Virus record (IMG/VR): IMGVR_UViG_3300035436_000036
DNA: 64,000 bases
Direction: 5' to 3' (one strand)
Source: a virus
Positions within the stretch are counted from its first letter, which is position 1. Each line of letters begins with the position of its first letter. Positions 1 to 64,000 of this stretch are shown here, piece by piece. The notes under the pieces are model-generated. The model worked only from the letters and a program-made list of their open reading frames with translations. It had not been told where the DNA came from and ran no database searches. The position numbers and the translations under genes were made by a program.

Positions 1-1
1 T

Positions 2-97
2 TTCGGGTTTCTCAGCGAAGGCCATGATGATGATTTTACAGAGGTGTTAGAAGTATCACCGGAGACAGCATCGTTTGAGCGGCTGATGACACTGTAG
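2..97 (+). CDS. 3' end of an upstream gene (partial, C-terminus only)
   Basis: Open frame from window edge to TAG at 95-97; followed by late promoter TATAAATA at 108-115. Confidence 0.25.
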   Translation, partial: FGFLSEGHDDDFTEVLEVSPETASFERLMTL

Positions 98-107
98 TCT
101 ATTAATT

Positions 108-115
108 TATAAATA
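108..115 (+). promoter_or_regulatory. T4-type late promoter TATAAATA upstream of tail sheath gene
   Basis: Exact TATAAATA ~44 nt upstream of ATG at 159. Confidence 0.55.
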
Positions 116-158
116 TGATACGCAACTAAACTATAAGAACCTCTCAGGGGAGACTAAC

Positions 159-2708
159 ATGGCGGTACAAAATTTTGGTTCAGGCGGTGGCGGATACCAA
201 GTAAGCCCAGGCATTAATATTTCAGAAATCGATCTTACAACGGTTGTTCCACCAACATCCACAACTGTAGGCGCTATTGCTGGTGTATTTCGCTGGGGTC
301 CAATTGGCGTTCGTTCGCTTGTAACTTCAGAAAACGATCTGGTAAGAAAGTTTGGCAAGCCAAGCTCGATTAACCCAGAAACATTCTTCACAGCGGCTAG
401 CTTCCTTGGCTATTCGAATGCACTTTATGTTTCACGTGCAGCTAACACAGCTACTGTGTTCTCGGCCATTGCTAACGTATCAGCTTTCTCGGCAGCTGCT
501 TCTCACTCGGTCATGAACGCTGACGACTACGACACAAAGGTCGGTGCGTTCGATCCAGCTGTCGACTTCATTGCAAAGTATCCAGGAGCTCTTGGTAACT
601 CGCTTAAGGTTTCTGTTTGCGACTCCGTAAACGCATATTCTTCTGCAGTAGACTTTGCTGGCAACGCTACTTTCCGCAATACAGCTTTAACGCTTGCGGT
701 AGGTTCGAACACAGCTTCAGTTCTTGTATCGAACACCACTGGTGTAGGTGCTACTTCGCTTCAAGCTAATACAGAAGCAACTCGCCTTGCAGCTCTTCTG
801 ACAGCTGGGGACATTGTCGAGGTAGGTAACTCTTCGATTGGTAAACAGTCGCTCAAGATTACATCTGTTGGTTCTGTTACAGGTCAGGTTGACTTCACAG
901 CAAACACAACAACTGCATCATCTAACGCAACAGCTTTCACCTATCTTCTAGATAACTCAGGTGGTAGTGTTGTTGCTGGTGCTGACGTAACGATCACTGG
1001 CTACAGTGCAACTGGTTATAACGTATCTGCGGCCACCGTAGCTACTGCAAACGCAACGGCTTTCACTGTTGCTAACACAACAGCTACGTCAAACCTCGCT
1101 ACAACTGCTGCAGCGGCTAACACAACAGCTCTGATCTACTCTGTAACAAACACATCTAACACAGTTGTTGCTGGTGACACCATCACTGTTACAGGCTATG
1201 CGAACGCCAACTTCAACGTCACAAGTGCGACTGTAGTAACAGCTAACACCACTGCAATTTCAGTTGCGAGTGTTGCCGATCCAGACGACGAAGCGACAGC
1301 GGGTGTATTGACGTACAGAGGTCTAGTTACCGAAGTGGGCACTACTGGAACCGCTGCATTCAGCGATTCGCAAGTATCGTTCAATATTTCGTTCGATCAG
1401 CCACTTAAGATTGCATCGGCTGTCTCAGCCAATGCTGTTACACGCTACTGGGAATACTACAACCAAGTAGACTCAGCTCCTGGTACATCTTTATTCCAGT
1501 CGCAAACTACAACTGGTAATACTTCAGCAGTAGACGAAGTTCATGTTGTTGTTGTAGATGAAGACGGTGGATTCACTGGTTCGCCAGGTTCGGTTCTTGA
1601 AGTCTACAAGGGCCTATCACGTGCAGAAGATGCTAAGAGCTCAGATGGTTCAACTAACTACTACAAGAATGTTCTAAACGAACAGTCACAGTATATTTGG
1701 TGGGCTTCTCAGAACGCAAATGCTCCTGTAGCTCTTGCTTCTGCTCTAGTATCGTCAACGAACAGCAAGCCAACAACACTCTCCTTCCAGGGCGGTGTTG
1801 ATAACGATGAATCAACTATTCCTTTCGCAGACACAGCTCGTGCATATGACCTATTTGCTTCGGCAGAAGAAGTAGACATCTCTCTACTACTGACAGGTTC
1901 TACACAGGGTGGAACGAATGGTTCGCAGCAAGCTAACTATCTGATCGACAATATTGCAGAAGTTCGTAAGGACTGCGTAGTGTTCGTTTCGCCTCAGAAG
2001 GCAGATGTTGTTAATCAGACAACTGCTGCGGCTCAGAACATTGTCGACTTCCGTAACTCAGTTCGCTCTTCATCGTTTGCGGTGATGGATTCAGGTTATA
2101 AATACATGTACGATAAGTACAACGACATCAATCGTTGGGTTCCACTGAACGGTGATATCGCTGGTCTCTGTGTTGTTACAGACAACTCACGTGATCCATG
2201 GTATTCGCCAGCTGGTACGAACCGCGGTCAGATCCGTAACTCGATCAAGCTAGCTTTCAATCCTGCAAAGGCTGAAAGAGATCTTCTTTACAAGAACGGT
2301 ATCAACCCAGTAATCTCTTCACCAGGTGAAGGTACGATTCTGTTTGGTGATAAGACGCTACTTGCAAAGCCATCTGCATTCGACCGCATCAACGTTCGTC
2401 GCCTCTTCATTGTTCTTGAAAAGTCGATTGCCCGTGCTGCTAAGTCGCTGATGTTCGAATTCAACGACGAATTCACACGTACACAATTCCGTAACCTCGT
2501 TGAGCCATTCCTAAGGGATGTTCAAGGTCGCCGCGGTATTACAGACTTCAAGGTAGTTTGTGACGGTACAAACAATACAGCAGAAGTTATTGACTCGAAT
2601 CGCTTTGTTGGAGACATCTATGTCAAGCCAGCTCGTTCGATCAACTTCATCCAGCTGAACTTTGTTGCTGTGAGAAGCGGTATTGAGTTCTCCGAGATCG
2701 TTGGCTAA
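159..2708 (+). CDS. gp18: Tail sheath protein gp18 with internal Thr/Ala/Asn-rich repeat insertion
   Basis: N-terminus GVFRWGPIGVRSLVTSENDLVRKFGKP aligns with T4 gp18 GKFQWGPAFQIKQVTNEVDLVNTFGQP; conserved sheath C-terminal domain; followed by gp19 and gp20 as in T4. Confidence 0.85.
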   Translation: MAVQNFGSGGGGYQVSPGINISEIDLTTVVPPTSTTVGAIAGVFRWGPIGVRSLVTSENDLVRKFGKPSSINPETFFTAASFLGYSNALYVSRAANTATVFSAIANVSAFSAAASHSVMNADDYDTKVGAFDPAVDFIAKYPGALGNSLKVSVCDSVNAYSSAVDFAGNATFRNTALTLAVGSNTASVLVSNTTGVGATSLQANTEATRLAALLTAGDIVEVGNSSIGKQSLKITSVGSVTGQVDFTANTTTASSNATAFTYLLDNSGGSVVAGADVTITGYSATGYNVSAATVATANATAFTVANTTATSNLATTAAAANTTALIYSVTNTSNTVVAGDTITVTGYANANFNVTSATVVTANTTAISVASVADPDDEATAGVLTYRGLVTEVGTTGTAAFSDSQVSFNISFDQPLKIASAVSANAVTRYWEYYNQVDSAPGTSLFQSQTTTGNTSAVDEVHVVVVDEDGGFTGSPGSVLEVYKGLSRAEDAKSSDGSTNYYKNVLNEQSQYIWWASQNANAPVALASALVSSTNSKPTTLSFQGGVDNDESTIPFADTARAYDLFASAEEVDISLLLTGSTQGGTNGSQQANYLIDNIAEVRKDCVVFVSPQKADVVNQTTAAAQNIVDFRNSVRSSSFAVMDSGYKYMYDKYNDINRWVPLNGDIAGLCVVTDNSRDPWYSPAGTNRGQIRNSIKLAFNPAKAERDLLYKNGINPVISSPGEGTILFGDKTLLAKPSAFDRINVRRLFIVLEKSIARAAKSLMFEFNDEFTRTQFRNLVEPFLRDVQGRRGITDFKVVCDGTNNTAEVIDSNRFVGDIYVKPARSINFIQLNFVAVRSGIEFSEIVG

Positions 2709-2740
2709 GAGATAAATAAAAGATACAAGGAGATCAATAA

Positions 2741-3286
2741 ATGGCTTTTAATATCAACGAGATGAGAGCAGGTCTGGCGCTGGGTGGGGCTCGTCCCACC
2801 CTGTTCCGAGTTGAACTGACAAATCCTGTCAACAACGTATCAGACGCAATTGCCCCGTTCTTGATTCGTGCCACATCCCTTCCGGCTTCGACAATCAACG
2901 CAATCGAAATTCCTTATTTCGGTCGTAAGATTAAGATCGCTGGGGATCGTACGTTCGACACATGGGCTGTTACGGTTATGAACGACGAAGACTTCCGTAT
3001 TCGTCATACGATGGAACAGTGGCACAATCAAATCAACTCACTGCAAACCAACCTCAACCAGAACGCAGATTCTTCACCATCTAACTACAAGTCGACAGCT
3101 CTTGTCACTCAGTACGGTAAGTCGGGCGAAGAGCTACGTAGATACAAGTTCAATGGTATCTTCCCAACGGAAATCTCGACCATTGATCTCGATTGGGATT
3201 CAACCGACCAGGTTGAGACATTCTCGGTCACATTTGCATACGATTGGTACGAAGTAGATGGTGGTAATACCGGTCTAATCGGCTAA
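2741..3286 (+). CDS. gp19: Tail tube protein gp19
   Basis: Direct similarity to T4 gp19 (IAGDRTFDTWAVTVMNDEDF vs VAGDRTFDDWTVTVMNDEAHD; C-terminal LDWDSTDQVETFSVTFAYDWYE vs LDWDSNNEIQTFEVTLALDYWE). Confidence 0.9.
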   Translation: MAFNINEMRAGLALGGARPTLFRVELTNPVNNVSDAIAPFLIRATSLPASTINAIEIPYFGRKIKIAGDRTFDTWAVTVMNDEDFRIRHTMEQWHNQINSLQTNLNQNADSSPSNYKSTALVTQYGKSGEELRRYKFNGIFPTEISTIDLDWDSTDQVETFSVTFAYDWYEVDGGNTGLIG

Positions 3287-3316
3287 GCGATATATAATAT
3301 TATAAGAAAGTGAAAC

Positions 3317-4840
3317 ATGCAGTTATTTGGCTTTGAAATTAAAAAGAAGATAGAAGACCAGGCACCCGTCTCGTTTGCTCCCAAGCAATCTGATGACGGG
3401 GCCATGGTCGTCCAGAGCGGCGGAGTCTATGGGACTTACGTCGATCTCGACGGTTCCATCAGAACAGAGACAGAGCTCGTTACTAGGTATCGAGAAATGG
3501 CTATGCATCCTGAGATCGAAACCGCTATCGACGATGTGGTGAACGAGGCTATTGTTGGCAACCCTGACAAGGAGCCTGTTGAGATCAACCTTGACGATCT
3601 TCAACAGCCAGATAAGATCAAAGCTCTAATCACCGAGGAATTCAAAAACATCCTCGGCCTGCTGCATTTCAATGAATACAGCTATGAGACATTCAGAAAG
3701 TGGTATGTTGACGGTAGACTATACTATCATGTGATCATCGACAACGCTAATCCGAGAGACGGGATCCAAGAGCTTCGCTACATCGATCCTAAGCACATCC
3801 GCAAGATTCGTGAGCAGAAGAAAAAGAAGACTGAGAACGGTGTTCCTGTAATCCAAGATGGTGCAGAGTATTACATCTATAGCGATAAGGGCTTCGTAAA
3901 GGCTCCTGGAGCTACTACTTCGAATGCTCAGGGCATCAAGATTGCTAAGGATTCAATCGTCAATGTGATGAGTGGAATGACCAATCCTAACGGAGACCTC
4001 GTTCTTTCTTATCTGCATAAAGCAATTAAGCCTCTAAACCAGCTTCGTTCGCTTGAAGATTCATTGGTCATCTATCGTATATCTCGTGCCCCTGAGCGTA
4101 GAATCTTCTACATCGACGTGGGCAACCTTCCTAAGATGAAGGCAGAGCAGTACGTTCGTGACATGATGACTCGCTTCAAGAACAAAGTTGTCTACAACTC
4201 TGACACTGGTGAGATCAGAGACGATCGTAAGTTTATGACGATGCTCGAAGACTTCTGGCTTCCACGTCGTGAAGGTGGTAAAGGAACGGAAATTACTACC
4301 CTGCCAGGTGGTCAGAACCTTAGCCAGATTGATGATATTGTGTACTTCCAGAAGAAGCTATACAAGTCACTGAATGTTCCGATCGGCAGACTGGAATCAG
4401 AGGCTGTATACAGCCTTGGTCGTTCGACAGAAATCTCCAGAGACGAAATCAAGTTTTCTAAGTTCGTAGAGCGTTTGAGAATGAGGTTCTCACAGATCTT
4501 CACAAAGATCCTAGAGCGTCAACTTGTCCTTAAGGGCATCGTTACGCTAGAAGAGTGGCCTGAGTTCGAGCGCGCAATTAGATACGACTACACTGTTGAT
4601 AACTACTTTGCAGAGCTGAAAGAAACCGAGATCCTACGTGACCGCGTTTCGATGCTCAGAGACATTGATGACTATGTTGGCAAGTATTATTCGAATGAGT
4701 GGGTTCGTAAGAACGTCCTTCATCAGACAGATGAAGAGATGAAAGAAATTAACAGTCAGGTTGACGCAGAGAAGGCCGTTGGAATCATCGAACCAGATGA
4801 TGAAGAGCAGGCCGCACAGACGCAACCTAGAGGAACATAA
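3317..4840 (+). CDS. gp20: Portal vertex protein gp20
   Basis: 507 aa ORF in the gp20 position of the T4 order 18-19-20-67-68-21-22-23; size close to T4 gp20 (524 aa). Confidence 0.75.
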   Translation: MQLFGFEIKKKIEDQAPVSFAPKQSDDGAMVVQSGGVYGTYVDLDGSIRTETELVTRYREMAMHPEIETAIDDVVNEAIVGNPDKEPVEINLDDLQQPDKIKALITEEFKNILGLLHFNEYSYETFRKWYVDGRLYYHVIIDNANPRDGIQELRYIDPKHIRKIREQKKKKTENGVPVIQDGAEYYIYSDKGFVKAPGATTSNAQGIKIAKDSIVNVMSGMTNPNGDLVLSYLHKAIKPLNQLRSLEDSLVIYRISRAPERRIFYIDVGNLPKMKAEQYVRDMMTRFKNKVVYNSDTGEIRDDRKFMTMLEDFWLPRREGGKGTEITTLPGGQNLSQIDDIVYFQKKLYKSLNVPIGRLESEAVYSLGRSTEISRDEIKFSKFVERLRMRFSQIFTKILERQLVLKGIVTLEEWPEFERAIRYDYTVDNYFAELKETEILRDRVSMLRDIDDYVGKYYSNEWVRKNVLHQTDEEMKEINSQVDAEKAVGIIEPDDEEQAAQTQPRGT

Positions 4841-4860
4841 ATAGTTAGAATGGAGTTTTT

Positions 4861-5157
4861 ATGACAGACTATACAACGGCAGACATTCTTAATTTTAGCG
4901 CGGCCTCGCAACCTTTGCGAGTTGCAGACGCTTTTGATTCTGTTCTACGTGCAAAGATCGAAGCTCAGATGGACGGTGTTCGTGCCAACTTCGAGCAAAG
5001 CGTCTTTGCGAGCGCTGACGAAGAAGAATTTGATCCACAGGAAGATGATTTAGACCTGGACGATGTTGATCTCGATGATGATCTTGACTTAGACGATGAC
5101 CTAGAAGATCTCGACGACTTAGACTTAGACGGGGACGACACCGATGAAGACGCTTAA
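4861..5157 (+). CDS. Small acidic prohead core protein (gp67-like); C-terminal DLDxDD low-complexity repeats
   Basis: Position after portal; extremely acidic C-terminus DDLDLDDVDLDDDLDLDDDLEDLDDLDLDGDDTDEDA. Confidence 0.4.
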   Translation: MTDYTTADILNFSAASQPLRVADAFDSVLRAKIEAQMDGVRANFEQSVFASADEEEFDPQEDDLDLDDVDLDDDLDLDDDLEDLDDLDLDGDDTDEDA

Positions 5158-5902
5158 ACAATTTGCTGAACAGACTGGCTATCGTAAGGTGAAATCGCCT
5201 GACGAGCAGCGTTTCGTTGACAAGCACGAAGTTGAAGTTAAGCAGGACCGTGCTGGCAACAAGGACGATGTGTTCAAGGCTACCAACATCAAGACCATCG
5301 AGCGCAAGAAAGAGCGCAAGGGCTACGATGCAGGAACCGACGAAGCTGTGTATGAAGCAATGGATGCTGCTGCTCGCTTCGATCACCATCACCAGCATGC
5401 CAAGGCTCTTCTCAAGTCGATCTCTCAGCATCTAAAGACTCATGCTACAGAAGCTGCTGCTTATAAAGATCACAAGGGTCGTAAAGGTCCGAATTGGGGT
5501 CACACTGGATCCATGGAGCATGTTGCAAGCCAGCTTAGCAACCTTCACGACCAGCTTGCTCGCACTGGTGAGTATTCGATGCACGAAGAAGTAGAGCTCG
5601 ACGAAAAGACTCTAACTCCTGCAGAGATGAAGAAGCGCGAAGAAGTAGCCAAGGCTATCAAGCGCGACAATCCAAAGATGCCAATGGGTAAGAAGATGGC
5701 CATTGCAACTGCGACAGCTAAGAAGGTTGCAGAAGATCTCGAAGCCGCTATCAGCGGCCTTTCACCTCGTCTTCAAGAAACAATGAAGACAGCATTCGAT
5801 AAGTTGCATGAAGACAACCAAGTCAAGTTTGCTGCTGCATGTGCCACAGAAGAAGGCCTCGAAAAGATGGTTGCCTTCGCTATCGAAAATAGAGGTGAAT
5901 AA
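5144..5902 (+). CDS. Head-module protein (gp68-like prohead core/scaffold?), His/Lys/Glu rich
   Basis: Position between gp67-like and gp21-like genes; no recognisable motif. Confidence 0.3.
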   Translation: MKTLKQFAEQTGYRKVKSPDEQRFVDKHEVEVKQDRAGNKDDVFKATNIKTIERKKERKGYDAGTDEAVYEAMDAAARFDHHHQHAKALLKSISQHLKTHATEAAAYKDHKGRKGPNWGHTGSMEHVASQLSNLHDQLARTGEYSMHEEVELDEKTLTPAEMKKREEVAKAIKRDNPKMPMGKKMAIATATAKKVAEDLEAAISGLSPRLQETMKTAFDKLHEDNQVKFAAACATEEGLEKMVAFAIENRGE

Positions 5903-6303
5903 TGGCTGCTGTAATCACATCAAACAAAAAGAACACCTCTCTAGTTGTACACGTTGCTTCTTCTAACAGTGGCAACATTATCGTTGCTGGCAACTCTTCG
6001 ACTACAAATGTCAACGCCACTAGCGTATGCGTAGCGGTTGGCGACGAAGTATTAACAGGCGCTTACATCACCCAAGCTGTTTGGGGCTGTGATGGTAATG
6101 GGCATATTCAGATCCTTCGTGGCGCAAACGTGGTAGCGGTATACGACTCAACAGGCCAACATGAATATGCTGGCTGTGGAATGCCTATCAACTTGTATCC
6201 AGCTGCTAACGTAGTTGTGAACCTAATTGGCTCAGCAAACAGCTTTATTACATTTGAGCTGCAAAAGACTGGCAATTTCGTATCTGAATACCAGCAGAAC
6301 TAA
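5902..6303 (+). CDS. Hypothetical head-module protein (Ser/Asn/Val-rich, 133 aa)
   Basis: ORF in late head operon; start overlaps previous stop (ATGG). Confidence 0.4.
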   Translation: MAAVITSNKKNTSLVVHVASSNSGNIIVAGNSSTTNVNATSVCVAVGDEVLTGAYITQAVWGCDGNGHIQILRGANVVAVYDSTGQHEYAGCGMPINLYPAANVVVNLIGSANSFITFELQKTGNFVSEYQQN

Positions 6304-6313
6304 GGATTAACCG

Positions 6314-6967
6314 ATGAAACTGATCACTGAGCTGAACGAGTCCATCAAGTACGTTACCGAAAAGACGGAAAGCGGCAAGAAGACTATGTACATTGAAGGT
6401 GTATTCCTTCAGTCGGAAATCAAGAACCGCAACGGCCGTGTATATCCTAAGGCAGTTCTCGAAAGAGAAGTGAATAGATACAACGAGCAGTTCGTTCAGA
6501 AAGGCCGCGCGTTCGGCGAGCTAGGACATCCAGATGGTCCTCAGATCAACCTCGATCGTATCTCTCACATTATCGAATCTCTAAAGCAAGACGGATCCAA
6601 CTTTATCGGCCGCGCTAAGATTACAGACACTCCTATGGGTAACATTGCCCGTGGTATTATTGAGTCGGGTGGCCAGCTAGGCGTATCGACTCGTGGTATG
6701 GGTTCTATCAAGTTAAATAAAGAAGGTGTGAATGAAGTTCAAGACGACTTCCACCTTGCGACAGCCGCAGACATTGTTGCCGATCCTTCGGCTCCGGATG
6801 CATTTGTAAACGGTATCATGGAAGGCGTAGAGTGGATCTGGGAAAACAATATGCTCATCGCTCACCATGCTAAACTACAGGTCGAGCAGGCAGTTCGCTC
6901 ACGCGATCTGGAGACCCAAAAGTTGAAAGTCTTCGAGAATTTCATTAACTCAATATCAAAAATCTAA
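6314..6967 (+). CDS. gp21: Prohead core protease gp21-like
   Basis: 217 aa (T4 gp21 212 aa) immediately upstream of scaffold and MCP genes; GELGHPDG and STRGMGS regions resemble the prohead protease family. Confidence 0.55.
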   Translation: MKLITELNESIKYVTEKTESGKKTMYIEGVFLQSEIKNRNGRVYPKAVLEREVNRYNEQFVQKGRAFGELGHPDGPQINLDRISHIIESLKQDGSNFIGRAKITDTPMGNIARGIIESGGQLGVSTRGMGSIKLNKEGVNEVQDDFHLATAADIVADPSAPDAFVNGIMEGVEWIWENNMLIAHHAKLQVEQAVRSRDLETQKLKVFENFINSISKI

Positions 6968-7016
6968 GTACAATAAATATACAACTAGATTAAATGTATC
7001 TAAAAGGAGTCAGAGA

Positions 7017-8024
7017 ATGGCAATTAAAGAATCATCTGAAATCGAAGAGAACGTAGTTCTCGACGAAACAGCTGCAGCCGACACACTGAAGCCAGGCGCT
7101 GGCTCAGTTGCTGGTGACGTTGGCAAGACAGAGCTTATGGCATCTGTCGTTGCTGCAATGGGCGGTATGTCGAAAGAAGAAATCAATAAGTTCCAGGCTG
7201 TGCTTGCTCAATATGGCAAGAACAAAACACCTGGTGCCGAAGACAAGTCAGCTGCTAACAAGGCATCAGTTGCTGCTAAGGGTGCAATGAAGGAAGACGT
7301 TGAAGAGCTTTTTGCCAACGACGATCTTTCCGAAGAGTTCCGCGAAAAGGCATCAACGCTTTTCGAAGCTGCTGTCAATGCACGCGTAGGCCTAGAAGCT
7401 GCTCGTCTTGAAGAAGAATTCGGAGCTAAGCTGGAAGAAACAGCTGCAGCAATCGAAGAAGAGCTTTCGTCAAAGGTCGACACATATCTCGATTACGTTG
7501 CTGAGCAATGGTTTGAAGATAACCAGATCGCTATCGAATCTTCATTGAAGGTTGAAGCCGCTGATAAGTTCATCGACGGTGTAAAAGCTCTCTTTGCAGA
7601 GCACATGGTAGAAGTTCCAGAAGAAACAGTAGACATGGTCGAGTCTCTCGAAGCACGTGTAGCTGAACTCGAAGGACAGCTGAATGAGGAAATCAACGAA
7701 AAGATTGAACTCACTAAGCTAGTTGAAGAAGCAGAAAAAGAAGCTATCTTTGACGAAGTTGCAGAAGGCCTAGCCGCTACTCAGGTAGAAAAGCTTCGCA
7801 CTCTTGCAGAAGGCCTAGAATACTCTGACGCAGACGCCTACCGCAGGAAGGTCGAACTGGTCAAGGAAAACTACTTCACAGAGAAGAAAGCAACTGCTTC
7901 TTCGCTAGTAGTTGAAGAAACGGCTGTTGGTTCGCTCGAAGAGCTAACTGAACAAACAAACGTAGTTATTGAAGCTGGCATGCAACAGTATGTTTCGGCA
8001 ATCGCAAAAACTACGAAGAAATAA
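7017..8024 (+). CDS. gp22: Prohead scaffolding protein gp22 (acidic, Ala/Glu-rich coiled coil)
   Basis: Composition and position directly upstream of major capsid gene. Confidence 0.7.
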   Translation: MAIKESSEIEENVVLDETAAADTLKPGAGSVAGDVGKTELMASVVAAMGGMSKEEINKFQAVLAQYGKNKTPGAEDKSAANKASVAAKGAMKEDVEELFANDDLSEEFREKASTLFEAAVNARVGLEAARLEEEFGAKLEETAAAIEEELSSKVDTYLDYVAEQWFEDNQIAIESSLKVEAADKFIDGVKALFAEHMVEVPEETVDMVESLEARVAELEGQLNEEINEKIELTKLVEEAEKEAIFDEVAEGLAATQVEKLRTLAEGLEYSDADAYRRKVELVKENYFTEKKATASSLVVEETAVGSLEELTEQTNVVIEAGMQQYVSAIAKTTKK

Positions 8025-8029
8025 GTTTT

Positions 8030-8037
8030 TATAAATA
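8030..8037 (+). promoter_or_regulatory. T4-type late promoter TATAAATA upstream of major capsid gene
   Basis: TATAAATA ~35 nt upstream of ATG 8072; RBS GGAGGG. Confidence 0.55.
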
Positions 8038-8071
8038 ATATACTAGAATAATCCATTTAGGAGGGATAAAA

Positions 8072-9391
8072 ATGCTAGCTGAGGAAGTACAAAACAAGTG
8101 GAAGCCTGTTCTAGAACACGCTGACCTTGATCCAATTAAAGACTCACATCGCCGTGCAGTGACAGCTCAGATTCTTGAGAACACAGAAGCTGCTCTTCGC
8201 GAATCAACTCAAACGTTTGGTGCTCAGAATCTTCTTGCTGAAGCCACACCAGTTAACGCAACTGGTTCAGCAGTTGACAACTTCGATCCAGTGCTTATCT
8301 CACTTGTTCGTCGTTCGATGCCAAACCTCGTAGCTTACGACATCTGCGGCGTTCAGCCAATGACAGGTCCAACTGGTCTTATCTTCGCAATGCGTGCTCG
8401 TTACGCAACGCAGGGTGGAACAGAAGCATTCTACGGCGAAGCCAACACAGGCTTCTCGGCAAACCCAGAAGGCAACACAACTGTCAACCTTCCTGGTTAC
8501 CGTAACGTTGGTACTGTTCCTGGTACTGCAAACAACGCTGAATCAAACACATACAACTATGTTCGTGGTGTTAACACAGCATTCGCAGAAGGTTGGGGCA
8601 ACTCATCCGTATCGATCCCAGAAATGGCATTCTCAATCGAGAAGGTTACTGTTACAGCTCGCTCACGCGCTCTGAAAGCAGAATACTCACTTGAGCTTGC
8701 ACAGGATCTGAAAGCAATTCACGGTCTTGACGCTGAGACAGAACTTGCAAACATTCTTTCGGCTGAAATCCTTTCGGAAATCAACCGTGAAGTTGTTCGC
8801 ACGATCAACGTCACAGCTGAGCGTGGTGCTTCGGAAGGCACAACTACAGCAGGTATCTTCGATCTTGACACCGATTCAAACGGCCGTTGGTCAGTTGAAA
8901 AGTTCAAGGGTCTTATGTTCCAGCTCGAGCGTGAAGCTAACCAGATCGCCAAGGGCACAAGACGTGGTAAGGGTAACATCCTTATCTGTTCGTCAGACGT
9001 TGCATCTGCACTTCAGATGGCTGGCGTTCTCGATTATGCGCCTGCGCTTAACTCGAACAACCTGAACGTAGACGACACAGGCAATACTTTTGCTGGTGTT
9101 CTCAACGGTCGTATGCGCGTTTACATCGATCCATATACCACAGGTAACTACCTGACAGTTGGTTATAAGGGTTCGTCAGCGTTCGACGCCGGTCTGTTCT
9201 ACTGCCCATACGTTCCACTACAAATGGTTCGTGCAGTCGATCAAGACAACTTCCAGCCAAAGATTGGCTTCAAGACCCGCTACGGCATGGTCGCGAATCC
9301 ATTCGCAGACGGTACTTCAGAAGGTCTTGGTGCTCTTACCAAGGATTCGAACAAGTACTATCGTCGTGTGCTTGTTAACAACCTTATGTAA
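8072..9391 (+). CDS. gp23: Major capsid protein gp23
   Basis: 439 aa ORF in gp23 position after gp21/gp22; followed by strong rho-independent terminator; typical highly expressed codon/RBS context. Confidence 0.8.
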   Translation: MLAEEVQNKWKPVLEHADLDPIKDSHRRAVTAQILENTEAALRESTQTFGAQNLLAEATPVNATGSAVDNFDPVLISLVRRSMPNLVAYDICGVQPMTGPTGLIFAMRARYATQGGTEAFYGEANTGFSANPEGNTTVNLPGYRNVGTVPGTANNAESNTYNYVRGVNTAFAEGWGNSSVSIPEMAFSIEKVTVTARSRALKAEYSLELAQDLKAIHGLDAETELANILSAEILSEINREVVRTINVTAERGASEGTTTAGIFDLDTDSNGRWSVEKFKGLMFQLEREANQIAKGTRRGKGNILICSSDVASALQMAGVLDYAPALNSNNLNVDDTGNTFAGVLNGRMRVYIDPYTTGNYLTVGYKGSSAFDAGLFYCPYVPLQMVRAVDQDNFQPKIGFKTRYGMVANPFADGTSEGLGALTKDSNKYYRRVLVNNLM

Positions 9392-9421
9392 TCATAAGAG
9401 TTGGGTAACCAACCAAACTAA

Positions 9422-9455
9422 GGGAGGGGGATCGAAAGGTCCCCCTCTTTTTTTG
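9422..9455 (+). terminator. Rho-independent terminator after major capsid gene
   Basis: GAGGGGGATCGAAAGGTCCCCCTC stem-loop followed by TTTTTTT. Confidence 0.8.
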
Positions 9456-9483
9456 TTGATAAATATAGAGTAAGGAGTACAAT

Positions 9484-10011
9484 ATGTCAGTAAACAATCA
9501 ACCATCCAACCTCAACTTCTTGTCGCCAACTGGCTACAAGCTATTGCTGTCCCGTGCTCCTACTGTTGAATTCATGGTTCAGAGAGTGTCGCTTCCCACT
9601 CTTACGTTGCCTGTGACGTATCAGCCTAACCCCTTTGTAGCTATCCCAAGACCAGGTGATCACCTAGAGTTCGGACAACTAAGTGTTACGTTCAAGGTAA
9701 ACGAGAACCTCGACAACTATCTTGAGATCTATAACTGGATGATAGCTCTTGGTAAGCCAGAGAGCTACAGTCAGTACACTCTCAAAGATAGACCATACGA
9801 GGATGCTAACGAGCAAAAGCAGACTGTGGCTTCTGACATCACCCTGACCTTCCTTACAAGCGCAATGAACGGTAACATCGAGTTCACGATGCGTGATTGC
9901 TTCCCTATCTCGCTTACGGATCTTGAAGTAGATTCGACCGTATCAGATGTCGAGTACATCACAGCCTCTGCTACATTTGCTCTGAGAGACTATACAATCA
10001 ATAAAATCTAG
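9484..10011 (+). CDS. Virion structural protein (tail-tube-family / gp3-like tail completion protein?)
   Basis: 175 aa (T4 gp3 176 aa) downstream of late-type sequence GATAAATATA; no firm motif. Confidence 0.35.
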   Translation: MSVNNQPSNLNFLSPTGYKLLLSRAPTVEFMVQRVSLPTLTLPVTYQPNPFVAIPRPGDHLEFGQLSVTFKVNENLDNYLEIYNWMIALGKPESYSQYTLKDRPYEDANEQKQTVASDITLTFLTSAMNGNIEFTMRDCFPISLTDLEVDSTVSDVEYITASATFALRDYTINKI

Positions 10012-10040
10012 TTGACCTTTGTTCCAAAATCTAGTATACT
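10011..10040 (+). promoter_or_regulatory. Sigma70-like early promoter (GTTGACC -35, TATACT -10)
   Basis: TTGACC N17 TATACT 30 nt upstream of uvsY ATG. Confidence 0.6.
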
Positions 10041-10070
10041 GACTTGTAGTTTTAGGAAGATAAGGTTGTT

Positions 10071-10505
10071 ATGAAGATTGAAGATATTCAGAATCTGTGG
10101 TCGCAAGATGTTAAGATCGATCACACAGAGCTCGCAACAGAAGCTCTGCGCATCCCCTCTCTCCATAGTAAGTATTACAACATCTTTAGCCAAGAGCGTC
10201 TCCGTCTCCGTAAGTTTGAGACTGAGCTCAAGAAGCTCAAGCTAGAGAAGTATGAGTTTTTCACCCAAGGACCTACACCCGAAACACACGAGAGAGGCTG
10301 GAAGCTGCCTCCTGTCGGACGGGTCATTAAGTCTGAAGTCAACAACTACATCGATGCAGATGACGAGATCATCACCCTGACACTGAAGATTGGTATTCAG
10401 CAGGAGAAGGTTGAGATGCTTGAATCTATTATCAAGTCTTTGGTCAATAGAGGATTCCTGATCAAGTCTGCCATCGACTTTGAGAAGTTTAAGGTAGGAA
10501 TGTAA
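10071..10505 (+). CDS. uvsY: Recombination mediator UvsY
   Basis: Similarity to T4 UvsY (IEDIQNLWSQDVKIDHTEL vs LEDLQEELKKDVFIDSTKL; C-terminal NRGFLIKSAIDFEKFKVG vs SRGFAIKHIQDMRAFEAG); adjacent to uvsW as in T4. Confidence 0.8.
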   Translation: MKIEDIQNLWSQDVKIDHTELATEALRIPSLHSKYYNIFSQERLRLRKFETELKKLKLEKYEFFTQGPTPETHERGWKLPPVGRVIKSEVNNYIDADDEIITLTLKIGIQQEKVEMLESIIKSLVNRGFLIKSAIDFEKFKVGM

Positions 10506-11963
10506 TTGGAAACCGTACATCTACAGCATATCAATTCTGTTCACTGTAAAGTAGTCACAGATCCATCTATCCTGATGGAGCTAGCAGATCACTTTACCTT
10601 CTTCGCAGAGAACTATAAGTTCAGTCCGAAGTACAAGTCTCGTATGTGGGATGGTAAGATCCGTCTGTTGAATAGATTGACTGCTACGGTGTATGCAGGC
10701 CTTGCCAGACACATCAAGAAGTTCTGTGATGAGCGCGGCTACGGGTTTACTTATGATCCTGAGTTCCAGCATGATAATGTTTCAGTAAGTGAGACTATGG
10801 ATTTCATCGAATCCTTAAACCTTCCTGAACACATCCAGCCCAGAGACTATCAGATCAAGAGCGTTATCAAGTGCCTCCGCTCAAAGCGCAGAACATTGCT
10901 GTCTCCTACATCTTCCGGTAAGTCTCTGATGATCTATATGATCTCTCAGTGGTATAAGAAGAAGACTCTGATTGTGGTTCCTACCATCGGCCTGGTTACC
11001 CAAATGGCTAATGACTTCAGAGCCTACGGCTATAAGGGGACTATGCACGTCTCTACAGATGGTCTTTCGAAGTCAAATAACATCGAAGAAGACATTGTTA
11101 TCACCACCTGGCAGAGTATGGACAACGGCAAGACAAAGATGCCAAAGCAATGGTATCAACAGTTCGAAGTTGTTGTTGGAGATGAGGCGCATACGTGTAA
11201 GGCTGCAACACTGGTCAAGATCCTTACCAACCTCGACAACTGTCAGTATCGCTTCGGTACGACAGGGACGCTGGATGATCTGCCACTAAACAGAATCACT
11301 ATTGAAGGTCTATTCGGACCACAATATCAGGTTGTCACTACCAAGGATCTGATGGAGAGTGGGCATGTATCCAATCTGAAGATCAAGTGCATCGTCCTGA
11401 AATACACTCCGGAAGTCTGTAAGGACATGAAGGGTAAGACATACCAGGAAGAGATAGACTTTATCATAAACAATGATGATAGAACAAAGTTTATCAAGAA
11501 CCTGGCGCTATCATTGAAGGGGAACAAACTTGTATTCTTTAGGGTTATTAGTCACGGCCAAGCCATATCTGACTCCATACGTGATAGCGGGTCTACTAAT
11601 GTGTTCTATATTGATGGTGGGGTTTCGGGAATGGACAGAGAAGCAATTCGTATTGCTGTCGAGGATGAAGAGAACGCTATCATCGTGGCTTCGCTCGGCA
11701 CTACGTCGACAGGGGTGAGCATCAATAAGCTGCATCATATGATTGCAGCATCTCCTTCTAAGTCGAAGATCAAAGTTCTACAGTCCATTGGACGTATGTT
11801 ACGTAAACATACCACAAAGCAGGAAGCAATCCTTTATGACATTGTAGATGATCTCACACACAAGAACCAAGCAAACTTCACATACAAACACTTCATTGAT
11901 AGAACGAAGATCTATGAGAAAGAGAACTTCGACTTCAAGATATACACGGTAGGATTGAAATGA
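10506..11963 (+). CDS. uvsW: UvsW RNA-DNA/DNA-DNA helicase (SF2, DEAH)
   Basis: Near-collinear similarity to T4 UvsW (WDGKIRLLN, LLSPTSSGKSLMI Walker A, VVGDEAHTC, GKTYQEEI, VLQSIGRMLRKH); TTG start. Confidence 0.9.
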   Translation: METVHLQHINSVHCKVVTDPSILMELADHFTFFAENYKFSPKYKSRMWDGKIRLLNRLTATVYAGLARHIKKFCDERGYGFTYDPEFQHDNVSVSETMDFIESLNLPEHIQPRDYQIKSVIKCLRSKRRTLLSPTSSGKSLMIYMISQWYKKKTLIVVPTIGLVTQMANDFRAYGYKGTMHVSTDGLSKSNNIEEDIVITTWQSMDNGKTKMPKQWYQQFEVVVGDEAHTCKAATLVKILTNLDNCQYRFGTTGTLDDLPLNRITIEGLFGPQYQVVTTKDLMESGHVSNLKIKCIVLKYTPEVCKDMKGKTYQEEIDFIINNDDRTKFIKNLALSLKGNKLVFFRVISHGQAISDSIRDSGSTNVFYIDGGVSGMDREAIRIAVEDEENAIIVASLGTTSTGVSINKLHHMIAASPSKSKIKVLQSIGRMLRKHTTKQEAILYDIVDDLTHKNQANFTYKHFIDRTKIYEKENFDFKIYTVGLK

Positions 11964-12319
11964 GTATTATTACTATATTATTGGCTTCGGGAGAAGAACT
12001 TGTGGCTGACTACATCGATCATGATGATATGCAGATACGAGTACGTCAACCACTACGTATCGAGTATGCAGAAAGAGATAACGATGTCTACACAAGACTT
12101 GCTCGTTTCTTGTCTCAGGAAGATGGCAAAAGAACTATAATCTACATGCGGCATGTTGTTGCTACTGCTGAATGCCCGCAGAAAACTGTTGACTATTATA
12201 CCAAAGCAGTGGATAAGTATTATAGTGATAGTTTAAACACCCCAGAAGAAGATTCGCAGGGTGGTATCACTACCGAAGAGATTTTATCGTTGATCAGTGG
12301 AAGAATCAAACTACAATGA
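11960..12319 (+). CDS. Hypothetical protein (UvsW.1 position)
   Basis: 119 aa ORF, ATGA overlap with uvsW stop. Confidence 0.45.
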   Translation: MSIITILLASGEELVADYIDHDDMQIRVRQPLRIEYAERDNDVYTRLARFLSQEDGKRTIIYMRHVVATAECPQKTVDYYTKAVDKYYSDSLNTPEEDSQGGITTEEILSLISGRIKLQ

Positions 12320-12858
12320 TTAAGAAAAAGCAAAGAGCACATTACGTAGACAACAAGCGTCTCTACGGCGAGATGATTCACTTCATCAACAGCTGCAAAG
12401 CTGCACAACTCGAAGAAGAGCGCCGTCCTAAGATTCCTGAGTACATTGGAGAGTGTATCTTTAAGATCGCTACCAAGTTGGCTACCAAGCCCAACTTCTC
12501 GTCCTATACGTACAAGGATGAGATGATCTCTGATGGCATCGAAGTCTGCATTAGATACCTGCACAACTTTGATCCTGATAAGTCCAGCAATCCTTTTGCA
12601 TACTTCACTCAGATCATCTACTATGCTTTCCTTCAGAGGATCCAGAAAGAGAAGAAGCAGGCCTACATCAAGGCCAAGTCGTTCGAGAACTCTGCTATCA
12701 TGAATGAGCTGGTAGACGATCCGACTGGCAAGTTCTTCAGTCAGTATCACACAATCGACTCTGATAAGCTAGCAGAGCTAGAGAGTAAGATGAAGCCTAA
12801 AGCAAAGGCAAAAGCAAAGTTGGTAGGCATTGAGTCTATCCTTGGAGATGCTGATTAA
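12316..12858 (+). CDS. gp55: Late-transcription sigma factor gp55
   Basis: Similarity to T4 gp55 (HNFDPDKSSNPFAYFTQIIYYAFLQRIQKEKK vs [32 protein letters not shown]); gene order 55-47-46 as in T4. Confidence 0.9.
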   Translation: MIKKKQRAHYVDNKRLYGEMIHFINSCKAAQLEEERRPKIPEYIGECIFKIATKLATKPNFSSYTYKDEMISDGIEVCIRYLHNFDPDKSSNPFAYFTQIIYYAFLQRIQKEKKQAYIKAKSFENSAIMNELVDDPTGKFFSQYHTIDSDKLAELESKMKPKAKAKAKLVGIESILGDAD

Positions 12859-13928
12859 TGAAAGTTGCAGTACTTGGTGACACCCACTTTGGGGTTCGTA
12901 ATGACAATCAAGCTTTTCATGACTACTATGAGAAGTTCTACGCAAATGTGTTCTTTCCCTATATGGAAAAGCACAAGATCGGCACAGTGATCCAGCTAGG
13001 GGATCTGTTCGACAGACGTAAGTATGTAAACTTCTATACCTTGAAGAGGTCACGCGAGTACTTCTTCGATAAGCTGGCCCAGCACAACATCGATATGCAT
13101 ATGTTTGTCGGTAACCACGATACCTACTTCAAGAACACAAACGAGGTCAACTCACCTGAGTTGCTGCTCAAGGACTACTATGAGTCCATTAAGGTGTACT
13201 CAGAGCCTACAGATGTGGAGCTTCCTGACGGCACTCTTGTAACAATGTTGCCTTGGATCTGCTCGGATAACTACGAACGTTGCATGACTCATGTCAAGGA
13301 TACATCATCACAGATCATGTTCGGTCACCTTGAGCTATCGGGGTTCGAGATGCATCGTGGTGCTGTTAATGATCATGGTATGGATGCAAAGCTATTCGAT
13401 AAGTTCGATCTGGTTATGTCGGGTCACTACCATCACAAGTCTTTCCGTGGTAACATTCACTACCTCGGAACACCTTATGAGATGACATGGTCGGACTATA
13501 ATGATCCTCGTGGCTTCCACATCTTTGATACAGAGACACGGGAGCTGGAGTTCATACAAAATCCACATACGATGTTCCAGAAGTGGTTCTATAACGATAC
13601 CAACTGGGTGGATCAGAACGAGATGAACAATCTCGACTTTGGAGATGCCAAGGACGCCTTCGTCAAGGTGGTTGTCAAGTCGAAGACCAATCCCTACTGG
13701 TTCGATATGTATGTCGAGAAGCTCGAGAAGGCTGGTGCTCTTGACATCCAAGTAGTAGATGACAACCTTAACCTGCAGCTAGAAGATGACGAAGATATCG
13801 TCGATGAGGCAGAAGACACGTTGACTATTTTGAAGAATTATGCTAGTATGATTAATTCAACAGTAGACAATAACGAGCTCAACAAGTTTCTGTCTGAGCT
13901 CTACTCTGAGGCATTGGCGGTAGAATGA
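12858..13928 (+). CDS. gp47: gp47 Mre11-like recombination nuclease subunit
   Basis: Calcineurin-like phosphoesterase motifs (GDTHFG, GDLFD, GNHD, GHLE, GHYH); position before gp46. Confidence 0.8.
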   Translation: MKVAVLGDTHFGVRNDNQAFHDYYEKFYANVFFPYMEKHKIGTVIQLGDLFDRRKYVNFYTLKRSREYFFDKLAQHNIDMHMFVGNHDTYFKNTNEVNSPELLLKDYYESIKVYSEPTDVELPDGTLVTMLPWICSDNYERCMTHVKDTSSQIMFGHLELSGFEMHRGAVNDHGMDAKLFDKFDLVMSGHYHHKSFRGNIHYLGTPYEMTWSDYNDPRGFHIFDTETRELEFIQNPHTMFQKWFYNDTNWVDQNEMNNLDFGDAKDAFVKVVVKSKTNPYWFDMYVEKLEKAGALDIQVVDDNLNLQLEDDEDIVDEAEDTLTILKNYASMINSTVDNNELNKFLSELYSEALAVE

Positions 13929-15640
13929 TATACTTTAAAAAGATTCGCTGGCAGAACTTCCTCTCTACGGGGAACGTGATGACAGAGATACAGCTGGACC
14001 GTACGAAGTCCACGCTGATTGTTGGTGAGAACGGTGCAGGTAAGTCTACGATGCTTGACGCATTGTACTTCGCTTTGTTCGGCAGGGCATTCCGTACCAT
14101 CAACAAGCCACAGCTCGTAAACTCTATTACGGGCAAGCATGCTCTTGTGGAGATTGAGTTCTCTATTGGTAAGAAAGAGTATATGATTCGCAGAGGTATC
14201 AAGCCTGCTGTGTTTGATATCTTTATCGATGGTGAACTAGTCAATCAAAACTCAACCTCTAGAGAGTATCAAGACGTTCTTGAGAAGACTATTCTGAGAA
14301 TGAATCCGAAGTCGTTCGGCCAGATTGTAGTACTGGGATCTGCAAACTTTGTTCCTTTCATGCAGCTTCCAGCACAGCATCGCCGTGAGGTCATCGAAGA
14401 CCTCCTCGACATTCAGATCTTCTCTATCATGAATAGTCTTCTCAAGGATAAACAGATATCCAACAAGACGATTGCCACAGATGTTGACTATCGGATCGAT
14501 ATGTGCGAGCAGAAGATTGAGCTACACAAGAAGCATATCGAGACTCTTAACCGTAACAATGCTGCTATCATCAAGCAGAAGGAGAAGCGGATCAAAGAGT
14601 ACGAAGAGCTTTCAGAAGAGCTGATGAGCACCAATGGTAAGTTGACTCTCGAGACAGCGAGCCTATCAGAAAGCATGTCCGACTTTGAAAAGACAAGCGT
14701 CAAGCTGATCAAGGTCAAGGAGATGGAGAAGGCTCTTAAGGATCGGGTGACAAAGATCAGCAAGGAAGTCAAGTTCTTCCACGATCATGATAACTGTCCT
14801 ACCTGTAAGCAGGGTATCGATCATGACTTCAAACAGCAGACGATTGAGAAGCGAAACCTCAAGGTCGATGAGATTGCAGAGGCTCTGACTAAGATCGATG
14901 AAGAGTATACGAAGCTTGATGTACGCATTAAAGAGATCGATGCGATTAACACTCAGATCCATGAGCTAAACGGTAAGATCACAGACAACTTCAGAGACAT
15001 CCAGTTCAACAACAACTACATCGCCAACCTTCGTAATGAGATCGAAGAGCTTGAAAACGATCACGCTAGCGACACTAGCAATCTCGACGAGCTGCGTGAG
15101 TTGAAACAAGACTTGTCTGACCATAAACAGCGGAAGGAGACACTTGCGTTCGAGCGTCAGCTCCACGAAGTGGCTTCCTATGTCCTCAAGGATACTGGTA
15201 TCAAGACCAAGATCATTCGTCAGTATGTTCCTATCATGAATAAGTTGATCAATAAATACCTTGCAGCCATGGACTTCTTCGTCCAATTCGAATTGGATGA
15301 GACTTTCAATGAAACTATACGATCGCGCTTCCGAGATGCTTTCTCGTATGCCTCTTTCTCAGAAGGAGAAAAGATGCGTATTGATCTTAGCCTTATGTTT
15401 ACCTGGAGGGCTATTGCTAAGCTCCGCAATAGTGCTAGTACTAACCTCCTCATCATGGATGAAGTATTTGACTCGTCGCTTGACTCAGGTGGTACAGAAG
15501 AGTTCATGAAGATCCTCGATACACTTACTGCAGAGACTAATACGTTTGTGATCTCTCATAAGGGCGACCAGCTATACGATAAGTTCCACTCTGTGATCAA
15601 GTTCGAGAAGCACAGTAACTTTAGTAGGATCGCTGCATGA
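13925..15640 (+). CDS. gp46: gp46 Rad50/SbcC-like recombination ATPase
   Basis: N-terminal Walker A GENGAGKST, long coiled-coil, C-terminal signature/Walker B (LLIMDEVFDS); ATGA overlap with gp47. Confidence 0.85.
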   Translation: MIYFKKIRWQNFLSTGNVMTEIQLDRTKSTLIVGENGAGKSTMLDALYFALFGRAFRTINKPQLVNSITGKHALVEIEFSIGKKEYMIRRGIKPAVFDIFIDGELVNQNSTSREYQDVLEKTILRMNPKSFGQIVVLGSANFVPFMQLPAQHRREVIEDLLDIQIFSIMNSLLKDKQISNKTIATDVDYRIDMCEQKIELHKKHIETLNRNNAAIIKQKEKRIKEYEELSEELMSTNGKLTLETASLSESMSDFEKTSVKLIKVKEMEKALKDRVTKISKEVKFFHDHDNCPTCKQGIDHDFKQQTIEKRNLKVDEIAEALTKIDEEYTKLDVRIKEIDAINTQIHELNGKITDNFRDIQFNNNYIANLRNEIEELENDHASDTSNLDELRELKQDLSDHKQRKETLAFERQLHEVASYVLKDTGIKTKIIRQYVPIMNKLINKYLAAMDFFVQFELDETFNETIRSRFRDAFSYASFSEGEKMRIDLSLMFTWRAIAKLRNSASTNLLIMDEVFDSSLDSGGTEEFMKILDTLTAETNTFVISHKGDQLYDKFHSVIKFEKHSNFSRIAA

Positions 15641-15840
15641 ATTTACATACATCTGAACTTGGGTGGACAGAATATTGTGTACAAGGCGTCAAGCACCTGT
15701 CCAACCATCATATTGTTGATGGATTGATTAAAAAGCGAGTTACACCTGAAACGGCAACCCACGCGATTGTGGTTGAAGTCGAACGCGTTGATGACGAACT
15801 GCAGATCACATCTGTTGATACAATTGAGGTCAACAAATGA
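15637..15840 (+). CDS. Hypothetical small protein (67 aa)
   Basis: ORF with ATGA overlap to gp46. Confidence 0.4.
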   Translation: MNLHTSELGWTEYCVQGVKHLSNHHIVDGLIKKRVTPETATHAIVVEVERVDDELQITSVDTIEVNK

Positions 15841-15995
15841 ACCAATGGGTAGAGACTAGAGATGGGAAGTCGTATTGGTATCAACAATACACAGCAGATG
15901 AAGTACATCTACTTAAAAAGTATCACAAGACCTTTTCTAGGTTGACTAAAATGGATTTAAGTTGTATAGTGAAACAAGATAGGATGGGAAGATGA
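15837..15995 (+). CDS. Hypothetical small protein (52 aa, MNQWVETRDGKSYWYQQY...)
   Basis: Short ORF chained by ATGA overlaps; typical of T4-type early regions; weak. Confidence 0.2.
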   Translation: MNQWVETRDGKSYWYQQYTADEVHLLKKYHKTFSRLTKMDLSCIVKQDRMGR

Positions 15996-16106
15996 AAAGA
16001 TACAATCATTGGTTTTGGAACTCGAGAGCCATGTATTGGGTTACTCAACAGATAGCATATCTCAACTCGTGGATTTGGCATCAGCAGCATAAGGCGCGAG
16101 GCTGAC

Positions 16107-16664
16107 ATGACAGAAGAAGATCGTCATTACCTCTACAGAGACCTTGTAGATTCTAATGATCCAATTCTCAAGCAGAAGATGGGTCGGTTCGACTTCAACG
16201 ACCCTAGTGTCGACCCCCATGAGATAGCTCACATTCTTGCTCAGACCATGATCAAGAATGATGGGCTTGGACTCTCTGCCAACCAAGTTGGATTGCCTTA
16301 CAGGGTGTTCGTGGCAATGGGTAATCCTATCCTTTGCTGCTTCAACCCTGTCATCGTCGATGAATCAGAAGATGAGTTGATGATGGAAGAAGGATGCCTT
16401 TCGTATCCTAACTTGTTCGTCAAGATCAAGCGCCCACAGGTCATTCGTATTCGTTACACGAGACCAGATGGTGTTACAGTCACAGAACAGTATCAGGACC
16501 TCACTGCCAGAGTCATGCAGCATGAGATGGATCACCTCGATGGTATCTGCCACCTGAGTAGAGCCAACTCTATCCATTTGGAACAGGCGCGGACTAAAGC
16601 GAAAAAAGCGTTGAGAAATACAAAGAGTTCGATTATAATGCCTAATAGGCAACTGATCATATAA
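16107..16664 (+). CDS. def: Peptide deformylase
   Basis: All three PDF motifs: GLSANQVG, EGCLS, HEMDHL. Confidence 0.9.
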   Translation: MTEEDRHYLYRDLVDSNDPILKQKMGRFDFNDPSVDPHEIAHILAQTMIKNDGLGLSANQVGLPYRVFVAMGNPILCCFNPVIVDESEDELMMEEGCLSYPNLFVKIKRPQVIRIRYTRPDGVTVTEQYQDLTARVMQHEMDHLDGICHLSRANSIHLEQARTKAKKALRNTKSSIIMPNRQLII

Positions 16665-16715
16665 GGCAAAATGCTGTAATAGATATATACTTCAGGGATA
16701 AAGTATAACCGAGGT

Positions 16716-17276
16716 ATGTATATGAGCAGTAAATCACCTGAGTTTTTTAGTCTGTTTAGAATCACTAACTTAAAGACCGGACAAACATATGAGGCGCGTG
16801 GATACCGCAACACACTTGTGCTAGCAGGCTTAGCTGCATCTACCCCCGCAGCGCAGATGCGCAACAGCAAAAAATGGAAACTCGAAGAAGTTGCTCCGCC
16901 TGAGAAGTGGGACCAAGCAGCCTATAGGAGAGAGCTCTATAAAAAGACATCGGATCGTTATAGGCTATATGAGGCTAAAAAGCTAGCCCAAGATCCCCTG
17001 TATGAGAAGCGGAAACAGGCTAAACTTCGTGGTTGGAAAAACTATGATGGCTCCCAGTTCACTGCTGAACAACACGAGCGTATGTTAATTCAAAGCTGTG
17101 ATATTTGTGGTACAGAAAGTGATATTGTTGTTGACCATTGTCACGAAACAATGTATGTTCGGGGTAGCTTGTGTCGCAAGTGTAACCTAGCTCTCGGACA
17201 CGCTAACGATGATGTAGGAGTTTTAAAATCTATGATTAATTATATTGAAAGACACAGGAACAAGATATATGACTAA
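16716..17276 (+). CDS. HNH/Endonuclease VII-family nuclease (probable freestanding homing endonuclease)
   Basis: C-terminal motif VVDHCHETMYVRGSLCRKCNLALGH matches the EndoVII/HNH signature DHDH..G.VRGLLC..CN..LG. Confidence 0.65.
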   Translation: MYMSSKSPEFFSLFRITNLKTGQTYEARGYRNTLVLAGLAASTPAAQMRNSKKWKLEEVAPPEKWDQAAYRRELYKKTSDRYRLYEAKKLAQDPLYEKRKQAKLRGWKNYDGSQFTAEQHERMLIQSCDICGTESDIVVDHCHETMYVRGSLCRKCNLALGHANDDVGVLKSMINYIERHRNKIYD

Positions 17277-18228
17277 GAAGCATGCATTCAGCGAAATCTT
17301 CTATTCAATTCAAGGTGAGGGATTTTACTGCGGCGTGCCAACCGCGTGGTTGAGGTTCTTCCTCTGCAACCTGCAGTGCAATGGGTTTGGACAGAAGGAT
17401 CCGACAGATGAGTCGACGTACGTTCTTCCTTACAAGGATTTTGATCCTACGTCTGTTAATCGAATTGAGGATCTTCCGGTTTGGTCACATGGTTGTGACT
17501 CGTCTTACTCTTGGTCATCGAAGTTTAAGCATCTGCAGTATAAGAAGACTGCAGCAGAGATCTGTGATCAGATTCAAGCTGAACTCACGAACGAGTGGAA
17601 CCCTACAGGAACGTTCCATCACCCATTGAGCCATGTTGAACAGCATATGTGTTTCACTGGTGGTGAGCCTTTGATGAAACATGGCAAGCAAGCTGTTGTA
17701 GAGATCATCGATGAGTTCAAGATGCGCATGGGTGGCATGTTAGCTATTGACAAGCTCAAGGGCAGCAATCAACCAGAGTTCATCACATTCGAAACAAACG
17801 GCACACAGGAGCTGACAGATGACTTCGTTAATTATTTTGGCAATCGTGGTTGTTACGATGGCGAACTTTTCTTCTCGGTATCACCTAAGCTCTGGACAGT
17901 CGCCGGAGAGCGCCCAGAGAAAGCTATCCAGGCGGACGTTGTTAAGAAGTATGATTGGATCTCCAAAGGTCGAGGACAACTCAAGTTCGTCGTAGGTGAT
18001 AAGCAAGAGCAGTGGGATGAAGTAGATCATGTTGTGCAGCAGATGCGTAAAGCTGGTGTCACATACCCTGTATGGATCATGCCAGTAGGTGCCACAGAAG
18101 AAGCTCAGACTGGTGAGCTAGAAGGATATGCATCGGCTGGTAAGGTCGCTGAGATGGCGTTCAAACGAGGTTATAATGTGTCTGCCCGAGTGCATGTGTA
18201 TCTCTGGGGCAATTTGATTGGAGTATAA
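17269..18228 (+). CDS. queE: QueE-like radical-SAM 7-carboxy-7-deazaguanine synthase
   Basis: IFYSIQGEGFYCGVPTAWLRFFLCNLQC (QueE pattern F.SIQGEG..G.P..F.R..CNL.C with Cx11Cx3C cluster motif) and GGEPL motif; start moved to ATG with RBS AGGAACAAG. Confidence 0.6.
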   Translation: MTKKHAFSEIFYSIQGEGFYCGVPTAWLRFFLCNLQCNGFGQKDPTDESTYVLPYKDFDPTSVNRIEDLPVWSHGCDSSYSWSSKFKHLQYKKTAAEICDQIQAELTNEWNPTGTFHHPLSHVEQHMCFTGGEPLMKHGKQAVVEIIDEFKMRMGGMLAIDKLKGSNQPEFITFETNGTQELTDDFVNYFGNRGCYDGELFFSVSPKLWTVAGERPEKAIQADVVKKYDWISKGRGQLKFVVGDKQEQWDEVDHVVQQMRKAGVTYPVWIMPVGATEEAQTGELEGYASAGKVAEMAFKRGYNVSARVHVYLWGNLIGV

Positions 18229-18721
18229 TATGGTGAGTGAGATGCCTTCTGTTATAATTTATAGTCAAAACGACTTCCTTGAGGGGGTCGAATACATTGC
18301 TCGTCAGGTCGAGCGAGAAGAATACAAGCCTGACCTGATCGTTGGTATTGTAAGAGGTGGAAGCGTTCCTGCTGTATACCTTTCGCATCGTCTAAAGATT
18401 CCTGTCCAGATGGTTCACTGGAATACTCGTGATAGCTCGAAGTGGGGCAATGAGTCTAACTGTTGGATCCCCGAGCAGATCATAGACAACGATCTAAAGG
18501 TGCTGCTCGTCGATGATATTGTTGATGGTGGCGATACCATTAGAGAGCTTCTTGCAGACTGGCAGACATCAGTAGCTGGTAGCGGCAACTTACCTGTTGA
18601 CAATATTCGAATTTGCAGTATGATATATAACACAGCCCAGAGTGTTAGACCTCATTTCTACCACCAGACCATTGATCGTAATGAAGATCAGCGGTGGGTA
18701 ATCTTCCCTTGGGAAGCCTAA
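18218..18721 (+). CDS. Xanthine/guanine phosphoribosyltransferase-like (type I PRTase)
   Basis: IVGIVRGGSVPAVYLSHRLKIP and PRPP-binding VLLVDDIVDGGDT resemble E. coli Gpt. Confidence 0.6.
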   Translation: MEYNMVSEMPSVIIYSQNDFLEGVEYIARQVEREEYKPDLIVGIVRGGSVPAVYLSHRLKIPVQMVHWNTRDSSKWGNESNCWIPEQIIDNDLKVLLVDDIVDGGDTIRELLADWQTSVAGSGNLPVDNIRICSMIYNTAQSVRPHFYHQTIDRNEDQRWVIFPWEA

Positions 18722-18787
18722 GCGGCCTTTACAGCTCATCCCGCTATACAAACTCTGCTGCTCTATTAACCAATAGAGGAAAACACA

Positions 18788-19240
18788 ATGCCATATTTTA
18801 GTACAAAACATTACGGACATAACATCGGTCTGTCAGCTGTCTTCCGGCAGCCTAATGCCGATCACTCTCACTGCCATTTCCTGCATGGGTATAGTCTTGC
18901 ATTCACATTCAAGTTTGGATGTAATGAGCTTGACAACAAGAACTGGGCAGTCGACTTCGGTGGTCTGAAAGAGATCAAGGCGTGGCTCGAAGATAGCTTT
19001 GACCACAAGGTTGCAATCGATGTCAATGATCCTCACCTCGATAAGTTCAAAGAGCTAGCAGCTCATGACCTTGCACAGATCCGTATCTTCAATGGTGTCG
19101 GTGCAGAGAAGTTTGCCTTTCATGCATTCCAGTTTGCTGATAGGTTGATCAGAGAGAAGACAAATGGCCGCTGCTGGGTGCAGTCGGTTGAGTGTGCAGA
19201 GCACGGAGCCAATTCGGCTATCTATGAAAGAGAAGTATAA
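18788..19240 (+). CDS. queD: QueD / 6-carboxy-5,6,7,8-tetrahydropterin synthase (PTPS fold)
   Basis: HCHFLHGYS zinc motif, DFGGLKEIKAWLEDSFDHKVAID like QueD CGRLHGHS ... DFAELK ... LDHHYLN. Confidence 0.75.
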   Translation: MPYFSTKHYGHNIGLSAVFRQPNADHSHCHFLHGYSLAFTFKFGCNELDNKNWAVDFGGLKEIKAWLEDSFDHKVAIDVNDPHLDKFKELAAHDLAQIRIFNGVGAEKFAFHAFQFADRLIREKTNGRCWVQSVECAEHGANSAIYEREV

Positions 19241-19241
19241 T

Positions 19242-19418
19242 ATGAATCATCCCGATCCTAAAAAACACCAGTTGATTTCTTTTGTAAAGAGTAGTATAAG
19301 GATTGCTGCAAGCTGCGTTGCTTGCCTGATGATGAGCAATCCATCTGTTGCCGTATTCATTCTTGGATTGGGTTACGGTCTGGCAGAGATCGTTGGTGTT
19401 TATGAAGAACTAGTATAA
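19242..19418 (+). CDS. Small hydrophobic protein (58 aa)
   Basis: ATG right after queD stop; single predicted TM segment. Confidence 0.3.
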   Translation: MNHPDPKKHQLISFVKSSIRIAASCVACLMMSNPSVAVFILGLGYGLAEIVGVYEELV

Positions 19419-19427
19419 GGAATTGTA

Positions 19428-20387
19428 ATGAGAAAGCAAGGTAAAACAATCGGCTATAATGACTACTCGAGTAAGATGCCCGATCTTACGTTTGAGTATG
19501 ATGAGGACTTCTATACAGACGACCTACCTGATCCTCAGGTAGAGCCTGTTCTGGTTGGGTCACGTGTTCCAATCCGTAAGGTTGGTATCGCTCCTGTGGA
19601 TCTTCCGATTGTTGTCCAGCGTAGAGATGGTGGGACTCAGGTTCTCCAATCGGAAGCCTCTCTCTACTGTTCGCTCGATGATGTCAATGCAAAGGGTCTG
19701 AATCTCTCTCGTCTGTATCTTCTGATGCATGATAAGATTGAAAACCACCTGACCATTGATGGCATTAGTGGTGCTCTTAAGGAGCTAGCGGAGAAGCAGG
19801 GTTCGAAGAACGCATACTGCAAGCTGCGCTTTAAGTATCCTTGGCACCAGGACGCCTTGCGTTCTCGTCACGATCATACTCATGAGAAGCTTCGTGGACA
19901 CATTGCATACAAGACCGAGATCGAAGGTCAGTATCGTGATGGTGAAACTAAGTTCTTCCTTACGGTCGACTATGTGTATTCGTCAACATGCCCTTGCTCA
20001 TTCGAGCTAGCGCATGATGCTACAGAGAAGCGTAAGGCAGCTGCCAATGCTCACTCGCAGCGTTCGATCATGAAGGTCAAGGTTGAGTTCAAGCCAGAAG
20101 ACATCATCTGGATCGAAGACCTTGTAGAGCTCTGCCGCAAGCAGGTTCCTACCGAAGTTCAGATCGTTGTTAAGCGCCGTGACGAGCAAGCGTTTGCAGA
20201 GCTCAATGGTTCGAATCTCTTCTTCTCGGAAGATGTGTGTCGTCTGATGTACGAAGGTCTGGATGAGTGGTTTGCTGCTGGTCGTATCCAAGACTTCTCG
20301 ATTGCAGTGTCACATGAAGAGTCACTACATCCTTGGAATGCGATTGCTATCACCTCTAAGTTTGACGATCGCGCTCTTCTTTCTTAA
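19428..20387 (+). CDS. folE2: GTP cyclohydrolase FolE2/MptA-like (T-fold)
   Basis: N-terminal LPDPQ...IRKVGIAPVDLPIVV region and STCPCS metal-site-like motif recalled from the FolE2 family; placement with queD/queE. Confidence 0.5.
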   Translation: MRKQGKTIGYNDYSSKMPDLTFEYDEDFYTDDLPDPQVEPVLVGSRVPIRKVGIAPVDLPIVVQRRDGGTQVLQSEASLYCSLDDVNAKGLNLSRLYLLMHDKIENHLTIDGISGALKELAEKQGSKNAYCKLRFKYPWHQDALRSRHDHTHEKLRGHIAYKTEIEGQYRDGETKFFLTVDYVYSSTCPCSFELAHDATEKRKAAANAHSQRSIMKVKVEFKPEDIIWIEDLVELCRKQVPTEVQIVVKRRDEQAFAELNGSNLFFSEDVCRLMYEGLDEWFAAGRIQDFSIAVSHEESLHPWNAIAITSKFDDRALLS

Positions 20388-20395
20388 AATAAATG

Positions 20396-20430
20396 TTGCC
20401 TTTCATTCAGTTTTGTGGGATAGTGGTTCT
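20396..20430 (+). promoter_or_regulatory. Weak early-promoter-like element (TTGCCT ... GATAGT)
   Basis: AAATGTTGCCTTTCATTCAGTTTTGTGGGATAGTGG upstream of 20457 gene. Confidence 0.25.
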
Positions 20431-20456
20431 ACAGACTGAGTGGAAGGCTTTTTGTT

Positions 20457-20972
20457 ATGATCATTACAGAAGAGTTCAAGTTTAACTTTGAAATATCTTA
20501 CCTTGTATACTCAAGGGTATATGATGCGTGGGGTAGTTTATCAGACAGTGCGCGTAGTCGCTCACGTCGTCAAATTGAGGCCTCTGTCCGCGAAGGTGGT
20601 TTCAATGGTAACTCAACAGGTCTTATCAGCGAGAAGGCTTTCGAGACCATCCTTAAACAAAAGAAGGGTCTTCCGATCAGTAAGGACGAACGTCTTGCGT
20701 TGGAGCATCCGATTACTCACAAGAACATCGCGATGCATTGCGTTAACTCGCCAGTCAAACTATCATTTGAAGAGTTCTTCAATGTGTGGTTTGAGAACCT
20801 CGTTACCACATACACCACCAACGAAGAGAACCAAGGTCTTCGTAAATTCCAAAGCAACTACATATTCGGCGTTGACTGTTGGAAGAAAATGTACGAAGAT
20901 GCGGGCATCGTTCTAATGGAACGACCTAAACTGAACACCAAAGCTGCTAAACAGAAGTATGGGATTATCTAA
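20457..20972 (+). CDS. Hypothetical protein (171 aa)
   Basis: ORF; no motif. Confidence 0.5.
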   Translation: MIITEEFKFNFEISYLVYSRVYDAWGSLSDSARSRSRRQIEASVREGGFNGNSTGLISEKAFETILKQKKGLPISKDERLALEHPITHKNIAMHCVNSPVKLSFEEFFNVWFENLVTTYTTNEENQGLRKFQSNYIFGVDCWKKMYEDAGIVLMERPKLNTKAAKQKYGII

Positions 20973-21307
20973 TGGCATATGATAATGAAGTGAGAGAACG
21001 TGGTGTGTACGTTGTTCGTGACAATGTCTTTGTCATGTATATTGGATCATCGAAGTGCATGCTCTCGACCCTTGAGTACAATCACCGTAACTGGAAAGAG
21101 AAGTATGGCCTCGAGGGTCGTACTAACTTTCGTGAAGCGTTGATTGCTGATGGTCGTAAGTGGGAGTTTGAGTGGCTCGTTGAGCCTTTCATGTGCAACG
21201 CAGAAACGATTGAACATATAGAGGGCTGTCTAATTAGACAGTTGACTCCAGAACTGAATCTTGATAAGGATCCAGTAGCAAGCTCAAAAAGAAATGGGAG
21301 ATATTAA
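20972..21307 (+). CDS. GIY-YIG nuclease domain protein (111 aa, domain only)
   Basis: GVYVVRDNVFVMYIGSSKCM...R...EH...N pattern of GIY-YIG catalytic domain; TAATG overlap. Confidence 0.55.
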   Translation: MAYDNEVRERGVYVVRDNVFVMYIGSSKCMLSTLEYNHRNWKEKYGLEGRTNFREALIADGRKWEFEWLVEPFMCNAETIEHIEGCLIRQLTPELNLDKDPVASSKRNGRY

Positions 21308-21654
21308 TGAAGTACATTTGGGTTACCTTCCAGAAGGAAGGCATTCACCGTTATCCTGAGGCTCTGACTAATCCAGAGCTAGAGGATGTCAAGTTCCTTG
21401 GATATGATCATCGTCATATCTTCCACTTCCGTGTAGACCTGGAAGTCCGTCATGACAATCGTGACGTTGAGTTCATCCAGATGAAGCGCTGGCTCGAGTC
21501 GTTGTATCAGACTGAAACTCTCAAGCTAGATTATCGCTCATGTGAGATGATGTCAGACGATCTTAGCGTTTTGATTAAAGATAAATATCCTGGACGTAAA
21601 TTCAAGATCTCGGTCTCAGAAGATAATGAGAACGGAAGCTATGCAGAATACTAA
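21307..21654 (+). CDS. Hypothetical protein (115 aa)
   Basis: ORF; GYDHRHIFHFRV region, no firm family. Confidence 0.45.
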   Translation: MKYIWVTFQKEGIHRYPEALTNPELEDVKFLGYDHRHIFHFRVDLEVRHDNRDVEFIQMKRWLESLYQTETLKLDYRSCEMMSDDLSVLIKDKYPGRKFKISVSEDNENGSYAEY

Positions 21655-21667
21655 CGGGGATACAAAG

Positions 21668-21889
21668 ATGAAAACTTTCAGCGCATTCATGGCAGAATCA
21701 CAAGAGATTAACGAAGCCCATGATGTTGAACTTAAGCCACATGAGAACGGTACACACTACATCGTTCATAAGGTCCACCCTAGCTCTGGCATCGAATCTG
21801 ACCAGCTAAAGAAGGGTGAGATGATCTCGGATTCCCATGTTGACGATTTACACGACATGGGCTATAGTGTAAAGATCCACAAGAAGTAA
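21668..21889 (+). CDS. Hypothetical protein (73 aa)
   Basis: Start reassigned to ATG with RBS GGGGATACAAAG. Confidence 0.4.
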   Translation: MKTFSAFMAESQEINEAHDVELKPHENGTHYIVHKVHPSSGIESDQLKKGEMISDSHVDDLHDMGYSVKIHKK

Positions 21890-21921
21890 TTCACTTCTAC
21901 AATTTGTAATGAGGTTATATT

Positions 21922-22779
21922 ATGGTTGACTTTTGTCATATCGCACCCACGCGACATCTTTCTACGTTTGTAAACAATCAAACACATCACCTACTCCTTG
22001 CCCATCTCGTCGAAGAGGACAAGGAGTATACTAGGTTTTATCAGAGCGGTCGCAACCTAGCTGATACCTACATTCTCGATAACTCTGCCTTTGAGATGTA
22101 CAAGCAGGGTCGGGAGATGTATCCATCCGATAAGCTGATCGAGATGGGTAAGATGGTTGGCGCTGACTACATCGTGATGTCGGACTACCCTAACGAACCA
22201 GGCTCAAAGACCATCAAGGCTGCAGAGCAGCTTGCCCCTTTGTTCCGTAAAGCAGGCTTCGGAACGTTCTTCGTGCCTCAATCAGAGATTGGGGACATCG
22301 AAGACTACATCGCAACCTTTGCGTGGGCTGCTACTTCCCCTCTCGTCGACTACATTGGTGTATCGATCCTCGGTGTTCCCAATGCATATGGTGTAGAGAA
22401 GGACAACAAGCTGCAGCGCTTCATGAGTCGCTTTACGATGATGCACGAGCTCGAGCGCCGTGGGATCCTTCGTCTTGCTCGTCTGAACGGTAAGAAGATC
22501 CACTTCCTCGGAATGGTAGATGGGCCTAACGAGATTCGGCTCTGCGGTCGTTTTGATATCGATACGTGGGACTCTTCTGCAGCTATCTGGGCTGGTCTCA
22601 ACGACATCGCCTTCGACACCTCACCTACGGGATTGGTTGACGGTAAGTTCGAGAAAGAAGTTGACTTTAACTTCAATACGTTAGATAAGGTAAAGATCGA
22701 CTTGGCTAAGTCGAACATGAAGTACATTAATGATCTATGTGAGGAATATAGCAATGACAAGCCCGAAGCAGCCTGGTAA
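21922..22779 (+). CDS. Candidate DpdA-like DNA-guanine transglycosylase (TGT fold)
   Basis: ILDNSAFE (cf. TGT LTDSGGFQ) and IHFLGMVDGPNE (cf. TGT YLMGVGKPDD) at appropriate spacing; located in deazaguanine gene cluster; tentative. Confidence 0.35.
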   Translation: MVDFCHIAPTRHLSTFVNNQTHHLLLAHLVEEDKEYTRFYQSGRNLADTYILDNSAFEMYKQGREMYPSDKLIEMGKMVGADYIVMSDYPNEPGSKTIKAAEQLAPLFRKAGFGTFFVPQSEIGDIEDYIATFAWAATSPLVDYIGVSILGVPNAYGVEKDNKLQRFMSRFTMMHELERRGILRLARLNGKKIHFLGMVDGPNEIRLCGRFDIDTWDSSAAIWAGLNDIAFDTSPTGLVDGKFEKEVDFNFNTLDKVKIDLAKSNMKYINDLCEEYSNDKPEAAW

Positions 22780-23050
22780 CTCAATCGCTTATAAATACAA
22801 TGAAGGCGATATCCTGCAAGAGGTGCAGGCCTATATCGATTCAACCTACGGACAGCACTATGTTGGTAACGGCGAAATACAGACCGTAGACTTCTGGGAG
22901 TCACTTGGCTCCCTCGACACCACCGCCCGTGATACTGCAATCAAGTATCTGGCCCGCTTCGGAAAGAAGGGTGGTAGCAACCGCAAAGACCTTTTGAAAT
23001 CTATTCATTACATCGTGCTTATGATGTATGCAACGCGTGAGGATACATAA
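22754..23050 (+). CDS. DUF3310-like phage protein
   Basis: YGQHYVGNG ... AIKYLARFGKKGG ... DLLKSIHYIVLMM pattern. Confidence 0.4.
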   Translation: MTSPKQPGNSIAYKYNEGDILQEVQAYIDSTYGQHYVGNGEIQTVDFWESLGSLDTTARDTAIKYLARFGKKGGSNRKDLLKSIHYIVLMMYATREDT

Positions 23051-23646
23051 TGAAACATATCTCAGGGCCTAACTCTAGGTCATCTCTAACCAATGTACAA
23101 GATCAGGACGTTCAACCTAATGCCGTAGACCTTCGTCTCGGTAAGGTGTTCTTTATCCGTCCTGCAGCTTTCGTCATCGATGAAGAACAAAAGAAACATC
23201 GCGGCTCTGTTGAACTCACTCCTGATCCTGATGGCTACTATACGCTCAAAGAAGGTCATTATGAAGTTGTCATGGAGAACGTCATCGAAGTTGGAGAAGG
23301 CGAGGCTGGTTGGGTCATTACTCGCTCCACCCTTAACCGTAATGGCGTGTTTCTCACCTCTGGCCTTTATGATAGTGGTTATCATGGTGTTATGGCTGGG
23401 GTGATGCATGTCACTTGTGGTCCTATGAAGATCAAGCCAGGCACTCGCATCGGTCAGTATCTGTCGTTCGATTCTGAGGCTCTGTCGAAGTATGATGGCT
23501 CTTATGGCATCGGTAAAGAGCACGACAAGAAGTACGAAGACACTCAACAAGCTATCGAGGATATCCTCGAAGAGTTGAAGAATCCAGTTATCGAAATCGA
23601 AGAACCAAAACGCGGCCGAGGCCGCCCTAGAAAGGTAAGTGAATAA
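23050..23646 (+). CDS. dCTP deaminase / dUTPase-superfamily protein
   Basis: NAVDLRLG, GLYDSGYHG, TRIGQYLSF motifs of Dcd-type trimeric dUTPase fold. Confidence 0.6.
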   Translation: MKHISGPNSRSSLTNVQDQDVQPNAVDLRLGKVFFIRPAAFVIDEEQKKHRGSVELTPDPDGYYTLKEGHYEVVMENVIEVGEGEAGWVITRSTLNRNGVFLTSGLYDSGYHGVMAGVMHVTCGPMKIKPGTRIGQYLSFDSEALSKYDGSYGIGKEHDKKYEDTQQAIEDILEELKNPVIEIEEPKRGRGRPRKVSE

Positions 23647-24626
23647 TGGGTATGGAAATTAAGGTCCCAGTTGAAGAGTTGCGCAAGCGCAAGCTGTTTG
23701 TGGCTGCTCCAATGTATGGCGGTCAGTGTGCCGGTATGTTTACACGATCGATCGCAGACCTCTCTGCTCTGTGTACTCACTATGGCATTCAGGTAAGGTT
23801 CTACTTCCTGTTCAACGAGTCTCTGATCACTCGTGCTCGTAACTACTGCGCAGATGAGTTTATGCGTTCAGATGATACGCATCTGATGTTCATTGACTCT
23901 GACATCGGGTTCAACCCACATGACGTCATCGCTCTCCTTGCTCTGCAGGATCCAGATCATACCAAGGACGGCTACGACATCCTTGCTGGTCCATATCCTA
24001 AGAAGTGCATCTCATGGGAGAAGATTGCTCAGGCTGTTAACAAGGGCTTCGCTGACGAAGATCCTAACAACCTCGAGAACTTTGTGGGTGACTATGTGTT
24101 CAACCCTGCAGACGGTTCGGGTCAGATCCCTCTTGGCGAGCCTGTAGAGGTTCTCGAAGCTGGTACTGGCTTCATGATGATTCGTCGTAATACGTTCGAG
24201 AAGTTCCAAGAAGCATATCCACATCTCTTGTATAAGCCAGATCACGTTCGCACCGAACACTTCGATGGCACACGTGAGATCATGGCTTTCTTCGATGCTC
24301 TTATCGACGACAAGACTCAGAATCTGATTCCGGAAGTATCGGCCTTCTTTGATAAGAACCCGAACCCTACCAAGGAACAGATGGTCGAGTTCCTCCAAGA
24401 TAAGCGCAGCGGTCTTACCAAGGACCAATACTCAAATCGCTATCTGTCAGAAGACTACATGTTCTGTCAGTGGGTTCGTAATGCTGGACTCAAGGTATGG
24501 CTCTGCCCATGGATGAAGTTGCAGCACGTTGGTTCGTATGTGTTTGGTGGATCGCTTGTCGACCTTGCACAGATCGGGGCATCAGCAACCGCTGATGTTG
24601 ACAAACTGAAAAAGAAAAAGAAGTAA
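23646..24626 (+). CDS. GT-A fold (family 2-like) glycosyltransferase
   Basis: KLFVAAPMYGG ... ARNYCADEF ... FIDSDIGF (DxD) arrangement typical of GT-A nucleotide-sugar transferases. Confidence 0.4.
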   Translation: MGMEIKVPVEELRKRKLFVAAPMYGGQCAGMFTRSIADLSALCTHYGIQVRFYFLFNESLITRARNYCADEFMRSDDTHLMFIDSDIGFNPHDVIALLALQDPDHTKDGYDILAGPYPKKCISWEKIAQAVNKGFADEDPNNLENFVGDYVFNPADGSGQIPLGEPVEVLEAGTGFMMIRRNTFEKFQEAYPHLLYKPDHVRTEHFDGTREIMAFFDALIDDKTQNLIPEVSAFFDKNPNPTKEQMVEFLQDKRSGLTKDQYSNRYLSEDYMFCQWVRNAGLKVWLCPWMKLQHVGSYVFGGSLVDLAQIGASATADVDKLKKKKK

Positions 24627-24638
24627 GGATAATTATAT

Positions 24639-25292
24639 ATGATGCTTGACGTGAAAACTATCCAGACGCTTAAGGCGTTTTCGATGATCAACCCTTCGCT
24701 TCTGTTTAAGCCTGGCAATGTGATCAAGACGATCTCTCCTGCCAAGACTATTCTAGCCAAGGCTACTGTTCCGGCTACATTCGACAGAGAGTTTGCTATC
24801 TATGACCTCATGAGGTTCCTGGGTGCATACTCGATGTTCGATGAAGCCGAACTAGACTTCCATGAGCGATCTGTGAAGATCGGTTCTGGTAAGGAGAAGA
24901 TCAACTACCTGTATGCAGACCCTGCAGTCATCGTAGTTGCTCCTGATAAGGAGTTGGTCGTCGAGAACCCTGTAGTAGAGTTCGACCTGACCTCTGACTT
25001 GCTTCAACGTACTCTCAAAGCATTGAGTATGATTGGAGCTCCAGAGGTTGCAGTCACTGGAGAAGATGGTGTAGTCTATCTTGAAGCCATTGACTCAAAG
25101 AACAGCTCGTGCTCCACATACCGTGTGGAAGTCGGACAGACCGACAAAGCATTCCGCTTAATTATGACAGCCGACAAGTTAAAACTGTTGACTTGTGACT
25201 ATAAAGTGGCTATAACGGATAGGTTCGCTCACCTCAAGGGCCAGGACATTGAGTACTGGATTGTCCTTGAAGCGCATTCGACCGTTGGCTAA
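24639..25292 (+). CDS. gp45: Sliding clamp gp45
   Basis: Similarity to T4 gp45 (FAIYDLMRFLG vs VAIYDLNGFLG, ADPAVIVVAPDKELV vs ADPSTVVAPNKPIPF); order 45-44-62-regA as in T4. Confidence 0.8.
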   Translation: MMLDVKTIQTLKAFSMINPSLLFKPGNVIKTISPAKTILAKATVPATFDREFAIYDLMRFLGAYSMFDEAELDFHERSVKIGSGKEKINYLYADPAVIVVAPDKELVVENPVVEFDLTSDLLQRTLKALSMIGAPEVAVTGEDGVVYLEAIDSKNSSCSTYRVEVGQTDKAFRLIMTADKLKLLTCDYKVAITDRFAHLKGQDIEYWIVLEAHSTVG

Positions 25293-25311
25293 AACTCCAA
25301 TAACATAAATA

Positions 25312-25337
25312 GGCCTATACTTTTAAAACTATAGGCC
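25312..25337 (+). promoter_or_regulatory. Hairpin (GGCCTATA / TATAGGCC) sequestering the RBS of the downstream GIY-YIG gene, preceded by late-promoter-like CATAAATA (25303-25310)
   Basis: 8-bp inverted repeat ending 3 nt before ATG 25341. Confidence 0.5.
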
Positions 25338-25340
25338 AAT

Positions 25341-25880
25341 ATGATATACTTAATCACCAACAAAGTAAACGGTAAACGTTACATAGGTAAGACTTCTCAA
25401 ACTATCGAAAAGAGATGGTATCAGCACTGTAAGAACGCAGAGTATGGTCACAACACCTATCTATACCGAGCCATTAGAAAATATGGTAAGGATAGCTTCG
25501 ACGTTGCTAAGCTATGTGATGGATTGAATGAGGAAGAGATCTTAATGATTGAAACACATTCACCTGAATATAACATGACTTTGGGTGGCGATGGTGGCGA
25601 CACTTCTACAAGTCCTAACTACAAGTTGGCTTTGTTAAACAGAGATATGTCGGGAGAGAATAATCCCAACTATGGAAAGAAAGGTCCATCCAGCCCTAAC
25701 TATGGTAAACGGAGAACCGAAGACCAGAAGCAAAATCATCGCGATGGCTACAAGGGGAAGCGTGTACCGGTTAGAGTAGATGGTGTTGATTATGAATCTG
25801 TCTCAAGAGCAGCTAAACTCTTGGGACGCAGTGAAAGATATGTGAGGCTACATGACGAACTTAATGAGTGGAAATACTAA
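25341..25880 (+). mobile_element. Freestanding GIY-YIG homing endonuclease (I-TevI/Seg-like) inserted between gp45 and gp44
   Basis: MIYLITNKVNGKRYIGKT GIY-YIG motif, R and E residues, NUMOD-like GENNPNYGKKGPSSPNYGKR repeats. Confidence 0.8.
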
Positions 25881-26811
25881 CGAATTCTTATGGTGTGAGC
25901 GCTACAGACCGAAGACCATCAGTGACACTATCCTTCCTCAAGAACTGAAGGCTACGTTCCAACAGTTCGTTGATCAGAAGAACATTCCGAATCTCATCCT
26001 GGCAGGGAGTGCGGGCGTAGGTAAGACTACTGTCGCTCGTGCAATGCTCGAAGAGCTCGGCTGTGACTATCTCGTCATCAATGGATCCATGAACGGAAAC
26101 ATTGACACTCTACGTAACGAGATCCTTGAGTTTGCTTCTGCTATGTCACTTAGTGGTGGTCGCAAGTATGTTATCCTTGATGAGGCTGACTACTTGAACG
26201 CAAACTCAACACAGCCGGCTCTTCGTAACTTCATGGAAGAGTTCTCCAAGAACTGTGGGTTCATCCTTACCTGTAACTTTGTCAATCGTATCATCGAGCC
26301 TCTTCACTCTCGTTGTTCGGTTGTTGAGTTCAAGTTCTCGAAGAAGGAGCTGCCTGAGCTTGCCAAGCAGATGATGGTTCGTTCTACTACCATCCTCGAT
26401 ACCGAAGGTGTGCCTTATGATAAGGCTGCTGTGGCAGAATTGCTCAAGAAGCATCTGCCCGACTGGCGACGTCTCCTTAACGAGCTACAGCGCTACTCTG
26501 CTACTGGTAAGATCGACTCGGGTATCCTTGTCAATACGACTCAGGAGGCTATTAAGGCGCTTCTAGACGCTATGAAGGACAAGAACTTCAGTCAAGTACG
26601 TAAGTGGGTGGGAGAGCACTCAGACACCGAGACTACGATGCTATACCGTCAGTTCTATGACAATGCAGCATCATACTTCCAGCCTCAGTCTATCCCCCAA
26701 CTCGTTCTGACTCTTGCCAAGTACCAGCATCAGGCTGCGTTCGTGGCTGACCATGAGATCAACAATGCTGCGTGCATGCTCGAGATCATGATCGACTGTC
26801 AGTTCAAGTAA
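25852..26811 (+). CDS. gp44: Clamp loader large subunit gp44
   Basis: 319 aa = T4 gp44 length; Walker A GSAGVGKTT, DEAD-box VILDEAD, SRC motif PLHSRC. Confidence 0.9.
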   Translation: MTNLMSGNTNEFLWCERYRPKTISDTILPQELKATFQQFVDQKNIPNLILAGSAGVGKTTVARAMLEELGCDYLVINGSMNGNIDTLRNEILEFASAMSLSGGRKYVILDEADYLNANSTQPALRNFMEEFSKNCGFILTCNFVNRIIEPLHSRCSVVEFKFSKKELPELAKQMMVRSTTILDTEGVPYDKAAVAELLKKHLPDWRRLLNELQRYSATGKIDSGILVNTTQEAIKALLDAMKDKNFSQVRKWVGEHSDTETTMLYRQFYDNAASYFQPQSIPQLVLTLAKYQHQAAFVADHEINNAACMLEIMIDCQFK

Positions 26812-27185
26812 TGACTCCGTTCGACTTTATCAACTCAATCAACAACGGCAAAGACATCATGGTAGACGAGGCTACCGAGAATGCATATGTGCCGTTCGTT
26901 GTCAATAGAGGACTCTCGTACTTCGCCGATACTATCATGTATGCCAACGAGCTGAACAAGGTAGCTAATACTGACAAGAAGCTGCAATATCACTATCTCA
27001 TAAATACCATTATACCTCGAAAGAGGTTTAGTAAGTGGGCTAAAAAGCATGACGATAGTGACATTGAGCTTGTTATGAATAACTACAACTACAGTTACGA
27101 AAAGGCAGCACAGGTACTATCATTACTTACTAAACGTCAATTGGAAGAACTGAAAAATAAAAATAATAAAGGTGGAATACGATGA
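26811..27185 (+). CDS. gp62: Clamp loader small subunit gp62
   Basis: YHYLINTIIPRKRFSKWAKK vs T4 gp62 FNYLMAAVPRGKRYGKWAKL. Confidence 0.75.
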   Translation: MTPFDFINSINNGKDIMVDEATENAYVPFVVNRGLSYFADTIMYANELNKVANTDKKLQYHYLINTIIPRKRFSKWAKKHDDSDIELVMNNYNYSYEKAAQVLSLLTKRQLEELKNKNNKGGIR

Positions 27186-27580
27186 GTTTAGTAGATAGTT
27201 TAGTTGAGGTTCGCCTAGGCGAACAGGATGACTTCCTGAAAGTGAAAGAGACGCTGACTAGAATCGGTGTTGCATCACGCAAAGAGCAAGCTCTCTATCA
27301 ATCGTGCCACATTCTTCACAAGCAAGGTAAGTACTACATCGTACACTTTAAAGAGCTGTTCATGCTCGATGGCAAGCCTGCCAACTTCTCAGATGACGAC
27401 AAAGGTAGACGCAATACAATCGCTGCACTCCTAGAAGAGTGGGGACTGATTAAGGTTGTCGACTCCGAGCGTGTCAATGAGATCAAACTTCCTCTGAACC
27501 AGATCAAGATCCTCCCCTTCAAAGAGAAGAACGAGTGGCGTCTTGTAACAAAGTACAACATAGGCAGGAAGCCTCAATAA
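27182..27580 (+). CDS. regA: Translational repressor RegA
   Basis: DDFLKVKETLTRIGVAS...ALYQSCHILHKQGKYYIVHFKELF nearly identical pattern to T4 RegA. Confidence 0.9.
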   Translation: MSLVDSLVEVRLGEQDDFLKVKETLTRIGVASRKEQALYQSCHILHKQGKYYIVHFKELFMLDGKPANFSDDDKGRRNTIAALLEEWGLIKVVDSERVNEIKLPLNQIKILPFKEKNEWRLVTKYNIGRKPQ

Positions 27581-27584
27581 CTGT

Positions 27585-27612
27585 TGACTTTATTCCAATA
27601 ACAGTCTATATC
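27585..27612 (+). promoter_or_regulatory. Early promoter (TTGACT N16 TATATC)
   Basis: Member of repeated promoter family. Confidence 0.5.
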
Positions 27613-27618
27613 TAAGAT

Positions 27619-27843
27619 ATGTTGGAATGGATAAGAATCAGAGATGAAGTCACCTGCGAGGTGTATTACGATCTGTATGATCATGTTGTACAGAATACCG
27701 TAGTCACCATTCGCGAGGTATCAAAGCGGTATCAAGTCAGGATACTTGATCACGTACCATTCCATACAAAGACAGTAAGAGTTGCTAAAGAGGCAGGTCA
27801 GCACATTTATGAGCAGACCTGCGTCAAGCAATTGGCGTGTTGA
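27619..27843 (+). CDS. Hypothetical protein (74 aa)
   Basis: ORF after early promoter. Confidence 0.45.
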   Translation: MLEWIRIRDEVTCEVYYDLYDHVVQNTVVTIREVSKRYQVRILDHVPFHTKTVRVAKEAGQHIYEQTCVKQLAC

Positions 27844-27939
27844 TGCTACCTGCCAGTACTCAACATGGGTTAGATCATTTGATCGGTGATAGAGCGGGTG
27901 GGGGCTGCTATCACGCATAAAAGAGATATATAGTTAAAT

Positions 27940-28016
27940 GCGCCGTTAGCTCATCTGGATAGAGCGCGAAACTTCTAATTTTGAGGCAGCAGGTTCGAGT
28001 CCTGCACGGCGCACCA
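27940..28016 (+). tRNA. tRNA-Arg (anticodon TCT)
   Basis: Cloverleaf folded by eye; T-loop TTCGAGT, CCA encoded. Confidence 0.7.
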
Positions 28017-28021
28017 TATAC

Positions 28022-28096
28022 ACTCCCGTAGCTCAACGGTAGAGCTGACCGCTCATAACGGTTAGGTTAGGGGTTCGAATCCCTTCGGGAGTACCA
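28022..28096 (+). tRNA. tRNA-Met/Ile2 (anticodon CAT)
   Basis: Cloverleaf, T-loop TTCGAAT, CCA encoded. Confidence 0.7.
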
Positions 28097-28097
28097 T

Positions 28098-28175
28098 GTC
28101 ACGGTGGCAGAGTGGTCCAATGCACAGGTCTGCAAAACCTGAAAGCCGCGGGTTCGAATCCCGCCCGTGACTCCA
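28098..28175 (+). tRNA. tRNA-Cys (anticodon GCA)
   Basis: Cloverleaf, T-loop TTCGAAT, CCA encoded. Confidence 0.6.
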
Positions 28176-28181
28176 TATTGA

Positions 28182-28628
28182 GTGAGTACAATGATTGAAG
28201 AAGCGAAGCAAGCGATTATAGCATCAAGTCAGCAGTCCTCTGTCTACATTGGCTGTGACTCGATTCGTTTCAGAAAGAACAAGCAGTGGTACGCCAAGTA
28301 CTCTACTGTCGTAATCGTTCACATGGATACCAATAAGGGTGGAAGAATATTCCACTCTTCTGTAGACATGCCTGACTATGGTAACTTGAAGCAACGCCTG
28401 CTGATGGAAGTACAGCTTGCTGTTACAACTGCAACAGAGATTGTAGATGTAATCGGTGACCGTCACTTCGAGATCCATTTGGACATCAATCCGAATCCAA
28501 ACCATAAGTCTTCGGTTGCGGTCAAAGAAGCTCTTGGCTGGGTCAAGGGTTCACTCGGTATGGATGCTAAGATCAAGCCTCACAGCTTTGCCGCTACTCA
28601 TGCTGCGGATCACGTAGTCCGACATTAA
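28182..28628 (+). CDS. Hypothetical protein (148 aa) immediately after tRNA cluster
   Basis: ORF; no motif recognised. Confidence 0.5.
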   Translation: MSTMIEEAKQAIIASSQQSSVYIGCDSIRFRKNKQWYAKYSTVVIVHMDTNKGGRIFHSSVDMPDYGNLKQRLLMEVQLAVTTATEIVDVIGDRHFEIHLDINPNPNHKSSVAVKEALGWVKGSLGMDAKIKPHSFAATHAADHVVRH

Positions 28629-28629
28629 C

Positions 28630-28670
28630 TGTTGACCTTTTCGTGAAAATGTCCGATAAGGTATTATATA
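28630..28670 (+). promoter_or_regulatory. Early promoter cassette copy (GTTGACCTTTTCGTGAAAATGTCCGATAAGGTATTATATAAT)
   Basis: Repeat family member. Confidence 0.6.
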
Positions 28671-28687
28671 ATGAAAAGGCTTGAAAC

Positions 28688-29836
28688 ATGAACTACGAAT
28701 TTCCTACCATCCGAAACATCTCTGATGTACTGCCTGCTATCGAAGGTCGCGACGAATTCGTTGTGGCTGTCAAGGAAGGTTACACTGTCATCAATTACAA
28801 TGTGATGATGGCTGATACGTTCGACTGTGACATTCGTCGCGAGTGTCGTGGTATCATCTTCGATACTGAGTCGGGTGAGATCCTTCGTCGTCCGTACCAC
28901 AAGTTCTTCAACGTCAACGAGCGTGAAGAGACTCAGGACAATGTAGTCGATCTGTCGCAGTCACATGCTATCCTCGAGAAGCTTGATGGCTCGATGATCG
29001 CTCCGTTCATTGTGAATGGTCAAATGATCTGGGGTACGAAGATGGGTGCTACTGAGGTGGCAGAGCCTGTCGAGGACTTCGTCGAGCTCAACGAAGAGTA
29101 TCGTATATTTGCGCGGTTTACAATCCGCCGTGGATATACTCCTATCTTCGAATGGTGTTCGCGCAAGCAGCGCATCGTTCTTGATTATAAAGAAGATCAG
29201 CTTATTCTGACTGGTATTCGTGATCTTACGACTGGTCGATATATGTCCCACGATCTTATGGTAGCGCATGCCGAAGCATATCGTATTCCTACGGTTCGTA
29301 CGTTTGAACCTGAAACTGATATGAAGGCTTTCGTTGAAACTGTTCGTGATCTAGAAGATCGCGAAGGCTTTGTTGTTCGTTTCTCTGATGGTCATATGTT
29401 GAAGCTCAAGTGCGATTGGTATGTTCAGATCCACAAGGCCAAGGAAAAGATCCTTCAAGATCGTAACATCGTTGAGTTGATTCTTGATGATAAGCTCGAT
29501 GACGTGAAGGCTCACTTGCCTCAGGAAGATCGTGATCGGTTAACTGTGTTTGAGGATGACTTCAATTGGTCGCTTGCTGATACGGTTTTCATGTTAGATA
29601 ATGATCTTAGCTGGATACGCGAACAAGATATTGATCGTAAGACGTTTGCTCTCGAGCATGCTGGAAGGTACGATCAGTATATGCGAGCACTGATCTTCAA
29701 GAACTTTGAAGAACTTGGCCACCCAAAGCTTTGGACTGATGTTCGTAACACGATTCGTAACAACCTGACCAAGACTGTAAAGTACGAAGCAATTCGTGAT
29801 GCTTGGTTTCCTGGAGTGATTTACAATGAAGTCTAA
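28688..29836 (+). CDS. rnlA: RNA ligase 1 (T4 RnlA-like)
   Basis: Nucleotidyltransferase motif I EKLDGSMIAPF (T4 Rnl1 KEDGSLVST); 382 aa vs 374 aa for T4 RnlA. Confidence 0.7.
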   Translation: MNYEFPTIRNISDVLPAIEGRDEFVVAVKEGYTVINYNVMMADTFDCDIRRECRGIIFDTESGEILRRPYHKFFNVNEREETQDNVVDLSQSHAILEKLDGSMIAPFIVNGQMIWGTKMGATEVAEPVEDFVELNEEYRIFARFTIRRGYTPIFEWCSRKQRIVLDYKEDQLILTGIRDLTTGRYMSHDLMVAHAEAYRIPTVRTFEPETDMKAFVETVRDLEDREGFVVRFSDGHMLKLKCDWYVQIHKAKEKILQDRNIVELILDDKLDDVKAHLPQEDRDRLTVFEDDFNWSLADTVFMLDNDLSWIREQDIDRKTFALEHAGRYDQYMRALIFKNFEELGHPKLWTDVRNTIRNNLTKTVKYEAIRDAWFPGVIYNEV

Positions 29837-30044
29837 GTTTATTGCTCAAGAGATCGAACAATTAGTCACCACCTATATGACAGAGATTGGTCTTCAGACT
29901 TATTTCCGTAAGCCGCATGAAATGTTGCAAACTGACCAACGGTGGAAGATTCAAAAGATTGAAGCTCTTTGTCGGGAACTTCAAAAAAAGGTTCAGTCGC
30001 TCAGTGCAGACCTTATAAAGGAATTGGATAAAAAAGATGCCTAA
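29826..30044 (+). CDS. Hypothetical protein (72 aa)
   Basis: ORF. Confidence 0.4.
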   Translation: MKSKFIAQEIEQLVTTYMTEIGLQTYFRKPHEMLQTDQRWKIQKIEALCRELQKKVQSLSADLIKELDKKDA

Positions 30045-30519
30045 GTGTATTATTCTCGTTGGTGTTCCTGCATCTGGTAAGTCTACTTGGCACCGCAACA
30101 AGTTTGGTGAGTATCCGCCGGCTGTGGCGTCAACAGATAAAATAATCGAAGCAGTAGCTAGCAGCTACGGTATGACATATGATGAAGGATTCAAGGGACT
30201 GATTCAGTTTGCCGAACAGATAATGTGGAGGCAAATTACTACATGTCTGATGCGTGGATCTGACTTTATTATTGATCGCACTAACCTGTCGGTGAAGTCT
30301 CGTAAGAAGTTTATCGATAAGCTCAAGCTGCATCGCTACGAGATCGAGTGTGTAGTCTTCCCGATGCCTGGTAGTGACGAGCTGTCATCAGATGAGTGGA
30401 ATCGTCGCCTGAACTCGCGTCGAGGTAAGACTATCCCAGGCTACATCCTCTCGTCGATGATTGAGCATTATGAGCCACCTACGCTTGCAGAAGGTTTTTC
30501 GAAGATCACGATCATTTAG
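30037..30519 (+). CDS. Polynucleotide 5'-kinase (T4 Pnk kinase domain only)
   Basis: [21 protein letters not shown] vs T4 Pnk [29 protein letters not shown] vs ISDTNLN; ends with RRG like T4 SKRG; no fused phosphatase domain. Confidence 0.75.
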   Translation: [160 protein letters not shown]

Positions 30520-30522
30520 TTG

Positions 30523-30560
30523 TTGACCTTTTTGTGAAAATGTCCGATAAGGATATATCA
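30523..30560 (+). promoter_or_regulatory. Early promoter cassette copy
   Basis: GTTGACCTTTTTGTGAAAATGTCCGATAAGGATATATC + conserved leader CAAGAGTGAAAAGGAAG. Confidence 0.6.
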
Positions 30561-30582
30561 AGAGTGAAAAGGAAGATTGGTT

Positions 30583-30801
30583 ATGAAATACGATTTTGAA
30601 CAAGTTGCTGACGCTTTCGCGTTTCTCGACACTCTTCGTGAGTTTGGTAGCGTCAATATGTTTGGTGCTGCAACCTACGTAGCAGAAGAACTGGGTCACG
30701 ATAAAGCGACCTCACGTGAACTCGTCTCAATGTGGATGAAGTCGTTTGATGGTGAAGTGACCGCCGAAGATCGCGCGCGGTCGTTTGGAGAAATGGTGTG
30801 A
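30583..30801 (+). CDS. Hypothetical protein (73 aa)
   Basis: ATG after conserved leader. Confidence 0.4.
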   Translation: MKYDFEQVADAFAFLDTLREFGSVNMFGAATYVAEELGHDKATSRELVSMWMKSFDGEVTAEDRARSFGEMV

Positions 30802-31421
30802 CTAGATTCGTAAACAGGTTCGTTATCTCTGACCATCACCTTGGTCATACGAACTCGTGGGAAAAGTTCAAGCTAGAGGATGGTAGTCCTCTCCGTCCGT
30901 TCTCCTCTAACGAGGAAATGAACGAGACTATGATCGAGCGTCACAACGCTAAGGTCAAGGAGCAGGACACTGTCTACTTCCTGGGGGATGTTGTCATCAA
31001 CAAGAAGTATCTCGAGCTGGTGAAGCGGATGAACGGTCGTAAGATCCTCGTTCGTGGCAACCACGACATCTTCGGAGACGAGCTCTACTACGATGCAGGG
31101 TTCGAGCAGATCCATGGTGTTCGTGTGTTCGTGGATAAGTTCATCCTGAGCCATATCCCTCTACATCCTGATTGTGTGACAGAACGGTTCCGTGTCAACG
31201 TACACGGCCATCTTCATGCGAACCAGGTTATGAGCTGGCAGATCATTGATGAAGATCCGGTGTACAAGCCTGATCCTCGTTACCTTTGTGTATGTGTCGA
31301 GCAGACTAACTTTACGCCTTTGCATTTTGATGAGGTCGAGAAATTGATTCAACAGCGTTGGAAAGATTCAGAATACGAAGGGCCGGTGAAGGCCTGGGGA
31401 AATGGAAGTGGACCTAACTAA
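30798..31421 (+). CDS. Calcineurin-like metallophosphoesterase (candidate RNA 2',3'-phosphatase, Pnkp-type)
   Basis: Motifs SDHHLGH, GDVV, RGNHD, SHIP, GHLH. Confidence 0.7.
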   Translation: MTRFVNRFVISDHHLGHTNSWEKFKLEDGSPLRPFSSNEEMNETMIERHNAKVKEQDTVYFLGDVVINKKYLELVKRMNGRKILVRGNHDIFGDELYYDAGFEQIHGVRVFVDKFILSHIPLHPDCVTERFRVNVHGHLHANQVMSWQIIDEDPVYKPDPRYLCVCVEQTNFTPLHFDEVEKLIQQRWKDSEYEGPVKAWGNGSGPN

Positions 31422-31597
31422 TGAGTAAAATGATTTTAAGTTTTCTTATACTGTTTGCATTGGCGTTCGTCGGTGTGAAATTCTTTGTTGCTGCAACTGG
31501 TAGAGAAAAAATTCAGTTGATTAAATCACTGGGTTATAGTATGGTAATAACAGTAGTGGTGATGTCCATCATTGCTGGTATCGTTATCTTGTTTTAA
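31421..31597 (+). CDS. Small membrane protein (58 aa, two TM segments)
   Basis: ORF not in track; ATGA overlap with previous gene; hydrophobic. Confidence 0.3.
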   Translation: MSKMILSFLILFALAFVGVKFFVAATGREKIQLIKSLGYSMVITVVVMSIIAGIVILF

Positions 31598-31609
31598 AGG
31601 AAGTATATT

Positions 31610-32407
31610 ATGAATCGTATTGCAAAAGCTGCCGTCCTCGTTGGTCTGATGGCCACTGCTTCGGCTTGTACTCGTATCGAAACTGGTGAAGTTGGTGTTC
31701 GTCGTTCGTTCGACAAGACCATTGAAACTACAGAGCTGATGCCTGGATCTGTTAACCAGACTATGTTTGGTGATGTTATGACCTTCCCAACGAAGGACGT
31801 TCAGGTTGACGTATCGGACTTGACCCCTTTGGCGTCAGACAATTCGACAGTCGCTGACTTCGATATGGCTGTCATCTACTCGATCAATCCTGGTTCGGTT
31901 GCCGAACTGTATATCGAGAAGAACCGTGGCTTCCATGCCGAGACCGAAGAAGGTGATACTCTGTTGATGTATAACTACATTCGTCAGCTTGGTCGTAACG
32001 CTGCCTACAAGGTTGCACGTAAGTACGAGTCGTTGAAGATGGCTGACAACCGTGCAGAGATCGAACAGCTCGTTCGTCAAGAGATTGTCAACCAACTTGC
32101 TTCTGAGAAGCTTGATGGATCGATTGCAATCTCGCAGGTTCTGGTTCGTCAGATCAAGCCTGCAGCGAACATTGTAGCCTCGGCCAACCAGCTGGTGCAA
32201 GCGCAGAATGCTGAAAAGCAGAAGCAAGTAGAAGTTCGTACAGCGAAGTTGGAAGCAGAACGTATTGCTGCTCTTAACGCCAACGCTGGTGCAACGAAGT
32301 ACATGGAAGCAACTGCTCTCGTGACTATCGCAGAAGCTGTTAAGGAAGGCAAGGTCTCGACGATCATCGTTCCTTACGACTTCAAGGGAATTGTCAACGT
32401 AAAATAA
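31610..32407 (+). CDS. SPFH/band-7 (prohibitin/HflK-like) lipoprotein
   Basis: Lipobox ...TASAC; IETGEVGVRRSF SPFH start; Ala/Glu/Gln coiled-coil tail. Confidence 0.65.
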   Translation: MNRIAKAAVLVGLMATASACTRIETGEVGVRRSFDKTIETTELMPGSVNQTMFGDVMTFPTKDVQVDVSDLTPLASDNSTVADFDMAVIYSINPGSVAELYIEKNRGFHAETEEGDTLLMYNYIRQLGRNAAYKVARKYESLKMADNRAEIEQLVRQEIVNQLASEKLDGSIAISQVLVRQIKPAANIVASANQLVQAQNAEKQKQVEVRTAKLEAERIAALNANAGATKYMEATALVTIAEAVKEGKVSTIIVPYDFKGIVNVK

Positions 32408-32409
32408 AT

Positions 32410-32438
32410 GTTGACTTAAATTGGAAAAAGAGTATAAA
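32410..32438 (+). promoter_or_regulatory. Promoter for tRNA cluster 2 (TTGACT N17 TATAAA)
   Basis: ~10 nt upstream of tRNA-Asp 5' end. Confidence 0.6.
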
Positions 32439-32447
32439 TAAAACTCT

Positions 32448-32523
32448 GGACTCGTAGCTCAATTGGGAGAGCACCGCACTGTCACTGCGGAGGTAGTGGG
32501 ATCGAAACCCATCGAGTTCGCCA
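32448..32523 (+). tRNA. tRNA-Asp (GTC)
   Basis: Cloverleaf by eye. Confidence 0.7.
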
Positions 32524-32529
32524 GTTTGT

Positions 32530-32604
32530 GTCGGTGTGATGTTAATGGTAGCATGACGGTCTCCAAAACCGTTCGTCAAGGTTCGAATCCTTGCACCGAT
32601 GCCA
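32530..32604 (+). tRNA. tRNA-Trp (CCA)
   Basis: Cloverleaf by eye. Confidence 0.65.
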
Positions 32605-32629
32605 GACTTGTTCTTTCTCATTGTTGTTC

Positions 32630-32705
32630 GCGTCTGTAGCTCAGTTGGCAGAGCACTCCCCTGATAAGGGAGAGGTCGCAGGGTCAGGACCTGCCAGACG
32701 CACCA
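32630..32705 (+). tRNA. tRNA-Ile (GAT)
   Basis: Cloverleaf by eye; atypical T-loop GTCAGGA. Confidence 0.6.
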
Positions 32706-32761
32706 TTATGGGGTTGCTACCTAATAAGCACGCGAGGGGCCACGGTTAGCTCCTCAACATT

Positions 32762-32851
32762 GGAAGCGTGTCAGAGTGGTCGATTGATCTGGTCTTGAAA
32801 ACCAGCGTAGGCGCGAGTCTACCGTGGGTTCGAATCCCACCGCTTCCTCCA
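32762..32851 (+). tRNA. tRNA-Ser (TGA), type II
   Basis: Long variable arm, T-loop TTCGAAT. Confidence 0.7.
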
Positions 32852-32852
32852 T

Positions 32853-32927
32853 GCGGACGTAGCTCAGTGGTAGAGCTTCTCGTTGCCAACGAGAAGGTCG
32901 TGGGTTCGAATCCCATCGTCCGCTCCA
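32853..32927 (+). tRNA. tRNA-Gly (GCC)
   Basis: Cloverleaf by eye. Confidence 0.7.
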
Positions 32928-32929
32928 AT

Positions 32930-33004
32930 GGCCCGGTCGTCTAATGGCTAGGACACCGCTCTTTCACAGCGGAGAAGAGGGATCGAAACCCTTTCGGGCT
33001 ACCA
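32930..33004 (+). tRNA. tRNA-Glu (TTC)
   Basis: Cloverleaf by eye. Confidence 0.65.
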
Positions 33005-33010
33005 GATTTA

Positions 33011-33098
33011 GGAACGTGGGCAGGACGGTAATGCAACGCACTGCTAATGCGTACAACCTGTAATGGGTTGACAGGGTTCGACTCCCTGACGTTCCGCC
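33011..33098 (+). tRNA. tRNA-Ser (GCT), type II
   Basis: Long variable arm, T-loop TTCGACT. Confidence 0.7.
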
Positions 33099-33269
33099 AA
33101 GTTTATGGAGTCGTGAACACGGTAATGGTCGATCGCAGCGTACAGGGGTGTTCGGGGGCGATTGGCAACTCCGCCAAGATGAGGGAAACGCTAGGGCAAT
33201 GTCAGACGGTGCCTGCGTAGCGGGTGTCGTGAGGTGCTGGGTAACCGGCGGGGTCTGACACGAGTTTAT
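33099..33269 (+). ncRNA. Unassigned structured RNA segment inside tRNA operon (possible stable small RNA like T4 species 1/2 RNAs, or degenerate tRNAs)
   Basis: ~170 nt between tRNA-Ser and tRNA-His; GTCAGAC...GTCTGAC inverted repeat; both halves start with AGTTTATGG like tRNA leaders; no convincing cloverleaf. Confidence 0.3.
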
Positions 33270-33345
33270 GGTGGTCGAGGTGTTAATGGATACATGCTGG
33301 ATTGTGAATCCGGAGTTGCGGGCTCGATACCCGTCGATCACCCCA
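33270..33345 (+). tRNA. tRNA-His (GTG) with G-1
   Basis: Extra 5' G paired to discriminator C; T-loop CTCGATA. Confidence 0.65.
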
Positions 33346-33346
33346 T

Positions 33347-33422
33347 GGGGATATAGTCCAACGGCAGAGACAGGGCACTTAAAATGCCTCCAGCGTGAGT
33401 TCGAATCTCACTATCCCTACCA
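33347..33422 (+). tRNA. tRNA-like, anticodon TAA, with short (type I) variable arm
   Basis: Good acceptor/T arms (GTGAG TTCGAAT CTCAC), anticodon loop CTTAAAA; UAA normally belongs to type II tRNA-Leu. Confidence 0.5.
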
Positions 33423-33531
33423 GAATTTAGTAGACAGTGGGGCCTTCAGAAATGATTGCTACTAATAGCTCACCTTAATGGTCGGTACACCACGGTAAGG
33501 AGCAACCCACCAAACTTTTTTAAAATAACTG

Positions 33532-33570
33532 TTGCCTTTTTCGAAAATATGTCCTATAAGGATATATAAG
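33532..33570 (+). promoter_or_regulatory. Early promoter cassette copy (TTGCCT variant)
   Basis: ACTGTTGCCTTTTTCGAAAATATGTCCTATAAGGATATATAAG. Confidence 0.5.
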
Positions 33571-33591
33571 ATGAAGAAAAAGGAATTGGTT

Positions 33592-33795
33592 ATGGAAGTT
33601 TTTGTTTTGATGGGTGCGATGGATCACGATGCACATTACGTTCTTGGTGTTTATGCTTCTGAACAAGAAGCTGTAGATGCCTTGGGTGTTTACCTTCGTG
33701 ACCTTGATGAATCTTGGCATGATCGTTATTATGTTGATCGCCGTGTGCTCGGTGCACATGCGGAATACGATTCCGATCCTTTTCGACATCTGTAA
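33592..33795 (+). CDS. Hypothetical protein (67 aa) between tRNA clusters
   Basis: ATG after AAAAAGGAATTGGTT leader (same pattern as 30583 gene). Confidence 0.4.
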   Translation: MEVFVLMGAMDHDAHYVLGVYASEQEAVDALGVYLRDLDESWHDRYYVDRRVLGAHAEYDSDPFRHL

Positions 33796-33802
33796 GTTTA
33801 AT

Positions 33803-33878
33803 GGACGATTAGCTCAGTCGGTAGAGCGCGGGACTCTTAATCCTTAGGTCATAGGTTCGAATCCTATATCGTCTACCA
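33803..33878 (+). tRNA. tRNA-Lys (CTT)
   Basis: Cloverleaf by eye. Confidence 0.65.
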
Positions 33879-34093
33879 AGTTCTATGTTGGGTATCACAT
33901 AGGTGTGTCCTGAGGGAGTCATGACCCAAGGGAGAATGGAGAAAATCTCATATAGGATGCATAATGCATAACCATCTTATGATTATGAGAGGATGCGATA
34001 ATCCCCGCCCGACGCCAAATTATCCGTACCATTTTATAGGAGGTTGTATATGTCACTGCGGGAAGCAAGAAGCTAGGTAAAAATTTTAAAAAG

Positions 34094-34357
34094 ATGATTA
34101 CTCTGTATGAGTATTTCGGTAAAGAGTGTGGTGGTCTAGATTGGAGCGATAGTGCTCTCTATGATCTATACGTATTCGAGTCTACTGGTAAAGGTAGCAT
34201 AAAGCCGAATAACGGATATGCATATGGCAAACACACTATAGATATAACAATCTCTATGTGGAAAGAGGACTTAGATAAGACCCTCTGGCTACATGAATTA
34301 TATCAAGATCCTAACCTACCAGATTGGTGGTTGGATAAAGTTTTTAAGGGTCGGTAA
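34094..34357 (+). CDS. Hypothetical protein (87 aa)
   Basis: ORF between tRNAs; W-rich C-terminus. Confidence 0.4.
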   Translation: MITLYEYFGKECGGLDWSDSALYDLYVFESTGKGSIKPNNGYAYGKHTIDITISMWKEDLDKTLWLHELYQDPNLPDWWLDKVFKGR

Positions 34358-34432
34358 AGCCGGTGGCTCCGGCAGTCAGACTGTAAATCTGATCCGTTCG
34401 CGGGGGAGGATCGATACCTCACTGACCCACCA
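34348..34432 (+). tRNA. tRNA-Tyr (GTA), type II
   Basis: Anticodon stem TCAGA/TCTGA, loop CTGTAAA, long variable arm; 5' end overlaps stop of upstream ORF. Confidence 0.6.
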
Positions 34433-34440
34433 AGTTTTAA

Positions 34441-34516
34441 TGCCCTTTGGTGTAATTGGCAACACGTCTGATTTTGATTCAGAAGAGTCCAGGTTCGAGC
34501 CCTGGGAGGGCATCCA
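34441..34516 (+). tRNA. tRNA-Gln (TTG)
   Basis: Cloverleaf by eye. Confidence 0.7.
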
Positions 34517-34525
34517 AAAATAAAT

Positions 34526-34558
34526 GTTGACTTATATCTAAAAATGAGATATATAATA
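34526..34558 (+). promoter_or_regulatory. Promoter internal to tRNA cluster 3 (TTGACT ... TATATAAT)
   Basis: Upstream of tRNA-Pro. Confidence 0.5.
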
Positions 34559-34567
34559 TACTAGTAA

Positions 34568-34643
34568 CGGGAAGTAGCTCAGGTGGGAGAGCGCGTGGTT
34601 TGGGACCACGAGGTCGCAGGTTCGAGCCCTGTCTTCCCGACCA
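34568..34643 (+). tRNA. tRNA-Pro (TGG)
   Basis: Cloverleaf by eye. Confidence 0.7.
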
Positions 34644-34647
34644 TTTT

Positions 34648-34723
<76 letters not shown>

Positions 34724-34730
34724 GAATAAA

Positions 34731-34804
34731 GCGGGCTTGGCGTAGAGATAACGTACCTGGCTTCCACCCAGGGGTCAAGGGTTTGATTCCCTTAGTCCGC
34801 ACCA
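34731..34804 (+). tRNA. tRNA-Gly (TCC)
   Basis: Cloverleaf by eye. Confidence 0.7.
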
Positions 34805-34810
34805 GAATAC

Positions 34811-34885
34811 GGCACAGTAGCTCAGTGGTAGAGCGACGGTCTCATACGCCGTCAGCCGGTGGTTCGAATCCATCCTGTGTCACCA
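34811..34885 (+). tRNA. tRNA-Met/Ile2 (CAT), second copy
   Basis: Cloverleaf by eye. Confidence 0.7.
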
Positions 34886-35033
34886 TTTAGGAATGTGAAT
34901 ATGAGAAGCGAGTCTGCAGAATGTGTGATGTATGTACCCGACACTCCTTTAAACAGGGCTGCGTTTACAGACGAAACGGTTTTGGCAGAGATATATAAAG
35001 TTTCGAATATTAAAATTGTGTTTAAAGATAATG

Positions 35034-35108
35034 GGGGATTAGCTCAGTTGGGAGAGCGATTGCTTTGCAAGCAATAGGTCAACGGTTCGATCCCGTTATC
35101 CTCCACCA
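35034..35108 (+). tRNA. tRNA-Ala (TGC)
   Basis: Cloverleaf by eye; G3-U70 present (GGGGGAT...ATCCTCC). Confidence 0.7.
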
Positions 35109-35397
35109 AGTTTTGTAGCGCCTAAGGCATAGCCCGAAGGATAACCAAAGGTTCACCGTATTGGGGGCTCGCTACAAAAAAATATAGACCACCTCGGCTG
35201 AACCCGTGAAGTGATAAAGACATTGTTGCAACATTGTTTTTATCTGGGAAGATTGCAACGTCCGGAAGTAAGCAATCAAGGCACACTGTAGGTGGTCACT
35301 CACATTGACTCCGACCTCTGGTTTTAAGTCCCGACCTGAAATGACAGGCGGTAACATATGTGTCCTAGGAAACGCATTTGTTTGGGAGTTTTTATTT

Positions 35398-35473
35398 GCC
35401 TTTGTAGCTCAGTTGGTAGAGCAGTGGATTGAAGATCCACGTGTCGGGGGTTCGACTCCCTCCAAAGGCACCA
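35398..35473 (+). tRNA. tRNA-Phe (GAA)
   Basis: Cloverleaf by eye. Confidence 0.7.
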
Positions 35474-35592
35474 CAAGTTTGGGACTAAGCGGTGTGAATA
35501 GGGAACCCGCTGAATATGGACTGCTAGTAAAACTGTTAAAACTCACCTATGAGAAGCAAGGCATAAGATCCCAAAACATTATGCTCCAATGG

Positions 35593-35675
35593 TGGAATGG
35601 TAGACACGCTAGTCTTAGGAACTAGTGCCTAGTGCGTGGGGGTTCGAGTCCCTCTTGGAGTACCAAGTTTAATGC
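35593..35675 (+). tRNA. tRNA-Leu (TAG), type II
   Basis: Long variable arm, discriminator A. Confidence 0.7.
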
Positions 35676-35683
35676 CGGATTAG

Positions 35684-35758
35684 CTCAGTGGTAGAGCGCC
35701 TCGTTTACACCGAGGATGTCGGGAGTTCGACCCTCTCATCCGGTACCACGCCCTCGTA
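35684..35758 (+). tRNA. tRNA-Val (TAC)
   Basis: Cloverleaf by eye. Confidence 0.7.
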
Positions 35759-35759
35759 G

Positions 35760-35836
35760 CTCAACTGGATAGAGCTCTTGATTACGAATCAAAAGGTTGC
35801 AGGCTCGAATCCTGCCGAGGGCACCAATTAACTGTT
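35760..35836 (+). tRNA. tRNA-Arg (ACG)
   Basis: Cloverleaf by eye. Confidence 0.65.
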
Positions 35837-35844
35837 GACATTAA

Positions 35845-35873
35845 CAGCTATAAGTACTATAAAGAATTATGAA
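35845..35873 (+). promoter_or_regulatory. Promoter (TTGACA N17 TATAAA) upstream of tRNA-Asn
   Basis: sigma70-like spacing. Confidence 0.5.
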
Positions 35874-35879
35874 GTTTAT

Positions 35880-35954
35880 TCCCCAGTAGCTCAGTGGTAG
35901 AGCAGGTGACTGTTAATCACCTGGCCGGTGGTTCGAACCCATCCTGGGGAGCCA
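35880..35954 (+). tRNA. tRNA-Asn (GTT)
   Basis: Cloverleaf by eye. Confidence 0.7.
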
Positions 35955-36381
35955 ATTTCAGTTAAGCAGTACCGTCTGCTGAACCAACGTATATACCCTA
36001 ACAGATTATACGTTGTAAACAAAACGGATGAAGGAAGTTCCTGTGGCGACCAAGCGATTGGGGGAAGATAGGAACGTAAAGAGCGAAATTACCGACTGTA
36101 GCGAGTCGACACCTCAGTAGCCTTCTTATTACTAACACCGCCGCCCGTATGGTGTATAACAATCCCGGGCCTAGTTTCGATATCGGCCTCGACGGAGGCT
36201 GTAAGAAGTGTGACTGAATAATCCCCTTGTCAGTGGGGATAAAGTAGACTCGGGGATTGGTCTCCCGCTCAACCGGCAAACGAGTCGTAGGCTGAGATTA
36301 CAGACTGTAATTGACTGGGCCTTGGAGGTATAACTGAATCCTCCCACTTCGCTTTTATAGATATTATGTTAGGAGATTATT
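35955..36381 (+). ncRNA. ~425-nt non-coding, comparatively GC-rich region downstream of tRNA array (candidate structured RNA)
   Basis: No credible ORF on either strand (only a 93-aa antisense ORF of poor composition); multiple local inverted repeats (e.g. CAGTGGGGATAAAG...GGGATTGGTCTCCC, CACCGCCGCCCGTATGGTG). Confidence 0.25.
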
Positions 36382-36972
36382 ATGGTAGAAACTGTTTCAA
36401 TTAAACGTCATTGGGATAAGTACGATGACAATACTCACGAACTGCCTGAGGTTGTTCCTAGTGTAGTATTCAAGACTCGTGTCCGCGATGACTCAATCGA
36501 AGGCCCCAATCCTTACCGCTGGGAAGACAAGACTAGCTTTGACTACTTCGGTGGCAAGCGTGTCATCCTCTTCTCACTCCCTGGCGCATTCACCCCCACA
36601 TGTTCCACATACCAGCTTCCGGATTTCGAGAATAGCTACGAAGCATTCAAGAGCTTTGGTATCGATGAGATCTATTGTGTCTCTGTCAACGATGCCTTTG
36701 TGATGAACTGCTGGGCTCAACAGCAAGGTGTAGAGAACGTCAAGATGATTCCAGATGGTTCTGGCAAATTCACTCGCAAGATGCAGATGAATGTCTACAA
36801 AGACAACCTTGGGTTCGGTGAGCGCTCATGGCGTTATGCATGCCTTATCGAGAATGGTAAGATCCTCAAGTGGTTCATTGAACCAGGTATGGAAGACAAT
36901 TGCGAAGAGGATCCATACGGCCGTACGGATCCAGCAAAGATCCTCGAGTATGTCGAGGCGTTCTATGGCTGA
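36382..36972 (+). CDS. Peroxiredoxin (Prx5-like, 1-Cys/atypical 2-Cys)
   Basis: PGAFTPTCS peroxidatic-Cys motif. Confidence 0.85.
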   Translation: MVETVSIKRHWDKYDDNTHELPEVVPSVVFKTRVRDDSIEGPNPYRWEDKTSFDYFGGKRVILFSLPGAFTPTCSTYQLPDFENSYEAFKSFGIDEIYCVSVNDAFVMNCWAQQQGVENVKMIPDGSGKFTRKMQMNVYKDNLGFGERSWRYACLIENGKILKWFIEPGMEDNCEEDPYGRTDPAKILEYVEAFYG

Positions 36973-37153
36973 TAAGAAGGTTGTAGCTGGTGTCGCTGCC
37001 GTTGCTGTTGTAGGAGCTCTCTCCTACCTCGGCTACAAGGTGTACAAAGAGATCTCGAATATCAACTTCGATGATCTCGACTGGCTAGAGACGGATGGTA
37101 TCCCCGAAGGATACAATGAATGGTTAAAGGAGACAGAAGTTGCCACTCGGTGA
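36965..37153 (+). CDS. Small membrane protein (62 aa; TM VVAGVAAVAVVGALSYLGY)
   Basis: ATG overlapping peroxiredoxin stop (ATGGCTGA). Confidence 0.4.
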   Translation: MADKKVVAGVAAVAVVGALSYLGYKVYKEISNINFDDLDWLETDGIPEGYNEWLKETEVATR

Positions 37154-37166
37154 AACTCTTATTTTT

Positions 37167-37346
37167 ATGGTGATTGCCTATGTTGTAGGTTCTGTCGTTA
37201 CCTTCTTCATTGGAAGGCAGATGGGTATCAAGATTGGTGCTGTGTTAACTTTTGATTTATTTGCGAGGTTAGGTTATGTTAAATATTATGTCGATGAACG
37301 AGGTGAAGTCGTTCTTCAAAAAGTCGGTGAGTCTCAAGAAGACTGA
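37167..37346 (+). CDS. Small membrane protein (59 aa)
   Basis: Hydrophobic ORF; alternative TTG start at 37140. Confidence 0.35.
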   Translation: MVIAYVVGSVVTFFIGRQMGIKIGAVLTFDLFARLGYVKYYVDERGEVVLQKVGESQED

Positions 37347-37458
37347 TCTGCTATCATACAATGTTCCCAGTAGCAACATTACTGTAACATATGGGCCTAC
37401 AACGAGTAGGCAAGGGTATACGATCCCAACTGACTTCAGTTTCGATCAGTATTAATTA

Positions 37459-37490
37459 GAGGGGGTGGCTTCGGTCACCCCCTTTTTTTA
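37459..37490 (+). terminator. Rho-independent terminator
   Basis: GGGGGTGGCTTCGGTCACCCCC + TTTTTTT. Confidence 0.8.
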
Positions 37491-37496
37491 TAAATA
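37489..37496 (+). promoter_or_regulatory. T4-type late promoter TATAAATA driving the 37.5-43.1 kb module
   Basis: Exact TATAAATA 6 nt upstream of ATG 37502, immediately after terminator. Confidence 0.5.
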
Positions 37497-37501
37497 CTAT
37501 C

Positions 37502-37789
37502 ATGAACTATGACGTTGTTTTCAAACTAATTGCTGATGTCGGGTTCCCCATCGCAGCTGCACTGCTCGCAGGAGTATTCGTATACTTCGTCATCAATTAC
37601 ATACTTGAAAGTGTCGTGAAAGCCATTAAAGGCATGCAGGGTATTATTATGGGACTCGATAACAGAGTCAAGACAATGAACCATGATATCATCCGTGTTG
37701 ATGCCGTAGTAAGTTCCGCTCTAGGTCTTAAACCAGATCTAGATCGCATCGCTCGAGCTGACGGGAAGAACGATGCGAGAAAAGACTAA
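37502..37789 (+). CDS. Small N-terminal-TM protein, paralog A (holin-like?)
   Basis: Tandem paralog pair (VFKLIADVGFPIAAALLAGVFVYFV vs IAELIKQYGFPIVAAVGMGYFVWFI). Confidence 0.5.
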   Translation: MNYDVVFKLIADVGFPIAAALLAGVFVYFVINYILESVVKAIKGMQGIIMGLDNRVKTMNHDIIRVDAVVSSALGLKPDLDRIARADGKNDARKD

Positions 37790-38052
37790 TGGATGTAAAT
37801 GTAATTGCTGAACTTATAAAGCAATATGGGTTTCCGATCGTCGCCGCTGTGGGGATGGGATACTTCGTATGGTTTATCTACAAGTTTGTTACTGATAAGT
37901 TAATGCCGCTGATAGGTGAGACCAATGTCATTCTGATTGCTCTCATTGATCGCGTTCGCATGCTGGATAACGATCTAATAAGATTGAACCAGAAGGTGAA
38001 TGTCGTACTGCAGATAAAGGAGGATCACAGTGACCATAAATCTAAAGATTGA
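37789..38052 (+). CDS. Small N-terminal-TM protein, paralog B
   Basis: Tandem duplicate of previous gene; TAATG overlap. Confidence 0.5.
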   Translation: MDVNVIAELIKQYGFPIVAAVGMGYFVWFIYKFVTDKLMPLIGETNVILIALIDRVRMLDNDLIRLNQKVNVVLQIKEDHSDHKSKD

Positions 38053-38126
38053 GATCCTCAAAGTATTCTCGCTTGAACTTAGCCTTTCTTCTGATAAAGA
38101 AATCAAACTAAAGAAAGACAAACAAG

Positions 38127-38564
38127 ATGAGAAAGAGTCTGCTCCTGCTACTCCTAGTAAGCAGCCCGCTCCAAGCAAGTGAGATAGTATTTGGATTTAA
38201 GAACCCTTCGTTCTCTGGCAACAATGCCGGAGCGCAATGGCTGACTATTGAGAATCAAGAGACTACTCGTAAAAAGGCTATAGCGGATAAGATCGAGGCC
38301 GAACTCAAGGCTCAGGCTCTTGAAGAGAAGAACTCGATCCTCAATCGCTTTATGAACAACCTACAGTCTCGTATCTACTCGCAGCTTGCTCAACAGCTGA
38401 CAAACAATCTGTTTGGTGAGATGGGTGGCGAAGAGGGTGAGTTCGGTCTTGAAGGCAACTCTATCAAGTACAAGAAGACTGACACAGAGATCACACTATC
38501 AATTACTGATGCGGCTGGTAACACTACCGAGATTATAATTCCGACGAGTGGCTTCAAATGGTAA
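38127..38564 (+). CDS. csgF: CsgF-like curli assembly protein
   Basis: Signal peptide then FGFKNPSFSGNNAGAQWL (E. coli CsgF FQFRNPNFGGNPNNGAFLL) and ITLSITDAAGNTTEIII (LQLNVTDRKTGQTSTIQV). Confidence 0.75.
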   Translation: MRKSLLLLLLVSSPLQASEIVFGFKNPSFSGNNAGAQWLTIENQETTRKKAIADKIEAELKAQALEEKNSILNRFMNNLQSRIYSQLAQQLTNNLFGEMGGEEGEFGLEGNSIKYKKTDTEITLSITDAAGNTTEIIIPTSGFKW

Positions 38565-39349
38565 GGAATTGGTTTCTCTTACTAATACCGCTGTTGCTGG
38601 GCGGGTGCATGTCAATGGGTTCTGGTGTGCTTGACATGCAGGATCGACCTGAACTTAGCCGCACACTGACAAAGGAATTGTATACTCTGAGCCCACCTAA
38701 GCAACAGGCTGTAGTTGCGGTGTATGACTTTCCGGACCTTACAGGTCAAAGAAGAGATAAGGATGGCATTGCCAGCATCTCGACTGCAGTGACTCAGGGT
38801 GGCACAGCGCTTCTAATCTCTGCACTGACAGATGCAGGTGGTGGTTCGTGGTTCAGAGTTGTTGAACGCAATCGCGTTGACGATCTTGCAAAGGAACGTC
38901 AGATTGTTAGACAGACTCGTGAAGAGTATATTGGAGAAGGAGCAAATAAGCTAGAGCCAATGCTCTTTGCTGGTTTGATTATCCAGGGTGGAATCATTGG
39001 CTATGATAGCAACATCCAGACTGGCGGGGCAGGCGCAAGGTATCTGGGCATTGGTGGAACAACAGTGTATCGTAAGGACCAAGTGGTAATTGCGTTGCGT
39101 GGTGTCAATACAAACACAGGGGAAGTGATCCTCAACGTACAGGTTTCCAAGACCGTGCTTTCGGTTGGCAGAGACCTTTCGGTTTTTAAGTTTGTTGATG
39201 TAGGAACAAAGCTGGTAGAAGCGGAAGCCGGCATGACTGAGAATGAAGCTAACACAATGGCAGTTAAGATGGCCATAGAGGAAGCAGTATTACAGTTAAT
39301 CAAACAAGGTATCGATAAGGGATACTTTAGCTATAGGGAAGAAGGATGA
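38558..39349 (+). CDS. csgG: CsgG-like curli secretion channel lipoprotein
   Basis: Lipobox LLGGC; AVVAVYDFPDLTGQ; IIGYDSNIQTGGAGARYLGIGGTTVYRKDQVVIALRGVNTNTGEVIL strongly similar to E. coli CsgG IIGYESNVKSGGVGARYFGIGADTQYQLDQIAVNLRVVNVSTGEIL. Confidence 0.9.
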   Translation: MVRNWFLLLIPLLLGGCMSMGSGVLDMQDRPELSRTLTKELYTLSPPKQQAVVAVYDFPDLTGQRRDKDGIASISTAVTQGGTALLISALTDAGGGSWFRVVERNRVDDLAKERQIVRQTREEYIGEGANKLEPMLFAGLIIQGGIIGYDSNIQTGGAGARYLGIGGTTVYRKDQVVIALRGVNTNTGEVILNVQVSKTVLSVGRDLSVFKFVDVGTKLVEAEAGMTENEANTMAVKMAIEEAVLQLIKQGIDKGYFSYREEG

Positions 39350-40044
39350 TGAAAAAGGCACTAGCACTTTTCATTATGTCTCTGATGACGAGTTCGTTAG
39401 CTTATGCACAGTCGACGACTAACTCGATTTTTATCGACCAAGTTGGTAACGGTAGTACAATTACAGTTACCCAGAAGGGTCAGAACAATAGAATTGGTTC
39501 TGAACAAAACCGTGTTGTGATTGAAGGCAACAACCAGACAATCACTTCTACGCAAGAAGGTAATAATAACCTTATTCAGGGTTCTATTACACAGGGCGAT
39601 AACGTCAGCATCGATTCGACCGTGACAGGTGACAACAATACAGTTACCTATGACATGGGTGATGCAGCAAGCGTTGCAGGTTCAACTAAGACACTCGCGG
39701 TGACAGGCGATTCGAACAACCTGACATTCAACCAGGGCACAGCAGCTTCGGCTACAGGGGCTACACAGAACATCACGTTCACCGGTGATACCAATACCTA
39801 TACCTCGACAATCAATACGGATGACGTAGTCAATGATATGACTATTGCTGGTGATGGTAACACGATCACAATGGTGCAAGATGGCACAGCTGGTAAGAAT
39901 GTTGAAATGGTGCTTACAGGCAGCACAAACAATGTTACTGTAAATCAAAAGAGCACAAACAATGTTGATACGATCAAGATCAATAGCACAAGCACTGGTA
40001 GCACTCTTGTTATTAATCAGTGCAACGCCGGCGGCCCTTGCTAA
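39346..40044 (+). CDS. Secreted curlin-repeat (CsgA/CsgB-like) protein candidate
   Basis: Signal peptide; ~20-residue imperfect repeats with Q-x-G-x-N-N / N-x-[VI]-T-x-x-Q cores, Gln/Asn/Thr/Gly-rich; encoded directly after csgF-csgG. Confidence 0.5.
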   Translation: MMKKALALFIMSLMTSSLAYAQSTTNSIFIDQVGNGSTITVTQKGQNNRIGSEQNRVVIEGNNQTITSTQEGNNNLIQGSITQGDNVSIDSTVTGDNNTVTYDMGDAASVAGSTKTLAVTGDSNNLTFNQGTAASATGATQNITFTGDTNTYTSTINTDDVVNDMTIAGDGNTITMVQDGTAGKNVEMVLTGSTNNVTVNQKSTNNVDTIKINSTSTGSTLVINQCNAGGPC

Positions 40045-41053
40045 TATTGGCAACGTAACGCAGGCGCGTGGTAATAGCGAAGTCGTGAAGAAAGCCACTA
40101 AGGTTCCTACACGACTTCAGCTACCTATTGCTAAGTTAGATAGAGTACAGACTGGAAACGGTAGAGTCGAGATCAAGTTTATCGACGACTCTACCGTCAG
40201 GGTAACAGAACATTCGAAGCTCGTGATCGACGACTTCGTCTATAGTGGTAAGCCATCCACTTCAAGAATGGCTCTCAAGTTTGCCTCTGGCACTGCTAGA
40301 TTCGCTACCGGTCAGTCTGGTAAGATGAACAAAAGCAACATCAATCTCAGAACACCCACTGCTACAATTGGTGTTCGTGGAACAGACTTCGCAGCAACCG
40401 TAGACGACTTTGGCAAAAGCCTTATCATTCTCCTACCCGAGCCAGATGGATCCGTGGGAGAAATCACTGTGTCTAATGCTGCGGGGTTCGTTATTCTCAC
40501 GAAAGCCTTCCAGGCCACCATCGTGTCGACAGCAGATAGTAGACCATCTCGTCCCGTGATCCTCAACCTGACACTGGATCAGATTGATAACATGCTGATT
40601 GTATCCCCAGCAGAAGAGGTTGATATGGGCGAAGATGCTGGCGAGACAAGATCAAATATCTTGGACTTATCAGAGCTCGATGTAGACTTCCTGGCTAAAG
40701 ATGATCTGAAAGAAGATCAGCTGGCGAGTTCGGATCTAGACATCAATGCAATCGATACCAACTTCCTTGGAGAAGACTTTCTCGATGATAGTCTTGCTGG
40801 AGGTGATTGTATCACACGTGAAGGTACGAAGCTATGCGGCACAATATTCGGTCTTGATAGCGTAACACAAATCACAACGATTCTATCTGGAGATTCAATC
40901 CGTCTCGTAAGAACTCTCGGCACTACTGTAGATGTCAGGTTCAAGAAGGACGAAAACAAAACTTTATACATAGATAGTAGTGGCAAGTCATTTTTGATCG
41001 AAATAAACGATCCAGCTGGGGGTACAATAATCAATGTCAAACAAAGTGACTAA
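39962..41053 (+). CDS. Secreted FecR-domain protein with acidic C-terminal region
   Basis: Clear signal peptide ALVALLLLISATPAALA; FecR-type core (TVRVTEHSKLVID ... TPTATIGVRGTDF); start overlaps previous gene by 83 nt. Confidence 0.6.
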   Translation: MLIRSRSIAQALVALLLLISATPAALANIGNVTQARGNSEVVKKATKVPTRLQLPIAKLDRVQTGNGRVEIKFIDDSTVRVTEHSKLVIDDFVYSGKPSTSRMALKFASGTARFATGQSGKMNKSNINLRTPTATIGVRGTDFAATVDDFGKSLIILLPEPDGSVGEITVSNAAGFVILTKAFQATIVSTADSRPSRPVILNLTLDQIDNMLIVSPAEEVDMGEDAGETRSNILDLSELDVDFLAKDDLKEDQLASSDLDINAIDTNFLGEDFLDDSLAGGDCITREGTKLCGTIFGLDSVTQITTILSGDSIRLVRTLGTTVDVRFKKDENKTLYIDSSGKSFLIEINDPAGGTIINVKQSD

Positions 41054-43091
41054 GGTCTTATTGTCCCCATGGCTGGCTCTCCTGACATTTGCTTTGCTAT
41101 TCGCAGTCAAGGTTCAGGATCCGTTCCTAGTAGAATCTGCTAGGCTTAAGTTCTATGATTACATTATGATCGACAAACCAGTCGAATCAAAAGACATAGT
41201 CGTTGTAAACATAGGGGAGAAAGCAATTGAAAAATATGGCCAGTGGCCTTTCCCGAGGGAAGTACATGCTAAGATTATTAGCGACCTTTATAGGGCAAAC
41301 GCTGGTCTCGTTGGTAGCACTATACTTATGCCTGAGCCTGATCGTATGGGGACTGATAGAGTTCTTGTCGATGTCCTGAAACAGGCTCCGGTTGTTCTCA
41401 GTCAGACTGTGAGCGACTCTTGTTCACGGGCAGGTGCGACAATTCGGAAGACAGGCGTTGCCGTAATCGGCGATGGAGAACCAACTGAATTTCTTCCTCA
41501 ATATCCGTGCGTTCTAAGTAATATCGCACCTCTTCAAGAAGCCGCAGCCGGTGTTGGGATAACATCAACCCTACCTGAGGCTGATGGGGTCGTGAGGCGA
41601 GTTCCTCTTCTAGCTCAATCTGAAAACGAATACTACCCCGCATTTGCTCTAGAGCTTCTACGTGTAGCTGCTGGAGATCCTTCGTATCAAGCGAAGATAA
41701 ATCAGACTGGTGTTGAAGCATTACGGATTCCTCAATTCGATACTATTAAGACGGATGAATATGGTCGCATATTTATTAACCCAAATTATAAGTTCAAAGA
41801 GATTGAACTGGGTGTTCCTACAACTGTAGACTTGAATCAAAAGATTGTAGTTTTAGGTGTAACTGCTGCCGGCATTCAGAATCCACTAGCAACTCCTCAA
41901 GGAGCTCAGTATCCTCAGAATGTACAAGCAAGCATCCTTCAGACACTACTAGACGGTGACTCTGTATCGATTCCACTTTGGGCTTCTTCTTTGGATTTGG
42001 CACTGCTATTATTCCTTACTATTGGTATCGTTGTCCTATCAAAGGTGAGATACTCTGTTGTATGGATCATGATATTGATCGGTGGGTATGTTTACCTACC
42101 TGTCTATTTATTCGCCAGTCAAAAGCTGCTACTTGACATTTCTTTCAATGTCTTCGCTGTTCTTATAATTTACCTACACATCTATACAGTAAAGTTCATC
42201 TCTGAATTCCTACAGAAGCAGCAGATCAAGAAGCAGTTCGGAACGTATCTCTCACCTGACCTGGTCGCAAAGCTCCAACGCAATCCTGAGCTTCTGGCTC
42301 TCGGTGGCGAAGAGCAAGAGCTGTCAATCATGTTCACAGACGTTCGTGGATTCACAACGATCTCAGAGCACTATGGTAAGGACGTTCAAGGTCTGACAAA
42401 GATCATGAACCGCTACATGACGGCTATGACAAAGGCGATCCTCGAGAACAACGGAACGCTGGACAAGTACATTGGTGACGCTCAGATGGCATTCTGGAAC
42501 GCACCTGTCGCAAACGAAAAACATGCTCTGGATGCTGTAAGAACATCCTTTGAGATGATGAAAGCCCTGGAGACATTTAATGCAGAAATTAAAGAAGAAG
42601 GCGTTCCAGCTTTCGGTATGGGTCTTGGTATTAACACTGCCACTGTGGTGGTTGGCAATATGGGTAGCGATCAGCGCTTTGATTATACTTGCCTGGGTGA
42701 CGGGGTTAATCTGGCTGCTCGTCTCGAAGGTCAGTCCAAGCCTTATGGCGTCAAACTCGTCCTCGGGTCTCGCACAGCGGACCTGGTTAGGGATGTATAC
42801 CAAGTAGTCGAGCTTGATCTAATAGCTGTTAAAGGTAAGACCGAACCGGCACGCATCTATACCGTGGTGGAGAACTTCGACACATACTCGCAGGTGATGC
42901 ATGATACGTTCCTGGATCTGTATCGCAAGGGCGATTGGGCCAGAGCGATAAAGCAGGCTCAAGAACGCAAGGCACAGGCCTGGGGCGGTGAGCTTGAGGC
43001 ATACTATGATATGATGATCGAGCGCAGCGCAGATATGAAGGCTGCTGGTGTAAAGAATTTTGATGGAATCTACAGAGCGACTTCCAAATAA
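41034..43091 (+). CDS. CHASE2-sensor class III adenylate/guanylate cyclase
   Basis: N-terminal TM + periplasmic CHASE2 region (DIVVVNIGEKAIEKYGQWPFPREVHAKII), three TM helices, cyclase domain with FTDVRGFTTISE ... KYIGDAQMAFWNAP ... GDGVNLAARLE. Confidence 0.85.
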   Translation: MSNKVTKVLLSPWLALLTFALLFAVKVQDPFLVESARLKFYDYIMIDKPVESKDIVVVNIGEKAIEKYGQWPFPREVHAKIISDLYRANAGLVGSTILMPEPDRMGTDRVLVDVLKQAPVVLSQTVSDSCSRAGATIRKTGVAVIGDGEPTEFLPQYPCVLSNIAPLQEAAAGVGITSTLPEADGVVRRVPLLAQSENEYYPAFALELLRVAAGDPSYQAKINQTGVEALRIPQFDTIKTDEYGRIFINPNYKFKEIELGVPTTVDLNQKIVVLGVTAAGIQNPLATPQGAQYPQNVQASILQTLLDGDSVSIPLWASSLDLALLLFLTIGIVVLSKVRYSVVWIMILIGGYVYLPVYLFASQKLLLDISFNVFAVLIIYLHIYTVKFISEFLQKQQIKKQFGTYLSPDLVAKLQRNPELLALGGEEQELSIMFTDVRGFTTISEHYGKDVQGLTKIMNRYMTAMTKAILENNGTLDKYIGDAQMAFWNAPVANEKHALDAVRTSFEMMKALETFNAEIKEEGVPAFGMGLGINTATVVVGNMGSDQRFDYTCLGDGVNLAARLEGQSKPYGVKLVLGSRTADLVRDVYQVVELDLIAVKGKTEPARIYTVVENFDTYSQVMHDTFLDLYRKGDWARAIKQAQERKAQAWGGELEAYYDMMIERSADMKAAGVKNFDGIYRATSK

Positions 43092-43095
43092 GCTG

Positions 43096-43132
43096 TTGAC
43101 CTTTTCGTGAAAATAACGGATAAGGGTATATC
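43096..43132 (+). promoter_or_regulatory. Early promoter cassette copy
   Basis: GCTGTTGACCTTTTCGTGAAAATAACGGATAAGGGTATATC + CAAGAGTGAAAAGGAA leader. Confidence 0.6.
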
Positions 43133-43153
43133 AAGAGTGAAAAGGAATACAGC

Positions 43154-43504
43154 ATGATTAAGGTTTATCAAATTCAACTTACCGATGCAGAGATCGATCT
43201 TGTCAACTCTGGTGGGGATTATACTCCTCGCATCAAAGCCTACTTCGACCGTTCGTTTGAATCGTCATTCAAAGCGGAGAACTTCCAATACTACACTCAT
43301 GTTGCTAACGTCGATGTAGATGGCTTCGAGCAGGCTTTCGAAGCTACGAACCTCTGGGAAGAGAGCTCGTTGTTTGATCGTGTTGAGAAGCTCGGTCGTT
43401 GCTCGTCGATGTCGGTTGGTGACATCGTTGCAGATCATGATGGTAAGCTCTATCGTTGCGCTTCCTTTGGCTTCACGCAGCTTGAAAATTATCAAAAAGA
43501 TTAA
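43154..43504 (+). CDS. Hypothetical protein (116 aa)
   Basis: ORF after early promoter. Confidence 0.5.
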   Translation: MIKVYQIQLTDAEIDLVNSGGDYTPRIKAYFDRSFESSFKAENFQYYTHVANVDVDGFEQAFEATNLWEESSLFDRVEKLGRCSSMSVGDIVADHDGKLYRCASFGFTQLENYQKD

Positions 43505-43507
43505 CTG

Positions 43508-43723
43508 ATGCCAGTCTTCCATATTATTGAAACTGCCTGCCCAACCGTTGCGGTCCGCACGACTCGCAACCGTAGGTCTGCGGAGATGCTGCTCTCTTAC
43601 TTCGGCGAAGGCTTTGAAATCACAGAAGATGTTTGTGGTGAGATCAGAGAGAAAACTGTTGACATATTAGCCGAACTCCGGGATACTGTATATACAGACT
43701 TAAGGAGCTCTTATGATTGTTAA
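43508..43723 (+). CDS. Hypothetical protein (71 aa)
   Basis: ORF. Confidence 0.4.
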   Translation: MPVFHIIETACPTVAVRTTRNRRSAEMLLSYFGEGFEITEDVCGEIREKTVDILAELRDTVYTDLRSSYDC

Positions 43724-44180
43724 TGTATTCGGTGCCGGCAAACAGCGTCAAAAAGACCTCGAAGAGGCAGCTCGGTTCTTCGCATGCGCGTTGATGGATC
43801 CTCGCATGGTTCGTAACCTAGAGCTCGATATCGAAGTTGAGCGTGGCCTCGACATCATGGGTGAGTGCATCAACGAAGACGATACGAAGAACTCTCGTTA
43901 CTTCACGATCCGGTTGGAACGCAACCATACAGAAGATATCATCAAGACTCTGGCACATGAGATGGTTCATGTCAAGCAGTATGCAAAGAATGAGCTCGGA
44001 AAGCAGCTTCGCGTTTCGCGTGGTGGTGGATTGAAGATCACCACTGAGTGGCAAGGCAAGACCTGGAACCCGAAGCGGAAAGAAGATGCGTACTTCGACG
44101 CTCCCTGGGAGATCGAAGCGTATGGCCGTGAAGTCGGTCTTTATGCAAAGTGGATTCAATACAAGAAGGAAGTGAAATGA
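43713..44180 (+). CDS. SprT-like zinc metallopeptidase-domain protein
   Basis: HExxH motif in LAHEMVHVKQ context resembling SprT TLLHEMCHA. Confidence 0.4.
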   Translation: MIVNVFGAGKQRQKDLEEAARFFACALMDPRMVRNLELDIEVERGLDIMGECINEDDTKNSRYFTIRLERNHTEDIIKTLAHEMVHVKQYAKNELGKQLRVSRGGGLKITTEWQGKTWNPKRKEDAYFDAPWEIEAYGREVGLYAKWIQYKKEVK

Positions 44181-44416
44181 AAGATATTATGAAAACAGTT
44201 TTTGATGCAATCTTTAGCATTAACGCACTTATTGCATTCATTATTTTGGGTTTTGGATATGCGGTGGGTGCAGTCCTCATTAATGATAATAAAGAACAAG
44301 CGCTGGTTAAAGCCACAACTAAGCTTTGCTATGATAACGGCCTGGTTAAGGTCGATACTGATGCAGGTTTCTACTGCGTTGCTCCCGCAAACCTTGTAAA
44401 AGTAGAGGCGAAGTAA
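44177..44416 (+). CDS. Small membrane protein (79 aa)
   Basis: ATGA overlap; TM LIAFIILGFGYAVGAVLI. Confidence 0.45.
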   Translation: MKDIMKTVFDAIFSINALIAFIILGFGYAVGAVLINDNKEQALVKATTKLCYDNGLVKVDTDAGFYCVAPANLVKVEAK

Positions 44417-44417
44417 T

Positions 44418-44630
44418 ATGAGTTTCTGGTTAATCGTATATCTGTTCACCGCCGATGGTGAGTACTTTGCAAAAGATATCTATGAGACTGCAAGCAAAGA
44501 GCAGTGCGTAGAGTTTGCTGGTCGAGTGACAAAGACTATCGTCAATACCAGTCTGCAGGCACAGTTCCATTGCGTAAGTGATGACCACTACATGGGTCGC
44601 AAGCAGGATGATGGCATCGAGTATGACTAA
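44418..44630 (+). CDS. Hypothetical protein (70 aa)
   Basis: ORF. Confidence 0.4.
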   Translation: MSFWLIVYLFTADGEYFAKDIYETASKEQCVEFAGRVTKTIVNTSLQAQFHCVSDDHYMGRKQDDGIEYD

Positions 44631-44805
44631 TACATTAGGATATAATTATTCTCTTGAGGATCTTAGAAAAGAATGGAATGCATATTCATCGTTTGTATTT
44701 CAACAAATGGTTAATGACAATAGTAGCACAGAAGAGAAAAAGTTTCTTAAAACGTGGCATTCTTTTATTATGGAAGATTTAAATGGTATCAGAGGAAAGC
44801 TATGA
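44623..44805 (+). CDS. Hypothetical protein (60 aa)
   Basis: Start reassigned to ATG overlapping previous stop. Confidence 0.35.
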   Translation: MTNTLGYNYSLEDLRKEWNAYSSFVFQQMVNDNSSTEEKKFLKTWHSFIMEDLNGIRGKL

Positions 44806-44911
44806 CTAATCATCCTCGTCAACGTGAGATGTGGGATGGCCTGACTAAATCAGGCTGCCTCTCTATTATATTAATAATTGTGATTACAACCATTATACAG
44901 GCGATTTTATA
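44801..44911 (+). CDS. Tiny hydrophobic ORF (36 aa)
   Basis: ATGA-chained ORF, C-terminal hydrophobic stretch; weak. Confidence 0.2.
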
Positions 44912-45325
44912 ATGAGCGAAGAACGCGTAGGTATTGTAGCAAGTTGTTTTGATCTGTTTCATGCAGGCCATATCCTTATGCTAATGGAAGCAAAGAAGGA
45001 ATGCGATCGATTGATCGTAGCCCTCCAGTCAGATCCTACAATCGATCGGCCCGAGAAGAATAAGCCGATTCAAGGTATGTATGAGCGATACATTCAGGTG
45101 GATTCGTGCGAGTATGTTGATCATGTAGTTCCATATGATACAGAAGCAGATCTTTATAATCTACTCGCAAGTTTCGACTGGAGTGTTCGATTCCTCGGCG
45201 AAGATTACATCGATCGTCGCGACTTCACAGGATCTGACCTAGACATTCCAATTCATTACTGTAGTCGCAAGCACGATTACAGCTCATCTAATCTGCGTCA
45301 GAAGATCACAGGTAAAGGCAAGTGA
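44912..45325 (+). CDS. Cytidylyltransferase-family nucleotidyltransferase (TagD/RfaE-II-like, HxGH)
   Basis: VASCFDLFHAGHILMLMEAKK vs B. subtilis TagD GTFDLLHWGHIKLLERAK. Confidence 0.6.
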   Translation: MSEERVGIVASCFDLFHAGHILMLMEAKKECDRLIVALQSDPTIDRPEKNKPIQGMYERYIQVDSCEYVDHVVPYDTEADLYNLLASFDWSVRFLGEDYIDRRDFTGSDLDIPIHYCSRKHDYSSSNLRQKITGKGK

Positions 45326-45744
45326 GCAAGTGGTCTGATCGCTTCCTAGCACTCGCAGAGCACGTTGCAGAATGGTCTCAGGATCCTTCAACGAAGGTTG
45401 GAGCTGTGATTGTGGATGATAAGAAGCGCGTGGTCTCTATGGGCTATAACGGCTTTCCACGTGGGATCAAAGACCTACCTGAGCGTTATAACAACAGCGA
45501 TACTAAGCATTTGTTTGTCTGTCACGCAGAGCGCAATGCTATCGACAACACTCCCATCTCAGTAGAGGGATGTACGATGTATGCTCTTCTAATGCCTTGC
45601 AATGAGTGTGCTAAGTCGATCATTCAGAGTGGTATCAAGAAGGTGATCACTTACAAACCTACCCGAGAGGATAAGTTTAATTGGGACATCACAAGAATTA
45701 TGTTCCAAGAAGCTGGAGTGATTCTGTACGAGATTGATAAATAA
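45322..45744 (+). CDS. cd: dCMP deaminase
   Basis: Zinc motifs CHAERNAI and PCNECAKSI. Confidence 0.8.
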   Translation: MSKWSDRFLALAEHVAEWSQDPSTKVGAVIVDDKKRVVSMGYNGFPRGIKDLPERYNNSDTKHLFVCHAERNAIDNTPISVEGCTMYALLMPCNECAKSIIQSGIKKVITYKPTREDKFNWDITRIMFQEAGVILYEIDK

Positions 45745-45798
45745 CCCCGTCACGCCTAATGGGTGACACAACTAAACTCGCTTAATAGGAGAATATAC

Positions 45799-46320
45799 AT
45801 GAAAAGTTTTTATGACGCACGCGCATTTAAGAATCTCGATGGTTTCTTTGTCGGATTCGATGACATTGCTAAAAAGCTAACCGAAGCTCAAAAGGCAGCG
45901 ACAGATGCAGTCAAATATCCCCCATACAATCTGAAGAAGATCGACGAGAATCGATACACTATCGAACTCGCGGTAGCCGGCTTTGCTAAGCAAGATCTTG
46001 AAATCGAGATTGCGGATGATAAGCTAATCATCAAGGGCAACACCACATCTGGTGAACCCTCAGAACAAGATTCTGCTGGCGAATGGACTTGGCCGCAAGT
46101 TCTTCATCACGGGCTTGCAATGCGCCCATTCACTCGCACCTTTACTCTTTCGGATAACGTAGAGATTCGTGGTGCTTCACTTCTGAACGGCATTCTAAAG
46201 ATTGCTCTGGAAGCTATTATTCCTGAGCATAAGAAGCCTAAGAAAGTTGAGATTCAAGATGCCGAGGAGGAGTATCCTTCCCAGGCTGCTGAATTCTTGG
46301 CAGAAGGTAAAACCAAGTAA
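45799..46320 (+). CDS. Small heat-shock protein (Hsp20/IbpA-like)
   Basis: PPYNLKKIDENRYTIELAVAGFAKQDLEIEIADDKLIIKG vs E. coli IbpA [40 protein letters not shown]; start set at ATG with RBS TAGGAGAA. Confidence 0.8.
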   Translation: MKSFYDARAFKNLDGFFVGFDDIAKKLTEAQKAATDAVKYPPYNLKKIDENRYTIELAVAGFAKQDLEIEIADDKLIIKGNTTSGEPSEQDSAGEWTWPQVLHHGLAMRPFTRTFTLSDNVEIRGASLLNGILKIALEAIIPEHKKPKKVEIQDAEEEYPSQAAEFLAEGKTK

Positions 46321-46322
46321 AA

Positions 46323-46356
46323 AGAAGGGGGCCTTTTGAGCCCCCTTCCCATTTTA
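46323..46356. terminator. Bidirectional rho-independent terminator between convergent sHSP and endolysin genes
   Basis: GAAGGGGGCCTTTTGAGCCCCCTTC with T-runs on both strands. Confidence 0.75.
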
Positions 46357-47538
46357 TCCCCAGTTGGCGTACTGTTTGGTCTTCTTAAGCCTGTCATCCA
46401 GGCCGTGAGTTCCACCATTAACACGCTTTGTGATCTGAGTGATGATTGCATCCGTTACACCCTTGTCTGCAATCGCTAGCAGACCATTCTTACGGAAGAA
46501 CCACAATGCAGACTCGAAAGCCAACTCCCCAACCACAAGATCAGGATTCGTTAAAACGTCAGGGCGTCCAATGTCAGCGGCAAAGGCTGTATAGTTCGCT
46601 TTCCCGGTCAGTTGGATCGGGCCTCGACCACGATACTTCCAGCCATCTCCAGAGGCTTCTGGTCCGTTCCCCATCCGATTAGCATACACTTTGTTTGCAA
46701 TCTTCTCTGGCTTGCGAGCATAACCTGCTGTCGAAGCAATCGTTGGGAAGTACTTCTTGAAGATCCCATTGAGACCCTTGTCCGAGTAGTTAAGGTTTTC
46801 TGAAAAGACTTTGAAGCCACCCGACTCGTGAGCACACTGACCAAAGAAGTGAGCTGCTTGAGTGTTTGATAGCTTGAAGAAGTCACGAGCTGCCTTATAA
46901 GTACCAGGACCCCACTTACCATCGGCAGTGATGCCACACTTAGTTTGGAGAGCCGCTAATGGACCAAGACCCGCTGCAACTGGAGCTGCCTTTGGAGCAG
47001 CCGCTGACGGCTTCGGAGCAGCTTGACCAGCTACTTGAGGAGCTCCTGCTTCGCGAGTCGTTGATGGATCGAAATCCTTCACAGTAGTGTATACAGTGCC
47101 ACCAGCCTTCGACTTAGAAGCGATCATGCGAACCTTACGGTTGCCACCTTCCTTCTTGATCGAAGCGTGAACCCAACCAGAGTTCTTATCACCAGCAGTG
47201 TAGAACTCGAGGATGACTTGGTCGAACTCTAGATTGTCACCAATCCAGTCTGCAACTGTCTTGTTATCAACACCCTTGACTTCGAAGTCAATTGCCTGAC
47301 CATTAACGTGCTGTGAGGTCTTTGAACCACCAACAGCTCTGTTAACAGCAGGAGCGCGGTAAGAAGAGTTGATCGTTACCGGACCAAACTTTGCACGGAC
47401 TGGCTCGAGGATCTTCTCGCAGCAGTAGCGCATGTTCTCAATGTGCTCTGGGGTTGGAGTGTTCGAAAGTCCCAGTTTCTTGGCAGTAGGAGATACGGTC
47501 ATCTCGCTAAGTTTAAAGTGTTCTGTTAGTTGTGTCAT
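46354..47538 (-). CDS. Multidomain endolysin: M15 peptidase + peptidoglycan-binding domain + GH19 muramidase/chitinase-like domain
   Basis: N-term FKLSEMTVSPTAKKLGLSN...SQHVNGQAIDF (M15); middle CGITADGKWGPGTYKA; C-term GQCAHESGGF...YRGRGPIQLTGKANY (GH19). Confidence 0.85.
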   Translation of the reverse strand: MTQLTEHFKLSEMTVSPTAKKLGLSNTPTPEHIENMRYCCEKILEPVRAKFGPVTINSSYRAPAVNRAVGGSKTSQHVNGQAIDFEVKGVDNKTVADWIGDNLEFDQVILEFYTAGDKNSGWVHASIKKEGGNRKVRMIASKSKAGGTVYTTVKDFDPSTTREAGAPQVAGQAAPKPSAAAPKAAPVAAGLGPLAALQTKCGITADGKWGPGTYKAARDFFKLSNTQAAHFFGQCAHESGGFKVFSENLNYSDKGLNGIFKKYFPTIASTAGYARKPEKIANKVYANRMGNGPEASGDGWKYRGRGPIQLTGKANYTAFAADIGRPDVLTNPDLVVGELAFESALWFFRKNGLLAIADKGVTDAIITQITKRVNGGTHGLDDRLKKTKQYANWG

Positions 47539-47548
47539 GATTTAATCC

Positions 47549-47998
47549 TTAGAATGGTCCATGGTCTTCGTCTGAGTCAAGATACTTGTCGACAGCTGCC
47601 ATCATTTTGATTTCGTTGTCTGTTTCGATTGACTCGGCTTGTGCGTTGATTACGTGAGCTTCTGCAAGAGCCTTATGATCGGTCTTGCCGAGCTCTTGAG
47701 TCTTTACGTTTGGATCAAGCTCAGAAACTTTCATTCCCATCATCGTAGCGAAGGCTCCGACAAAGGCACCGATGATCATTGAGAACGCTGGGCCGATGAT
47801 CTTGAAGATTTCGTTATTATCGATTAGCTCGTTTGGCATAAACATACCAATGAGGAAGATGAATACAACTGCTAGCATGATAGACGACAGCACAAGTGTG
47901 ACCATCTTCATGATAGAGAGTTGGATCTTACCCTTCTCGAGTTCGAGTTGCTCCATCGATGTGATTGGTGGGGTAGATAAAAAAGATAGTAAGGACAT
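47549..47998 (-). CDS. Putative holin / lysis membrane protein
   Basis: Immediately upstream of endolysin on same strand; 2-3 TM segments; RBS GAGGT. Confidence 0.4.
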   Translation of the reverse strand: MSLLSFLSTPPITSMEQLELEKGKIQLSIMKMVTLVLSSIMLAVVFIFLIGMFMPNELIDNNEIFKIIGPAFSMIIGAFVGAFATMMGMKVSELDPNVKTQELGKTDHKALAEAHVINAQAESIETDNEIKMMAAVDKYLDSDEDHGPF

Positions 47999-48017
47999 AC
48001 AATACCTCAATTAGTGG

Positions 48018-48045
48018 TTGACATAATTCGAAAAGTATTTATAAT
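48018..48045 (+). promoter_or_regulatory. Early promoter (TTGACA N16 TATAAT) for DNA polymerase
   Basis: Canonical sigma70 elements 22 nt upstream of ATG 48067, RBS GGAG. Confidence 0.65.
48036..48043 (-). promoter_or_regulatory. Late promoter TATAAATA on minus strand for holin-endolysin, embedded in divergent early promoter of gp43
   Basis: Reverse complement of TATTTATA at 48036-48043. Confidence 0.45.
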
Positions 48046-48066
48046 AGGGAGTCAATTGGAGATCAT

Positions 48067-50622
48067 ATGAGCACATTCTACACTCGCGTCGACCCCCTAG
48101 GCAACGACCTTCTCGTCCGAGGCTTCGAAGATGGTAAGCCTATCATGAAGAGGGTTCCCTACAAGCCGTACATGTTCGTACCGTGTCGTACGGATACAAA
48201 GTACAAGACGATCGATGGTAAGCCTGTCGACAAGCTGCACTTCGACTCGATACGCGATTGCCGAGACTACATCCGTCAGTACAAAGACGTTGCTGGCATG
48301 CCGATGTACGGCTTCGATAAGTTTCACTTCATGTACATCTACGACACCTACAAGGGAGAGATCAACTACGATCCCTCTCTGACGTCCGTTGTCTCACTCG
48401 ACATCGAAGTCGACATTGCGAATAGCAGAGGCTTTCCTAAGCCAGAGCTGGCGGAGAATGAGGTCACTCTGATCACGATCTCTCGCAAGGGTAAGAAGGC
48501 TGTGTTCGGATGTCAGCCATTCGATAACAAGGATCCTGAGAACGTCACATACTACAAGTGCGTCGATGAGACTGCACTCTTGCGTTCGTTCCTTGATGTG
48601 TGGAACTCGGTCGAGTACTCACCTCACATTGTCACTGGCTGGAACATTGACTTCTTCGATATTCCCTACATCATTAACCGCATTGCTCGTGTCCTTGGAG
48701 AGAGTGCTGTAAAAAAGCTCTCTCCTTGGGGCATCGTCAAGTCTCGTTCGATCAAGCAGTTTGGTCAAGAGGACATGCAGACTGTCTGGGACATCTACGG
48801 TGTCACTAACCTCGACTACATCCAACTCTACAAGAAGTTTGCATACACTCCTCAAGAGTCTTACTCTCTGGATCACGTAGCTTATGAAGAGCTGGGCGAG
48901 AAGAAGACTGACTACTCTGACCTCGGAACGTTGGCTGACCTTCAAGTCAAGGACTGGCAGCGCTACACAGAGTATAACATCCGAGACGTCGAGCTCGTTG
49001 ATAAGCTAGATGATAAGTTGAAGCTGATCGAACTGGTGATGGCTATGGCATATGACGCTAAGGTCAACTACCACGACACCTTCACTACGGTGGGGATCTG
49101 GGACGTCATTATCCACAACTACCTGCTCGATAGATGCTATGTCATCCCTCCTGTGAAGGTCGGAGACGCACGGGACACCATCCTGGGTGGTTATGTGAAG
49201 GATCCTCAGGTTGGTGAGCACAAGTGGGTTGTGTCGCTCGACTTGAACTCTCTATACCCTCACATCATCATGCAGTATAACATCTCTCCCGATACGTACA
49301 AGGGTGTGTTCCCCGATGCTCCCATCCACCTCAGCGAAGGTCCGGACAAGGCTGAACCCCTTGTTATGATGATGCAGGATGGATATCTTAACGCCGATCG
49401 ACGTAAGTATCTACAGGATAACGACCTGACTTGTACTGCCAACATGCGTATGTTCTCGCGATCAAAGCAAGGGTTCCTTCCTGCTCTGATGGAGAAGATG
49501 TACAACGACCGTGTGGTCTACAAGAACCAGATGATCGAGTCTAAGAAGCTACTCGAACAAGAGAAGAGTGTCCAGCTCGAAAAGGACGTTGCTCGGTATA
49601 ACAACCTTCAGATGGCAAAGAAGATTCAGTTGAACTCAGGATATGGTGCTCTTGCTAACATCTACAACCGTTGGTATCGTGCAGAGTTCGCTGAGGCGAT
49701 TACATCTTGTGGTCAGCTGACCACTCGTTGGATCGAAGGTAAGCTGAACGAACTTCTCAACAAGACGTTCAAGACCGAAGGCTTTGACTATGTGATTGCT
49801 TGTGATACTGACTCTGTGTACATGAAGGCTGACAAGTTCATTGAGCTTGCTGGTAAGGAGATGACTACCGAGCAGTGTGTTGCATATCTCGATAAGGTAT
49901 CGCTCCAGCTCCTCGAGCCGTTCATCGACAAGAAGTATGACGAGCTGTGTCAGTATGTGAACGGCTATGCTCAGAAGATGAAGATGAAGCGTGAGTGTAT
50001 TGCTGAGAAGGGTATCTGGACAGCCAAGAAGCGCTACATCCTCAACGTATGGAACCAAGAAGGTGTTGCGTATAGTGAACCTAAGCTCAAGATGGCTGGT
50101 ATCGAAGCGATCCGTACATCTACTCCTATGGTCTGTCGTAAGGCTATTAAGGATACGCTTAGCCTTATCATGAACTCTACAGAGGACGACATGCAGAAGT
50201 TCATCGCCGACTTCCGTAGAGAGTATGACGAGCTTGCGTTTGAGGTGGTAGCTTCCCCTCGTTCAGTGTCGGACTTGAATAAATATAGAGATGGTGGTTC
50301 TGTCTTCAAGAAGGGCACACCCATCAACGTGAAGGGTGCGCTGATGTATAACCATCTTCTTCGTGAGCATAAGCTAGAGAAGAAGTATGAAGCGATTGGG
50401 GACGGACAGAAGATCAAGTACTCCTATCTCAAGACACCTAACCCTATCCAATGTAATGTGATTGCTTCGCCTGGAGGGCTTCCTCCTGAGTTTGGTTTGG
50501 ATCGATACATCGATCGCACTATGCAGTTCGATAAGTCGTATCTCGAACCAATCAAGACGATCTGTGATAGCATCAACTGGAAGACAGAGAAGACATACAC
50601 GCTAGAGGACCTTTGGGCTTGA
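48067..50622 (+). CDS. gp43: DNA polymerase gp43 (family B) with 3'-5' exonuclease domain
   Basis: Exo motifs (LDIEV..., YNIRDV), polymerase motifs (LDLNSLYPHI, KIQLNSGYGAL, IACDTDSVYM). Confidence 0.95.
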   Translation: MSTFYTRVDPLGNDLLVRGFEDGKPIMKRVPYKPYMFVPCRTDTKYKTIDGKPVDKLHFDSIRDCRDYIRQYKDVAGMPMYGFDKFHFMYIYDTYKGEINYDPSLTSVVSLDIEVDIANSRGFPKPELAENEVTLITISRKGKKAVFGCQPFDNKDPENVTYYKCVDETALLRSFLDVWNSVEYSPHIVTGWNIDFFDIPYIINRIARVLGESAVKKLSPWGIVKSRSIKQFGQEDMQTVWDIYGVTNLDYIQLYKKFAYTPQESYSLDHVAYEELGEKKTDYSDLGTLADLQVKDWQRYTEYNIRDVELVDKLDDKLKLIELVMAMAYDAKVNYHDTFTTVGIWDVIIHNYLLDRCYVIPPVKVGDARDTILGGYVKDPQVGEHKWVVSLDLNSLYPHIIMQYNISPDTYKGVFPDAPIHLSEGPDKAEPLVMMMQDGYLNADRRKYLQDNDLTCTANMRMFSRSKQGFLPALMEKMYNDRVVYKNQMIESKKLLEQEKSVQLEKDVARYNNLQMAKKIQLNSGYGALANIYNRWYRAEFAEAITSCGQLTTRWIEGKLNELLNKTFKTEGFDYVIACDTDSVYMKADKFIELAGKEMTTEQCVAYLDKVSLQLLEPFIDKKYDELCQYVNGYAQKMKMKRECIAEKGIWTAKKRYILNVWNQEGVAYSEPKLKMAGIEAIRTSTPMVCRKAIKDTLSLIMNSTEDDMQKFIADFRREYDELAFEVVASPRSVSDLNKYRDGGSVFKKGTPINVKGALMYNHLLREHKLEKKYEAIGDGQKIKYSYLKTPNPIQCNVIASPGGLPPEFGLDRYIDRTMQFDKSYLEPIKTICDSINWKTEKTYTLEDLWA

Positions 50623-50623
50623 G

Positions 50624-50935
50624 ATGACTAAAGATAAGGTTGCACTGCTCCATGCTTATGTGACCAAGGCTGCAAAGGCTTTGGATGGTAAGCTGCCGGA
50701 TCATCCAGCGCACCCTTATGGAAGAATACCTATAGCACACATCTATGATGTGATCAAGAGGGTGATGGGTTGCCCTGCCAAAGATTGTAGAAACGAACGC
50801 TACGATGACCTTATCAAGATTGTCGACTTCTGTAGAGACTTTCCTGATGAGCCCCACTGCGCTTCTGCTCTCAGAGTGTCGATCCAACCCGAACCAGTAT
50901 ATAAACAAGTAACACTAGAGGACCTTTGGAACTAA
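50624..50935 (+). CDS. Hypothetical protein (103 aa) sharing the C-terminal TLEDLW peptide of gp43
   Basis: C-terminus QVTLEDLWN vs gp43 KTYTLEDLWA; ~20-nt near-identical DNA. Confidence 0.45.
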   Translation: MTKDKVALLHAYVTKAAKALDGKLPDHPAHPYGRIPIAHIYDVIKRVMGCPAKDCRNERYDDLIKIVDFCRDFPDEPHCASALRVSIQPEPVYKQVTLEDLWN

Positions 50936-51213
50936 TGGCTAACATCAAACTAGACGAATCATTCGACTTCGGCTTCTCCATCGTGGATGAAGGAGAGCTG
51001 GAAGTACTACAAGAGGCACAAGATACCATCACGACTGTATCTGCAGAAGCAGCTACACTCGAGGACAGGCTGAACAAGCTGTACAATATGATGATGCCAC
51101 TACTCAACAACCTTGCAAAGAACCCAGACAAGAACTATATCTTCTGGCCCAATAGACTTGCAAAGATCGAACAATTCCGCGATCAGTTGGACAAGGTCTA
51201 TCTTAACAGTTGA
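50935..51213 (+). CDS. Hypothetical protein (92 aa)
   Basis: TAATG-overlap ORF. Confidence 0.4.
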   Translation: MANIKLDESFDFGFSIVDEGELEVLQEAQDTITTVSAEAATLEDRLNKLYNMMMPLLNNLAKNPDKNYIFWPNRLAKIEQFRDQLDKVYLNS

Positions 51214-51238
51214 CCTTTATAGTAAAACATCGTATAAG
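51210..51238 (+). promoter_or_regulatory. Early promoter cassette copy upstream of uvsX
   Basis: CAGTTGACCTTTATAGTAAAACATCGTATAAGGT. Confidence 0.55.
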
Positions 51239-51269
51239 GTAACTACAGTTAGAGCTACAAGGAGTCATT

Positions 51270-52340
51270 ATGTCGCTTATTGATAAACTAAAGAAGAATT
51301 CTACATCGAAGTACACCGCCGTTCTATCTGAGTCCAAGTTCTTCTCGGACAAGGATATGATCCAGACCAAGGTGCCTATCGTAAACGTTGCTCTGTCGGG
51401 CAAGCTCGATGGTGGCTTTACTCCTGGTCTGACGATGTTCGCAGGACCATCGAAGCACTTTAAGACTGCGTTCTCGCTTCTGATGGCTAAGTCGTATCTC
51501 GACAAGTATGCAGACGCTGTGCTGTTGTTCTATGACTCAGAGTTTGGTACGCCGCAGGCCTACTTCAACTCATTTGGTATCGACACGTCACGTGTTCTCC
51601 ATACTCCTATCACAGACGTCGAGCAGTTGAAGTTCGATATCATGAGTCAGCTTGATAACATCGAGCGTGGTGATCATATCATCATCGTAGTCGACTCGAT
51701 CGGTAACCTTGCTTCCAAGAAGGAAGTAGAGGATAGTCTGAACGAGAAGTCGGTTGCAGATATGTCTCGGGCGAAGCAGCTCAAGTCATTGTTCCGTATG
51801 GTAACACCTCACCTTACACTCAAGGATATCCCGATGTGTGTTGTGAACCATACGTACATGGAAATCGGTATGTTCCCTAAAGCAATCGTAGGTGGTGGTA
51901 CGGGTTCGTACTACTCCGCAGATAACATCTTCATTATTGGTCGCCAGCAAGAGAAGGATGGAAGTGAGGTTTCTGGCTACAACTTTATCATCAACGTAGA
52001 GAAGTCACGCCATGTCAGAGAAAAAGCAAAGATCCCGGTTACGGTTCTTCATGAGGGAGGCATTTCGCGATGGTCGGGGCTTATTGACCTGGCCACTAGT
52101 AGTGGTCATGTTATCAAGCCTTCCAATGGTTGGTATCAACGAGTGGACATGTCTACAGGAGAGATTGAAGACAAGAAGTGGCGATTCAAAGACACTGAGT
52201 CAAAAGACTTCTGGCTGCCAGTACTCTCCTGCAGCAAATTTAGCGAGTTTGTGGAAAAGAAATACCGAGTAGCATACGGTGATATTCTTCAAGACGAAGA
52301 CTCGGTTCAAGACGTATATGATGCGATGGGTGAAGAATGA
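51270..52340 (+). CDS. uvsX: UvsX recombinase (RecA family)
   Basis: Near-collinear identity with T4 UvsX (LFYDSEFG, VDSIGNLASKKE, NHTY, GGGTG, NVEKSR, NGWY). Confidence 0.95.
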   Translation: MSLIDKLKKNSTSKYTAVLSESKFFSDKDMIQTKVPIVNVALSGKLDGGFTPGLTMFAGPSKHFKTAFSLLMAKSYLDKYADAVLLFYDSEFGTPQAYFNSFGIDTSRVLHTPITDVEQLKFDIMSQLDNIERGDHIIIVVDSIGNLASKKEVEDSLNEKSVADMSRAKQLKSLFRMVTPHLTLKDIPMCVVNHTYMEIGMFPKAIVGGGTGSYYSADNIFIIGRQQEKDGSEVSGYNFIINVEKSRHVREKAKIPVTVLHEGGISRWSGLIDLATSSGHVIKPSNGWYQRVDMSTGEIEDKKWRFKDTESKDFWLPVLSCSKFSEFVEKKYRVAYGDILQDEDSVQDVYDAMGEE

Positions 52341-53725
52341 ACACTGAGAAAGTAATCCTTTCTAGTCTAGTTACGAATGATGAGTATGCGAGGAAGGTTA
52401 TCCCCTTCCTCGATACCACCTACTTCCACACGAAGTCTGAGCAGATTGTCTTCAAGCTGATTGAGGACTATGTGGCCAAATACAATGCCTTCCCTACAAA
52501 GGAAGCATTGCAGGTGGACCTCAGTGATAAGTCGATCCAGCAAGAGCTGTTTGATCAAGCGAAGCAGGTGATCGATGAGGTCACCCAGCCTAATACCCTT
52601 GAGCGTTCTGTAGACTGGCTTGTCGATACTACAGAGAAGTTCTGCCAAGACAAAGCCATCTACAATGCTATCATGGAATCGATCTCGATCCTAGATAACA
52701 AGGGTGAGAAGAAGCAGACGAAGGGAGCTATCCCTAAGATCCTACAAGACGCTCTTGCTGTATCGTTTGACTCATCTATCGGACACGACTTCATTGAGGA
52801 TGCAGAGGCTCGTTACGAGTTCTATCATCGCAAGGAGCAACGTCTCAAGTTCGATCTGGACTACTTCAACAAGATCACTGGTGGAGGTCTTCCTAACAAG
52901 ACTCTCAACATTGCTCTGGCTGGTACTGGCGTTGGTAAGTCGATGTTCATGTGTAGCTGTGCTGCAGCTAACCTCAAGGACCACAAGAACGTCCTCTACA
53001 TCACTCTCGAGCTTGCAGAAGAACGAGTAGCAGAACGTATCGATGCTAACTTGCTAGACTGTCCTATTGGAGAGCTTGCTGACCTGCCTAGGAACGTGTA
53101 TGAGAAGCGAATGGCCAAGCTCAGGGAGACTTCGAAGGGTAAGCTGATCATCAAGGAGTATCCGACTGCATCTGCCGGCTCTGCTAACTTCCGTCACCTC
53201 ATACAAGAGTTGAAGCTCAAGAAGAACTTCATTCCTGACGTCATCTATATCGACTATCTGAACATCTGTACATCTAGCCGTATCAAGGCAGGTGCCAATG
53301 TCAACTCATATACGGTGATCAAGGCAATCGCAGAAGAGCTTCGTGGTCTGGCTGTGGAGTTCAATGTTCCGATCATCTCGGCTACTCAGACTACTCGTTC
53401 AGGCTTCTCTAACTCTGATGTTGGTCTTGAGGATACCTCGGAGTCATTCGGTCTGCCTGCAACGGCTGACTTCATGTTCGCTCTGATCACATCCGAAGAG
53501 CTCGCTGCTCTGAATCAGATCATGGTCAAGCAACTCAAGAATCGCTACAACGATCCTGATAGGTTCAAGAGGTTTGTGGTGAGTGTGGATAAGTCGAAGA
53601 TGCGTCTGATGGATGCAGAAGACGCCACAGATGATCTAGTAGACGATACGCCGGTGATGGATAAGACTCAGATCGGTCAACGTATGCAGGATGAACGTAA
53701 GCAACTGTTTGAAGGATTTAAGTGA
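52337..53725 (+). CDS. gp41: Replicative helicase gp41 (DnaB family)
   Basis: Walker A AGTGVGKSM, DnaB-like motifs; position after uvsX as in T4. Confidence 0.9.
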   Translation: MNTEKVILSSLVTNDEYARKVIPFLDTTYFHTKSEQIVFKLIEDYVAKYNAFPTKEALQVDLSDKSIQQELFDQAKQVIDEVTQPNTLERSVDWLVDTTEKFCQDKAIYNAIMESISILDNKGEKKQTKGAIPKILQDALAVSFDSSIGHDFIEDAEARYEFYHRKEQRLKFDLDYFNKITGGGLPNKTLNIALAGTGVGKSMFMCSCAAANLKDHKNVLYITLELAEERVAERIDANLLDCPIGELADLPRNVYEKRMAKLRETSKGKLIIKEYPTASAGSANFRHLIQELKLKKNFIPDVIYIDYLNICTSSRIKAGANVNSYTVIKAIAEELRGLAVEFNVPIISATQTTRSGFSNSDVGLEDTSESFGLPATADFMFALITSEELAALNQIMVKQLKNRYNDPDRFKRFVVSVDKSKMRLMDAEDATDDLVDDTPVMDKTQIGQRMQDERKQLFEGFK

Positions 53726-53952
53726 TGGTGGATACTGATGATGGCAGCTGGTATGCAAAGGAGATGCCCGACAACCTGGTTATCAAACTACCAGAGAGGT
53801 CTGAATGGAAGGTGTGGCTGATGGGAGATCATGATAGTGGTCAACACGGTGCTATCGTTTATCACCCTATTAAGGGAAGGGAACCTAACTGGTTTCACCG
53901 TAAGATGCAAGAGCTTTGTTTTGGATTTCAATGGAGGAAGATCGATGGTTAA
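53722..53952 (+). CDS. Hypothetical protein (76 aa)
   Basis: ATGA-overlap ORF. Confidence 0.4.
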   Translation: MMVDTDDGSWYAKEMPDNLVIKLPERSEWKVWLMGDHDSGQHGAIVYHPIKGREPNWFHRKMQELCFGFQWRKIDG

Positions 53953-54181
53953 GTATAAGATTGTGAACACTGGACAACTTGTCGAAGTAGGTGGAGGTTA
54001 TGCTGAACACGGTGGCGATATCCTAGAGACCAAGACCAATCAGATTGTCAAGTCTGGCATCCGTATGTCTATAGCCAAGGGGATCCTCAATCATTTGAAC
54101 CTCGGCGGTGGATTTAATGGCGAAACTCCTTCGTTTTTTTTAAAAAACATTCCGTGTGAAGCAAGTGCTTCTTATAAATAA
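53945..54181 (+). CDS. Hypothetical protein (78 aa)
   Basis: Start reassigned to ATGG overlapping previous stop. Confidence 0.35.
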   Translation: MVKYKIVNTGQLVEVGGGYAEHGGDILETKTNQIVKSGIRMSIAKGILNHLNLGGGFNGETPSFFLKNIPCEASASYK

Positions 54182-54292
54182 AACACTGTAATGCGTGTAA
54201 GTGTGACATGTTCATGCTAGTGGCAAGTGCTTCGGCGACTGGAATTGACGGGGAAGCTGCAAGGCAGGTGGGGTTCCTCCCGTCCACGCATC

Positions 54293-54324
54293 GGGCAGGC
54301 TCGAAAGGGCCTGCCCTTTTTTTA
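54293..54324 (+). terminator. Rho-independent terminator (preceded by a second GC hairpin at ~54246-54283)
   Basis: GGGCAGGCTCGAAAGGGCCTGCCC + TTTTTTT. Confidence 0.8.
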
Positions 54325-54335
54325 TGGAGAAAGTG

Positions 54336-54794
54336 ATGGCTAATTGGTCAAAAAGAACGTCCAGTAAATCAGGGACATATTCAAGAACAACGAGAACAAC
54401 AAACAGTAAGGGTGGATCGACCCGCTCTATAAGTACGCGTGTAGGCTCGGGGCCGCGGACTACAGAATCTATTAAGCAACAGAATGGTAAGGTCACCATT
54501 CGTAGATACACAACCGAGTACAATCCTTCTTTGGGCACAAAGCGGACTCAGCAGACTGTGTATAACACCAAGGCGACAAAAACACCCAAGCCTAAGAAAC
54601 CAAGGAAGCCGAGAAAGGCAAGAGTATCCCGCTCTCGTAACAGCGCGATATCATTCACCTCAGCGCCTATACCGAGAGATTGGGAAAAGCATCCTCATGG
54701 TTCAAGGTGGGAAGATACTCACGTTTTCCCCGAGTGGTGTCACTGGATGTTCTGGGGACTCCTCGGTTACTTTGTCGTAAGCCTTGTAATATAG
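54336..54794 (+). CDS. Highly basic Ser/Thr/Arg/Lys-rich protein with C-terminal TM anchor
   Basis: Composition (TKTPKPKKPRKPRKARVSRSR), hydrophobic tail WMFWGLLGYFVVSLVI. Confidence 0.5.
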   Translation: MANWSKRTSSKSGTYSRTTRTTNSKGGSTRSISTRVGSGPRTTESIKQQNGKVTIRRYTTEYNPSLGTKRTQQTVYNTKATKTPKPKKPRKPRKARVSRSRNSAISFTSAPIPRDWEKHPHGSRWEDTHVFPEWCHWMFWGLLGYFVVSLVI

Positions 54795-54797
54795 TTG

Positions 54798-54837
54798 TTG
54801 ACCTTTTTATGAAAATAAGGGATAAGGGGGTATCAAT
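54798..54837 (+). promoter_or_regulatory. Early promoter cassette copy
   Basis: GTTGACCTTTTTATGAAAATAAGGGATAAGGGGGTATCAAT. Confidence 0.6.
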
Positions 54838-54850
54838 TACGGAGAAAATC

Positions 54851-55093
54851 ATGATAAAGCAAGTGACGACCGAAGAACTGGCTGGGGCTCTCAAGGGAAT
54901 CAGCATGGGACTGATTGAAAAAGAGAATCAGACCACAGATGAGATCTGCCTGGGCATTGAATTCTTCGAGCTGTGGGGCCTCGATGAGGGTGCCAATATT
55001 ATGTGGGACAAGCTCGGGGGTCGTGATGGGGCCAACAAGATTTACAAGAAGTGGCAGAAGGATGAAGCGAGACGGCGAACAAATAGTCGTTGA
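54851..55093 (+). CDS. Hypothetical early protein (80 aa)
   Basis: ATG 14 nt after promoter with GGAGAAAATC RBS. Confidence 0.45.
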   Translation: MIKQVTTEELAGALKGISMGLIEKENQTTDEICLGIEFFELWGLDEGANIMWDKLGGRDGANKIYKKWQKDEARRRTNSR

Positions 55094-55127
55094 CCTTTTT
55101 GTGAAAATAAGGGATAAGGGTATATAA
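55089..55127 (+). promoter_or_regulatory. Early promoter cassette copy (consensus form)
   Basis: CGTTGACCTTTTTGTGAAAATAAGGGATAAGGGTATATAATG. Confidence 0.65.
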
Positions 55128-55144
55128 TGAAAAAGGAAACAAAC

Positions 55145-55447
55145 ATGACAGCTTTCACGAAACAGAATTTGGTAATCAGTGGCGACTACGTCTTCTATCA
55201 GCCTCACGCTGACAACTACTGGGAAGATCGTCAGTTCGTTGCTCGCTTCAAGCATCGTGGTCCAGTCACGAAAGCTAAGTTCATTAAGACTCTCATCAAT
55301 CACTACTCACCCGAAACTTACTTCGCTCGTCTGGCTGGTGCTTTTAACCCTAAGGGCGAAGCTCCGCTGCAGATCCTCATGAACGATGACATTCTTGTCT
55401 TCGACAACGAAAACCGTAAGTTCATCCTCGACGGAAAGGTATTATAA
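55145..55447 (+). CDS. Hypothetical early protein (100 aa)
   Basis: Start placed after AAAGGAA RBS rather than ATG inside -10 box. Confidence 0.45.
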   Translation: MTAFTKQNLVISGDYVFYQPHADNYWEDRQFVARFKHRGPVTKAKFIKTLINHYSPETYFARLAGAFNPKGEAPLQILMNDDILVFDNENRKFILDGKVL

Positions 55448-55448
55448 T

Positions 55449-55664
55449 ATGGCTATTGATGTTAAAGAAGTTGGCTCGGTTTGGAGCCTCACGGATATGG
55501 AGTTCACCTCGTACGACGAAGGCGAAGAGCTGGTCTACACAGGCGTTTATGGATTGTTCACGACACGTGAAGGTGCAGAGCGCGCTAGTCGTTTGCTCTC
55601 CGAATCAGACTCCAATCTGCCACGTGGTAACTGGGTTATCGCAGAAGAGTATCTGTACGAATGA
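55449..55664 (+). CDS. Hypothetical early protein (71 aa)
   Basis: ORF. Confidence 0.4.
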   Translation: MAIDVKEVGSVWSLTDMEFTSYDEGEELVYTGVYGLFTTREGAERASRLLSESDSNLPRGNWVIAEEYLYE

Positions 55665-55668
55665 TCTG

Positions 55669-55705
55669 TTGACCTTTTTATGAAAATAAGGGATAAGGGT
55701 ATATC
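55669..55705 (+). promoter_or_regulatory. Early promoter cassette copy
   Basis: TGTTGACCTTTTTATGAAAATAAGGGATAAGGGTATATC. Confidence 0.65.
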
Positions 55706-55728
55706 AAAAGCAAACAAAGGAATTCAAA

Positions 55729-55911
55729 ATGAATCTTCGTAACCCAACCTACACATACAATTTTCAAACTTCACAGCCCCTTACAGAAGCTCAAATTGAA
55801 TGGCTTAATAACCAACTTTGGGACAACCTTCCTACCGAAAACGATCTCGAAGATATCCCAGAATGGACCACAGAAATCAAACTCGATAGCGTCGAAGAAG
55901 AAATCGATTAA
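55729..55911 (+). CDS. Hypothetical early protein (60 aa)
   Basis: ORF. Confidence 0.4.
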   Translation: MNLRNPTYTYNFQTSQPLTEAQIEWLNNQLWDNLPTENDLEDIPEWTTEIKLDSVEEEID

Positions 55912-55922
55912 TTGGAGTAATT

Positions 55923-56165
55923 ATGAATCTGTACTCAACTACTGCGCTGACTCCATTTCTTACCCAGGAGGCAATAGAATACCATAGACGTATGGAAGAA
56001 CTGTATGAAGAGATCAGTAATCGTGCCCGGAGAATGCGCCGTATGACATGGTCAGATCATGATTGGGATAATTGGGATCCAGCTGCGGAAGAGGCACGGA
56101 TCCGTGCTGAAGTACGGGCGCGGATGAAATGGGAAAGATGTAATCAGTCGTTGACCTTTTTGTGA
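55923..56165 (+). CDS. Hypothetical early protein (80 aa; Arg/Glu-rich)
   Basis: ORF. Confidence 0.4.
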   Translation: MNLYSTTALTPFLTQEAIEYHRRMEELYEEISNRARRMRRMTWSDHDWDNWDPAAEEARIRAEVRARMKWERCNQSLTFL

Positions 56166-56188
56166 AAAAGAGGGATAAGGGTATATAA
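56151..56188 (+). promoter_or_regulatory. Early promoter cassette copy (overlaps 3' end of upstream ORF)
   Basis: CGTTGACCTTTTTGTGAAAAAGAGGGATAAGGGTATATAATG. Confidence 0.65.
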
Positions 56189-56205
56189 TGAAAAAGGAAT
56201 TGAAA

Positions 56206-56439
56206 ATGACTGATGGTGAAATGACCCAATATCTTTTGGACACGGCTGATGTTCCCAAGGCAGCTCGGACCTCCTATGCTGCAGGATACTTTGAATCGAC
56301 TCTCCTGACTCTGATGGCTCAGTTTCCCGAGGTCCGCAAGGAGATCGAGTGGCGGGTCAATTACCGCCAGAATGAGATTGAAGTCAAAGAGTACAACGAG
56401 CGTGCCGATGCTCGGCGTGCAACGATGGAGATTGCATAA
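56206..56439 (+). CDS. Hypothetical early protein (77 aa)
   Basis: ORF after AAAGGAATTGAAA leader. Confidence 0.45.
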   Translation: MTDGEMTQYLLDTADVPKAARTSYAAGYFESTLLTLMAQFPEVRKEIEWRVNYRQNEIEVKEYNERADARRATMEIA

Positions 56440-56603
56440 TGTATAAGGCTGTATTGTTGAACGTAGGGGAAACGATCTACGAAGGTATGGATCAGCTCCA
56501 GGCTATCCTCAAGGCTCAGTTCGCTGGTTCGGAAGCGATCGTATACTCGCCGGACGGTGGTTCGATGATCTATGATCCTGCTTCTGGCTGGCGGCAGTTA
56601 TAA
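56439..56603 (+). CDS. Hypothetical small protein (54 aa)
   Basis: TAATG-coupled ORF not in track. Confidence 0.3.
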   Translation: MYKAVLLNVGETIYEGMDQLQAILKAQFAGSEAIVYSPDGGSMIYDPASGWRQL

Positions 56604-56615
56604 TTAAAATAACTG

Positions 56616-56652
56616 TTGACCTTTTCGTGAAAATATCGGATAAGGGTATATC
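56616..56652 (+). promoter_or_regulatory. Early promoter cassette copy
   Basis: CTGTTGACCTTTTCGTGAAAATATCGGATAAGGGTATATC + CAAGAGTGAAAAGGAAG leader. Confidence 0.65.
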
Positions 56653-56675
56653 AAGAGTGAAAAGGAAGATTTAAA

Positions 56676-56951
56676 ATGGCTTATCCTACAAATGTTCTAG
56701 TTGGTGACCGCGTTCGTTGGCAGTCGTGCGAAGGCACGAAGCGTGGTGAAGTGATGCAGATCTTTACTGCGATGGATTCGTATGGTGATGACATCGAATT
56801 CTATCACATCGCATACAGCGATGGTTTCAATGGAACTGCGATGGCTATGATCTCGGAAGATCGTCTCCATGAGATCGAATTCAAGGTCATCTTCCGTGAC
56901 TGGGAGCTTCAAGCTGCTCAGAACGACTATGAGCGTATGGTGGAGATGTGA
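56676..56951 (+). CDS. Hypothetical early protein (91 aa)
   Basis: ORF. Confidence 0.45.
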   Translation: MAYPTNVLVGDRVRWQSCEGTKRGEVMQIFTAMDSYGDDIEFYHIAYSDGFNGTAMAMISEDRLHEIEFKVIFRDWELQAAQNDYERMVEM

Positions 56952-57011
56952 GATAGAAATACCTAGTTGCCTTTATTCCTCAGCTAGGGTATAACTAGAA
57001 TATGGACAGGG

Positions 57012-57082
57012 TCACGAGTGACTTTTCGTAAATTGCTGAATTGCTATGTGAGTCGGCCCTGTCCATATTCCTTTTTTGGAGA
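57012..57082 (+). terminator. Long imperfect hairpin (ATATGGACAGGG ... CCCTGTCCATAT) followed by T-run; preceded by a second hairpin CCTAGTTG...CAGCTAGG (56964-56990)
   Basis: 12-bp inverted repeat separated by ~45 nt, then CCTTTTTTGG. Confidence 0.5.
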
Positions 57083-57087
57083 TTGTT

Positions 57088-57303
57088 ATGTATCAACGTG
57101 GTGGTAAAGTTTCGAAGCCGATTGGCGATGAGCGGATTAATCCGATGACTCTGATGCAGTTCGCGCGCGAATGCGCAGCGCAGCTTAATGGAGCTGGCGA
57201 AGAAGATGCAGCTCATTACTTCGAGCAGATTGTGGATCATCTGCGTTCTGGTAAGGGTCTGACTGCGGATCCTCGTAAAGTTTCCTCTATTCTAGGATTG
57301 TAA
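57088..57303 (+). CDS. Hypothetical protein (71 aa)
   Basis: ORF. Confidence 0.4.
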   Translation: MYQRGGKVSKPIGDERINPMTLMQFARECAAQLNGAGEEDAAHYFEQIVDHLRSGKGLTADPRKVSSILGL

Positions 57304-57304
57304 T

Positions 57305-57472
57305 ATGGATATTGCACAACAACTGGGACGCATTCATGATGCTCGAATGGCTATGATTCGAGCTCAGAATCCTAAGTTCCGAGAGCTATGGTTTAATGTG
57401 GCCAATAAGTTAGTCGACAGCCTGGGACCGGGTCAACCTTGGCTCCGTACATATGATGGGAAATTGAAATGA
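57305..57472 (+). CDS. Hypothetical protein (55 aa)
   Basis: ORF not in track; ATGA overlap with next gene. Confidence 0.3.
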   Translation: MDIAQQLGRIHDARMAMIRAQNPKFRELWFNVANKLVDSLGPGQPWLRTYDGKLK

Positions 57473-57873
57473 TTATTCAGAACGCAGTGACGTGTTTAGG
57501 ATGTGGAGACTTCATCGTCTCTAAGCATCGTCACGATTTTGTAACTTGCACCTGTGGCTCTATCTCGGTAGATGGTGGTCAGGCATACCTTCGTCGGGTC
57601 GGGGACTTTACAAACGCTGTCGATCATTCGTGGGAACTTCCTGACGAATTGTATCGGCAATGTGCCGATGCGGTAGAAGAGGCTATCGATACCAATCGTA
57701 ATAAGTTTGGTATTGCTAATGCTGTATTGCGGAGGCTTCGAGCAGTTGCGCGTATTGTGGCTGACGGTGAACAGCGTATTATAGCATGTAATACCGAGCA
57801 TGATGAGATCATGATCGAAGAAGCAGACGGCACGTTTAATCGTTATAGGAAGGTGACTGATGTCGTGGAATGA
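57469..57873 (+). CDS. Zinc-ribbon (CxxC...CxC) protein
   Basis: CLGCGD...CTCGS cysteine cluster. Confidence 0.45.
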   Translation: MIIQNAVTCLGCGDFIVSKHRHDFVTCTCGSISVDGGQAYLRRVGDFTNAVDHSWELPDELYRQCADAVEEAIDTNRNKFGIANAVLRRLRAVARIVADGEQRIIACNTEHDEIMIEEADGTFNRYRKVTDVVE

Positions 57874-58147
57874 TATCATCCCCGCTAGCATTTTAAGAGA
57901 AGGTACGAATATGAACCTCGAAGTCGAAGCCTACGAAGGTGAGCTTGAAATGCTCCGCCGCTGCTTTCAGCTTGTTAAGCATACGGGCCTGGCAGAGAAG
58001 ATGGGTGGCATCTACTTCATCTCTGGTGAGGGTGGCGAGAAGGATAAGAACAACCTTCCTGAACGAATCCATATCTGCCCTGCCTATGGTGTTGACTGGT
58101 TCCAGATCTACGAACGCACCGATAAAACTTTCGGTCCGGAGTGGTAA
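57860..58147 (+). CDS. Hypothetical protein (95 aa; alt start 57911)
   Basis: ORF. Confidence 0.4.
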   Translation: MSWNDIIPASILREGTNMNLEVEAYEGELEMLRRCFQLVKHTGLAEKMGGIYFISGEGGEKDKNNLPERIHICPAYGVDWFQIYERTDKTFGPEW

Positions 58148-58154
58148 AATAATT

Positions 58155-58184
58155 GTTGACTTTTTCGTGAGAATGATATAAATT
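58155..58184 (+). promoter_or_regulatory. Early promoter (TTGACT ... GATATAAAT)
   Basis: Diverged copy of cassette. Confidence 0.5.
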
Positions 58185-58209
58185 GTATTATAGATTGAAA
58201 GGAAGTCAA

Positions 58210-58374
58210 ATGAAGAAGCATATCGAACTTGAGAAGATCGCAGTCGCTAACGTACTTAGCGAGTTCACTGTGTCGAGCATTGCTCGTAACCCCGTTGAGG
58301 TTCACATACTGATTGCTCGTGCAAGTCAGTTGCTGCTTCAATCAGCAAAGACCCCTCGCAAGGTTGCTGCATAA
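58210..58374 (+). CDS. Hypothetical protein (54 aa)
   Basis: ATG after AAAGGAAGTCAA RBS. Confidence 0.35.
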   Translation: MKKHIELEKIAVANVLSEFTVSSIARNPVEVHILIARASQLLLQSAKTPRKVAA

Positions 58375-58397
58375 AATTTGTTTGTGAAAGATATATT

Positions 58398-59462
58398 ATG
58401 ACCTATTTTCTACGTTCTGGCAATACCTATCGTGTGACTGACGAGGCCGCTCTTGATCTCCATCAGCTGCTTCCTGCCGGTAACTACATTATCAAGCAGG
58501 ATCCTTTCGGGAATCTCTTCCTCGAGGAAACCGATAAGTTCAAGCCACTCTCAAAGTACTACGGGGATTGCTTGAAGCACTCTGAGCGAATCCATCGTAC
58601 TTTTGATGAACGCCCCTCGTCTACTGGTGTCATGCTGACTGGCGAGAAGGGTTCTGGTAAGACTCTGCTGGCTAAGCAGCTCTCGATCCTTGGCTATGAG
58701 CTTGGTATTCCTACCATTGTGATCAATCACGATTGGACAGGGGATGCTTTCAATAAGTTTCTTGCCGACATCGACCAGCCCTGCATCATTCTCTTTGACG
58801 AGTTTGAGAAGGTCTACGACAGCCACAAGCAGGAAGCTATCCTGACTCTGCTCGATGGTGTGTTTCCTTCGAAGAAGCTGTTTGTCCTGACTTGCAATGA
58901 CAAGTGGCGTATCGACCAGCATATGCGTAACCGTCCTGGTCGCATCTTCTACATGATCGACTTCAAAGGTCTTACCTCGGAGTTCATTATCGAATACTGT
59001 AACGATAATCTTGAGGATAAGTCGTACACCGATCAGATCACAAAGATCGCTACTCTGTTCACCGAGTTCAACTTCGATATGCTCAAGGCAATGGTTGAGG
59101 ATATGAATCGTTACGGCGAGAGTCCGCAGGAAGTTATGCAGCTGCTGAACGCCAAGCCCGAATATGATAATCGTGATCAGGCAAAGTTCAAGGTCGAGTT
59201 GGTTGATGAAACAGGTCAGCGCGTAGAAGAGAAGTATCTCTATACGAAGACGTGGAATCGCAATCCTCTGGCTAGCAACACCATCATGATTGAACTCGTC
59301 GATGATGATGAGAATGATGGCGCGATCTATAATTTCGATCAGTCCGAGCTGTTCAACGTCAACGGACAGACAGGCACGTTCGAATACCGAGCCAAGGACG
59401 GCTCGCGTCTCAAGCTGACTCGTGAGAAGCAGCAAACCTTTAACTACTTTGGAGCACTTTGA
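58398..59462 (+). CDS. AAA+/P-loop ATPase
   Basis: Walker A GEKGSGKT, Walker B IILFDEFEK. Confidence 0.55.
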   Translation: MTYFLRSGNTYRVTDEAALDLHQLLPAGNYIIKQDPFGNLFLEETDKFKPLSKYYGDCLKHSERIHRTFDERPSSTGVMLTGEKGSGKTLLAKQLSILGYELGIPTIVINHDWTGDAFNKFLADIDQPCIILFDEFEKVYDSHKQEAILTLLDGVFPSKKLFVLTCNDKWRIDQHMRNRPGRIFYMIDFKGLTSEFIIEYCNDNLEDKSYTDQITKIATLFTEFNFDMLKAMVEDMNRYGESPQEVMQLLNAKPEYDNRDQAKFKVELVDETGQRVEEKYLYTKTWNRNPLASNTIMIELVDDDENDGAIYNFDQSELFNVNGQTGTFEYRAKDGSRLKLTREKQQTFNYFGAL

Positions 59463-59463
59463 T

Positions 59464-59703
59464 ATGACTAAGATTTCTATTGATTTGGATTATGAAGTTA
59501 TCGATGAGATTGTTCAGGGTCAGCTAGTACGTAGTTGGGAAGCTCTCAAGGATGACCTTGGAGCTGGTCGTAACATCTTCGTCTGGGGCGTCTTCCTCGC
59601 GGATGATGTAGAGATCCAGAAACATCTAGATGCATTTGAGCTTTTGATCAAATGGTATTCAACTCCTGATCAGCTTCGTGAGCTGGGTCTCAAGGTCGAC
59701 TAA
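59464..59703 (+). CDS. Hypothetical protein (79 aa)
   Basis: ORF. Confidence 0.4.
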   Translation: MTKISIDLDYEVIDEIVQGQLVRSWEALKDDLGAGRNIFVWGVFLADDVEIQKHLDAFELLIKWYSTPDQLRELGLKVD

Positions 59704-59704
59704 A

Positions 59705-60256
59705 ATGAACATCTTCTACCTTGACGAAGATCCCAGGCAGTGTGCTGAGTGGATGGTCGACAAGCATGTAGTCAAGATGATTCTCGAAACGGCTCAACTA
59801 CTATCTACTGCTCATCGTCTGATTGATGGGGAAGAGGTGGTAGTTGAGCTGCGGCACAAAGATACAGGAAAGGTGAAGAAGAAAAGTGTGTGGATCCTGC
59901 CCGACGACCGCAATGACGTTATTTACGCTTGCACACACCGCAACCACCCCAGTGCTATATGGTGTCGAGAGTCAGTTGAAAACTACAACTGGTTGGTCGA
60001 CCATCTCCACGCTCTGGGACAAGAGTATACCTGCAGATATGGAAAGAAACATGCAACGATTGAGAAATGCTTTTATCAACTCCAATCCCCTCCTTTTGGG
60101 CTCCGTACTTGGGATTGGAGCAGCCCTCCTTCTGCAATGGATGGGTCTTATATAATCTCGGATGATCCGATTGTGAACTATCGTAACTATTACACTAAAG
60201 CTAAGGCCTATCTTAAGAGCTATAAGAATCGCCAGCCGCCGCCGTGGTGGCAGTAA
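59705..60256 (+). CDS. Hypothetical protein (183 aa)
   Basis: ORF; YLDEDPRQCAEWMVDKH N-terminus, no family assigned. Confidence 0.45.
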   Translation: MNIFYLDEDPRQCAEWMVDKHVVKMILETAQLLSTAHRLIDGEEVVVELRHKDTGKVKKKSVWILPDDRNDVIYACTHRNHPSAIWCRESVENYNWLVDHLHALGQEYTCRYGKKHATIEKCFYQLQSPPFGLRTWDWSSPPSAMDGSYIISDDPIVNYRNYYTKAKAYLKSYKNRQPPPWWQ

Positions 60257-60881
60257 TGGTTTTAATGTTATAATTTGACAACGGGGTAACACCCTTAATT
60301 ATATTAAGAGCTGTTGTTCTCGTAACTCCCAAATAACGTCCCAATTGGGACTTGCTCTTGAAGAGCATCGTCACACCATTTGTGAATGTGACAGCTATAG
60401 CTTCGCCCCTTCCTTCGCTAATCTTATCCTTAGTTTCCTCGGTATGGCGGTGGCGCCCACCTTTGATACGTGAATCAATACGTTTGGTAACGTGGTCAGG
60501 AGTCTGCTTTCTACCCTTCAGATAATTGAGTCCCATATGAGACTCTGATATTCTTCGCTTGGTTTCATCTGACAACGACTTGCCCAACCGGTGCTTATTT
60601 CCTATACCCCACCCCATCAAGCCGTCTTCGTCCTTAAGGTTGGCCCACTCCTTTGACTCTATAATATTATTAGATTTGGAGTAGCTGAGGGCGAACTCTG
60701 TGCACTCTTCTTGATTGTCGAACACCCATACTTCTAGAGTTTCTACAAACTCTTTGCCGTGTCTTTTAATATGACGAAGCCATTTGAGTCCTGACCCATT
60801 ATAGCTATACGGATCTCTAACAGTTTTACCGAAATATTTGAGTTTCGTGATTGAATGTTGTTTAACGTATAAGTAGATCAT
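60213..60881 (-). mobile_element. Freestanding GIY-YIG homing endonuclease on opposite strand, driven by late promoter TATAAATA (minus strand, + coords 60899-60906)
   Basis: MIYLYVKQHSITKLKYFGKT...YSYNGSG GIY-YIG motif; NUMOD-like ETKRRISESHMG / EETKDKISEG; start re-set to internal ATG with RBS AAGGAAAG. Confidence 0.8.
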
Positions 60882-60948
60882 GATCTTTCCTTGCTGCTTA
60901 TTTATAATTTTAACTACTACAAGCACGGTAAGAAAACACATAGGCTTT

Positions 60949-60980
60949 ATTTGAAACCGGCTTCGGCCGGTTTTCCTTTG
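60949..60980 (+). terminator. Stem-loop AAACCGGCTTCGGCCGGTTT + T-rich
   Basis: Perfect 7-bp GC stem with TTCG tetraloop. Confidence 0.45.
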
Positions 60981-61011
60981 TCTGATAAATAGACCATTAA
61001 CGTTAAACCGA

Positions 61012-62322
61012 GTGGGTACAATGGCTGTTTTAAGAACTACAGGAGCTGGGAGACTGAGTAAGTATACCTCGAGTCTACTTGGGGTAGTGACTAGCTCTAT
61101 GGAAAGCGGCGCGAAGCTCAGTTTTACAACCAGCAATAAGACCACTTCCTATGCTATTAAAAAGACTGCAGCTAACAAAAAAGCTCTAGAAGAGTACACC
61201 AAGCTAGCAGCCACAGCTTCAACTGAACCTAAAGCAAAATCAACTACTCTTGAAACAACAACAGGTGTTGACGTTCCGATAGGTAACCTTGAAAAGAAGC
61301 ATGTGAAGCCTGACGCCTTCAATAGAGGGGACGTATCGGAAGGACTACTCGCTGCAGCAATTACTGCGCGTTTCATAAACAAGAACAAAACTATAACAAA
61401 GCAAGATGCTATCAACGTTCTTAAAGCTCTCCGCCCCTCTGGTGGAACGAAGGTAGACCAGATATTTACATCTGAGAACCAGAACCCTGCAATTAAGGAT
61501 CGAGTACGAGTCGTGATATCTCTAGCCGAGATAAACATGAAGGCTTTGTTAAATCCTGCTAACCTTAACAGCCTTGGAGATCTGATTGTAGCCAGCGTCA
61601 AGTATGCGAACGGTCCATATATTACAGCGTGGTCAAAACTACTTTATGAAAATAACGTCCGTAATGACATCGATGTTGTATCTGACGGGTTGCTGGATCA
61701 AAGCGGAACCAAAGTTGACCTAAGAGTCAAGGTGGATGGCAATCAAACTAACGTGAACGTATCTTTGAAGGCTGGTGACGTCAAGCAGTTCGGCCAGGTG
61801 TCAGGATCCAAGTTAGAGAATATGGCCGCATTGTTCAATCCTCTCGGCTTAAGAGTCGAGACTCAGGAATCGAAATTCAATCAGTTTCTAATGAAGAAGG
61901 ATACGGTCGGGGCCACATCGTTGATCTACAACTACGTCTCGAAGACACTAGCGGCAGAAGCATCGAACAATAAAAACAGCTTTCTTAAACACCTGAGCGC
62001 ATTCATCAAGTTCCACGCTACGCGCGACGAAGAGAATGTTACGCTAGTCCAGCTTAATAGAAACGAAGCAAAGATTTACGATTTCGACAACCTACAGAAG
62101 ACGATGACAGACGTTGAGCCAACTGTGTTCATCAAGAATGGATACTCTGATGTAGCGAAGGCTCAGGTGCCAACCATCGTGATTGCTGACAAATCAAGAA
62201 CAGGTAAGAATGAGCTTCTCACTATCAGAATGAAAATTGATACCAGGCCCGATGGATTCTATCATAGAAACTACATCGAGAAGGGCGCTCTGCTGGGTGA
62301 TCTAATTGCCGAATATGCATAA
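61012..62322 (+). CDS. Hypothetical protein (436 aa)
   Basis: ORF; region SDGLLDQSGTKVDLRVK loosely resembles a PD-(D/E)xK nuclease core, unconfirmed. Confidence 0.5.
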   Translation: MGTMAVLRTTGAGRLSKYTSSLLGVVTSSMESGAKLSFTTSNKTTSYAIKKTAANKKALEEYTKLAATASTEPKAKSTTLETTTGVDVPIGNLEKKHVKPDAFNRGDVSEGLLAAAITARFINKNKTITKQDAINVLKALRPSGGTKVDQIFTSENQNPAIKDRVRVVISLAEINMKALLNPANLNSLGDLIVASVKYANGPYITAWSKLLYENNVRNDIDVVSDGLLDQSGTKVDLRVKVDGNQTNVNVSLKAGDVKQFGQVSGSKLENMAALFNPLGLRVETQESKFNQFLMKKDTVGATSLIYNYVSKTLAAEASNNKNSFLKHLSAFIKFHATRDEENVTLVQLNRNEAKIYDFDNLQKTMTDVEPTVFIKNGYSDVAKAQVPTIVIADKSRTGKNELLTIRMKIDTRPDGFYHRNYIEKGALLGDLIAEYA

Positions 62323-62328
62323 TAGCTG

Positions 62329-62358
62329 TTGACTTTTTATGAAAATGAGTCTATAAGG
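62329..62358 (+). promoter_or_regulatory. Early promoter (TTGACT ... TATAAG)
   Basis: GCTGTTGACTTTTTATGAAAATGAGTCTATAAGGGTAATATG. Confidence 0.55.
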
Positions 62359-62363
62359 GTAAT

Positions 62364-62966
62364 ATGATAAAGAAACGTTTTAAAGAATTCATCGGTTCAG
62401 GCACCCTCACGATATTCGATATCGATGAGACCCTGTTCCATACCAAAGCCAAAGTAGCTGTCGTCAAGGACGGAAAGGTTGTTCGCATGTTGGACAATCA
62501 GGAGTTCAATACGTACAAGCGCAAAGCTGGCGAAGAGTACGACTTCAAAGAGTTTCGTTCTGCTGAGGTGTTCCGTAAGACATCTACTCCTATCGCAAAC
62601 ATGATTGCAAAGGCTAAGGCAATCGTCAAAGCGAAAAAGAATCCTGCTAGTCGTGCTATCATCGTTACGGCTCGTGCAGACTTCGATGACAAGGAAATGT
62701 TCCTACAGACGTTCCGTGATCATGGTCTTCCTATTGATCAGATGCACGTTGAGCGCTCAGGCAGCCTCGGTATTGATTCTCCTGCAGAAGCCAAGAAGGT
62801 TGTCTTCCGGAAGTATCTAAATACAAAGAACTACACAAAGACTCGCCTTTATGATGACGCAATGTCGAACATTAAAGCGTTTCTGGAACTCCAAGCAGAG
62901 TATCCCAATATCGAATTCGAAGCTCAGTTTGTCAAGGCTGATGGCTCAATCAAGAGGATCAAATAA
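62364..62966 (+). CDS. HAD-family phosphatase (candidate detached polynucleotide 3'-phosphatase or dNMP phosphatase)
   Basis: DxDxT motif FDIDETL; IIVTARAD motif II; K; LYDDAMS motif IV resembling T4 Pnk phosphatase domain (FDVDGTL, VVVSGRE, IDDRT). Confidence 0.6.
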   Translation: MIKKRFKEFIGSGTLTIFDIDETLFHTKAKVAVVKDGKVVRMLDNQEFNTYKRKAGEEYDFKEFRSAEVFRKTSTPIANMIAKAKAIVKAKKNPASRAIIVTARADFDDKEMFLQTFRDHGLPIDQMHVERSGSLGIDSPAEAKKVVFRKYLNTKNYTKTRLYDDAMSNIKAFLELQAEYPNIEFEAQFVKADGSIKRIK

Positions 62967-64000
62967 TGAGCTTTAAGCGCTATCTCGAAGAACAGAAGAA
63001 CACTCACATGGAACACGCAGAGGACCTTGTCCTCAATGCAGGCGTTCAGGGTGCTCGTATGGCTATCAACTACTTCCAGGGTGTCCGTGACATGCTGGCA
63101 GGTCACTCTAAGCGTGCAATGAACATCACAGTAAAGTGGGACGGTGCTCCTGCTGTGTTCGCTGGTGTGGATCCATCCGATGGAAAGTTCTTTGTAGCCA
63201 AGAAGGGTATCTTCAACAAGAACCCTAAGGTGTATAAGACTCCTGCAGAGATCGATGCAGACACTTCTGGCGACCTCGCAACGAAGCTCAAGATGGCTCT
63301 CAATCACTTCAAGGGTCTTGGTATCAAGGGTGTTGTGCAGGGTGACCTGTTGTACACACATGACACTATCGACCACACAGAGATTGATGGTGAGGCTTAC
63401 ATCACGTTCCAGCCTAACACAATCGTATATGCTGTGCCTGCAGACTCTAAGCTAGCCAAGCAGATCCTTCGTTCGAAGATTGGCGTTGTGTGGCACACTC
63501 TTTACACTGGTGACTCATTTGAGACGATGAAGGCATCGTTCGGACAAGCGATTTCAACTAAGCTGAACAACTCTGCGAGCGTCTGGCATACTGATGCTAC
63601 GTTCAAGGACGTATCGGGTGCAGCAACGTTCACAGACGCTGAGACAAAGGCTCTGACGGGCATTCTATCGAAGGCAGGCCTACTGTTCAAGTCGATTCCT
63701 GCAAGCACTCTGAACGACATCTCAGACAACGATGAGTTCCTGATGCGTGTCAAGACGTTCAACAACTCTAAGGTTCGTGCTGGCGAGAAGATCACTAACA
63801 CCTCTGCTCACGTTACTGGTCTGATGAACTTCATTCATGGTTATTATCAGAAAGAAGCTGAAAAGAAGAAGACAGAGGCCGGGAAGAAGGTTCAGCTGGA
63901 CAAGCAGAAAGAGATGCTTCGCTACTTCACCAACCACAGCAAGTCTGACATCGTCAAGGTGTTCGATCTGATGAACCTTATGGTCGACTGTAAGGACATG
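62966..64000 (+). CDS. KxDG nucleotidyltransferase (ATP-dependent DNA/RNA ligase-like), 3'-truncated by window end
   Basis: Motif I NITVKWDGAP near N-terminus; ORF continues past position 64000. Confidence 0.4.
   Translation, partial: MSFKRYLEEQKNTHMEHAEDLVLNAGVQGARMAINYFQGVRDMLAGHSKRAMNITVKWDGAPAVFAGVDPSDGKFFVAKKGIFNKNPKVYKTPAEIDADTSGDLATKLKMALNHFKGLGIKGVVQGDLLYTHDTIDHTEIDGEAYITFQPNTIVYAVPADSKLAKQILRSKIGVVWHTLYTGDSFETMKASFGQAISTKLNNSASVWHTDATFKDVSGAATFTDAETKALTGILSKAGLLFKSIPASTLNDISDNDEFLMRVKTFNNSKVRAGEKITNTSAHVTGLMNFIHGYYQKEAEKKKTEAGKKVQLDKQKEMLRYFTNHSKSDIVKVFDLMNLMVDCKDM

Follow-up and report, generated by a model that had tools for sequence, protein, structure and literature searches.

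A mobile-type GIY-YIG endonuclease gene with a late-promoter-like box and an initiation-region hairpin between genes 45 and 44 of a T4-like phage

A control scheme that combines a late promoter with an RNA hairpin has been described for the phage endonucleases I-TevI, I-TevII, I-TevIII, segB and mobE (PMC2988022). Phage T4 carries 15 endonuclease genes, none of them at the junction of genes 45 and 44 (Table 1 of PMC2988022), and its free-standing endonucleases often cut hundreds to thousands of base pairs away from their own gene (PMC2988022). The subject of this study is an endonuclease gene that does lie at the 45/44 junction, in a 64,000-nucleotide stretch of viral DNA (IMG/VR record IMGVR_UViG_3300035436_000036), here called the window. 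A preliminary description had referred to this junction as a classic homing site, which the list of T4 locations does not bear out. Both the regulatory logic and the paradigm of homing are established, and current understanding is unchanged by this locus, which provides a clear further instance of a scheme familiar from phage T4.

The locus is flanked on the left by the sliding clamp gene gp45 (24639–25292, plus strand; Pfam gp45-slide_C, 1.6e-9), whose ORF ends with TAA at 25292, and on the right by the clamp-loader gene gp44 (25852–26811, plus strand; Pfam Gp44_lid and AAA), which is followed by gp62 and regA. Our reading is that positions 25305–25880 constitute a self-contained mobile cassette, consisting of a late box, an abutting hairpin, the endonuclease ORF and a replacement start for gene 44, and that in this T4-like phage the cassette took the place of the ∼29-nt gp45–gp44 spacer and of the initial codons of gene 44. 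Taken jointly with the whole explanation of switch and homing set out below, we put the probability of this reading at roughly 0.7.

The free-standing endonuclease gene (25341–25880, plus strand) encodes a protein of 179 aa. A GIY-YIG domain (PF01541) occupies aa 2–72, with an E-value of 3.5e-10 and 40.5 bits against a Pfam cutoff of 22.6, and catalytic motif A reads IYLITN...RYIGKT. In a HMMER alignment with the I-TevI catalytic domain (1MK0/1LN0), residues Y3, Y14, R25, H29 and H37 align with I-TevI Y6, Y17, R27, H31 and H40; R25 falls in the R27 column, where the R27A mutant chain 1LN0 has an alanine. This alignment ends short of I-TevI E75 and N90, which E65 and N78 (EEEILMIETHSPEYN) fit when aligned manually by eye, and the EE...YN pattern is unchanged across all homologues. 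Two NUMOD3-like repeats follow at aa 104–125 (21.4–22.8 bits, Pfam cutoff 20.4), and the C-terminus (aa 144–179) has weak similarity to I-TevI_DNA-bd (PF20987; 14.4 bits, cutoff 27). Pfam matches to HTH and NUMOD1 are likewise sub-threshold. The preliminary identification of a GIY-YIG homing endonuclease gene between gp45 and gp44 is thus borne out by Pfam, by the I-TevI alignment and by the sporadic distribution of the gene.

Comparison with insert-less relatives, which the preliminary description had proposed for the 45–44 junction, reveals an empty site. In L004, L005 and L006, the closest relatives of this phage (gp45 and gp44 85–88% identical in amino acid sequence), the endonuclease gene is missing and only a spacer of ∼29 nt is present. 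Eight homologues of the endonuclease were found, 63–94% identical in amino acid sequence, in phages whose gp45, where present, is 37–55% identical. Among these phages are L164 and L165, with endonucleases 94% and 84% identical in amino acid sequence and gp45 merely 53–55% identical (55% in L164). Nucleotide identity between the window and L164 is 94% over the promoter and hairpin, 93% over the ORF and 83% over gp44, whereas gp45 cannot be aligned. This is the opposite of what an ancestral ORF with synteny conserved everywhere would present; presence/absence polymorphism combined with incongruence with host-gene relationships, as between L004–L006 and L164, is the pattern by which homing endonucleases are recognised. 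We conclude that the sporadic distribution at the gp45–gp44 locus indicates recent movement.

The edges of the inserted DNA can be placed from both directions. The blastn alignment of the window with L004 and L006 breaks off at 25292–25296, that is, at the gp45 stop codon, and DNA homology among elements (the window against L164, L165 and L168) starts exactly at 25305, with ATAAATA. Between these two homology breakpoints lies a 12-nt junction, AACTCCAATAAC (25293–25304, plus strand), which forms the left edge of the insert and is absent both from the endonuclease-less relatives and from the other endonuclease-bearing elements. The element is located directly 5′ of gene 44 wherever the downstream flank is visible (8/8), even where the upstream gene is a different one, and the gp45/gp44 junction is a recurrent insertion hotspot within this clade. 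In L168 and L169 the C-terminal domain of the endonuclease has been swapped, at the same insertion site. An ORF of 183–189 aa in the same gap of L066 and L082 (GIYTIY...LYVGES) was considered as another GIY-YIG protein but is not claimed as one, Pfam being silent. Searched with the 45–endonuclease–44 region, the GenBank phages yielded a single nucleotide match, of 73%, to part of gp44 of Stenotrophomonas phage DLP6, and therefore no close isolate; none of 50,697 GenBank phage records contains a homologue of the endonuclease above 37% identity.

The left end of the element is formed by a late-promoter-like box, CATAAATA, on the plus strand at 25304–25311. The preliminary description had correctly recognised this element and its position upstream of the stem, which it abuts, but had placed it one base off, at 25303–25310. 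The box is of the NATAAATA type (PMC2984593) and is taken as positions −13 to −6 from the geometry of T4 late promoters (PMC2988020). The same geometry would put the transcription start 6 nt past the box, at about 25317. The sequence TAAATAGG is identical in 9/9 elements, and the junction between box and stem, with a spacing of zero, is equally invariant (9/9). ATAAATA occurs 22 times in the window against 7.6 expected, a threefold enrichment reached by 0/100 shuffles, and is found 18–56 nt 5′ of the genes for sheath, tube, scaffold, major capsid and other proteins. The NATAAATA form, with a second copy of CATAAATA at 4836–4843 among its occurrences, precedes the late structural genes (sheath, tube, scaffold, capsid), and gp55 is itself encoded in the window (12316–12858). 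Two details speak against the box: it has C at position −13, a position that varies in this phage, and it is followed by GGCC, in contrast to the AT-rich stretch of T4 late promoters and of other late promoters in the window, so that the promoter could be weak. The conservation of the box and its use before late genes support a gp55-type late promoter at 25304–25311, whose predicted start near 25317, within the 5′ arm of the hairpin, fits the known geometry.

The 8-bp stem ending 3 nt before the ATG was described correctly from the outset. Its 5′ arm, GGCCTATA (25312–25319), and 3′ arm, TATAGGCC (25330–25337), enclose a 10-nt loop, CTTTTAAAAC (25320–25329), all on the plus strand; the 3′ arm spans positions −11 to −4 as counted from the AUG and, read directly from the sequence, is separated from the ATG at 25341 by the three bases AAT. 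The minimum free energy fold includes exactly this stem (z = −2.7 against shuffles), and the whole local fold is modest, at about −10 to −13 kcal/mol.

Perfect 8-bp stems with loops of 3–12 nt are common enough (64,000 × 10 × 4^−8, or about ten, expected per 64 kb) that a chance palindrome and an AT-rich octamer might simply happen to precede the ORF, a possibility with which the unexceptional occlusion energy given below also agrees. It is the comparative evidence that lifts the stem above chance, the same order of promoter, stem and ATG being found upstream of all 8 homologues. Over the nine elements, 97.2% of cells are paired, 3/8 pairs are altered on both sides and 0/500 shuffles match the score, although the nine are mutually related and shuffle statistics overstate their independence; slid control stems are only 21–46% paired. 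One stem position appears as AU, UG, CG, GC and UA in different elements. With the order promoter–stem–AUG and compensatory changes kept in 9/9 elements across 63–94% protein identity, coincidence is effectively refuted.

A different question is whether the repeat acts as RNA or as DNA. I-TevI binds an operator that overlaps its own late promoter (PMC2988022), and the inverted repeat here abuts the promoter box, so the palindrome might be a DNA operator, for instance for autorepression by the endonuclease, rather than a hairpin that blocks translation. The U·G wobbles that keep the stem in L164 and L165 would be mismatches in a DNA palindrome, and the loop length, which varies from 10 to 21 nt across homologues, would be an awkward arm spacing for a dimeric site; together, the wobbles and the variable loop point to an RNA structure. 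Moreover, GIY-YIG endonucleases of this kind recognise asymmetric sites and bind them as monomers (PMC2988022). An operator that copies the homing site, as in I-TevI, is likewise unsupported. When the hairpin region is compared without gaps with the 5′ region of endonuclease-less gp44, across the 45–44 junction, the highest score is 14/20, on the candidate target codons discussed below, but a match as good is reached by 51/300 shuffles (p ∼0.17, not significant). We consider an operator unlikely.

Equally, the hairpin lies 20 nt past the gp45 stop codon, where it might serve the gene 45 mRNA as a 3′ terminator or protective stem, leaving ATAAATA as a plain late promoter of the endonuclease gene and gene 44, with no switch; some endonuclease-less relatives (L008) do have a GC-rich hairpin, unrelated to this one, in their 45–44 spacer. 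No U-tract follows the stem here, however, and the terminator scan called neither the hairpin nor anything else resembling a terminator in the interval from gp45 to the endonuclease gene, which has the same orientation as 45–44–62–regA; the terminator reading was rejected on these grounds. The closest endonuclease-less relatives lack this hairpin, and it moves with the endonuclease gene into unrelated upstream backgrounds, homology beginning at 25305. The distance from the 3′ arm to the endonuclease AUG is also kept at 0–4 nt in 9/9 elements. A role at the end of the gene 45 message is therefore improbable, and more so than an operator.

The RNA hairpin as an initiation-region switch is the reading that we retain. 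The predicted cost of opening the endonuclease start region is 12.9 kcal/mol, rank 13 of 88 genes and within 1 sd of the window mean (9.8 ± 4.3); as this rank is not outlying, the argument here does not depend on energy. The stem contains no consensus Shine-Dalgarno sequence, its sole Shine-Dalgarno-like triplet being AGG at 25333–25335, and in L085, L166 and L168 the 3′ arm has no such sequence. Of the RBS-occluding hairpin first proposed, the covarying stem over the start region therefore stands, while a real Shine-Dalgarno sequence within it does not, and the data support a hairpin that would cover the place where ribosomes land, and not a defined ribosome-binding site. The 5′ arm is predicted to be present only in RNA reading through from gp45. 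With a start near 25317 the RNA would lose the G-C pairs of the stem and keep three A-U pairs, and the predicted opening cost falls from 12.7–13.7 kcal/mol in read-through RNA to 2.1–2.2 kcal/mol for starts at 25316–25319. The proposal that a late start inside the stem could free the start region thus gains support from the conservation of the box, its use before late genes, the presence of gp55 and this predicted fall to ∼2.2 kcal/mol. The hairpin probably keeps the endonuclease untranslated until late infection. Analogous logic is seen at a second endonuclease gene in the window (60213–60881, minus strand) and in the distant homologues L213, L219 and L199.

At its other end the element reaches into gene 44. 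The last part of the endonuclease ORF contains the start codon and first 9–10 codons of gene 44 (overlap 29 nt), so that the element supplies both the start codon and the Shine-Dalgarno sequence (GAGG, 25844–25847, plus strand), the latter inside the endonuclease codons for ...Y-V-R-L.... GAGGCTACATGA is also present in L164 and L085. Homology of gp44 with endonuclease-less alleles starts at E-F-L-W (25882), and in L004–L008 the protein begins M-E-E-F-L-W. At 5.9 kcal/mol (rank 79/88), the start region of gene 44 is one of the easiest to open in the window.

Just beyond this boundary, the gp44 codons W-V-E-K-Y-R are recoded in 8/8 endonuclease-bearing alleles, and read W-C-E-R-Y-R in this phage (25891–25908, plus strand). 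The canonical WVEKYRP is found in 54/63 unique endonuclease-less alleles and in 0/8 endonuclease-bearing ones (Fisher p = 2.3e-6, uncorrected for phylogeny), and the Arg codon has changed from CGY to AGR in 5/8 of the latter. These allele comparisons make the W-V-E-K-Y-R region a candidate for both the target of the endonuclease and the site of immunity to it, with TGGGTNGARAARTAYCGYCC as the candidate cleavage neighbourhood and TGGTGTGAGCGCTACAGACC as the putatively resistant allele. The recoding at gp44 codons 4–9 could instead be hitch-hiking polymorphism.

A more far-reaching version of the cassette reading, which we hold tentatively and think somewhat less than evenly probable, is that the element is a portable module that brings its own late promoter and silencer, overwrites the gene 44 start and protects its carrier by recoding. 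The conserved R-L-H-D codons of the endonuclease would create the Shine-Dalgarno sequence and AUG, gp44 would gain an N-terminal extension of ∼10 residues, and loss of the element would kill clamp-loader expression, since the gene 44 start has been overwritten. The recognition or cleavage site would then be only ∼10–30 bp from the insertion point, whereas the targets of T4 free-standing endonucleases are typically much farther away. Were the module real, L168 and L169 would be natural experiments in retargeting.

The embedded gene 44 Shine-Dalgarno sequence and start codon penalise deletion of the ORF 3′ end, and the same retention argument has been made for promoters that lie within seg and mob genes of T4 (PMC2988022). 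The gene might accordingly be a domesticated or decaying endonuclease that no longer homes and is kept for the gene 44 start, its promoter and hairpin limiting toxicity; the shortness of the protein and the sub-threshold C-terminal DNA-binding similarity would suit such a fate. The ORF is, however, intact in all homologues, each of which keeps the catalytic motifs, and strong purifying selection (dN/dS ∼0.09, window against L164) extends over the whole ORF and not just its 3′ end. Near-identical copies in divergent backbones, sporadically distributed at the locus, likewise speak of recent movement. Domestication is, like the operator, an unlikely alternative.

For a homing endonuclease under a late switch, the following course can be proposed. 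Early in infection, polymerase reading through from gene 45 would produce RNA with both arms, and the hairpin would form; the endonuclease AUG would be closed to ribosomes, while the open start of gene 44, which must be expressed early, would still be loaded further down. Late in infection, gp55–RNA polymerase would initiate ∼6 nt past the box, inside the 5′ arm, giving an RNA without the four G-C pairs, with an open AU-rich leader from which the endonuclease could be translated. The enzyme would then cleave the genomes of co-infecting relatives that lack the endonuclease gene, the cut probably falling within or close to the conserved 5′ part of gene 44, and double-strand-break repair would copy the cassette in.

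With this locus, the free-standing GIY-YIG homing endonucleases gain an environmental lineage, whose insertion site, the clamp/clamp-loader junction, lies outside the endonuclease sites listed for T4. The locus also suggests that the T4 late-promoter and hairpin switch travels as part of a mobile unit, the support here being natural covariation, not mutagenesis. With a cassette of ∼590 bp, a defined empty site in relatives that are 85–88% identical and a candidate target in gene 44, it offers a compact, testable system, usable for studying how selfish nucleases settle beside essential replication genes without harm.

Among known systems, the class of late-promoter/initiation-hairpin switches also takes in T4 e, soc, 25 and 26, and the regulatory logic of I-TevI type that was first suggested for this locus is supported by the covarying stem, the invariant box and the predicted energetics. 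Compared with I-TevI, which is 245 aa long and encoded in the td intron of T4, the gene here is free-standing and shorter (179 aa), and its product has no recognisable Zn-finger linker. The two share a GIY-YIG domain with conserved Tyr, Tyr, Arg, His and His (1MK0), and the 179-aa protein combines a NUMOD3 motif with weak similarity to the I-TevI-type C-terminal DNA-binding region. In I-TevI, the hairpin blocks initiation on early and middle read-through RNA, and its 5′ part is missing from late transcripts (PMC2988022), as is predicted here. The stem of the present element differs in having no consensus Shine-Dalgarno sequence, and no significant operator-like copy of the target overlies the promoter. 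The rationale given for I-TevI, protection of intron folding (PMC2988022), cannot apply to a free-standing gene.

Closer in setting are T4 segB and mobE of Aeromonas phage Aeh1, free-standing genes in polycistronic early/middle units with a hairpin over the initiation region and a late promoter within or beside it (PMC2988022). They differ in site, the tRNA region or nrdA as against 45/44, and mobE is an HNH enzyme rather than a GIY-YIG one. In the present element the 5′ arm starts at the base right after the box, and the arrangement is backed by covariation across environmental homologues, not by experiment. Finally, as in T4 segG, segA, segE, mobB and mobC, the endonuclease ORF holds signals for a downstream essential gene, which disfavours loss (PMC2988022); in those genes the embedded signals are promoters, whereas here they are the Shine-Dalgarno sequence, the start codon and ∼10 N-terminal codons of gene 44.

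The window derives from a T4-like myovirus. Genes for the tail sheath, tail tube, portal, scaffold and major capsid proteins (159-9391) and for the gp55 late sigma factor (12316-12858) are accompanied by those for UvsY, a UvsW-like helicase, gp47, gp46, gp45 (24639-25292), gp44 (25852-26811), gp62 and RegA, and by two + strand clusters (27940-28175 and 32448-35954) that together hold 24 tRNA genes; an ATAAATA at 32434-32440 directly precedes the first tRNA in the large one. The nearest GenBank relatives are distant, gp44 being 61% identical to that of Stenotrophomonas phage DLP6 and 59% to that of Methylophilales phage Melnitz. Elsewhere, a 186-aa ORF (16716-17276), whose start region is predicted to be strongly structured (16.5 kcal/mol, rank 5/88), matches endonuclease VII families over the C-terminal portion alone (1.7e-22); gp49 and an EndoVII-motif homing endonuclease similar in kind to F-CphI are both possible identities. 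The next gene (17269-18228) encodes a QueE-like radical SAM protein, a hint that the DNA may carry 7-deazaguanine modification.

Between gp45 and gp44 lies an ORF of 179 aa (25341-25880) that combines a GIY-YIG domain (3.5e-10) with a NUMOD3 motif. It aligns with the catalytic domain of I-TevI, Y3, Y14, R25, H29 and H37 corresponding with I-TevI Y6, Y17, R27, H31 and H40, and its C-terminus shows sub-threshold similarity only to the I-TevI DNA-binding domain. A gp44 scan of IMG/VR gave 80 related loci. In the three closest (L004, L005 and L006; 85-88% identical at the amino acid level in gp45, in gp44 and in the gene that precedes gp45) the insert is missing, and a spacer of ~29 nt (TAAGCCCCCCTTTATTATGGAGTTATATT) leads directly to ATG GAA GAG TTT CTC TGG. 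Homology between the window and L004 (blastn) reaches 25292, the gp45 stop codon, and picks up again in gp44; at the codon level, homology to endonuclease-less gp44 restarts at E-F-L-W (25882). We conclude from these sequence comparisons that the endonuclease gene is an insertion, as the preliminary description proposed; the 45-44 junction in insert-less relatives is the opposite of what an ancestral gene, syntenic everywhere, would give.

Endonuclease homologues were drawn from two scans, one of IMG/VR (L084, L085 and L086; 63-67% aa identity) and one of JGI and ENA metagenomes (L164, 94%; L165, 84%; L166, 72%; L168, 71%; L169, 65%), and the ORF is intact in all of them. The gene lies directly 5' of gp44 in 8/8 cases with a visible downstream flank, the window counted. 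The upstream flank differs: gp45 adjoins the element in L085 and L168, an extra small ORF follows gp45 in L164, L165 and L084, and no gp45 is recognisable in L166 and L169. The L164 endonuclease is 94% identical to that of the window and its gp45 55% only; nucleotide identity is 94% in the promoter and hairpin, 93% in the ORF and 83% over the initial 108 nt of the gp44 sequence that both have, with none detectable in gp45. That the gene is domesticated and immobile is disfavoured by such near-identical copies in divergent backbones and by selection acting over the whole ORF (dN/dS against L164 ~0.09). Distribution, divergent backbones and intact ORFs together form the pattern of a mobile element that is active or was so recently. 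L168 (884-1400) and L169 (872-1400) share the N-terminal GIY-YIG half, promoter, hairpin and site 5' of gp44 with the window element, and have a C-terminal half unrelated to the window's (...GPKPNISRSKMKKLLSS...GITWSEI), as if the DNA-binding domain had been swapped.

The 45-44 gap is hypervariable across the 80 gp44 loci, from ~30 nt to 2.6 kb, with cargo that is unrelated between loci (varied cargo is seen in L012, L013, L018, L023, L028, L029, L037, L042, L050, L063, L066, L081, L082 and L083). It includes small Cys-rich ORFs of 77-136 aa, a non-specific nuclease-like ORF with a DRGH motif (L012), an ORF that resembles MetK by motif, alongside probable tRNA genes (L028), an ORF of 183-189 aa with GIY/YVG-like motifs and no Pfam match (L066, L082) and, in L072, L074 and L078, an oppositely oriented GIY-YIG/NUMOD3 gene with 44% identity (L072:4448-4903, - strand). 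This last gene is itself preceded by TATAAATA and a hairpin, and the gp44 adjoining it carries the variant FIWTEKYRP. Insertions at this junction recur within the clade, although its earlier designation as a classic homing site overstates the literature, because T4 has no endonuclease gene at 45/44 (Table 1 of PMC2988022).

Upstream of the ORF, a late-promoter-like box, CATAAATA (25304-25311), is followed by the hairpin 5' arm GGCCTATA (25312-25319), a 10-nt loop (25320-25329), the 3' arm TATAGGCC (25330-25337), the spacer AAT (25338-25340) and the endonuclease ATG (25341); the sequences are as first described, with the coordinates there one base off. The MFE structure includes the box-adjoining stem (z = -2.7). 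Homology of the window DNA to L164, L165 and L168 starts exactly at 25305, the first base of ATAAATA. Across the nine elements (the window and its eight homologues) TAAATAGG is invariant (9/9), the stem starts at the base right after the box, and 0-4 nt separate the 3' arm from the endonuclease ATG. This shared layout leads us to conclude that promoter box and hairpin belong to the mobile element.

The stem arms vary among the elements and complementarity is kept. The window pair GGCCTATA/TATAGGCC is replaced by GGTCTATA/TATAGGCC in L164 and L165 (a U·G wobble), GGACTATA/TATAGTCC in L085 and L166, GGTCTATA/TATAGACC in L168, GGAACATA/TATGTTCC in L086, AGGACTA/TAGTCCT in L084 and GGGAT/ATCCC in L169. 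In an alignment of the hairpin region (A1), paired cells amount to 97.2%, 3/8 stem pairs are changed on both sides and columns 20:48 show five pair types; the covariation score is 0.34 compared with 0.085 in shuffles (0/500 reach 0.34), and in a control with partners slid by 1-3 columns pairing is only 21-46%. An 8-bp stem alone is expected by chance ~10 times per 64 kb (simple arithmetic); for the promoter-stem arrangement, chance is excluded by the conserved box-stem-ATG geometry, the covariation and the recovery of the same helix by RNAalifold across the nine elements. An RNA structure is favoured over a DNA palindrome because of the wobble pairs and the variable loop of 10-21 nt. A DNA-level operator is disfavoured by those same wobble pairs, by the variable arm spacing and by a similarity to the empty site that is not significant (best 14/20, p ~0.17), and a gp45 terminator or 3' stabiliser by the missing U-tract and by the hairpin's absence from endonuclease-less relatives, its linkage being to the endonuclease and not to gp45.

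ATAAATA occurs 22 times in the window against 7.6 expected (0/100 shuffles have as many), and several genes have an intergenic copy 18-56 nt upstream. The box reads TATAAATA before the tail sheath and major capsid genes, GATAAATA before the tail tube gene and a tube-like ORF at 9484, CATAAATA before an ORF at 4861 and AATAAATA before the scaffold gene. Since these boxes differ at the first base, that position is free, as it likewise is in the cyanomyovirus motif NATAAATA (PMC2984593); T4 late promoters tolerate A at -13 (PMC2988020). Both gp55 and gp45 are encoded within the window. With the box at -13 to -6, the T4 geometry (PMC2988020), transcription would start near 25317. The bases after the endonuclease box are GGCC, whereas the other late promoters in the window and those of T4 are AT-rich there (T4: PMC2988020), and for this reason the promoter may be weak.

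A late transcript starting near 25317 would retain three A-U stem pairs only. Opening the region from -20 to +13 relative to the AUG is computed to cost 12.7-13.7 kcal/mol when the RNA starts in gp45 and 2.1-2.2 kcal/mol when it starts at 25316-25319; a terminator scan found no terminator-like site between gp45 and the endonuclease ORF. The occlusion energy of the endonuclease start region is unexceptional in the window (rank 13/88; mean 9.8 ± 4.3 kcal/mol), and the case for a switch rests on conservation, covariation and geometry, not on stability. The proposed RBS-occluding hairpin does cover the initiation region, but there is no real Shine-Dalgarno to occlude, AGG being the sole candidate in the window stem and several homologues having none; on the otherwise AU-rich leader, it would block the 30S landing zone. 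Covariation, box conservation, opening energies and precedent (PMC2988022) support late-promoter/hairpin logic of the I-TevI type, so that the original observation is confirmed and its interpretation supported.

Comparable designs are seen at other endonuclease genes. A second homing-endonuclease-like gene in the window (60213-60881, - strand; 222 aa, starting MIYLYVKQH...; PHROG 'homing endonuclease' 2.6e-11, NUMOD3 6e-8) is preceded by TATAAATA at 60899-60906. In the predicted structure (z = -3.15, within 60870-60975) its Shine-Dalgarno (AAGGAAAG) pairs with a UUUUCUU that precedes the promoter box, and its late transcripts would therefore again be without the sequestering strand; the opening energy of its start region is average only (10.4 kcal/mol, rank 30/88). 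Three distant GIY-YIG homologues (L213, L219 and L199; 29-34% aa identity) have promoter-hairpin designs that are convergent versions of the window element's: in L213 TATAAATA occupies the loop of a 17-bp hairpin that stops 3 nt short of the ATG, and in L219 and L199 the 5' arm comprises the box and downstream bases while the 3' arm holds the Shine-Dalgarno GGAGG.

Gene 44 starts within the endonuclease ORF, which contains its Shine-Dalgarno GAGG (25844-25847) and its ATG (25852), 29 nt before the endonuclease stop codon. Conserved His-Asp codons in the C-terminal endonuclease motif R-L-H-D-E make up this ATG, and L164, L165, L166, L084 and L085 share the arrangement. Relative to endonuclease-less alleles, which begin M-E-E-F-L-W, gp44 is thereby extended by ~10 residues at its N-terminus, and the gene 44 start region is among the window's most open (5.9 kcal/mol, rank 79/88). 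The N-terminal motif W-V-E-K-Y-R-P is present in 54/63 unique endonuclease-less alleles and 0/8 endonuclease-bearing ones (Fisher p = 2.3e-6, uncorrected for phylogeny). Variants include WCERYRP, WVEAYRP, WTEAYRP, WTEKYRP, WCEKYRP and WCEAYRP, and the Arg codon is changed from CGY to AGR in 5/8 endonuclease-bearing alleles. The recoded motif is a candidate for the endonuclease target and immunity site; the recoding could also be co-converted, hitch-hiking variation, and T4 free-standing enzymes often cut far from their own genes (PMC2988022). Endonuclease-less relatives conserve an AU-rich motif at the gp44 start, reading TTATTATGGAG..TATATTATG or nearly so, in the spacer upstream of gp44 (L004:3957-3991, L006, L007, L008, L009, L010, L017 and L038). 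Translation of gene 44 could be regulated through this motif, RegA being encoded just downstream, and the endonuclease cassette swaps the motif for an unrelated initiation region.

We interpret the element as a new environmental free-standing GIY-YIG homing endonuclease with a T4-type late-promoter/hairpin switch. It introduces no new principle and its kind is already well known, and it is a clean, testable example with a neat cassette and the embedded start of an essential downstream gene. Its arrangement is that reviewed for I-TevI, I-TevII, I-TevIII, segB and Aeh1 mobE, and also for late genes of T4, e and soc among them (PMC2988022). It further parallels T4 segG, segA and segE, which embed promoters thought to favour retention (PMC2988022), although here the embedded signal is translational.

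Follow-up and report, generated by a model that had tools for sequence, protein, structure and literature searches.

Genomic Context and tRNA Content of the Island

The window, i.e., the whole stretch of 64,000 nt (64 kb) analyzed here, comes from IMGVR_UViG_3300035436_000036, an uncultured T4-like myovirus, and all coordinates refer to it. The tRNA island is part of a variable insert of ~20 kb between regA and the DNA polymerase gene (gp43) of this T4-like genome, and the flanking genes encode the tail sheath, a gp46-like protein, gp45, gp44/62, RegA, DNA polymerase, UvsX, and gp41. Stenotrophomonas phage DLP_6 has a matching core gene order but carries no tRNAs at this position.

ARAGORN with default settings identified 24 tRNAs, all on the plus strand between positions 27940 and 35954, and the same 24 scored above the gathering score of Rfam RF00005 (39.8–75.2 bits, E 7e-5 to 1e-14). 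A further gene, an atypical tRNA-Tyr(GTA), was recovered by relaxed ARAGORN and is supported by covariation. All 25 calls of the first-pass annotation were borne out, with every listed anticodon recovered, and the coverage described as “most amino acids” in fact extends to all 20.

The 25 genes all have the same orientation and lie in four physical groups (Rfam bit scores in brackets). The first (27940–28175) comprises tRNA-Arg(TCT) (27940–28016; 64.9), an Ile2-like tRNA with a CAT anticodon, CAT1 (28022–28096; 67.9), and tRNA-Cys(GCA) (28098–28175; 65.6). The second (32448–33422) contains nine genes: tRNA-Asp(GTC) (32448–32523; 60.5), tRNA-Trp(CCA) (32530–32604; 56), tRNA-Ile(GAT) (32630–32705; 62.8), the class II tRNA-Ser(TGA) (32762–32851; 54.3), tRNA-Gly(GCC) (32853–32927; 75.2), tRNA-Glu(TTC) (32930–33004; 52.7), the class II tRNA-Ser(GCT) (33011–33099; 47.6), tRNA-His(GTG) (33271–33345; 39.8), and a short-arm tRNA(TAA) (33347–33422; 56.6). 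tRNA-Lys(CTT) stands alone (33803–33878; 70.2). The last group (34348–35954) holds 12 genes: tRNA-Tyr(GTA) (34348–34432), tRNA-Gln(TTG) (34441–34516; 58.1), tRNA-Pro(TGG) (34568–34643; 63.3), tRNA-Thr(TGT) (34648–34723; 64.9), tRNA-Gly(TCC) (34731–34804; 60.3), a second CAT species, CAT2, probably an elongator tRNA-Met (34811–34885; 68.4), tRNA-Ala(TGC) (35033–35108; 69), tRNA-Phe(GAA) (35398–35473; 71.3), the class II tRNA-Leu(TAG) (35583–35665; 56.5), tRNA-Val(TAC) (35674–35748; 66.1), tRNA-Arg(ACG) (35750–35826; 63.8), and tRNA-Asn(GTT) (35880–35954; 69.2).

CCA is encoded in all 25 genes, and bacterial identity features are kept: G-1 in tRNA-His (encoded at 33270, opposite C73), U1-A72 in tRNA-Gln and tRNA-Asn, and C1-G72 in tRNA-Pro. 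An initiator tRNA and tRNA-Lys(UUU) are both missing from the set, and neither a tRNA-Lys(TTT) nor a remnant of one was found in the 64-kb window; the window is part of the genome, which may hold further tRNAs elsewhere. The identity and structure of the genes, their conservation, and their genomic context show that the island consists of genuine phage tRNA genes and is a large, yet known kind of phage feature. Less usual are two of its tRNAs, which are atypical, and several previously undescribed structured RNAs lying between the tRNAs.

Promoter-Like Sites

The “three clusters” of the first-pass annotation, each with its own sigma70-like promoter, simplify an arrangement of four groups and at least five promoter-like sites. 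The sites named near 32410, 34526, and 35845 do exist as consensus matches: TTGACT-N16-TATAAA (32411–32438, 9 nt upstream of tRNA-Asp), TTGACT-N17-TATATA (34527–34555, upstream of tRNA-Pro), and TTGACA-N17-TATAAA (35835–35863, upstream of tRNA-Asn). Two more plus-strand consensus matches are TTGACT-N17-TATATC (27584–27612), upstream of ORF 27619–27843 and the first tRNA cluster, and TTGCCT-N17-TATAAG (33532–33560), upstream of ORF 33571–33795 and of tRNA-Lys, tRNA-Tyr, and tRNA-Gln. A generic promoter scanner run on the window did not list the three cited sites, because it demands a T at position 6 of the -10 hexamer. The sites at 32411–32438 and 34527–34555 share a 17-nt upstream motif, AAATAAATGTTGACTTA, for which 0.24 occurrences would be expected in the window and seven are present. 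Promoter cassettes recur on the flanks of the island's modules.

CAT Anticodon tRNAs and Two Atypical tRNAs

Sequence features suggest that the two CAT species are a tRNA-Ile2 and an elongator tRNA-Met, neither being an initiator. CAT1 has A1-U72, C4-G69, C5-G68, G27.U43, and A38; these features and its variable loop AGGTT are as in T4 tRNA-Ile(CAT), and over its full length it is matched best in the database by tRNA-Ile(GAT) genes, so that it looks like a tRNA-Ile2 of the lysidine type. CAT2 has G1-C72 and A73, lacks the initiator hallmarks in the alignment, and looks like an elongator tRNA-Met. A similarity search with CAT2 was uninformative.

The “odd TAA species” of the first-pass annotation is not an aberration but a conserved and widespread short-arm tRNA(UAA). 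It is a class I tRNA of 76 nt with G1.U72, A73, A14, A15, and a 3-bp D stem. Across 13 homologues, 99.6% of the cells are paired, and both sides have changed in 16 of 20 pairs. The same species is annotated as tRNA-Leu in cultured phages and also occurs on Actinomycetota chromosomes; its leucine identity elements suggest a tRNA-Leu(UAA).

The tRNA-Tyr(GTA) is 85 nt long, with a long variable arm, a shifted 5-bp D stem, and the T loop AUCGAUA, and it overlaps the stop of ORF 34094–34357 by 10 nt. Default ARAGORN missed it, as did Rfam even at E ≤ 5; with ARAGORN -ps (95%) and -ps90, it was the sole extra call on both strands of the whole 64 kb. Its minimum free energy fold is a cloverleaf (z -2.7), which is kept in ten sequence variants from related viral contigs, with four pairs changed on both sides. 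The compensatory substitutions in tRNA(UAA) and tRNA-Tyr point to purifying selection on structure.

Structured RNAs in the Spacers

The spacers hold no fewer than four RNA families that are conserved, covary, and lack an Rfam match; they occupy tRNA-like slots, a placement much like that of T4 rnaC/rnaD. A tRNA-like RNA without a cloverleaf (33107–33177) has a 7-bp acceptor-like stem, GGAGTCG/CAACTCC, followed by G and then CCA; six variants occur on 13 IMG/VR contigs, and a tRNA-Ser always precedes it. Module d (33178–33261; 13 variants, 15 contigs) always lies 14–16 nt upstream of tRNA-His, and its closing helix covaries (TGTCAGAC/GTCTGACA, TATCAGAC/GTCTGATA, GATTAGAC/GTCTAATC). Element c (35187–35297; 35 variants, about 49 contigs) consists of a 7-bp P1 (GACCACC/GGTGGTC), GCUGAACC, GGAAGAU, a hairpin, and UCAAGGCACAC; P1 and the hairpin covary, and the element usually sits 5 nt past the CCA of tRNA-Ala and 7–16 nt ahead of tRNA-Leu(TAG) or tRNA-Phe. 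Module a (36033–36122; 21 variants, 31 contigs), a multi-helix junction, usually begins directly after the CCA of tRNA-Asn or tRNA-Met, and both sides have changed in 10 of its 27 predicted pairs. The Rfam search returned no match for the tRNA-like RNA, module d, element c, or module a.

All of these elements are on the plus strand, as are three others. The spacer between tRNA-Phe and tRNA-Leu(TAG) carries a conserved structured RNA (35477–35574; three variants) whose P1 covaries (GGGA/TCCC, GGGG/CCCC, GGGT/ACCC) and which shares the motifs GCUGAAU and CAAGGCA with element c. In a conserved RNA module with a candidate pseudoknot (35959–36027; five variants), a CCGT loop would pair with a 3' ACGG, covarying to CCGG/CCGG. 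A manA RNA motif (RF01745; 36185–36354) scored 64.8 bits, above its gathering score of 55.2, and lies upstream of the peroxiredoxin ORF 36382–36972, which has a Redoxin/AhpC match.

RNA-Repair Genes and Related Islands

Three plus-strand genes standing between the tRNA clusters encode an RNA ligase of the T4 Rnl1 family (28688–29836; Pfam PF09511, E 9e-35; PDB T4 Rnl1 2c5u, E 4.5e-32), a P-loop polynucleotide-kinase-like protein (30037–30519; PF13671; phrog_505 polynucleotide kinase; PNKP kinase domain, E 4e-5; T4 Pnk 1ly1, E 0.003), and a calcineurin-type metallophosphoesterase (30798–31421; PF00149; phrog_547, E 1e-48; PDB aq_1665), the last a candidate 2',3'/3'-phosphate healing enzyme. An RNaseH-like protein (28182–28628, plus strand; PF04308, phrog_11311) is encoded ahead of the ligase.

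The search for relatives yielded more than 80 IMG/VR contigs, of which many carry 16–29 tRNAs in shuffled order. The set had been called exceptionally large and far more than that of T4; 25 genes do exceed the eight of T4, whose anticodons are all contained in this set, but “exceptionally large” overstates it, given the relatives and published phages. Full sets or tRNA counts above 20 are published for the T4-like cyanophages S-CRM01, S-CBWM1, S-PM2, and S-CREM1 (PMC9964418), and cluster C1 mycobacteriophages average 33 (PMC10264068). In some close relatives there are no tRNAs near the same gene and the island is absent at the locus, and the closest syntenic relative, L027, keeps the tRNAs and lacks the repair genes, with ligase and kinase missing; each part can thus be dispensed with on its own, and tRNAs and repair genes need not occur together. 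Some relatives have tRNA-Lys(UUU) beside tRNA-Lys(CUU), and some have a canonical tRNA-Tyr.

Decoding Capacity

Under strict wobble, the set reads 47 of the 61 sense codons, and with U34 superwobble 59 of 61, which covers 79–98% of the phage's own codon usage. The codons read under strict wobble amount to 77% of all sense codons and account for 79% of usage; used codons are not enriched among them. Each four-codon box is served by a U34 tRNA or by the I34-type Arg-ACG, to which Gly-GCC, Arg-TCT, Leu-UAA, Ile2-CAU, Met, and Lys-CUU are added. Even the rarest phage codons are served (UUA, 5% of Leu; AUA, 9% of Ile), so the tRNAs form an unselective, nearly full elongator complement. With AAA (22% of Lys codons) and CGG left unread and the initiator missing, independence from the host is incomplete.

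One possible, if doubtful, explanation is that the tRNAs supply codons commoner in the phage than in its host, speeding the translation of phage genes, especially late ones. AAG accounts for 78% of Lys codons and the sole tRNA-Lys is CUU; tRNAs are also present for AGA/AGG, AUA, and UUA, codons that are classically rare in hosts and for which T4 supplies tRNAs as well. In the literature, codon compensation is the explanation given most often (PMC9964418; PMC10264068). The near-complete set and its even coverage of codons and usage argue against it, and no such signal was seen in tRNA-rich mycobacteriophages (PMC10264068).

Proposed Function of the Island

A dedicated counter-defense role can be put forward tentatively on circumstantial evidence: nuclease-insensitive phage tRNAs would replace cleaved host tRNAs, the ligase, kinase, and phosphoesterase would repair the cuts, and escape variants would be seen in the atypical tRNA-Tyr and in the choice of Lys-CUU over Lys-UUU. 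The nucleases meant here are anticodon nucleases and other tRNases (PrrC/RloC, VapC, PARIS AriB, and retron or Septu PtuAB). The position of the repair genes among the tRNA clusters fits this proposal, and the missing initiator and Lys-UUU are those cut within the anticodon by known nucleases (PMC10264068). The tRNA-Tyr of the phage is conserved despite its divergence in the D arm, T loop, and variable arm, and tRNA-Tyr is targeted by retron-Eco7 PtuAB (PMC11555353) and by Septu (PMC13096335). Against it speak the relatives described above, namely those with adjoining Lys-UUU and Lys-CUU, those with a canonical tRNA-Tyr, and L027.

We consider it improbable that the full set buffers host range by permitting infection of hosts that differ in GC content and tRNA repertoire, as proposed earlier for cyanophage tRNAs (cited in PMC9964418); the lineage is abundant and mosaic over many metagenomes, but close relatives from similar samples lack the island. 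That the island is mostly passenger DNA, a mobile, shuffling module of little function or a store of pseudo-tRNAs, is very improbable: order and content are shuffled, some relatives lack it, and promoter cassettes flank its modules, but the Rfam gathering score is surpassed by every one of the 24 default calls, the genes have kept their CCA ends and identity elements, and both atypical tRNAs bear the marks of purifying selection.

The island probably serves to sustain phage translation apart from a declining host tRNA pool, with the repair genes as backup. Its tRNAs would be expressed as several short polycistrons, each behind a putative early-type sigma70-like promoter, and the encoded CCA and the short AU-rich spacers or structured RNA modules suggest that host RNase P, RNase E, and 3' exonucleases can process them. 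Once charged, they would be of selective benefit by keeping translation going while the host pool falls, either through host shut-off and tRNA turnover or through tRNA-cleaving defense nucleases. Behind this, the Rnl1 ligase would serve with the Pnk-like kinase and the phosphoesterase as a further safeguard, rejoining tRNAs that have been cut. In T4, Pnkp/Rnl1 re-seals tRNA after PrrC cleavage. Phage tRNAs rescue infection from PrrC, retron-Eco7 PtuAB, and PARIS (PMC11555353; PMC11464382), and phages tend to leave out fMet and to pair Lys-UUU with ligases (PMC10264068).

Overall, host-tRNA independence and defense evasion are both established hypotheses for such sets, and both are plausible for this phage. 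The non-selective set, the embedded repair genes, and the missing initiator and tRNA-Lys(UUU) provide circumstantial support for the view that the island answers tRNA loss or host defense.

tRNA Gene Set of the Island

At default settings, ARAGORN called 24 tRNA genes in the window, all on the + strand, with the first starting at 27940 and the last ending at 35954, and the Rfam tRNA model matched the identical 24 above its gathering score (39.8–75.2 bits). Neither search placed a tRNA elsewhere in the 64 kb. A tRNA-Tyr that falls below the default thresholds and is backed by covariation brings the array to 25 co-oriented, phage-borne genes with T4-like core genes on both flanks, a phage tRNA array by definition, and with it 20 of 20 amino acids are represented. 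The 3′ CCA is encoded in all 25 genes, and bacterial identity features are present: G-1 opposite C73 in tRNA-His, U1-A72 in tRNA-Gln and tRNA-Asn, and C1-G72 in tRNA-Pro. The observation of the first-pass annotation, which had reported 25 tRNAs, is thereby confirmed in full, with ARAGORN reproducing the exact coordinates at default (24 genes) or relaxed (tRNA-Tyr) settings and rejecting none of the calls. Its interpretation, namely independence from host codon usage or compensation for tRNA-targeting defences, is partly supported. Physically, the genes form four groups (3, 9, 1 and 12 genes) and not the three clusters originally described.

The tRNA-Tyr(GTA) gene (34348–34432) was absent from both the default ARAGORN calls and the Rfam calls, even at E ≤ 5. 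It appeared when ARAGORN thresholds were lowered to 95% or 90%, as the sole extra call on both strands of the whole window; spurious calls first arose at 85%. By minimum free energy it folds into a cloverleaf whose variable arm is long. An IMG/VR scan with the T-arm and 3′ acceptor sequence recovered ten distinct variants, none of them called by ARAGORN at default, in which the anticodon and D stems changed on both sides with pairing kept (four compensatory pairs, 98.8% of cells paired). The gene has the GUA anticodon, A73, G1-C72 and long variable arm of a tRNA-Tyr, together with a non-canonical D arm and T loop. An ORF inside the array (34094–34357) overlaps it by 10 nt and has no homologue in related loci or PHROGs. 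Default tRNA detectors can thus undercount phage tRNAs, here missing the gene that completes the 20-amino-acid set.

Identity of the Two CAT tRNAs

The first-pass annotation had left it to be checked which of the two tRNAs with a CAT anticodon is tRNA-Ile2 and which the initiator. Two similarity searches did not discriminate: CAT1 (28022–28096) had no match in E. coli genomes, and CAT2 (34811–34885) matched phage tRNAs of mixed isotypes. We therefore typed both by identity elements and alignment. Neither gene shows initiator hallmarks, as both lack the C1xA72 mismatch and the three consecutive G-C pairs (29-41, 30-40, 31-39) of the anticodon stem; CAT1 has A1-U72 and the anticodon stem GACCG/CGGTT, and CAT2 has G1-C72, A73 and the anticodon stem ACGGT/GCCGT.

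CAT1 has a CAU anticodon on a body of Ile type. T4 tRNA-Ile(CAT) has the same variable loop, AGGTT; the best full-length matches in the database come from T5-like Vibrio phages and are tRNA-Ile(GAT) genes; and CAT1 also carries G27.U43 and A38. The gene further contains C4-G69 and C5-G68, the acceptor-stem determinants of TilS in E. coli. A1-U72 is a reported context-dependent MetRS antideterminant (PMC9976931). From these identity elements, the T4 and database matches and the missing initiator hallmarks, we infer that CAT1 is a lysidine-type tRNA-Ile2 reading AUA and CAT2 an elongator tRNA-Met, which leaves the window with zero initiators.

Related contigs contain an unusual class II-like tRNA-Ile of 91–94 nt with a TAT anticodon, also for AUA, and a long extra arm (L010 7096–7189, L043 7114–7204, L044 12742–12833, L049 9201–9294 and L066 6490–6583); the AUA reader of the window is the Ile2-type CAT tRNA instead. 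Some related phage contigs also carry tRNAs with a CTA anticodon, of amber-suppressor type and labelled "Pyl" by ARAGORN (L041 7396–7470, L044 14305–14382, L072 19098–19172), of which the window has none.

Genome Context and Related Phages

Both flanks of the island are of T4 type, with tail sheath, a gp46-like SMC protein, the gp45 clamp, the gp44/gp62 clamp loader and RegA upstream, and a family B DNA polymerase, UvsX and a gp41-like helicase downstream. A gene for a GIY-YIG protein (25341–25880) closely precedes gp44. The clamp loader shares 61% identity with its counterpart in Stenotrophomonas phage DLP_6 and 52–59% with the clamp loaders of Methylophilales phage Melnitz, cyanomyoviruses and Pelagibacter phage Mosig. 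No close DNA relative was found among 50,697 phage records, and the near-identity matches of the island to cultured phages were isolated and tRNA-sized. DLP_6 has the same order of clamp loader, RegA and DNA polymerase, but its RegA–polymerase gap measures ~5.7 kb and lacks tRNAs, whereas in the window regA (27182–27580) and the polymerase gene (48067–50622) are ~20 kb apart, with the island forming part of this variable insert. The insert also encodes a CsgG curli-secretion homologue (38558–39349), a FecR-domain protein (39962–41053) and a CHASE2-sensor adenylate/guanylate cyclase (41034–43091), unusual cargo for a T4-like phage.

An IMG/VR scan with the Band7/SPFH protein (31610–32407) recovered more than 80 related contigs with mosaic synteny, and much of the array is common to four of them (L027, L016, L060 and L092). 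The tRNA-bearing relatives hold 16–29 tRNAs in shuffled order, and several contigs whose Band7 protein is 93% identical have no tRNA within 10 kb. Because its content is shuffled and some relatives do without tRNAs, the island is a plastic module that this abundant, uncultured lineage can dispense with.

The tRNA array is followed directly by a full-length manA RNA motif (RF01745, 36185–36354), which scores 64.8 bits against a gathering threshold of 55.2 and precedes a peroxiredoxin gene (36382–36972). The motif also occurs independently of this gene: the related contig L016 keeps the motif and lacks the peroxiredoxin gene.

Promoter-Like Sites and Candidate Processing Signals

The first-pass annotation had given each cluster a sigma70-like promoter, and all three consensus sites could be located on the + strand: TTGACT-N16-TATAAA at 32411–32438, TTGACT-N17-TATATA at 34527–34555 and TTGACA-N17-TATAAA at 35835–35863. 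The first two have in common the 17-mer AAATAAATGTTGACTTA, of which the + strand of the window has seven occurrences with up to three mismatches, for an expectation of 0.24. Similar sites occur at 27584, preceding an ORF (27619–27843) and tRNA cluster 1, and at 33532, preceding an ORF (33571–33795) and tRNA-Lys. The latter ORF, inside the array, is kept in relatives and belongs to phrog_3002 (function unknown). A generic promoter/terminator scan missed the three sites because its −10 element must end in T, and in total it listed about as many sites as expected from shuffled sequence; we therefore treat the three sites as consensus matches and candidate promoters.

A promoter-like cassette of ~45 nt, TGTTGACC-TTTTCGTGAAAAT-NN-CGGATAAGGGTATATCAAGAGTG, recurs upstream of many small genes (28630, 30521, 33530, 43094, 54796, 55667, 56614, 58154 and 62327). 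It may represent an early promoter with its leader and could mediate module shuffling in variable regions. Short motifs also flank the tRNAs: AGUU(U) often stands directly 3′ of the CCA (33097, 33876, 34430, 35106, 35663), and AGUUUA(A/U)(U/G) often abuts the tRNA 5′ end (33263, 33795, 35666, 35873). The 8-kb array contains 5 of the 10 CCAAGTT sites and 5 of the 11 AGTTTAWK sites on the + strand of the window. Both motifs would fit an RNase E-type site, RN|WUU.

RNA-Repair Genes within the Island

Between tRNA clusters 1 and 2 lie genes for an RNaseH-like protein (PF04308), an RNA ligase, a P-loop kinase, a calcineurin-type phosphoesterase and the Band7 protein. The ligase belongs to the Rnl1 family (PF09511, E 9e-35; T4 Rnl1 structure 2c5u, E 4.5e-32). 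The kinase is a 160-aa P-loop protein related to polynucleotide kinases that consists of the kinase domain only, so that the window has no bifunctional Pnkp, in which a P-loop 5′-kinase is fused to a HAD-type 3′-phosphatase, and has the separate phosphoesterase gene instead. This arrangement resembles the domain chemistry of bacterial Pnkp split into separate genes. T4 Pnkp and Rnl1 heal and seal tRNA after PrrC attack, and ligase, kinase and phosphoesterase together are the predicted activities needed to heal and seal cleaved tRNA. The closest syntenic relative, L027, has neither the ligase nor the kinase. In Prochlorococcus phage P-SSM7, a ligase annotated as "tRNA ligase" lies among the phage's own tRNAs.

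A Short-Arm tRNA(UAA)

What the first-pass annotation had called an odd TAA species proved to be a real, conserved tRNA with leucine identity elements. The gene (33347–33422) is 76 nt long, with the anticodon UAA and a variable loop of 5 nt (CCAGC), short of the variable arm of at least 10 nt that marks a class II tRNA-Leu. The tRNA would read UUA and UUG, and is no stop-codon suppressor.

We aligned 13 homologues, comprising 11 variants from the phage group (the window and ten related contigs), P-SSM7 and an Acinetobacter phage. The cloverleaf is kept in 99.6% of cells, and 16 of 20 pairs show changes on both sides. All 13 have A14, A15, the D-loop GG, A73 and a D stem of 3 bp, and most have U48, where the window copy has C48. 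Apart from this C48, the E. coli LeuRS identity set (A73, A14, A15(-U48), G18G19) is thus complete, and LeuRS of E. coli is documented to manage without the long arm (PMC9976931).

Cultured phages of Prochlorococcus, Synechococcus, Acinetobacter, Lactobacillus and Bacillus have short-arm tRNA(UAA) genes annotated as tRNA-Leu, and a Pseudomonas phage and a further Synechococcus phage contain matching copies that lack an annotation. In bacterial genomes, a pattern scan found the type in at least 120 contigs (L139–L258), overwhelmingly Actinomycetota chromosomes, including those of Corynebacterium, Nocardia, Microbacterium, Bifidobacterium and acI lineages, with a few other phyla as well. ARAGORN calls these copies stand-alone chromosomal tRNA-Leu(TAA) genes of 74–77 nt (for example, L140 1581–1654 and L143 5461–5536), and they have Leu-type identity elements. 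The known carriers compared with the window (P-SSM7, Acinetobacter phage YMC13/03/R2096, Lactobacillus and Bacillus phages and Actinomycetota chromosomes) agree with it in a length of 73–78 nt, a 5-nt variable loop, the anticodon loop CUUAAAA, A73, A14/A15 and the 3-bp D stem. The lineage of the window differs by an invariant G1.U72 wobble where cellular genes have G1-C72, and the window copy by C48 in place of U48.

Origin by loss of the long arm inside the phage lineage had been considered on account of class II versions with the same acceptor stem in two relatives (L066 and L072); as the sole explanation it was dropped, because the same short-arm type occurs in the bacterial contigs. Given its occurrence in cultured phages and Actinomycetota, the short-arm tRNA(UAA) is, as judged from gene sequences, a widespread natural tRNA type. 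Literature searches found no published description of a short-arm bacterial or phage tRNA-Leu. A short-arm tRNA(UAA) with leucine identity elements is thus common in phages and Actinomycetota, although two general reviews on how tRNAs are built and recognised assign cytosolic tRNA-Leu to class II (PMC7609411, PMC9976931).

Structured RNAs in the Spacers

Comparison with relatives revealed that the larger spacers of the array hold discrete conserved modules that move independently. Folding of single sequences gave unremarkable z-scores, and the structures became apparent only by this comparison. Element c (35187–35297) has a 7-bp closing helix, GACCACC/GGTGGTC, which covaries to GACTTCC/GGAAGTC, GGCTTCC/GGAAGCC and others, the invariant motifs GCUGAACC, GGAAGAU and UCAAGGCACAC, and a covarying hairpin. 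Its 35 variants come from about 49 IMG/VR contigs (besides the window, L010, L016, L023, L027, L049, L068 and about 40 further loci) and fall into three size classes (81, about 119 and about 137 nt); most are placed 5 nt after tRNA-Ala and 7–16 nt before tRNA-Leu(TAG) or tRNA-Phe.

Module a (36033–36122), known in 21 variants from 31 contigs, usually begins immediately 3′ of the CCA of tRNA-Asn or tRNA-Met; when 15 of the variants were aligned, compensatory changes were seen in 10 of the 27 predicted pairs. Module d (33178–33261; 13 variants) always lies 14–16 nt upstream of tRNA-His and has a covarying closing helix. Adjoining it, an acceptor-stem mimic (33107–33177) displays an acceptor-like 7-bp stem followed by GCCA, without a cloverleaf. 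Further conserved spacer RNAs with covarying helices are found at 35109–35186, 35959–36027 and 35477–35574, the last of which has GCUGAAU and CAAGGCA motifs in common with element c.

A search of Rfam at E ≤ 10 gave no credible family match for element c, modules a and d or the mimic. These are non-tRNA RNAs in tRNA-like slots of phage tRNA transcription units, for which the nearest analogue is T4 rnaC/rnaD, stable RNAs with a comparable position, in their case beside tRNA-Arg. Homology to rnaC/rnaD was rejected, as blastn matched only the rnaC T-arm to tRNA T-arms. The spacer RNAs are candidates for new RNA families, analogous to the long-unexplained rnaC and rnaD. If they mature alongside the tRNAs, their target could be the tRNA machinery, with possible roles as RNase P or processing helpers, as decoys or inhibitors of tRNA-targeting nucleases, or as regulators of tRNA supply.

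Decoding Capacity and Comparison with Known tRNA Arrays

The window has a GC content of 46%. Among the codons of its ORFs, AAG makes up 78% of those for Lys, UUA 5% of those for Leu and AUA 9% of those for Ile. The tRNA set covers 47 of 61 sense codons (79% of phage codon usage) under strict wobble, 53 (92%) under cmo5U-type wobble and 59 (98%) under U34 superwobble. Only AAA and CGG stay uncovered under every wobble assumption, and with such coverage the set is general and not aimed at particular codons. Relatives carry Lys-TTT beside Lys-CTT; a search for a decayed tRNA-Lys(TTT) beside Lys-CTT in the window found no remnant.

The island is a feature of known kind, whose atypical tRNAs and embedded structured RNAs deserve specialist attention. 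Its 25 tRNAs are indeed far more than the eight of T4, all of whose anticodons lie within the set. Its description as exceptionally large does not hold, however: relatives reach 29, T4-like cyanophages carry more than 20 tRNAs or full sets (PMC9964418), and mycobacteriophages of cluster C1 average 33 (PMC10264068). The T4 tRNA region (eight tRNAs, rnaC, rnaD, segB) is alike in its co-oriented polycistrons, the eight anticodons, stable RNAs in tRNA-like slots and an Rnl1 homologue. The window differs in having three times as many tRNAs, a short-arm Leu(UAA) where that of T4 is class II, repair genes adjoining the tRNAs, and a kinase without the HAD phosphatase fusion beside a separate calcineurin-type phosphoesterase.

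Cyanophages S-CRM01, S-CBWM1, S-PM2 and S-CREM1 (PMC9964418) resemble the window in their T4-like myovirus backbone, at least 24 tRNAs for all or nearly all amino acids, the manA RNA motif and an aquatic, non-oligotrophic origin. Unlike them, the window has its island between regA and gp43, with embedded RNA-repair genes, an atypical tRNA-Tyr and several unannotated structured RNAs, and has no similar DNA among the phage records searched. Arrays of 20–36 tRNAs also occur in T5-like phages and mycobacteriophage cluster C1, where replacement of host tRNAs destroyed by defence nucleases has been demonstrated or proposed (PMC11555353, PMC11464382, PMC10264068); these are unrelated phage lineages.

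Two explanations of large phage tRNA arrays, codon compensation and evasion of tRNA-cleaving immunity, are central to current debate. Because the set is near-complete and unselective and has a repair cassette embedded in it, circumstantial evidence speaks for a general independence of the host tRNA pool as it declines, rather than for fine codon compensation. A missing initiator and a missing Lys-UUU form the pattern reported for phages facing anticodon nucleases (PMC10264068), and phage tRNA-Tyr and tRNA-Lys neutralise retron-Eco7 PtuAB, PrrC and PARIS (PMC11555353, PMC11464382). At least four undescribed structured RNA families and the divergent tRNA-Tyr would be in keeping with an island that works as one integrated, RNA-based unit serving both translation autonomy and counter-defence, a reading that we consider rather unlikely. 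With its near-full elongator set, which lacks the initiator and Lys-UUU, its divergent tRNA-Tyr and the adjacent ligase/kinase/phosphoesterase cassette, the island offers a compact natural test case for that debate.
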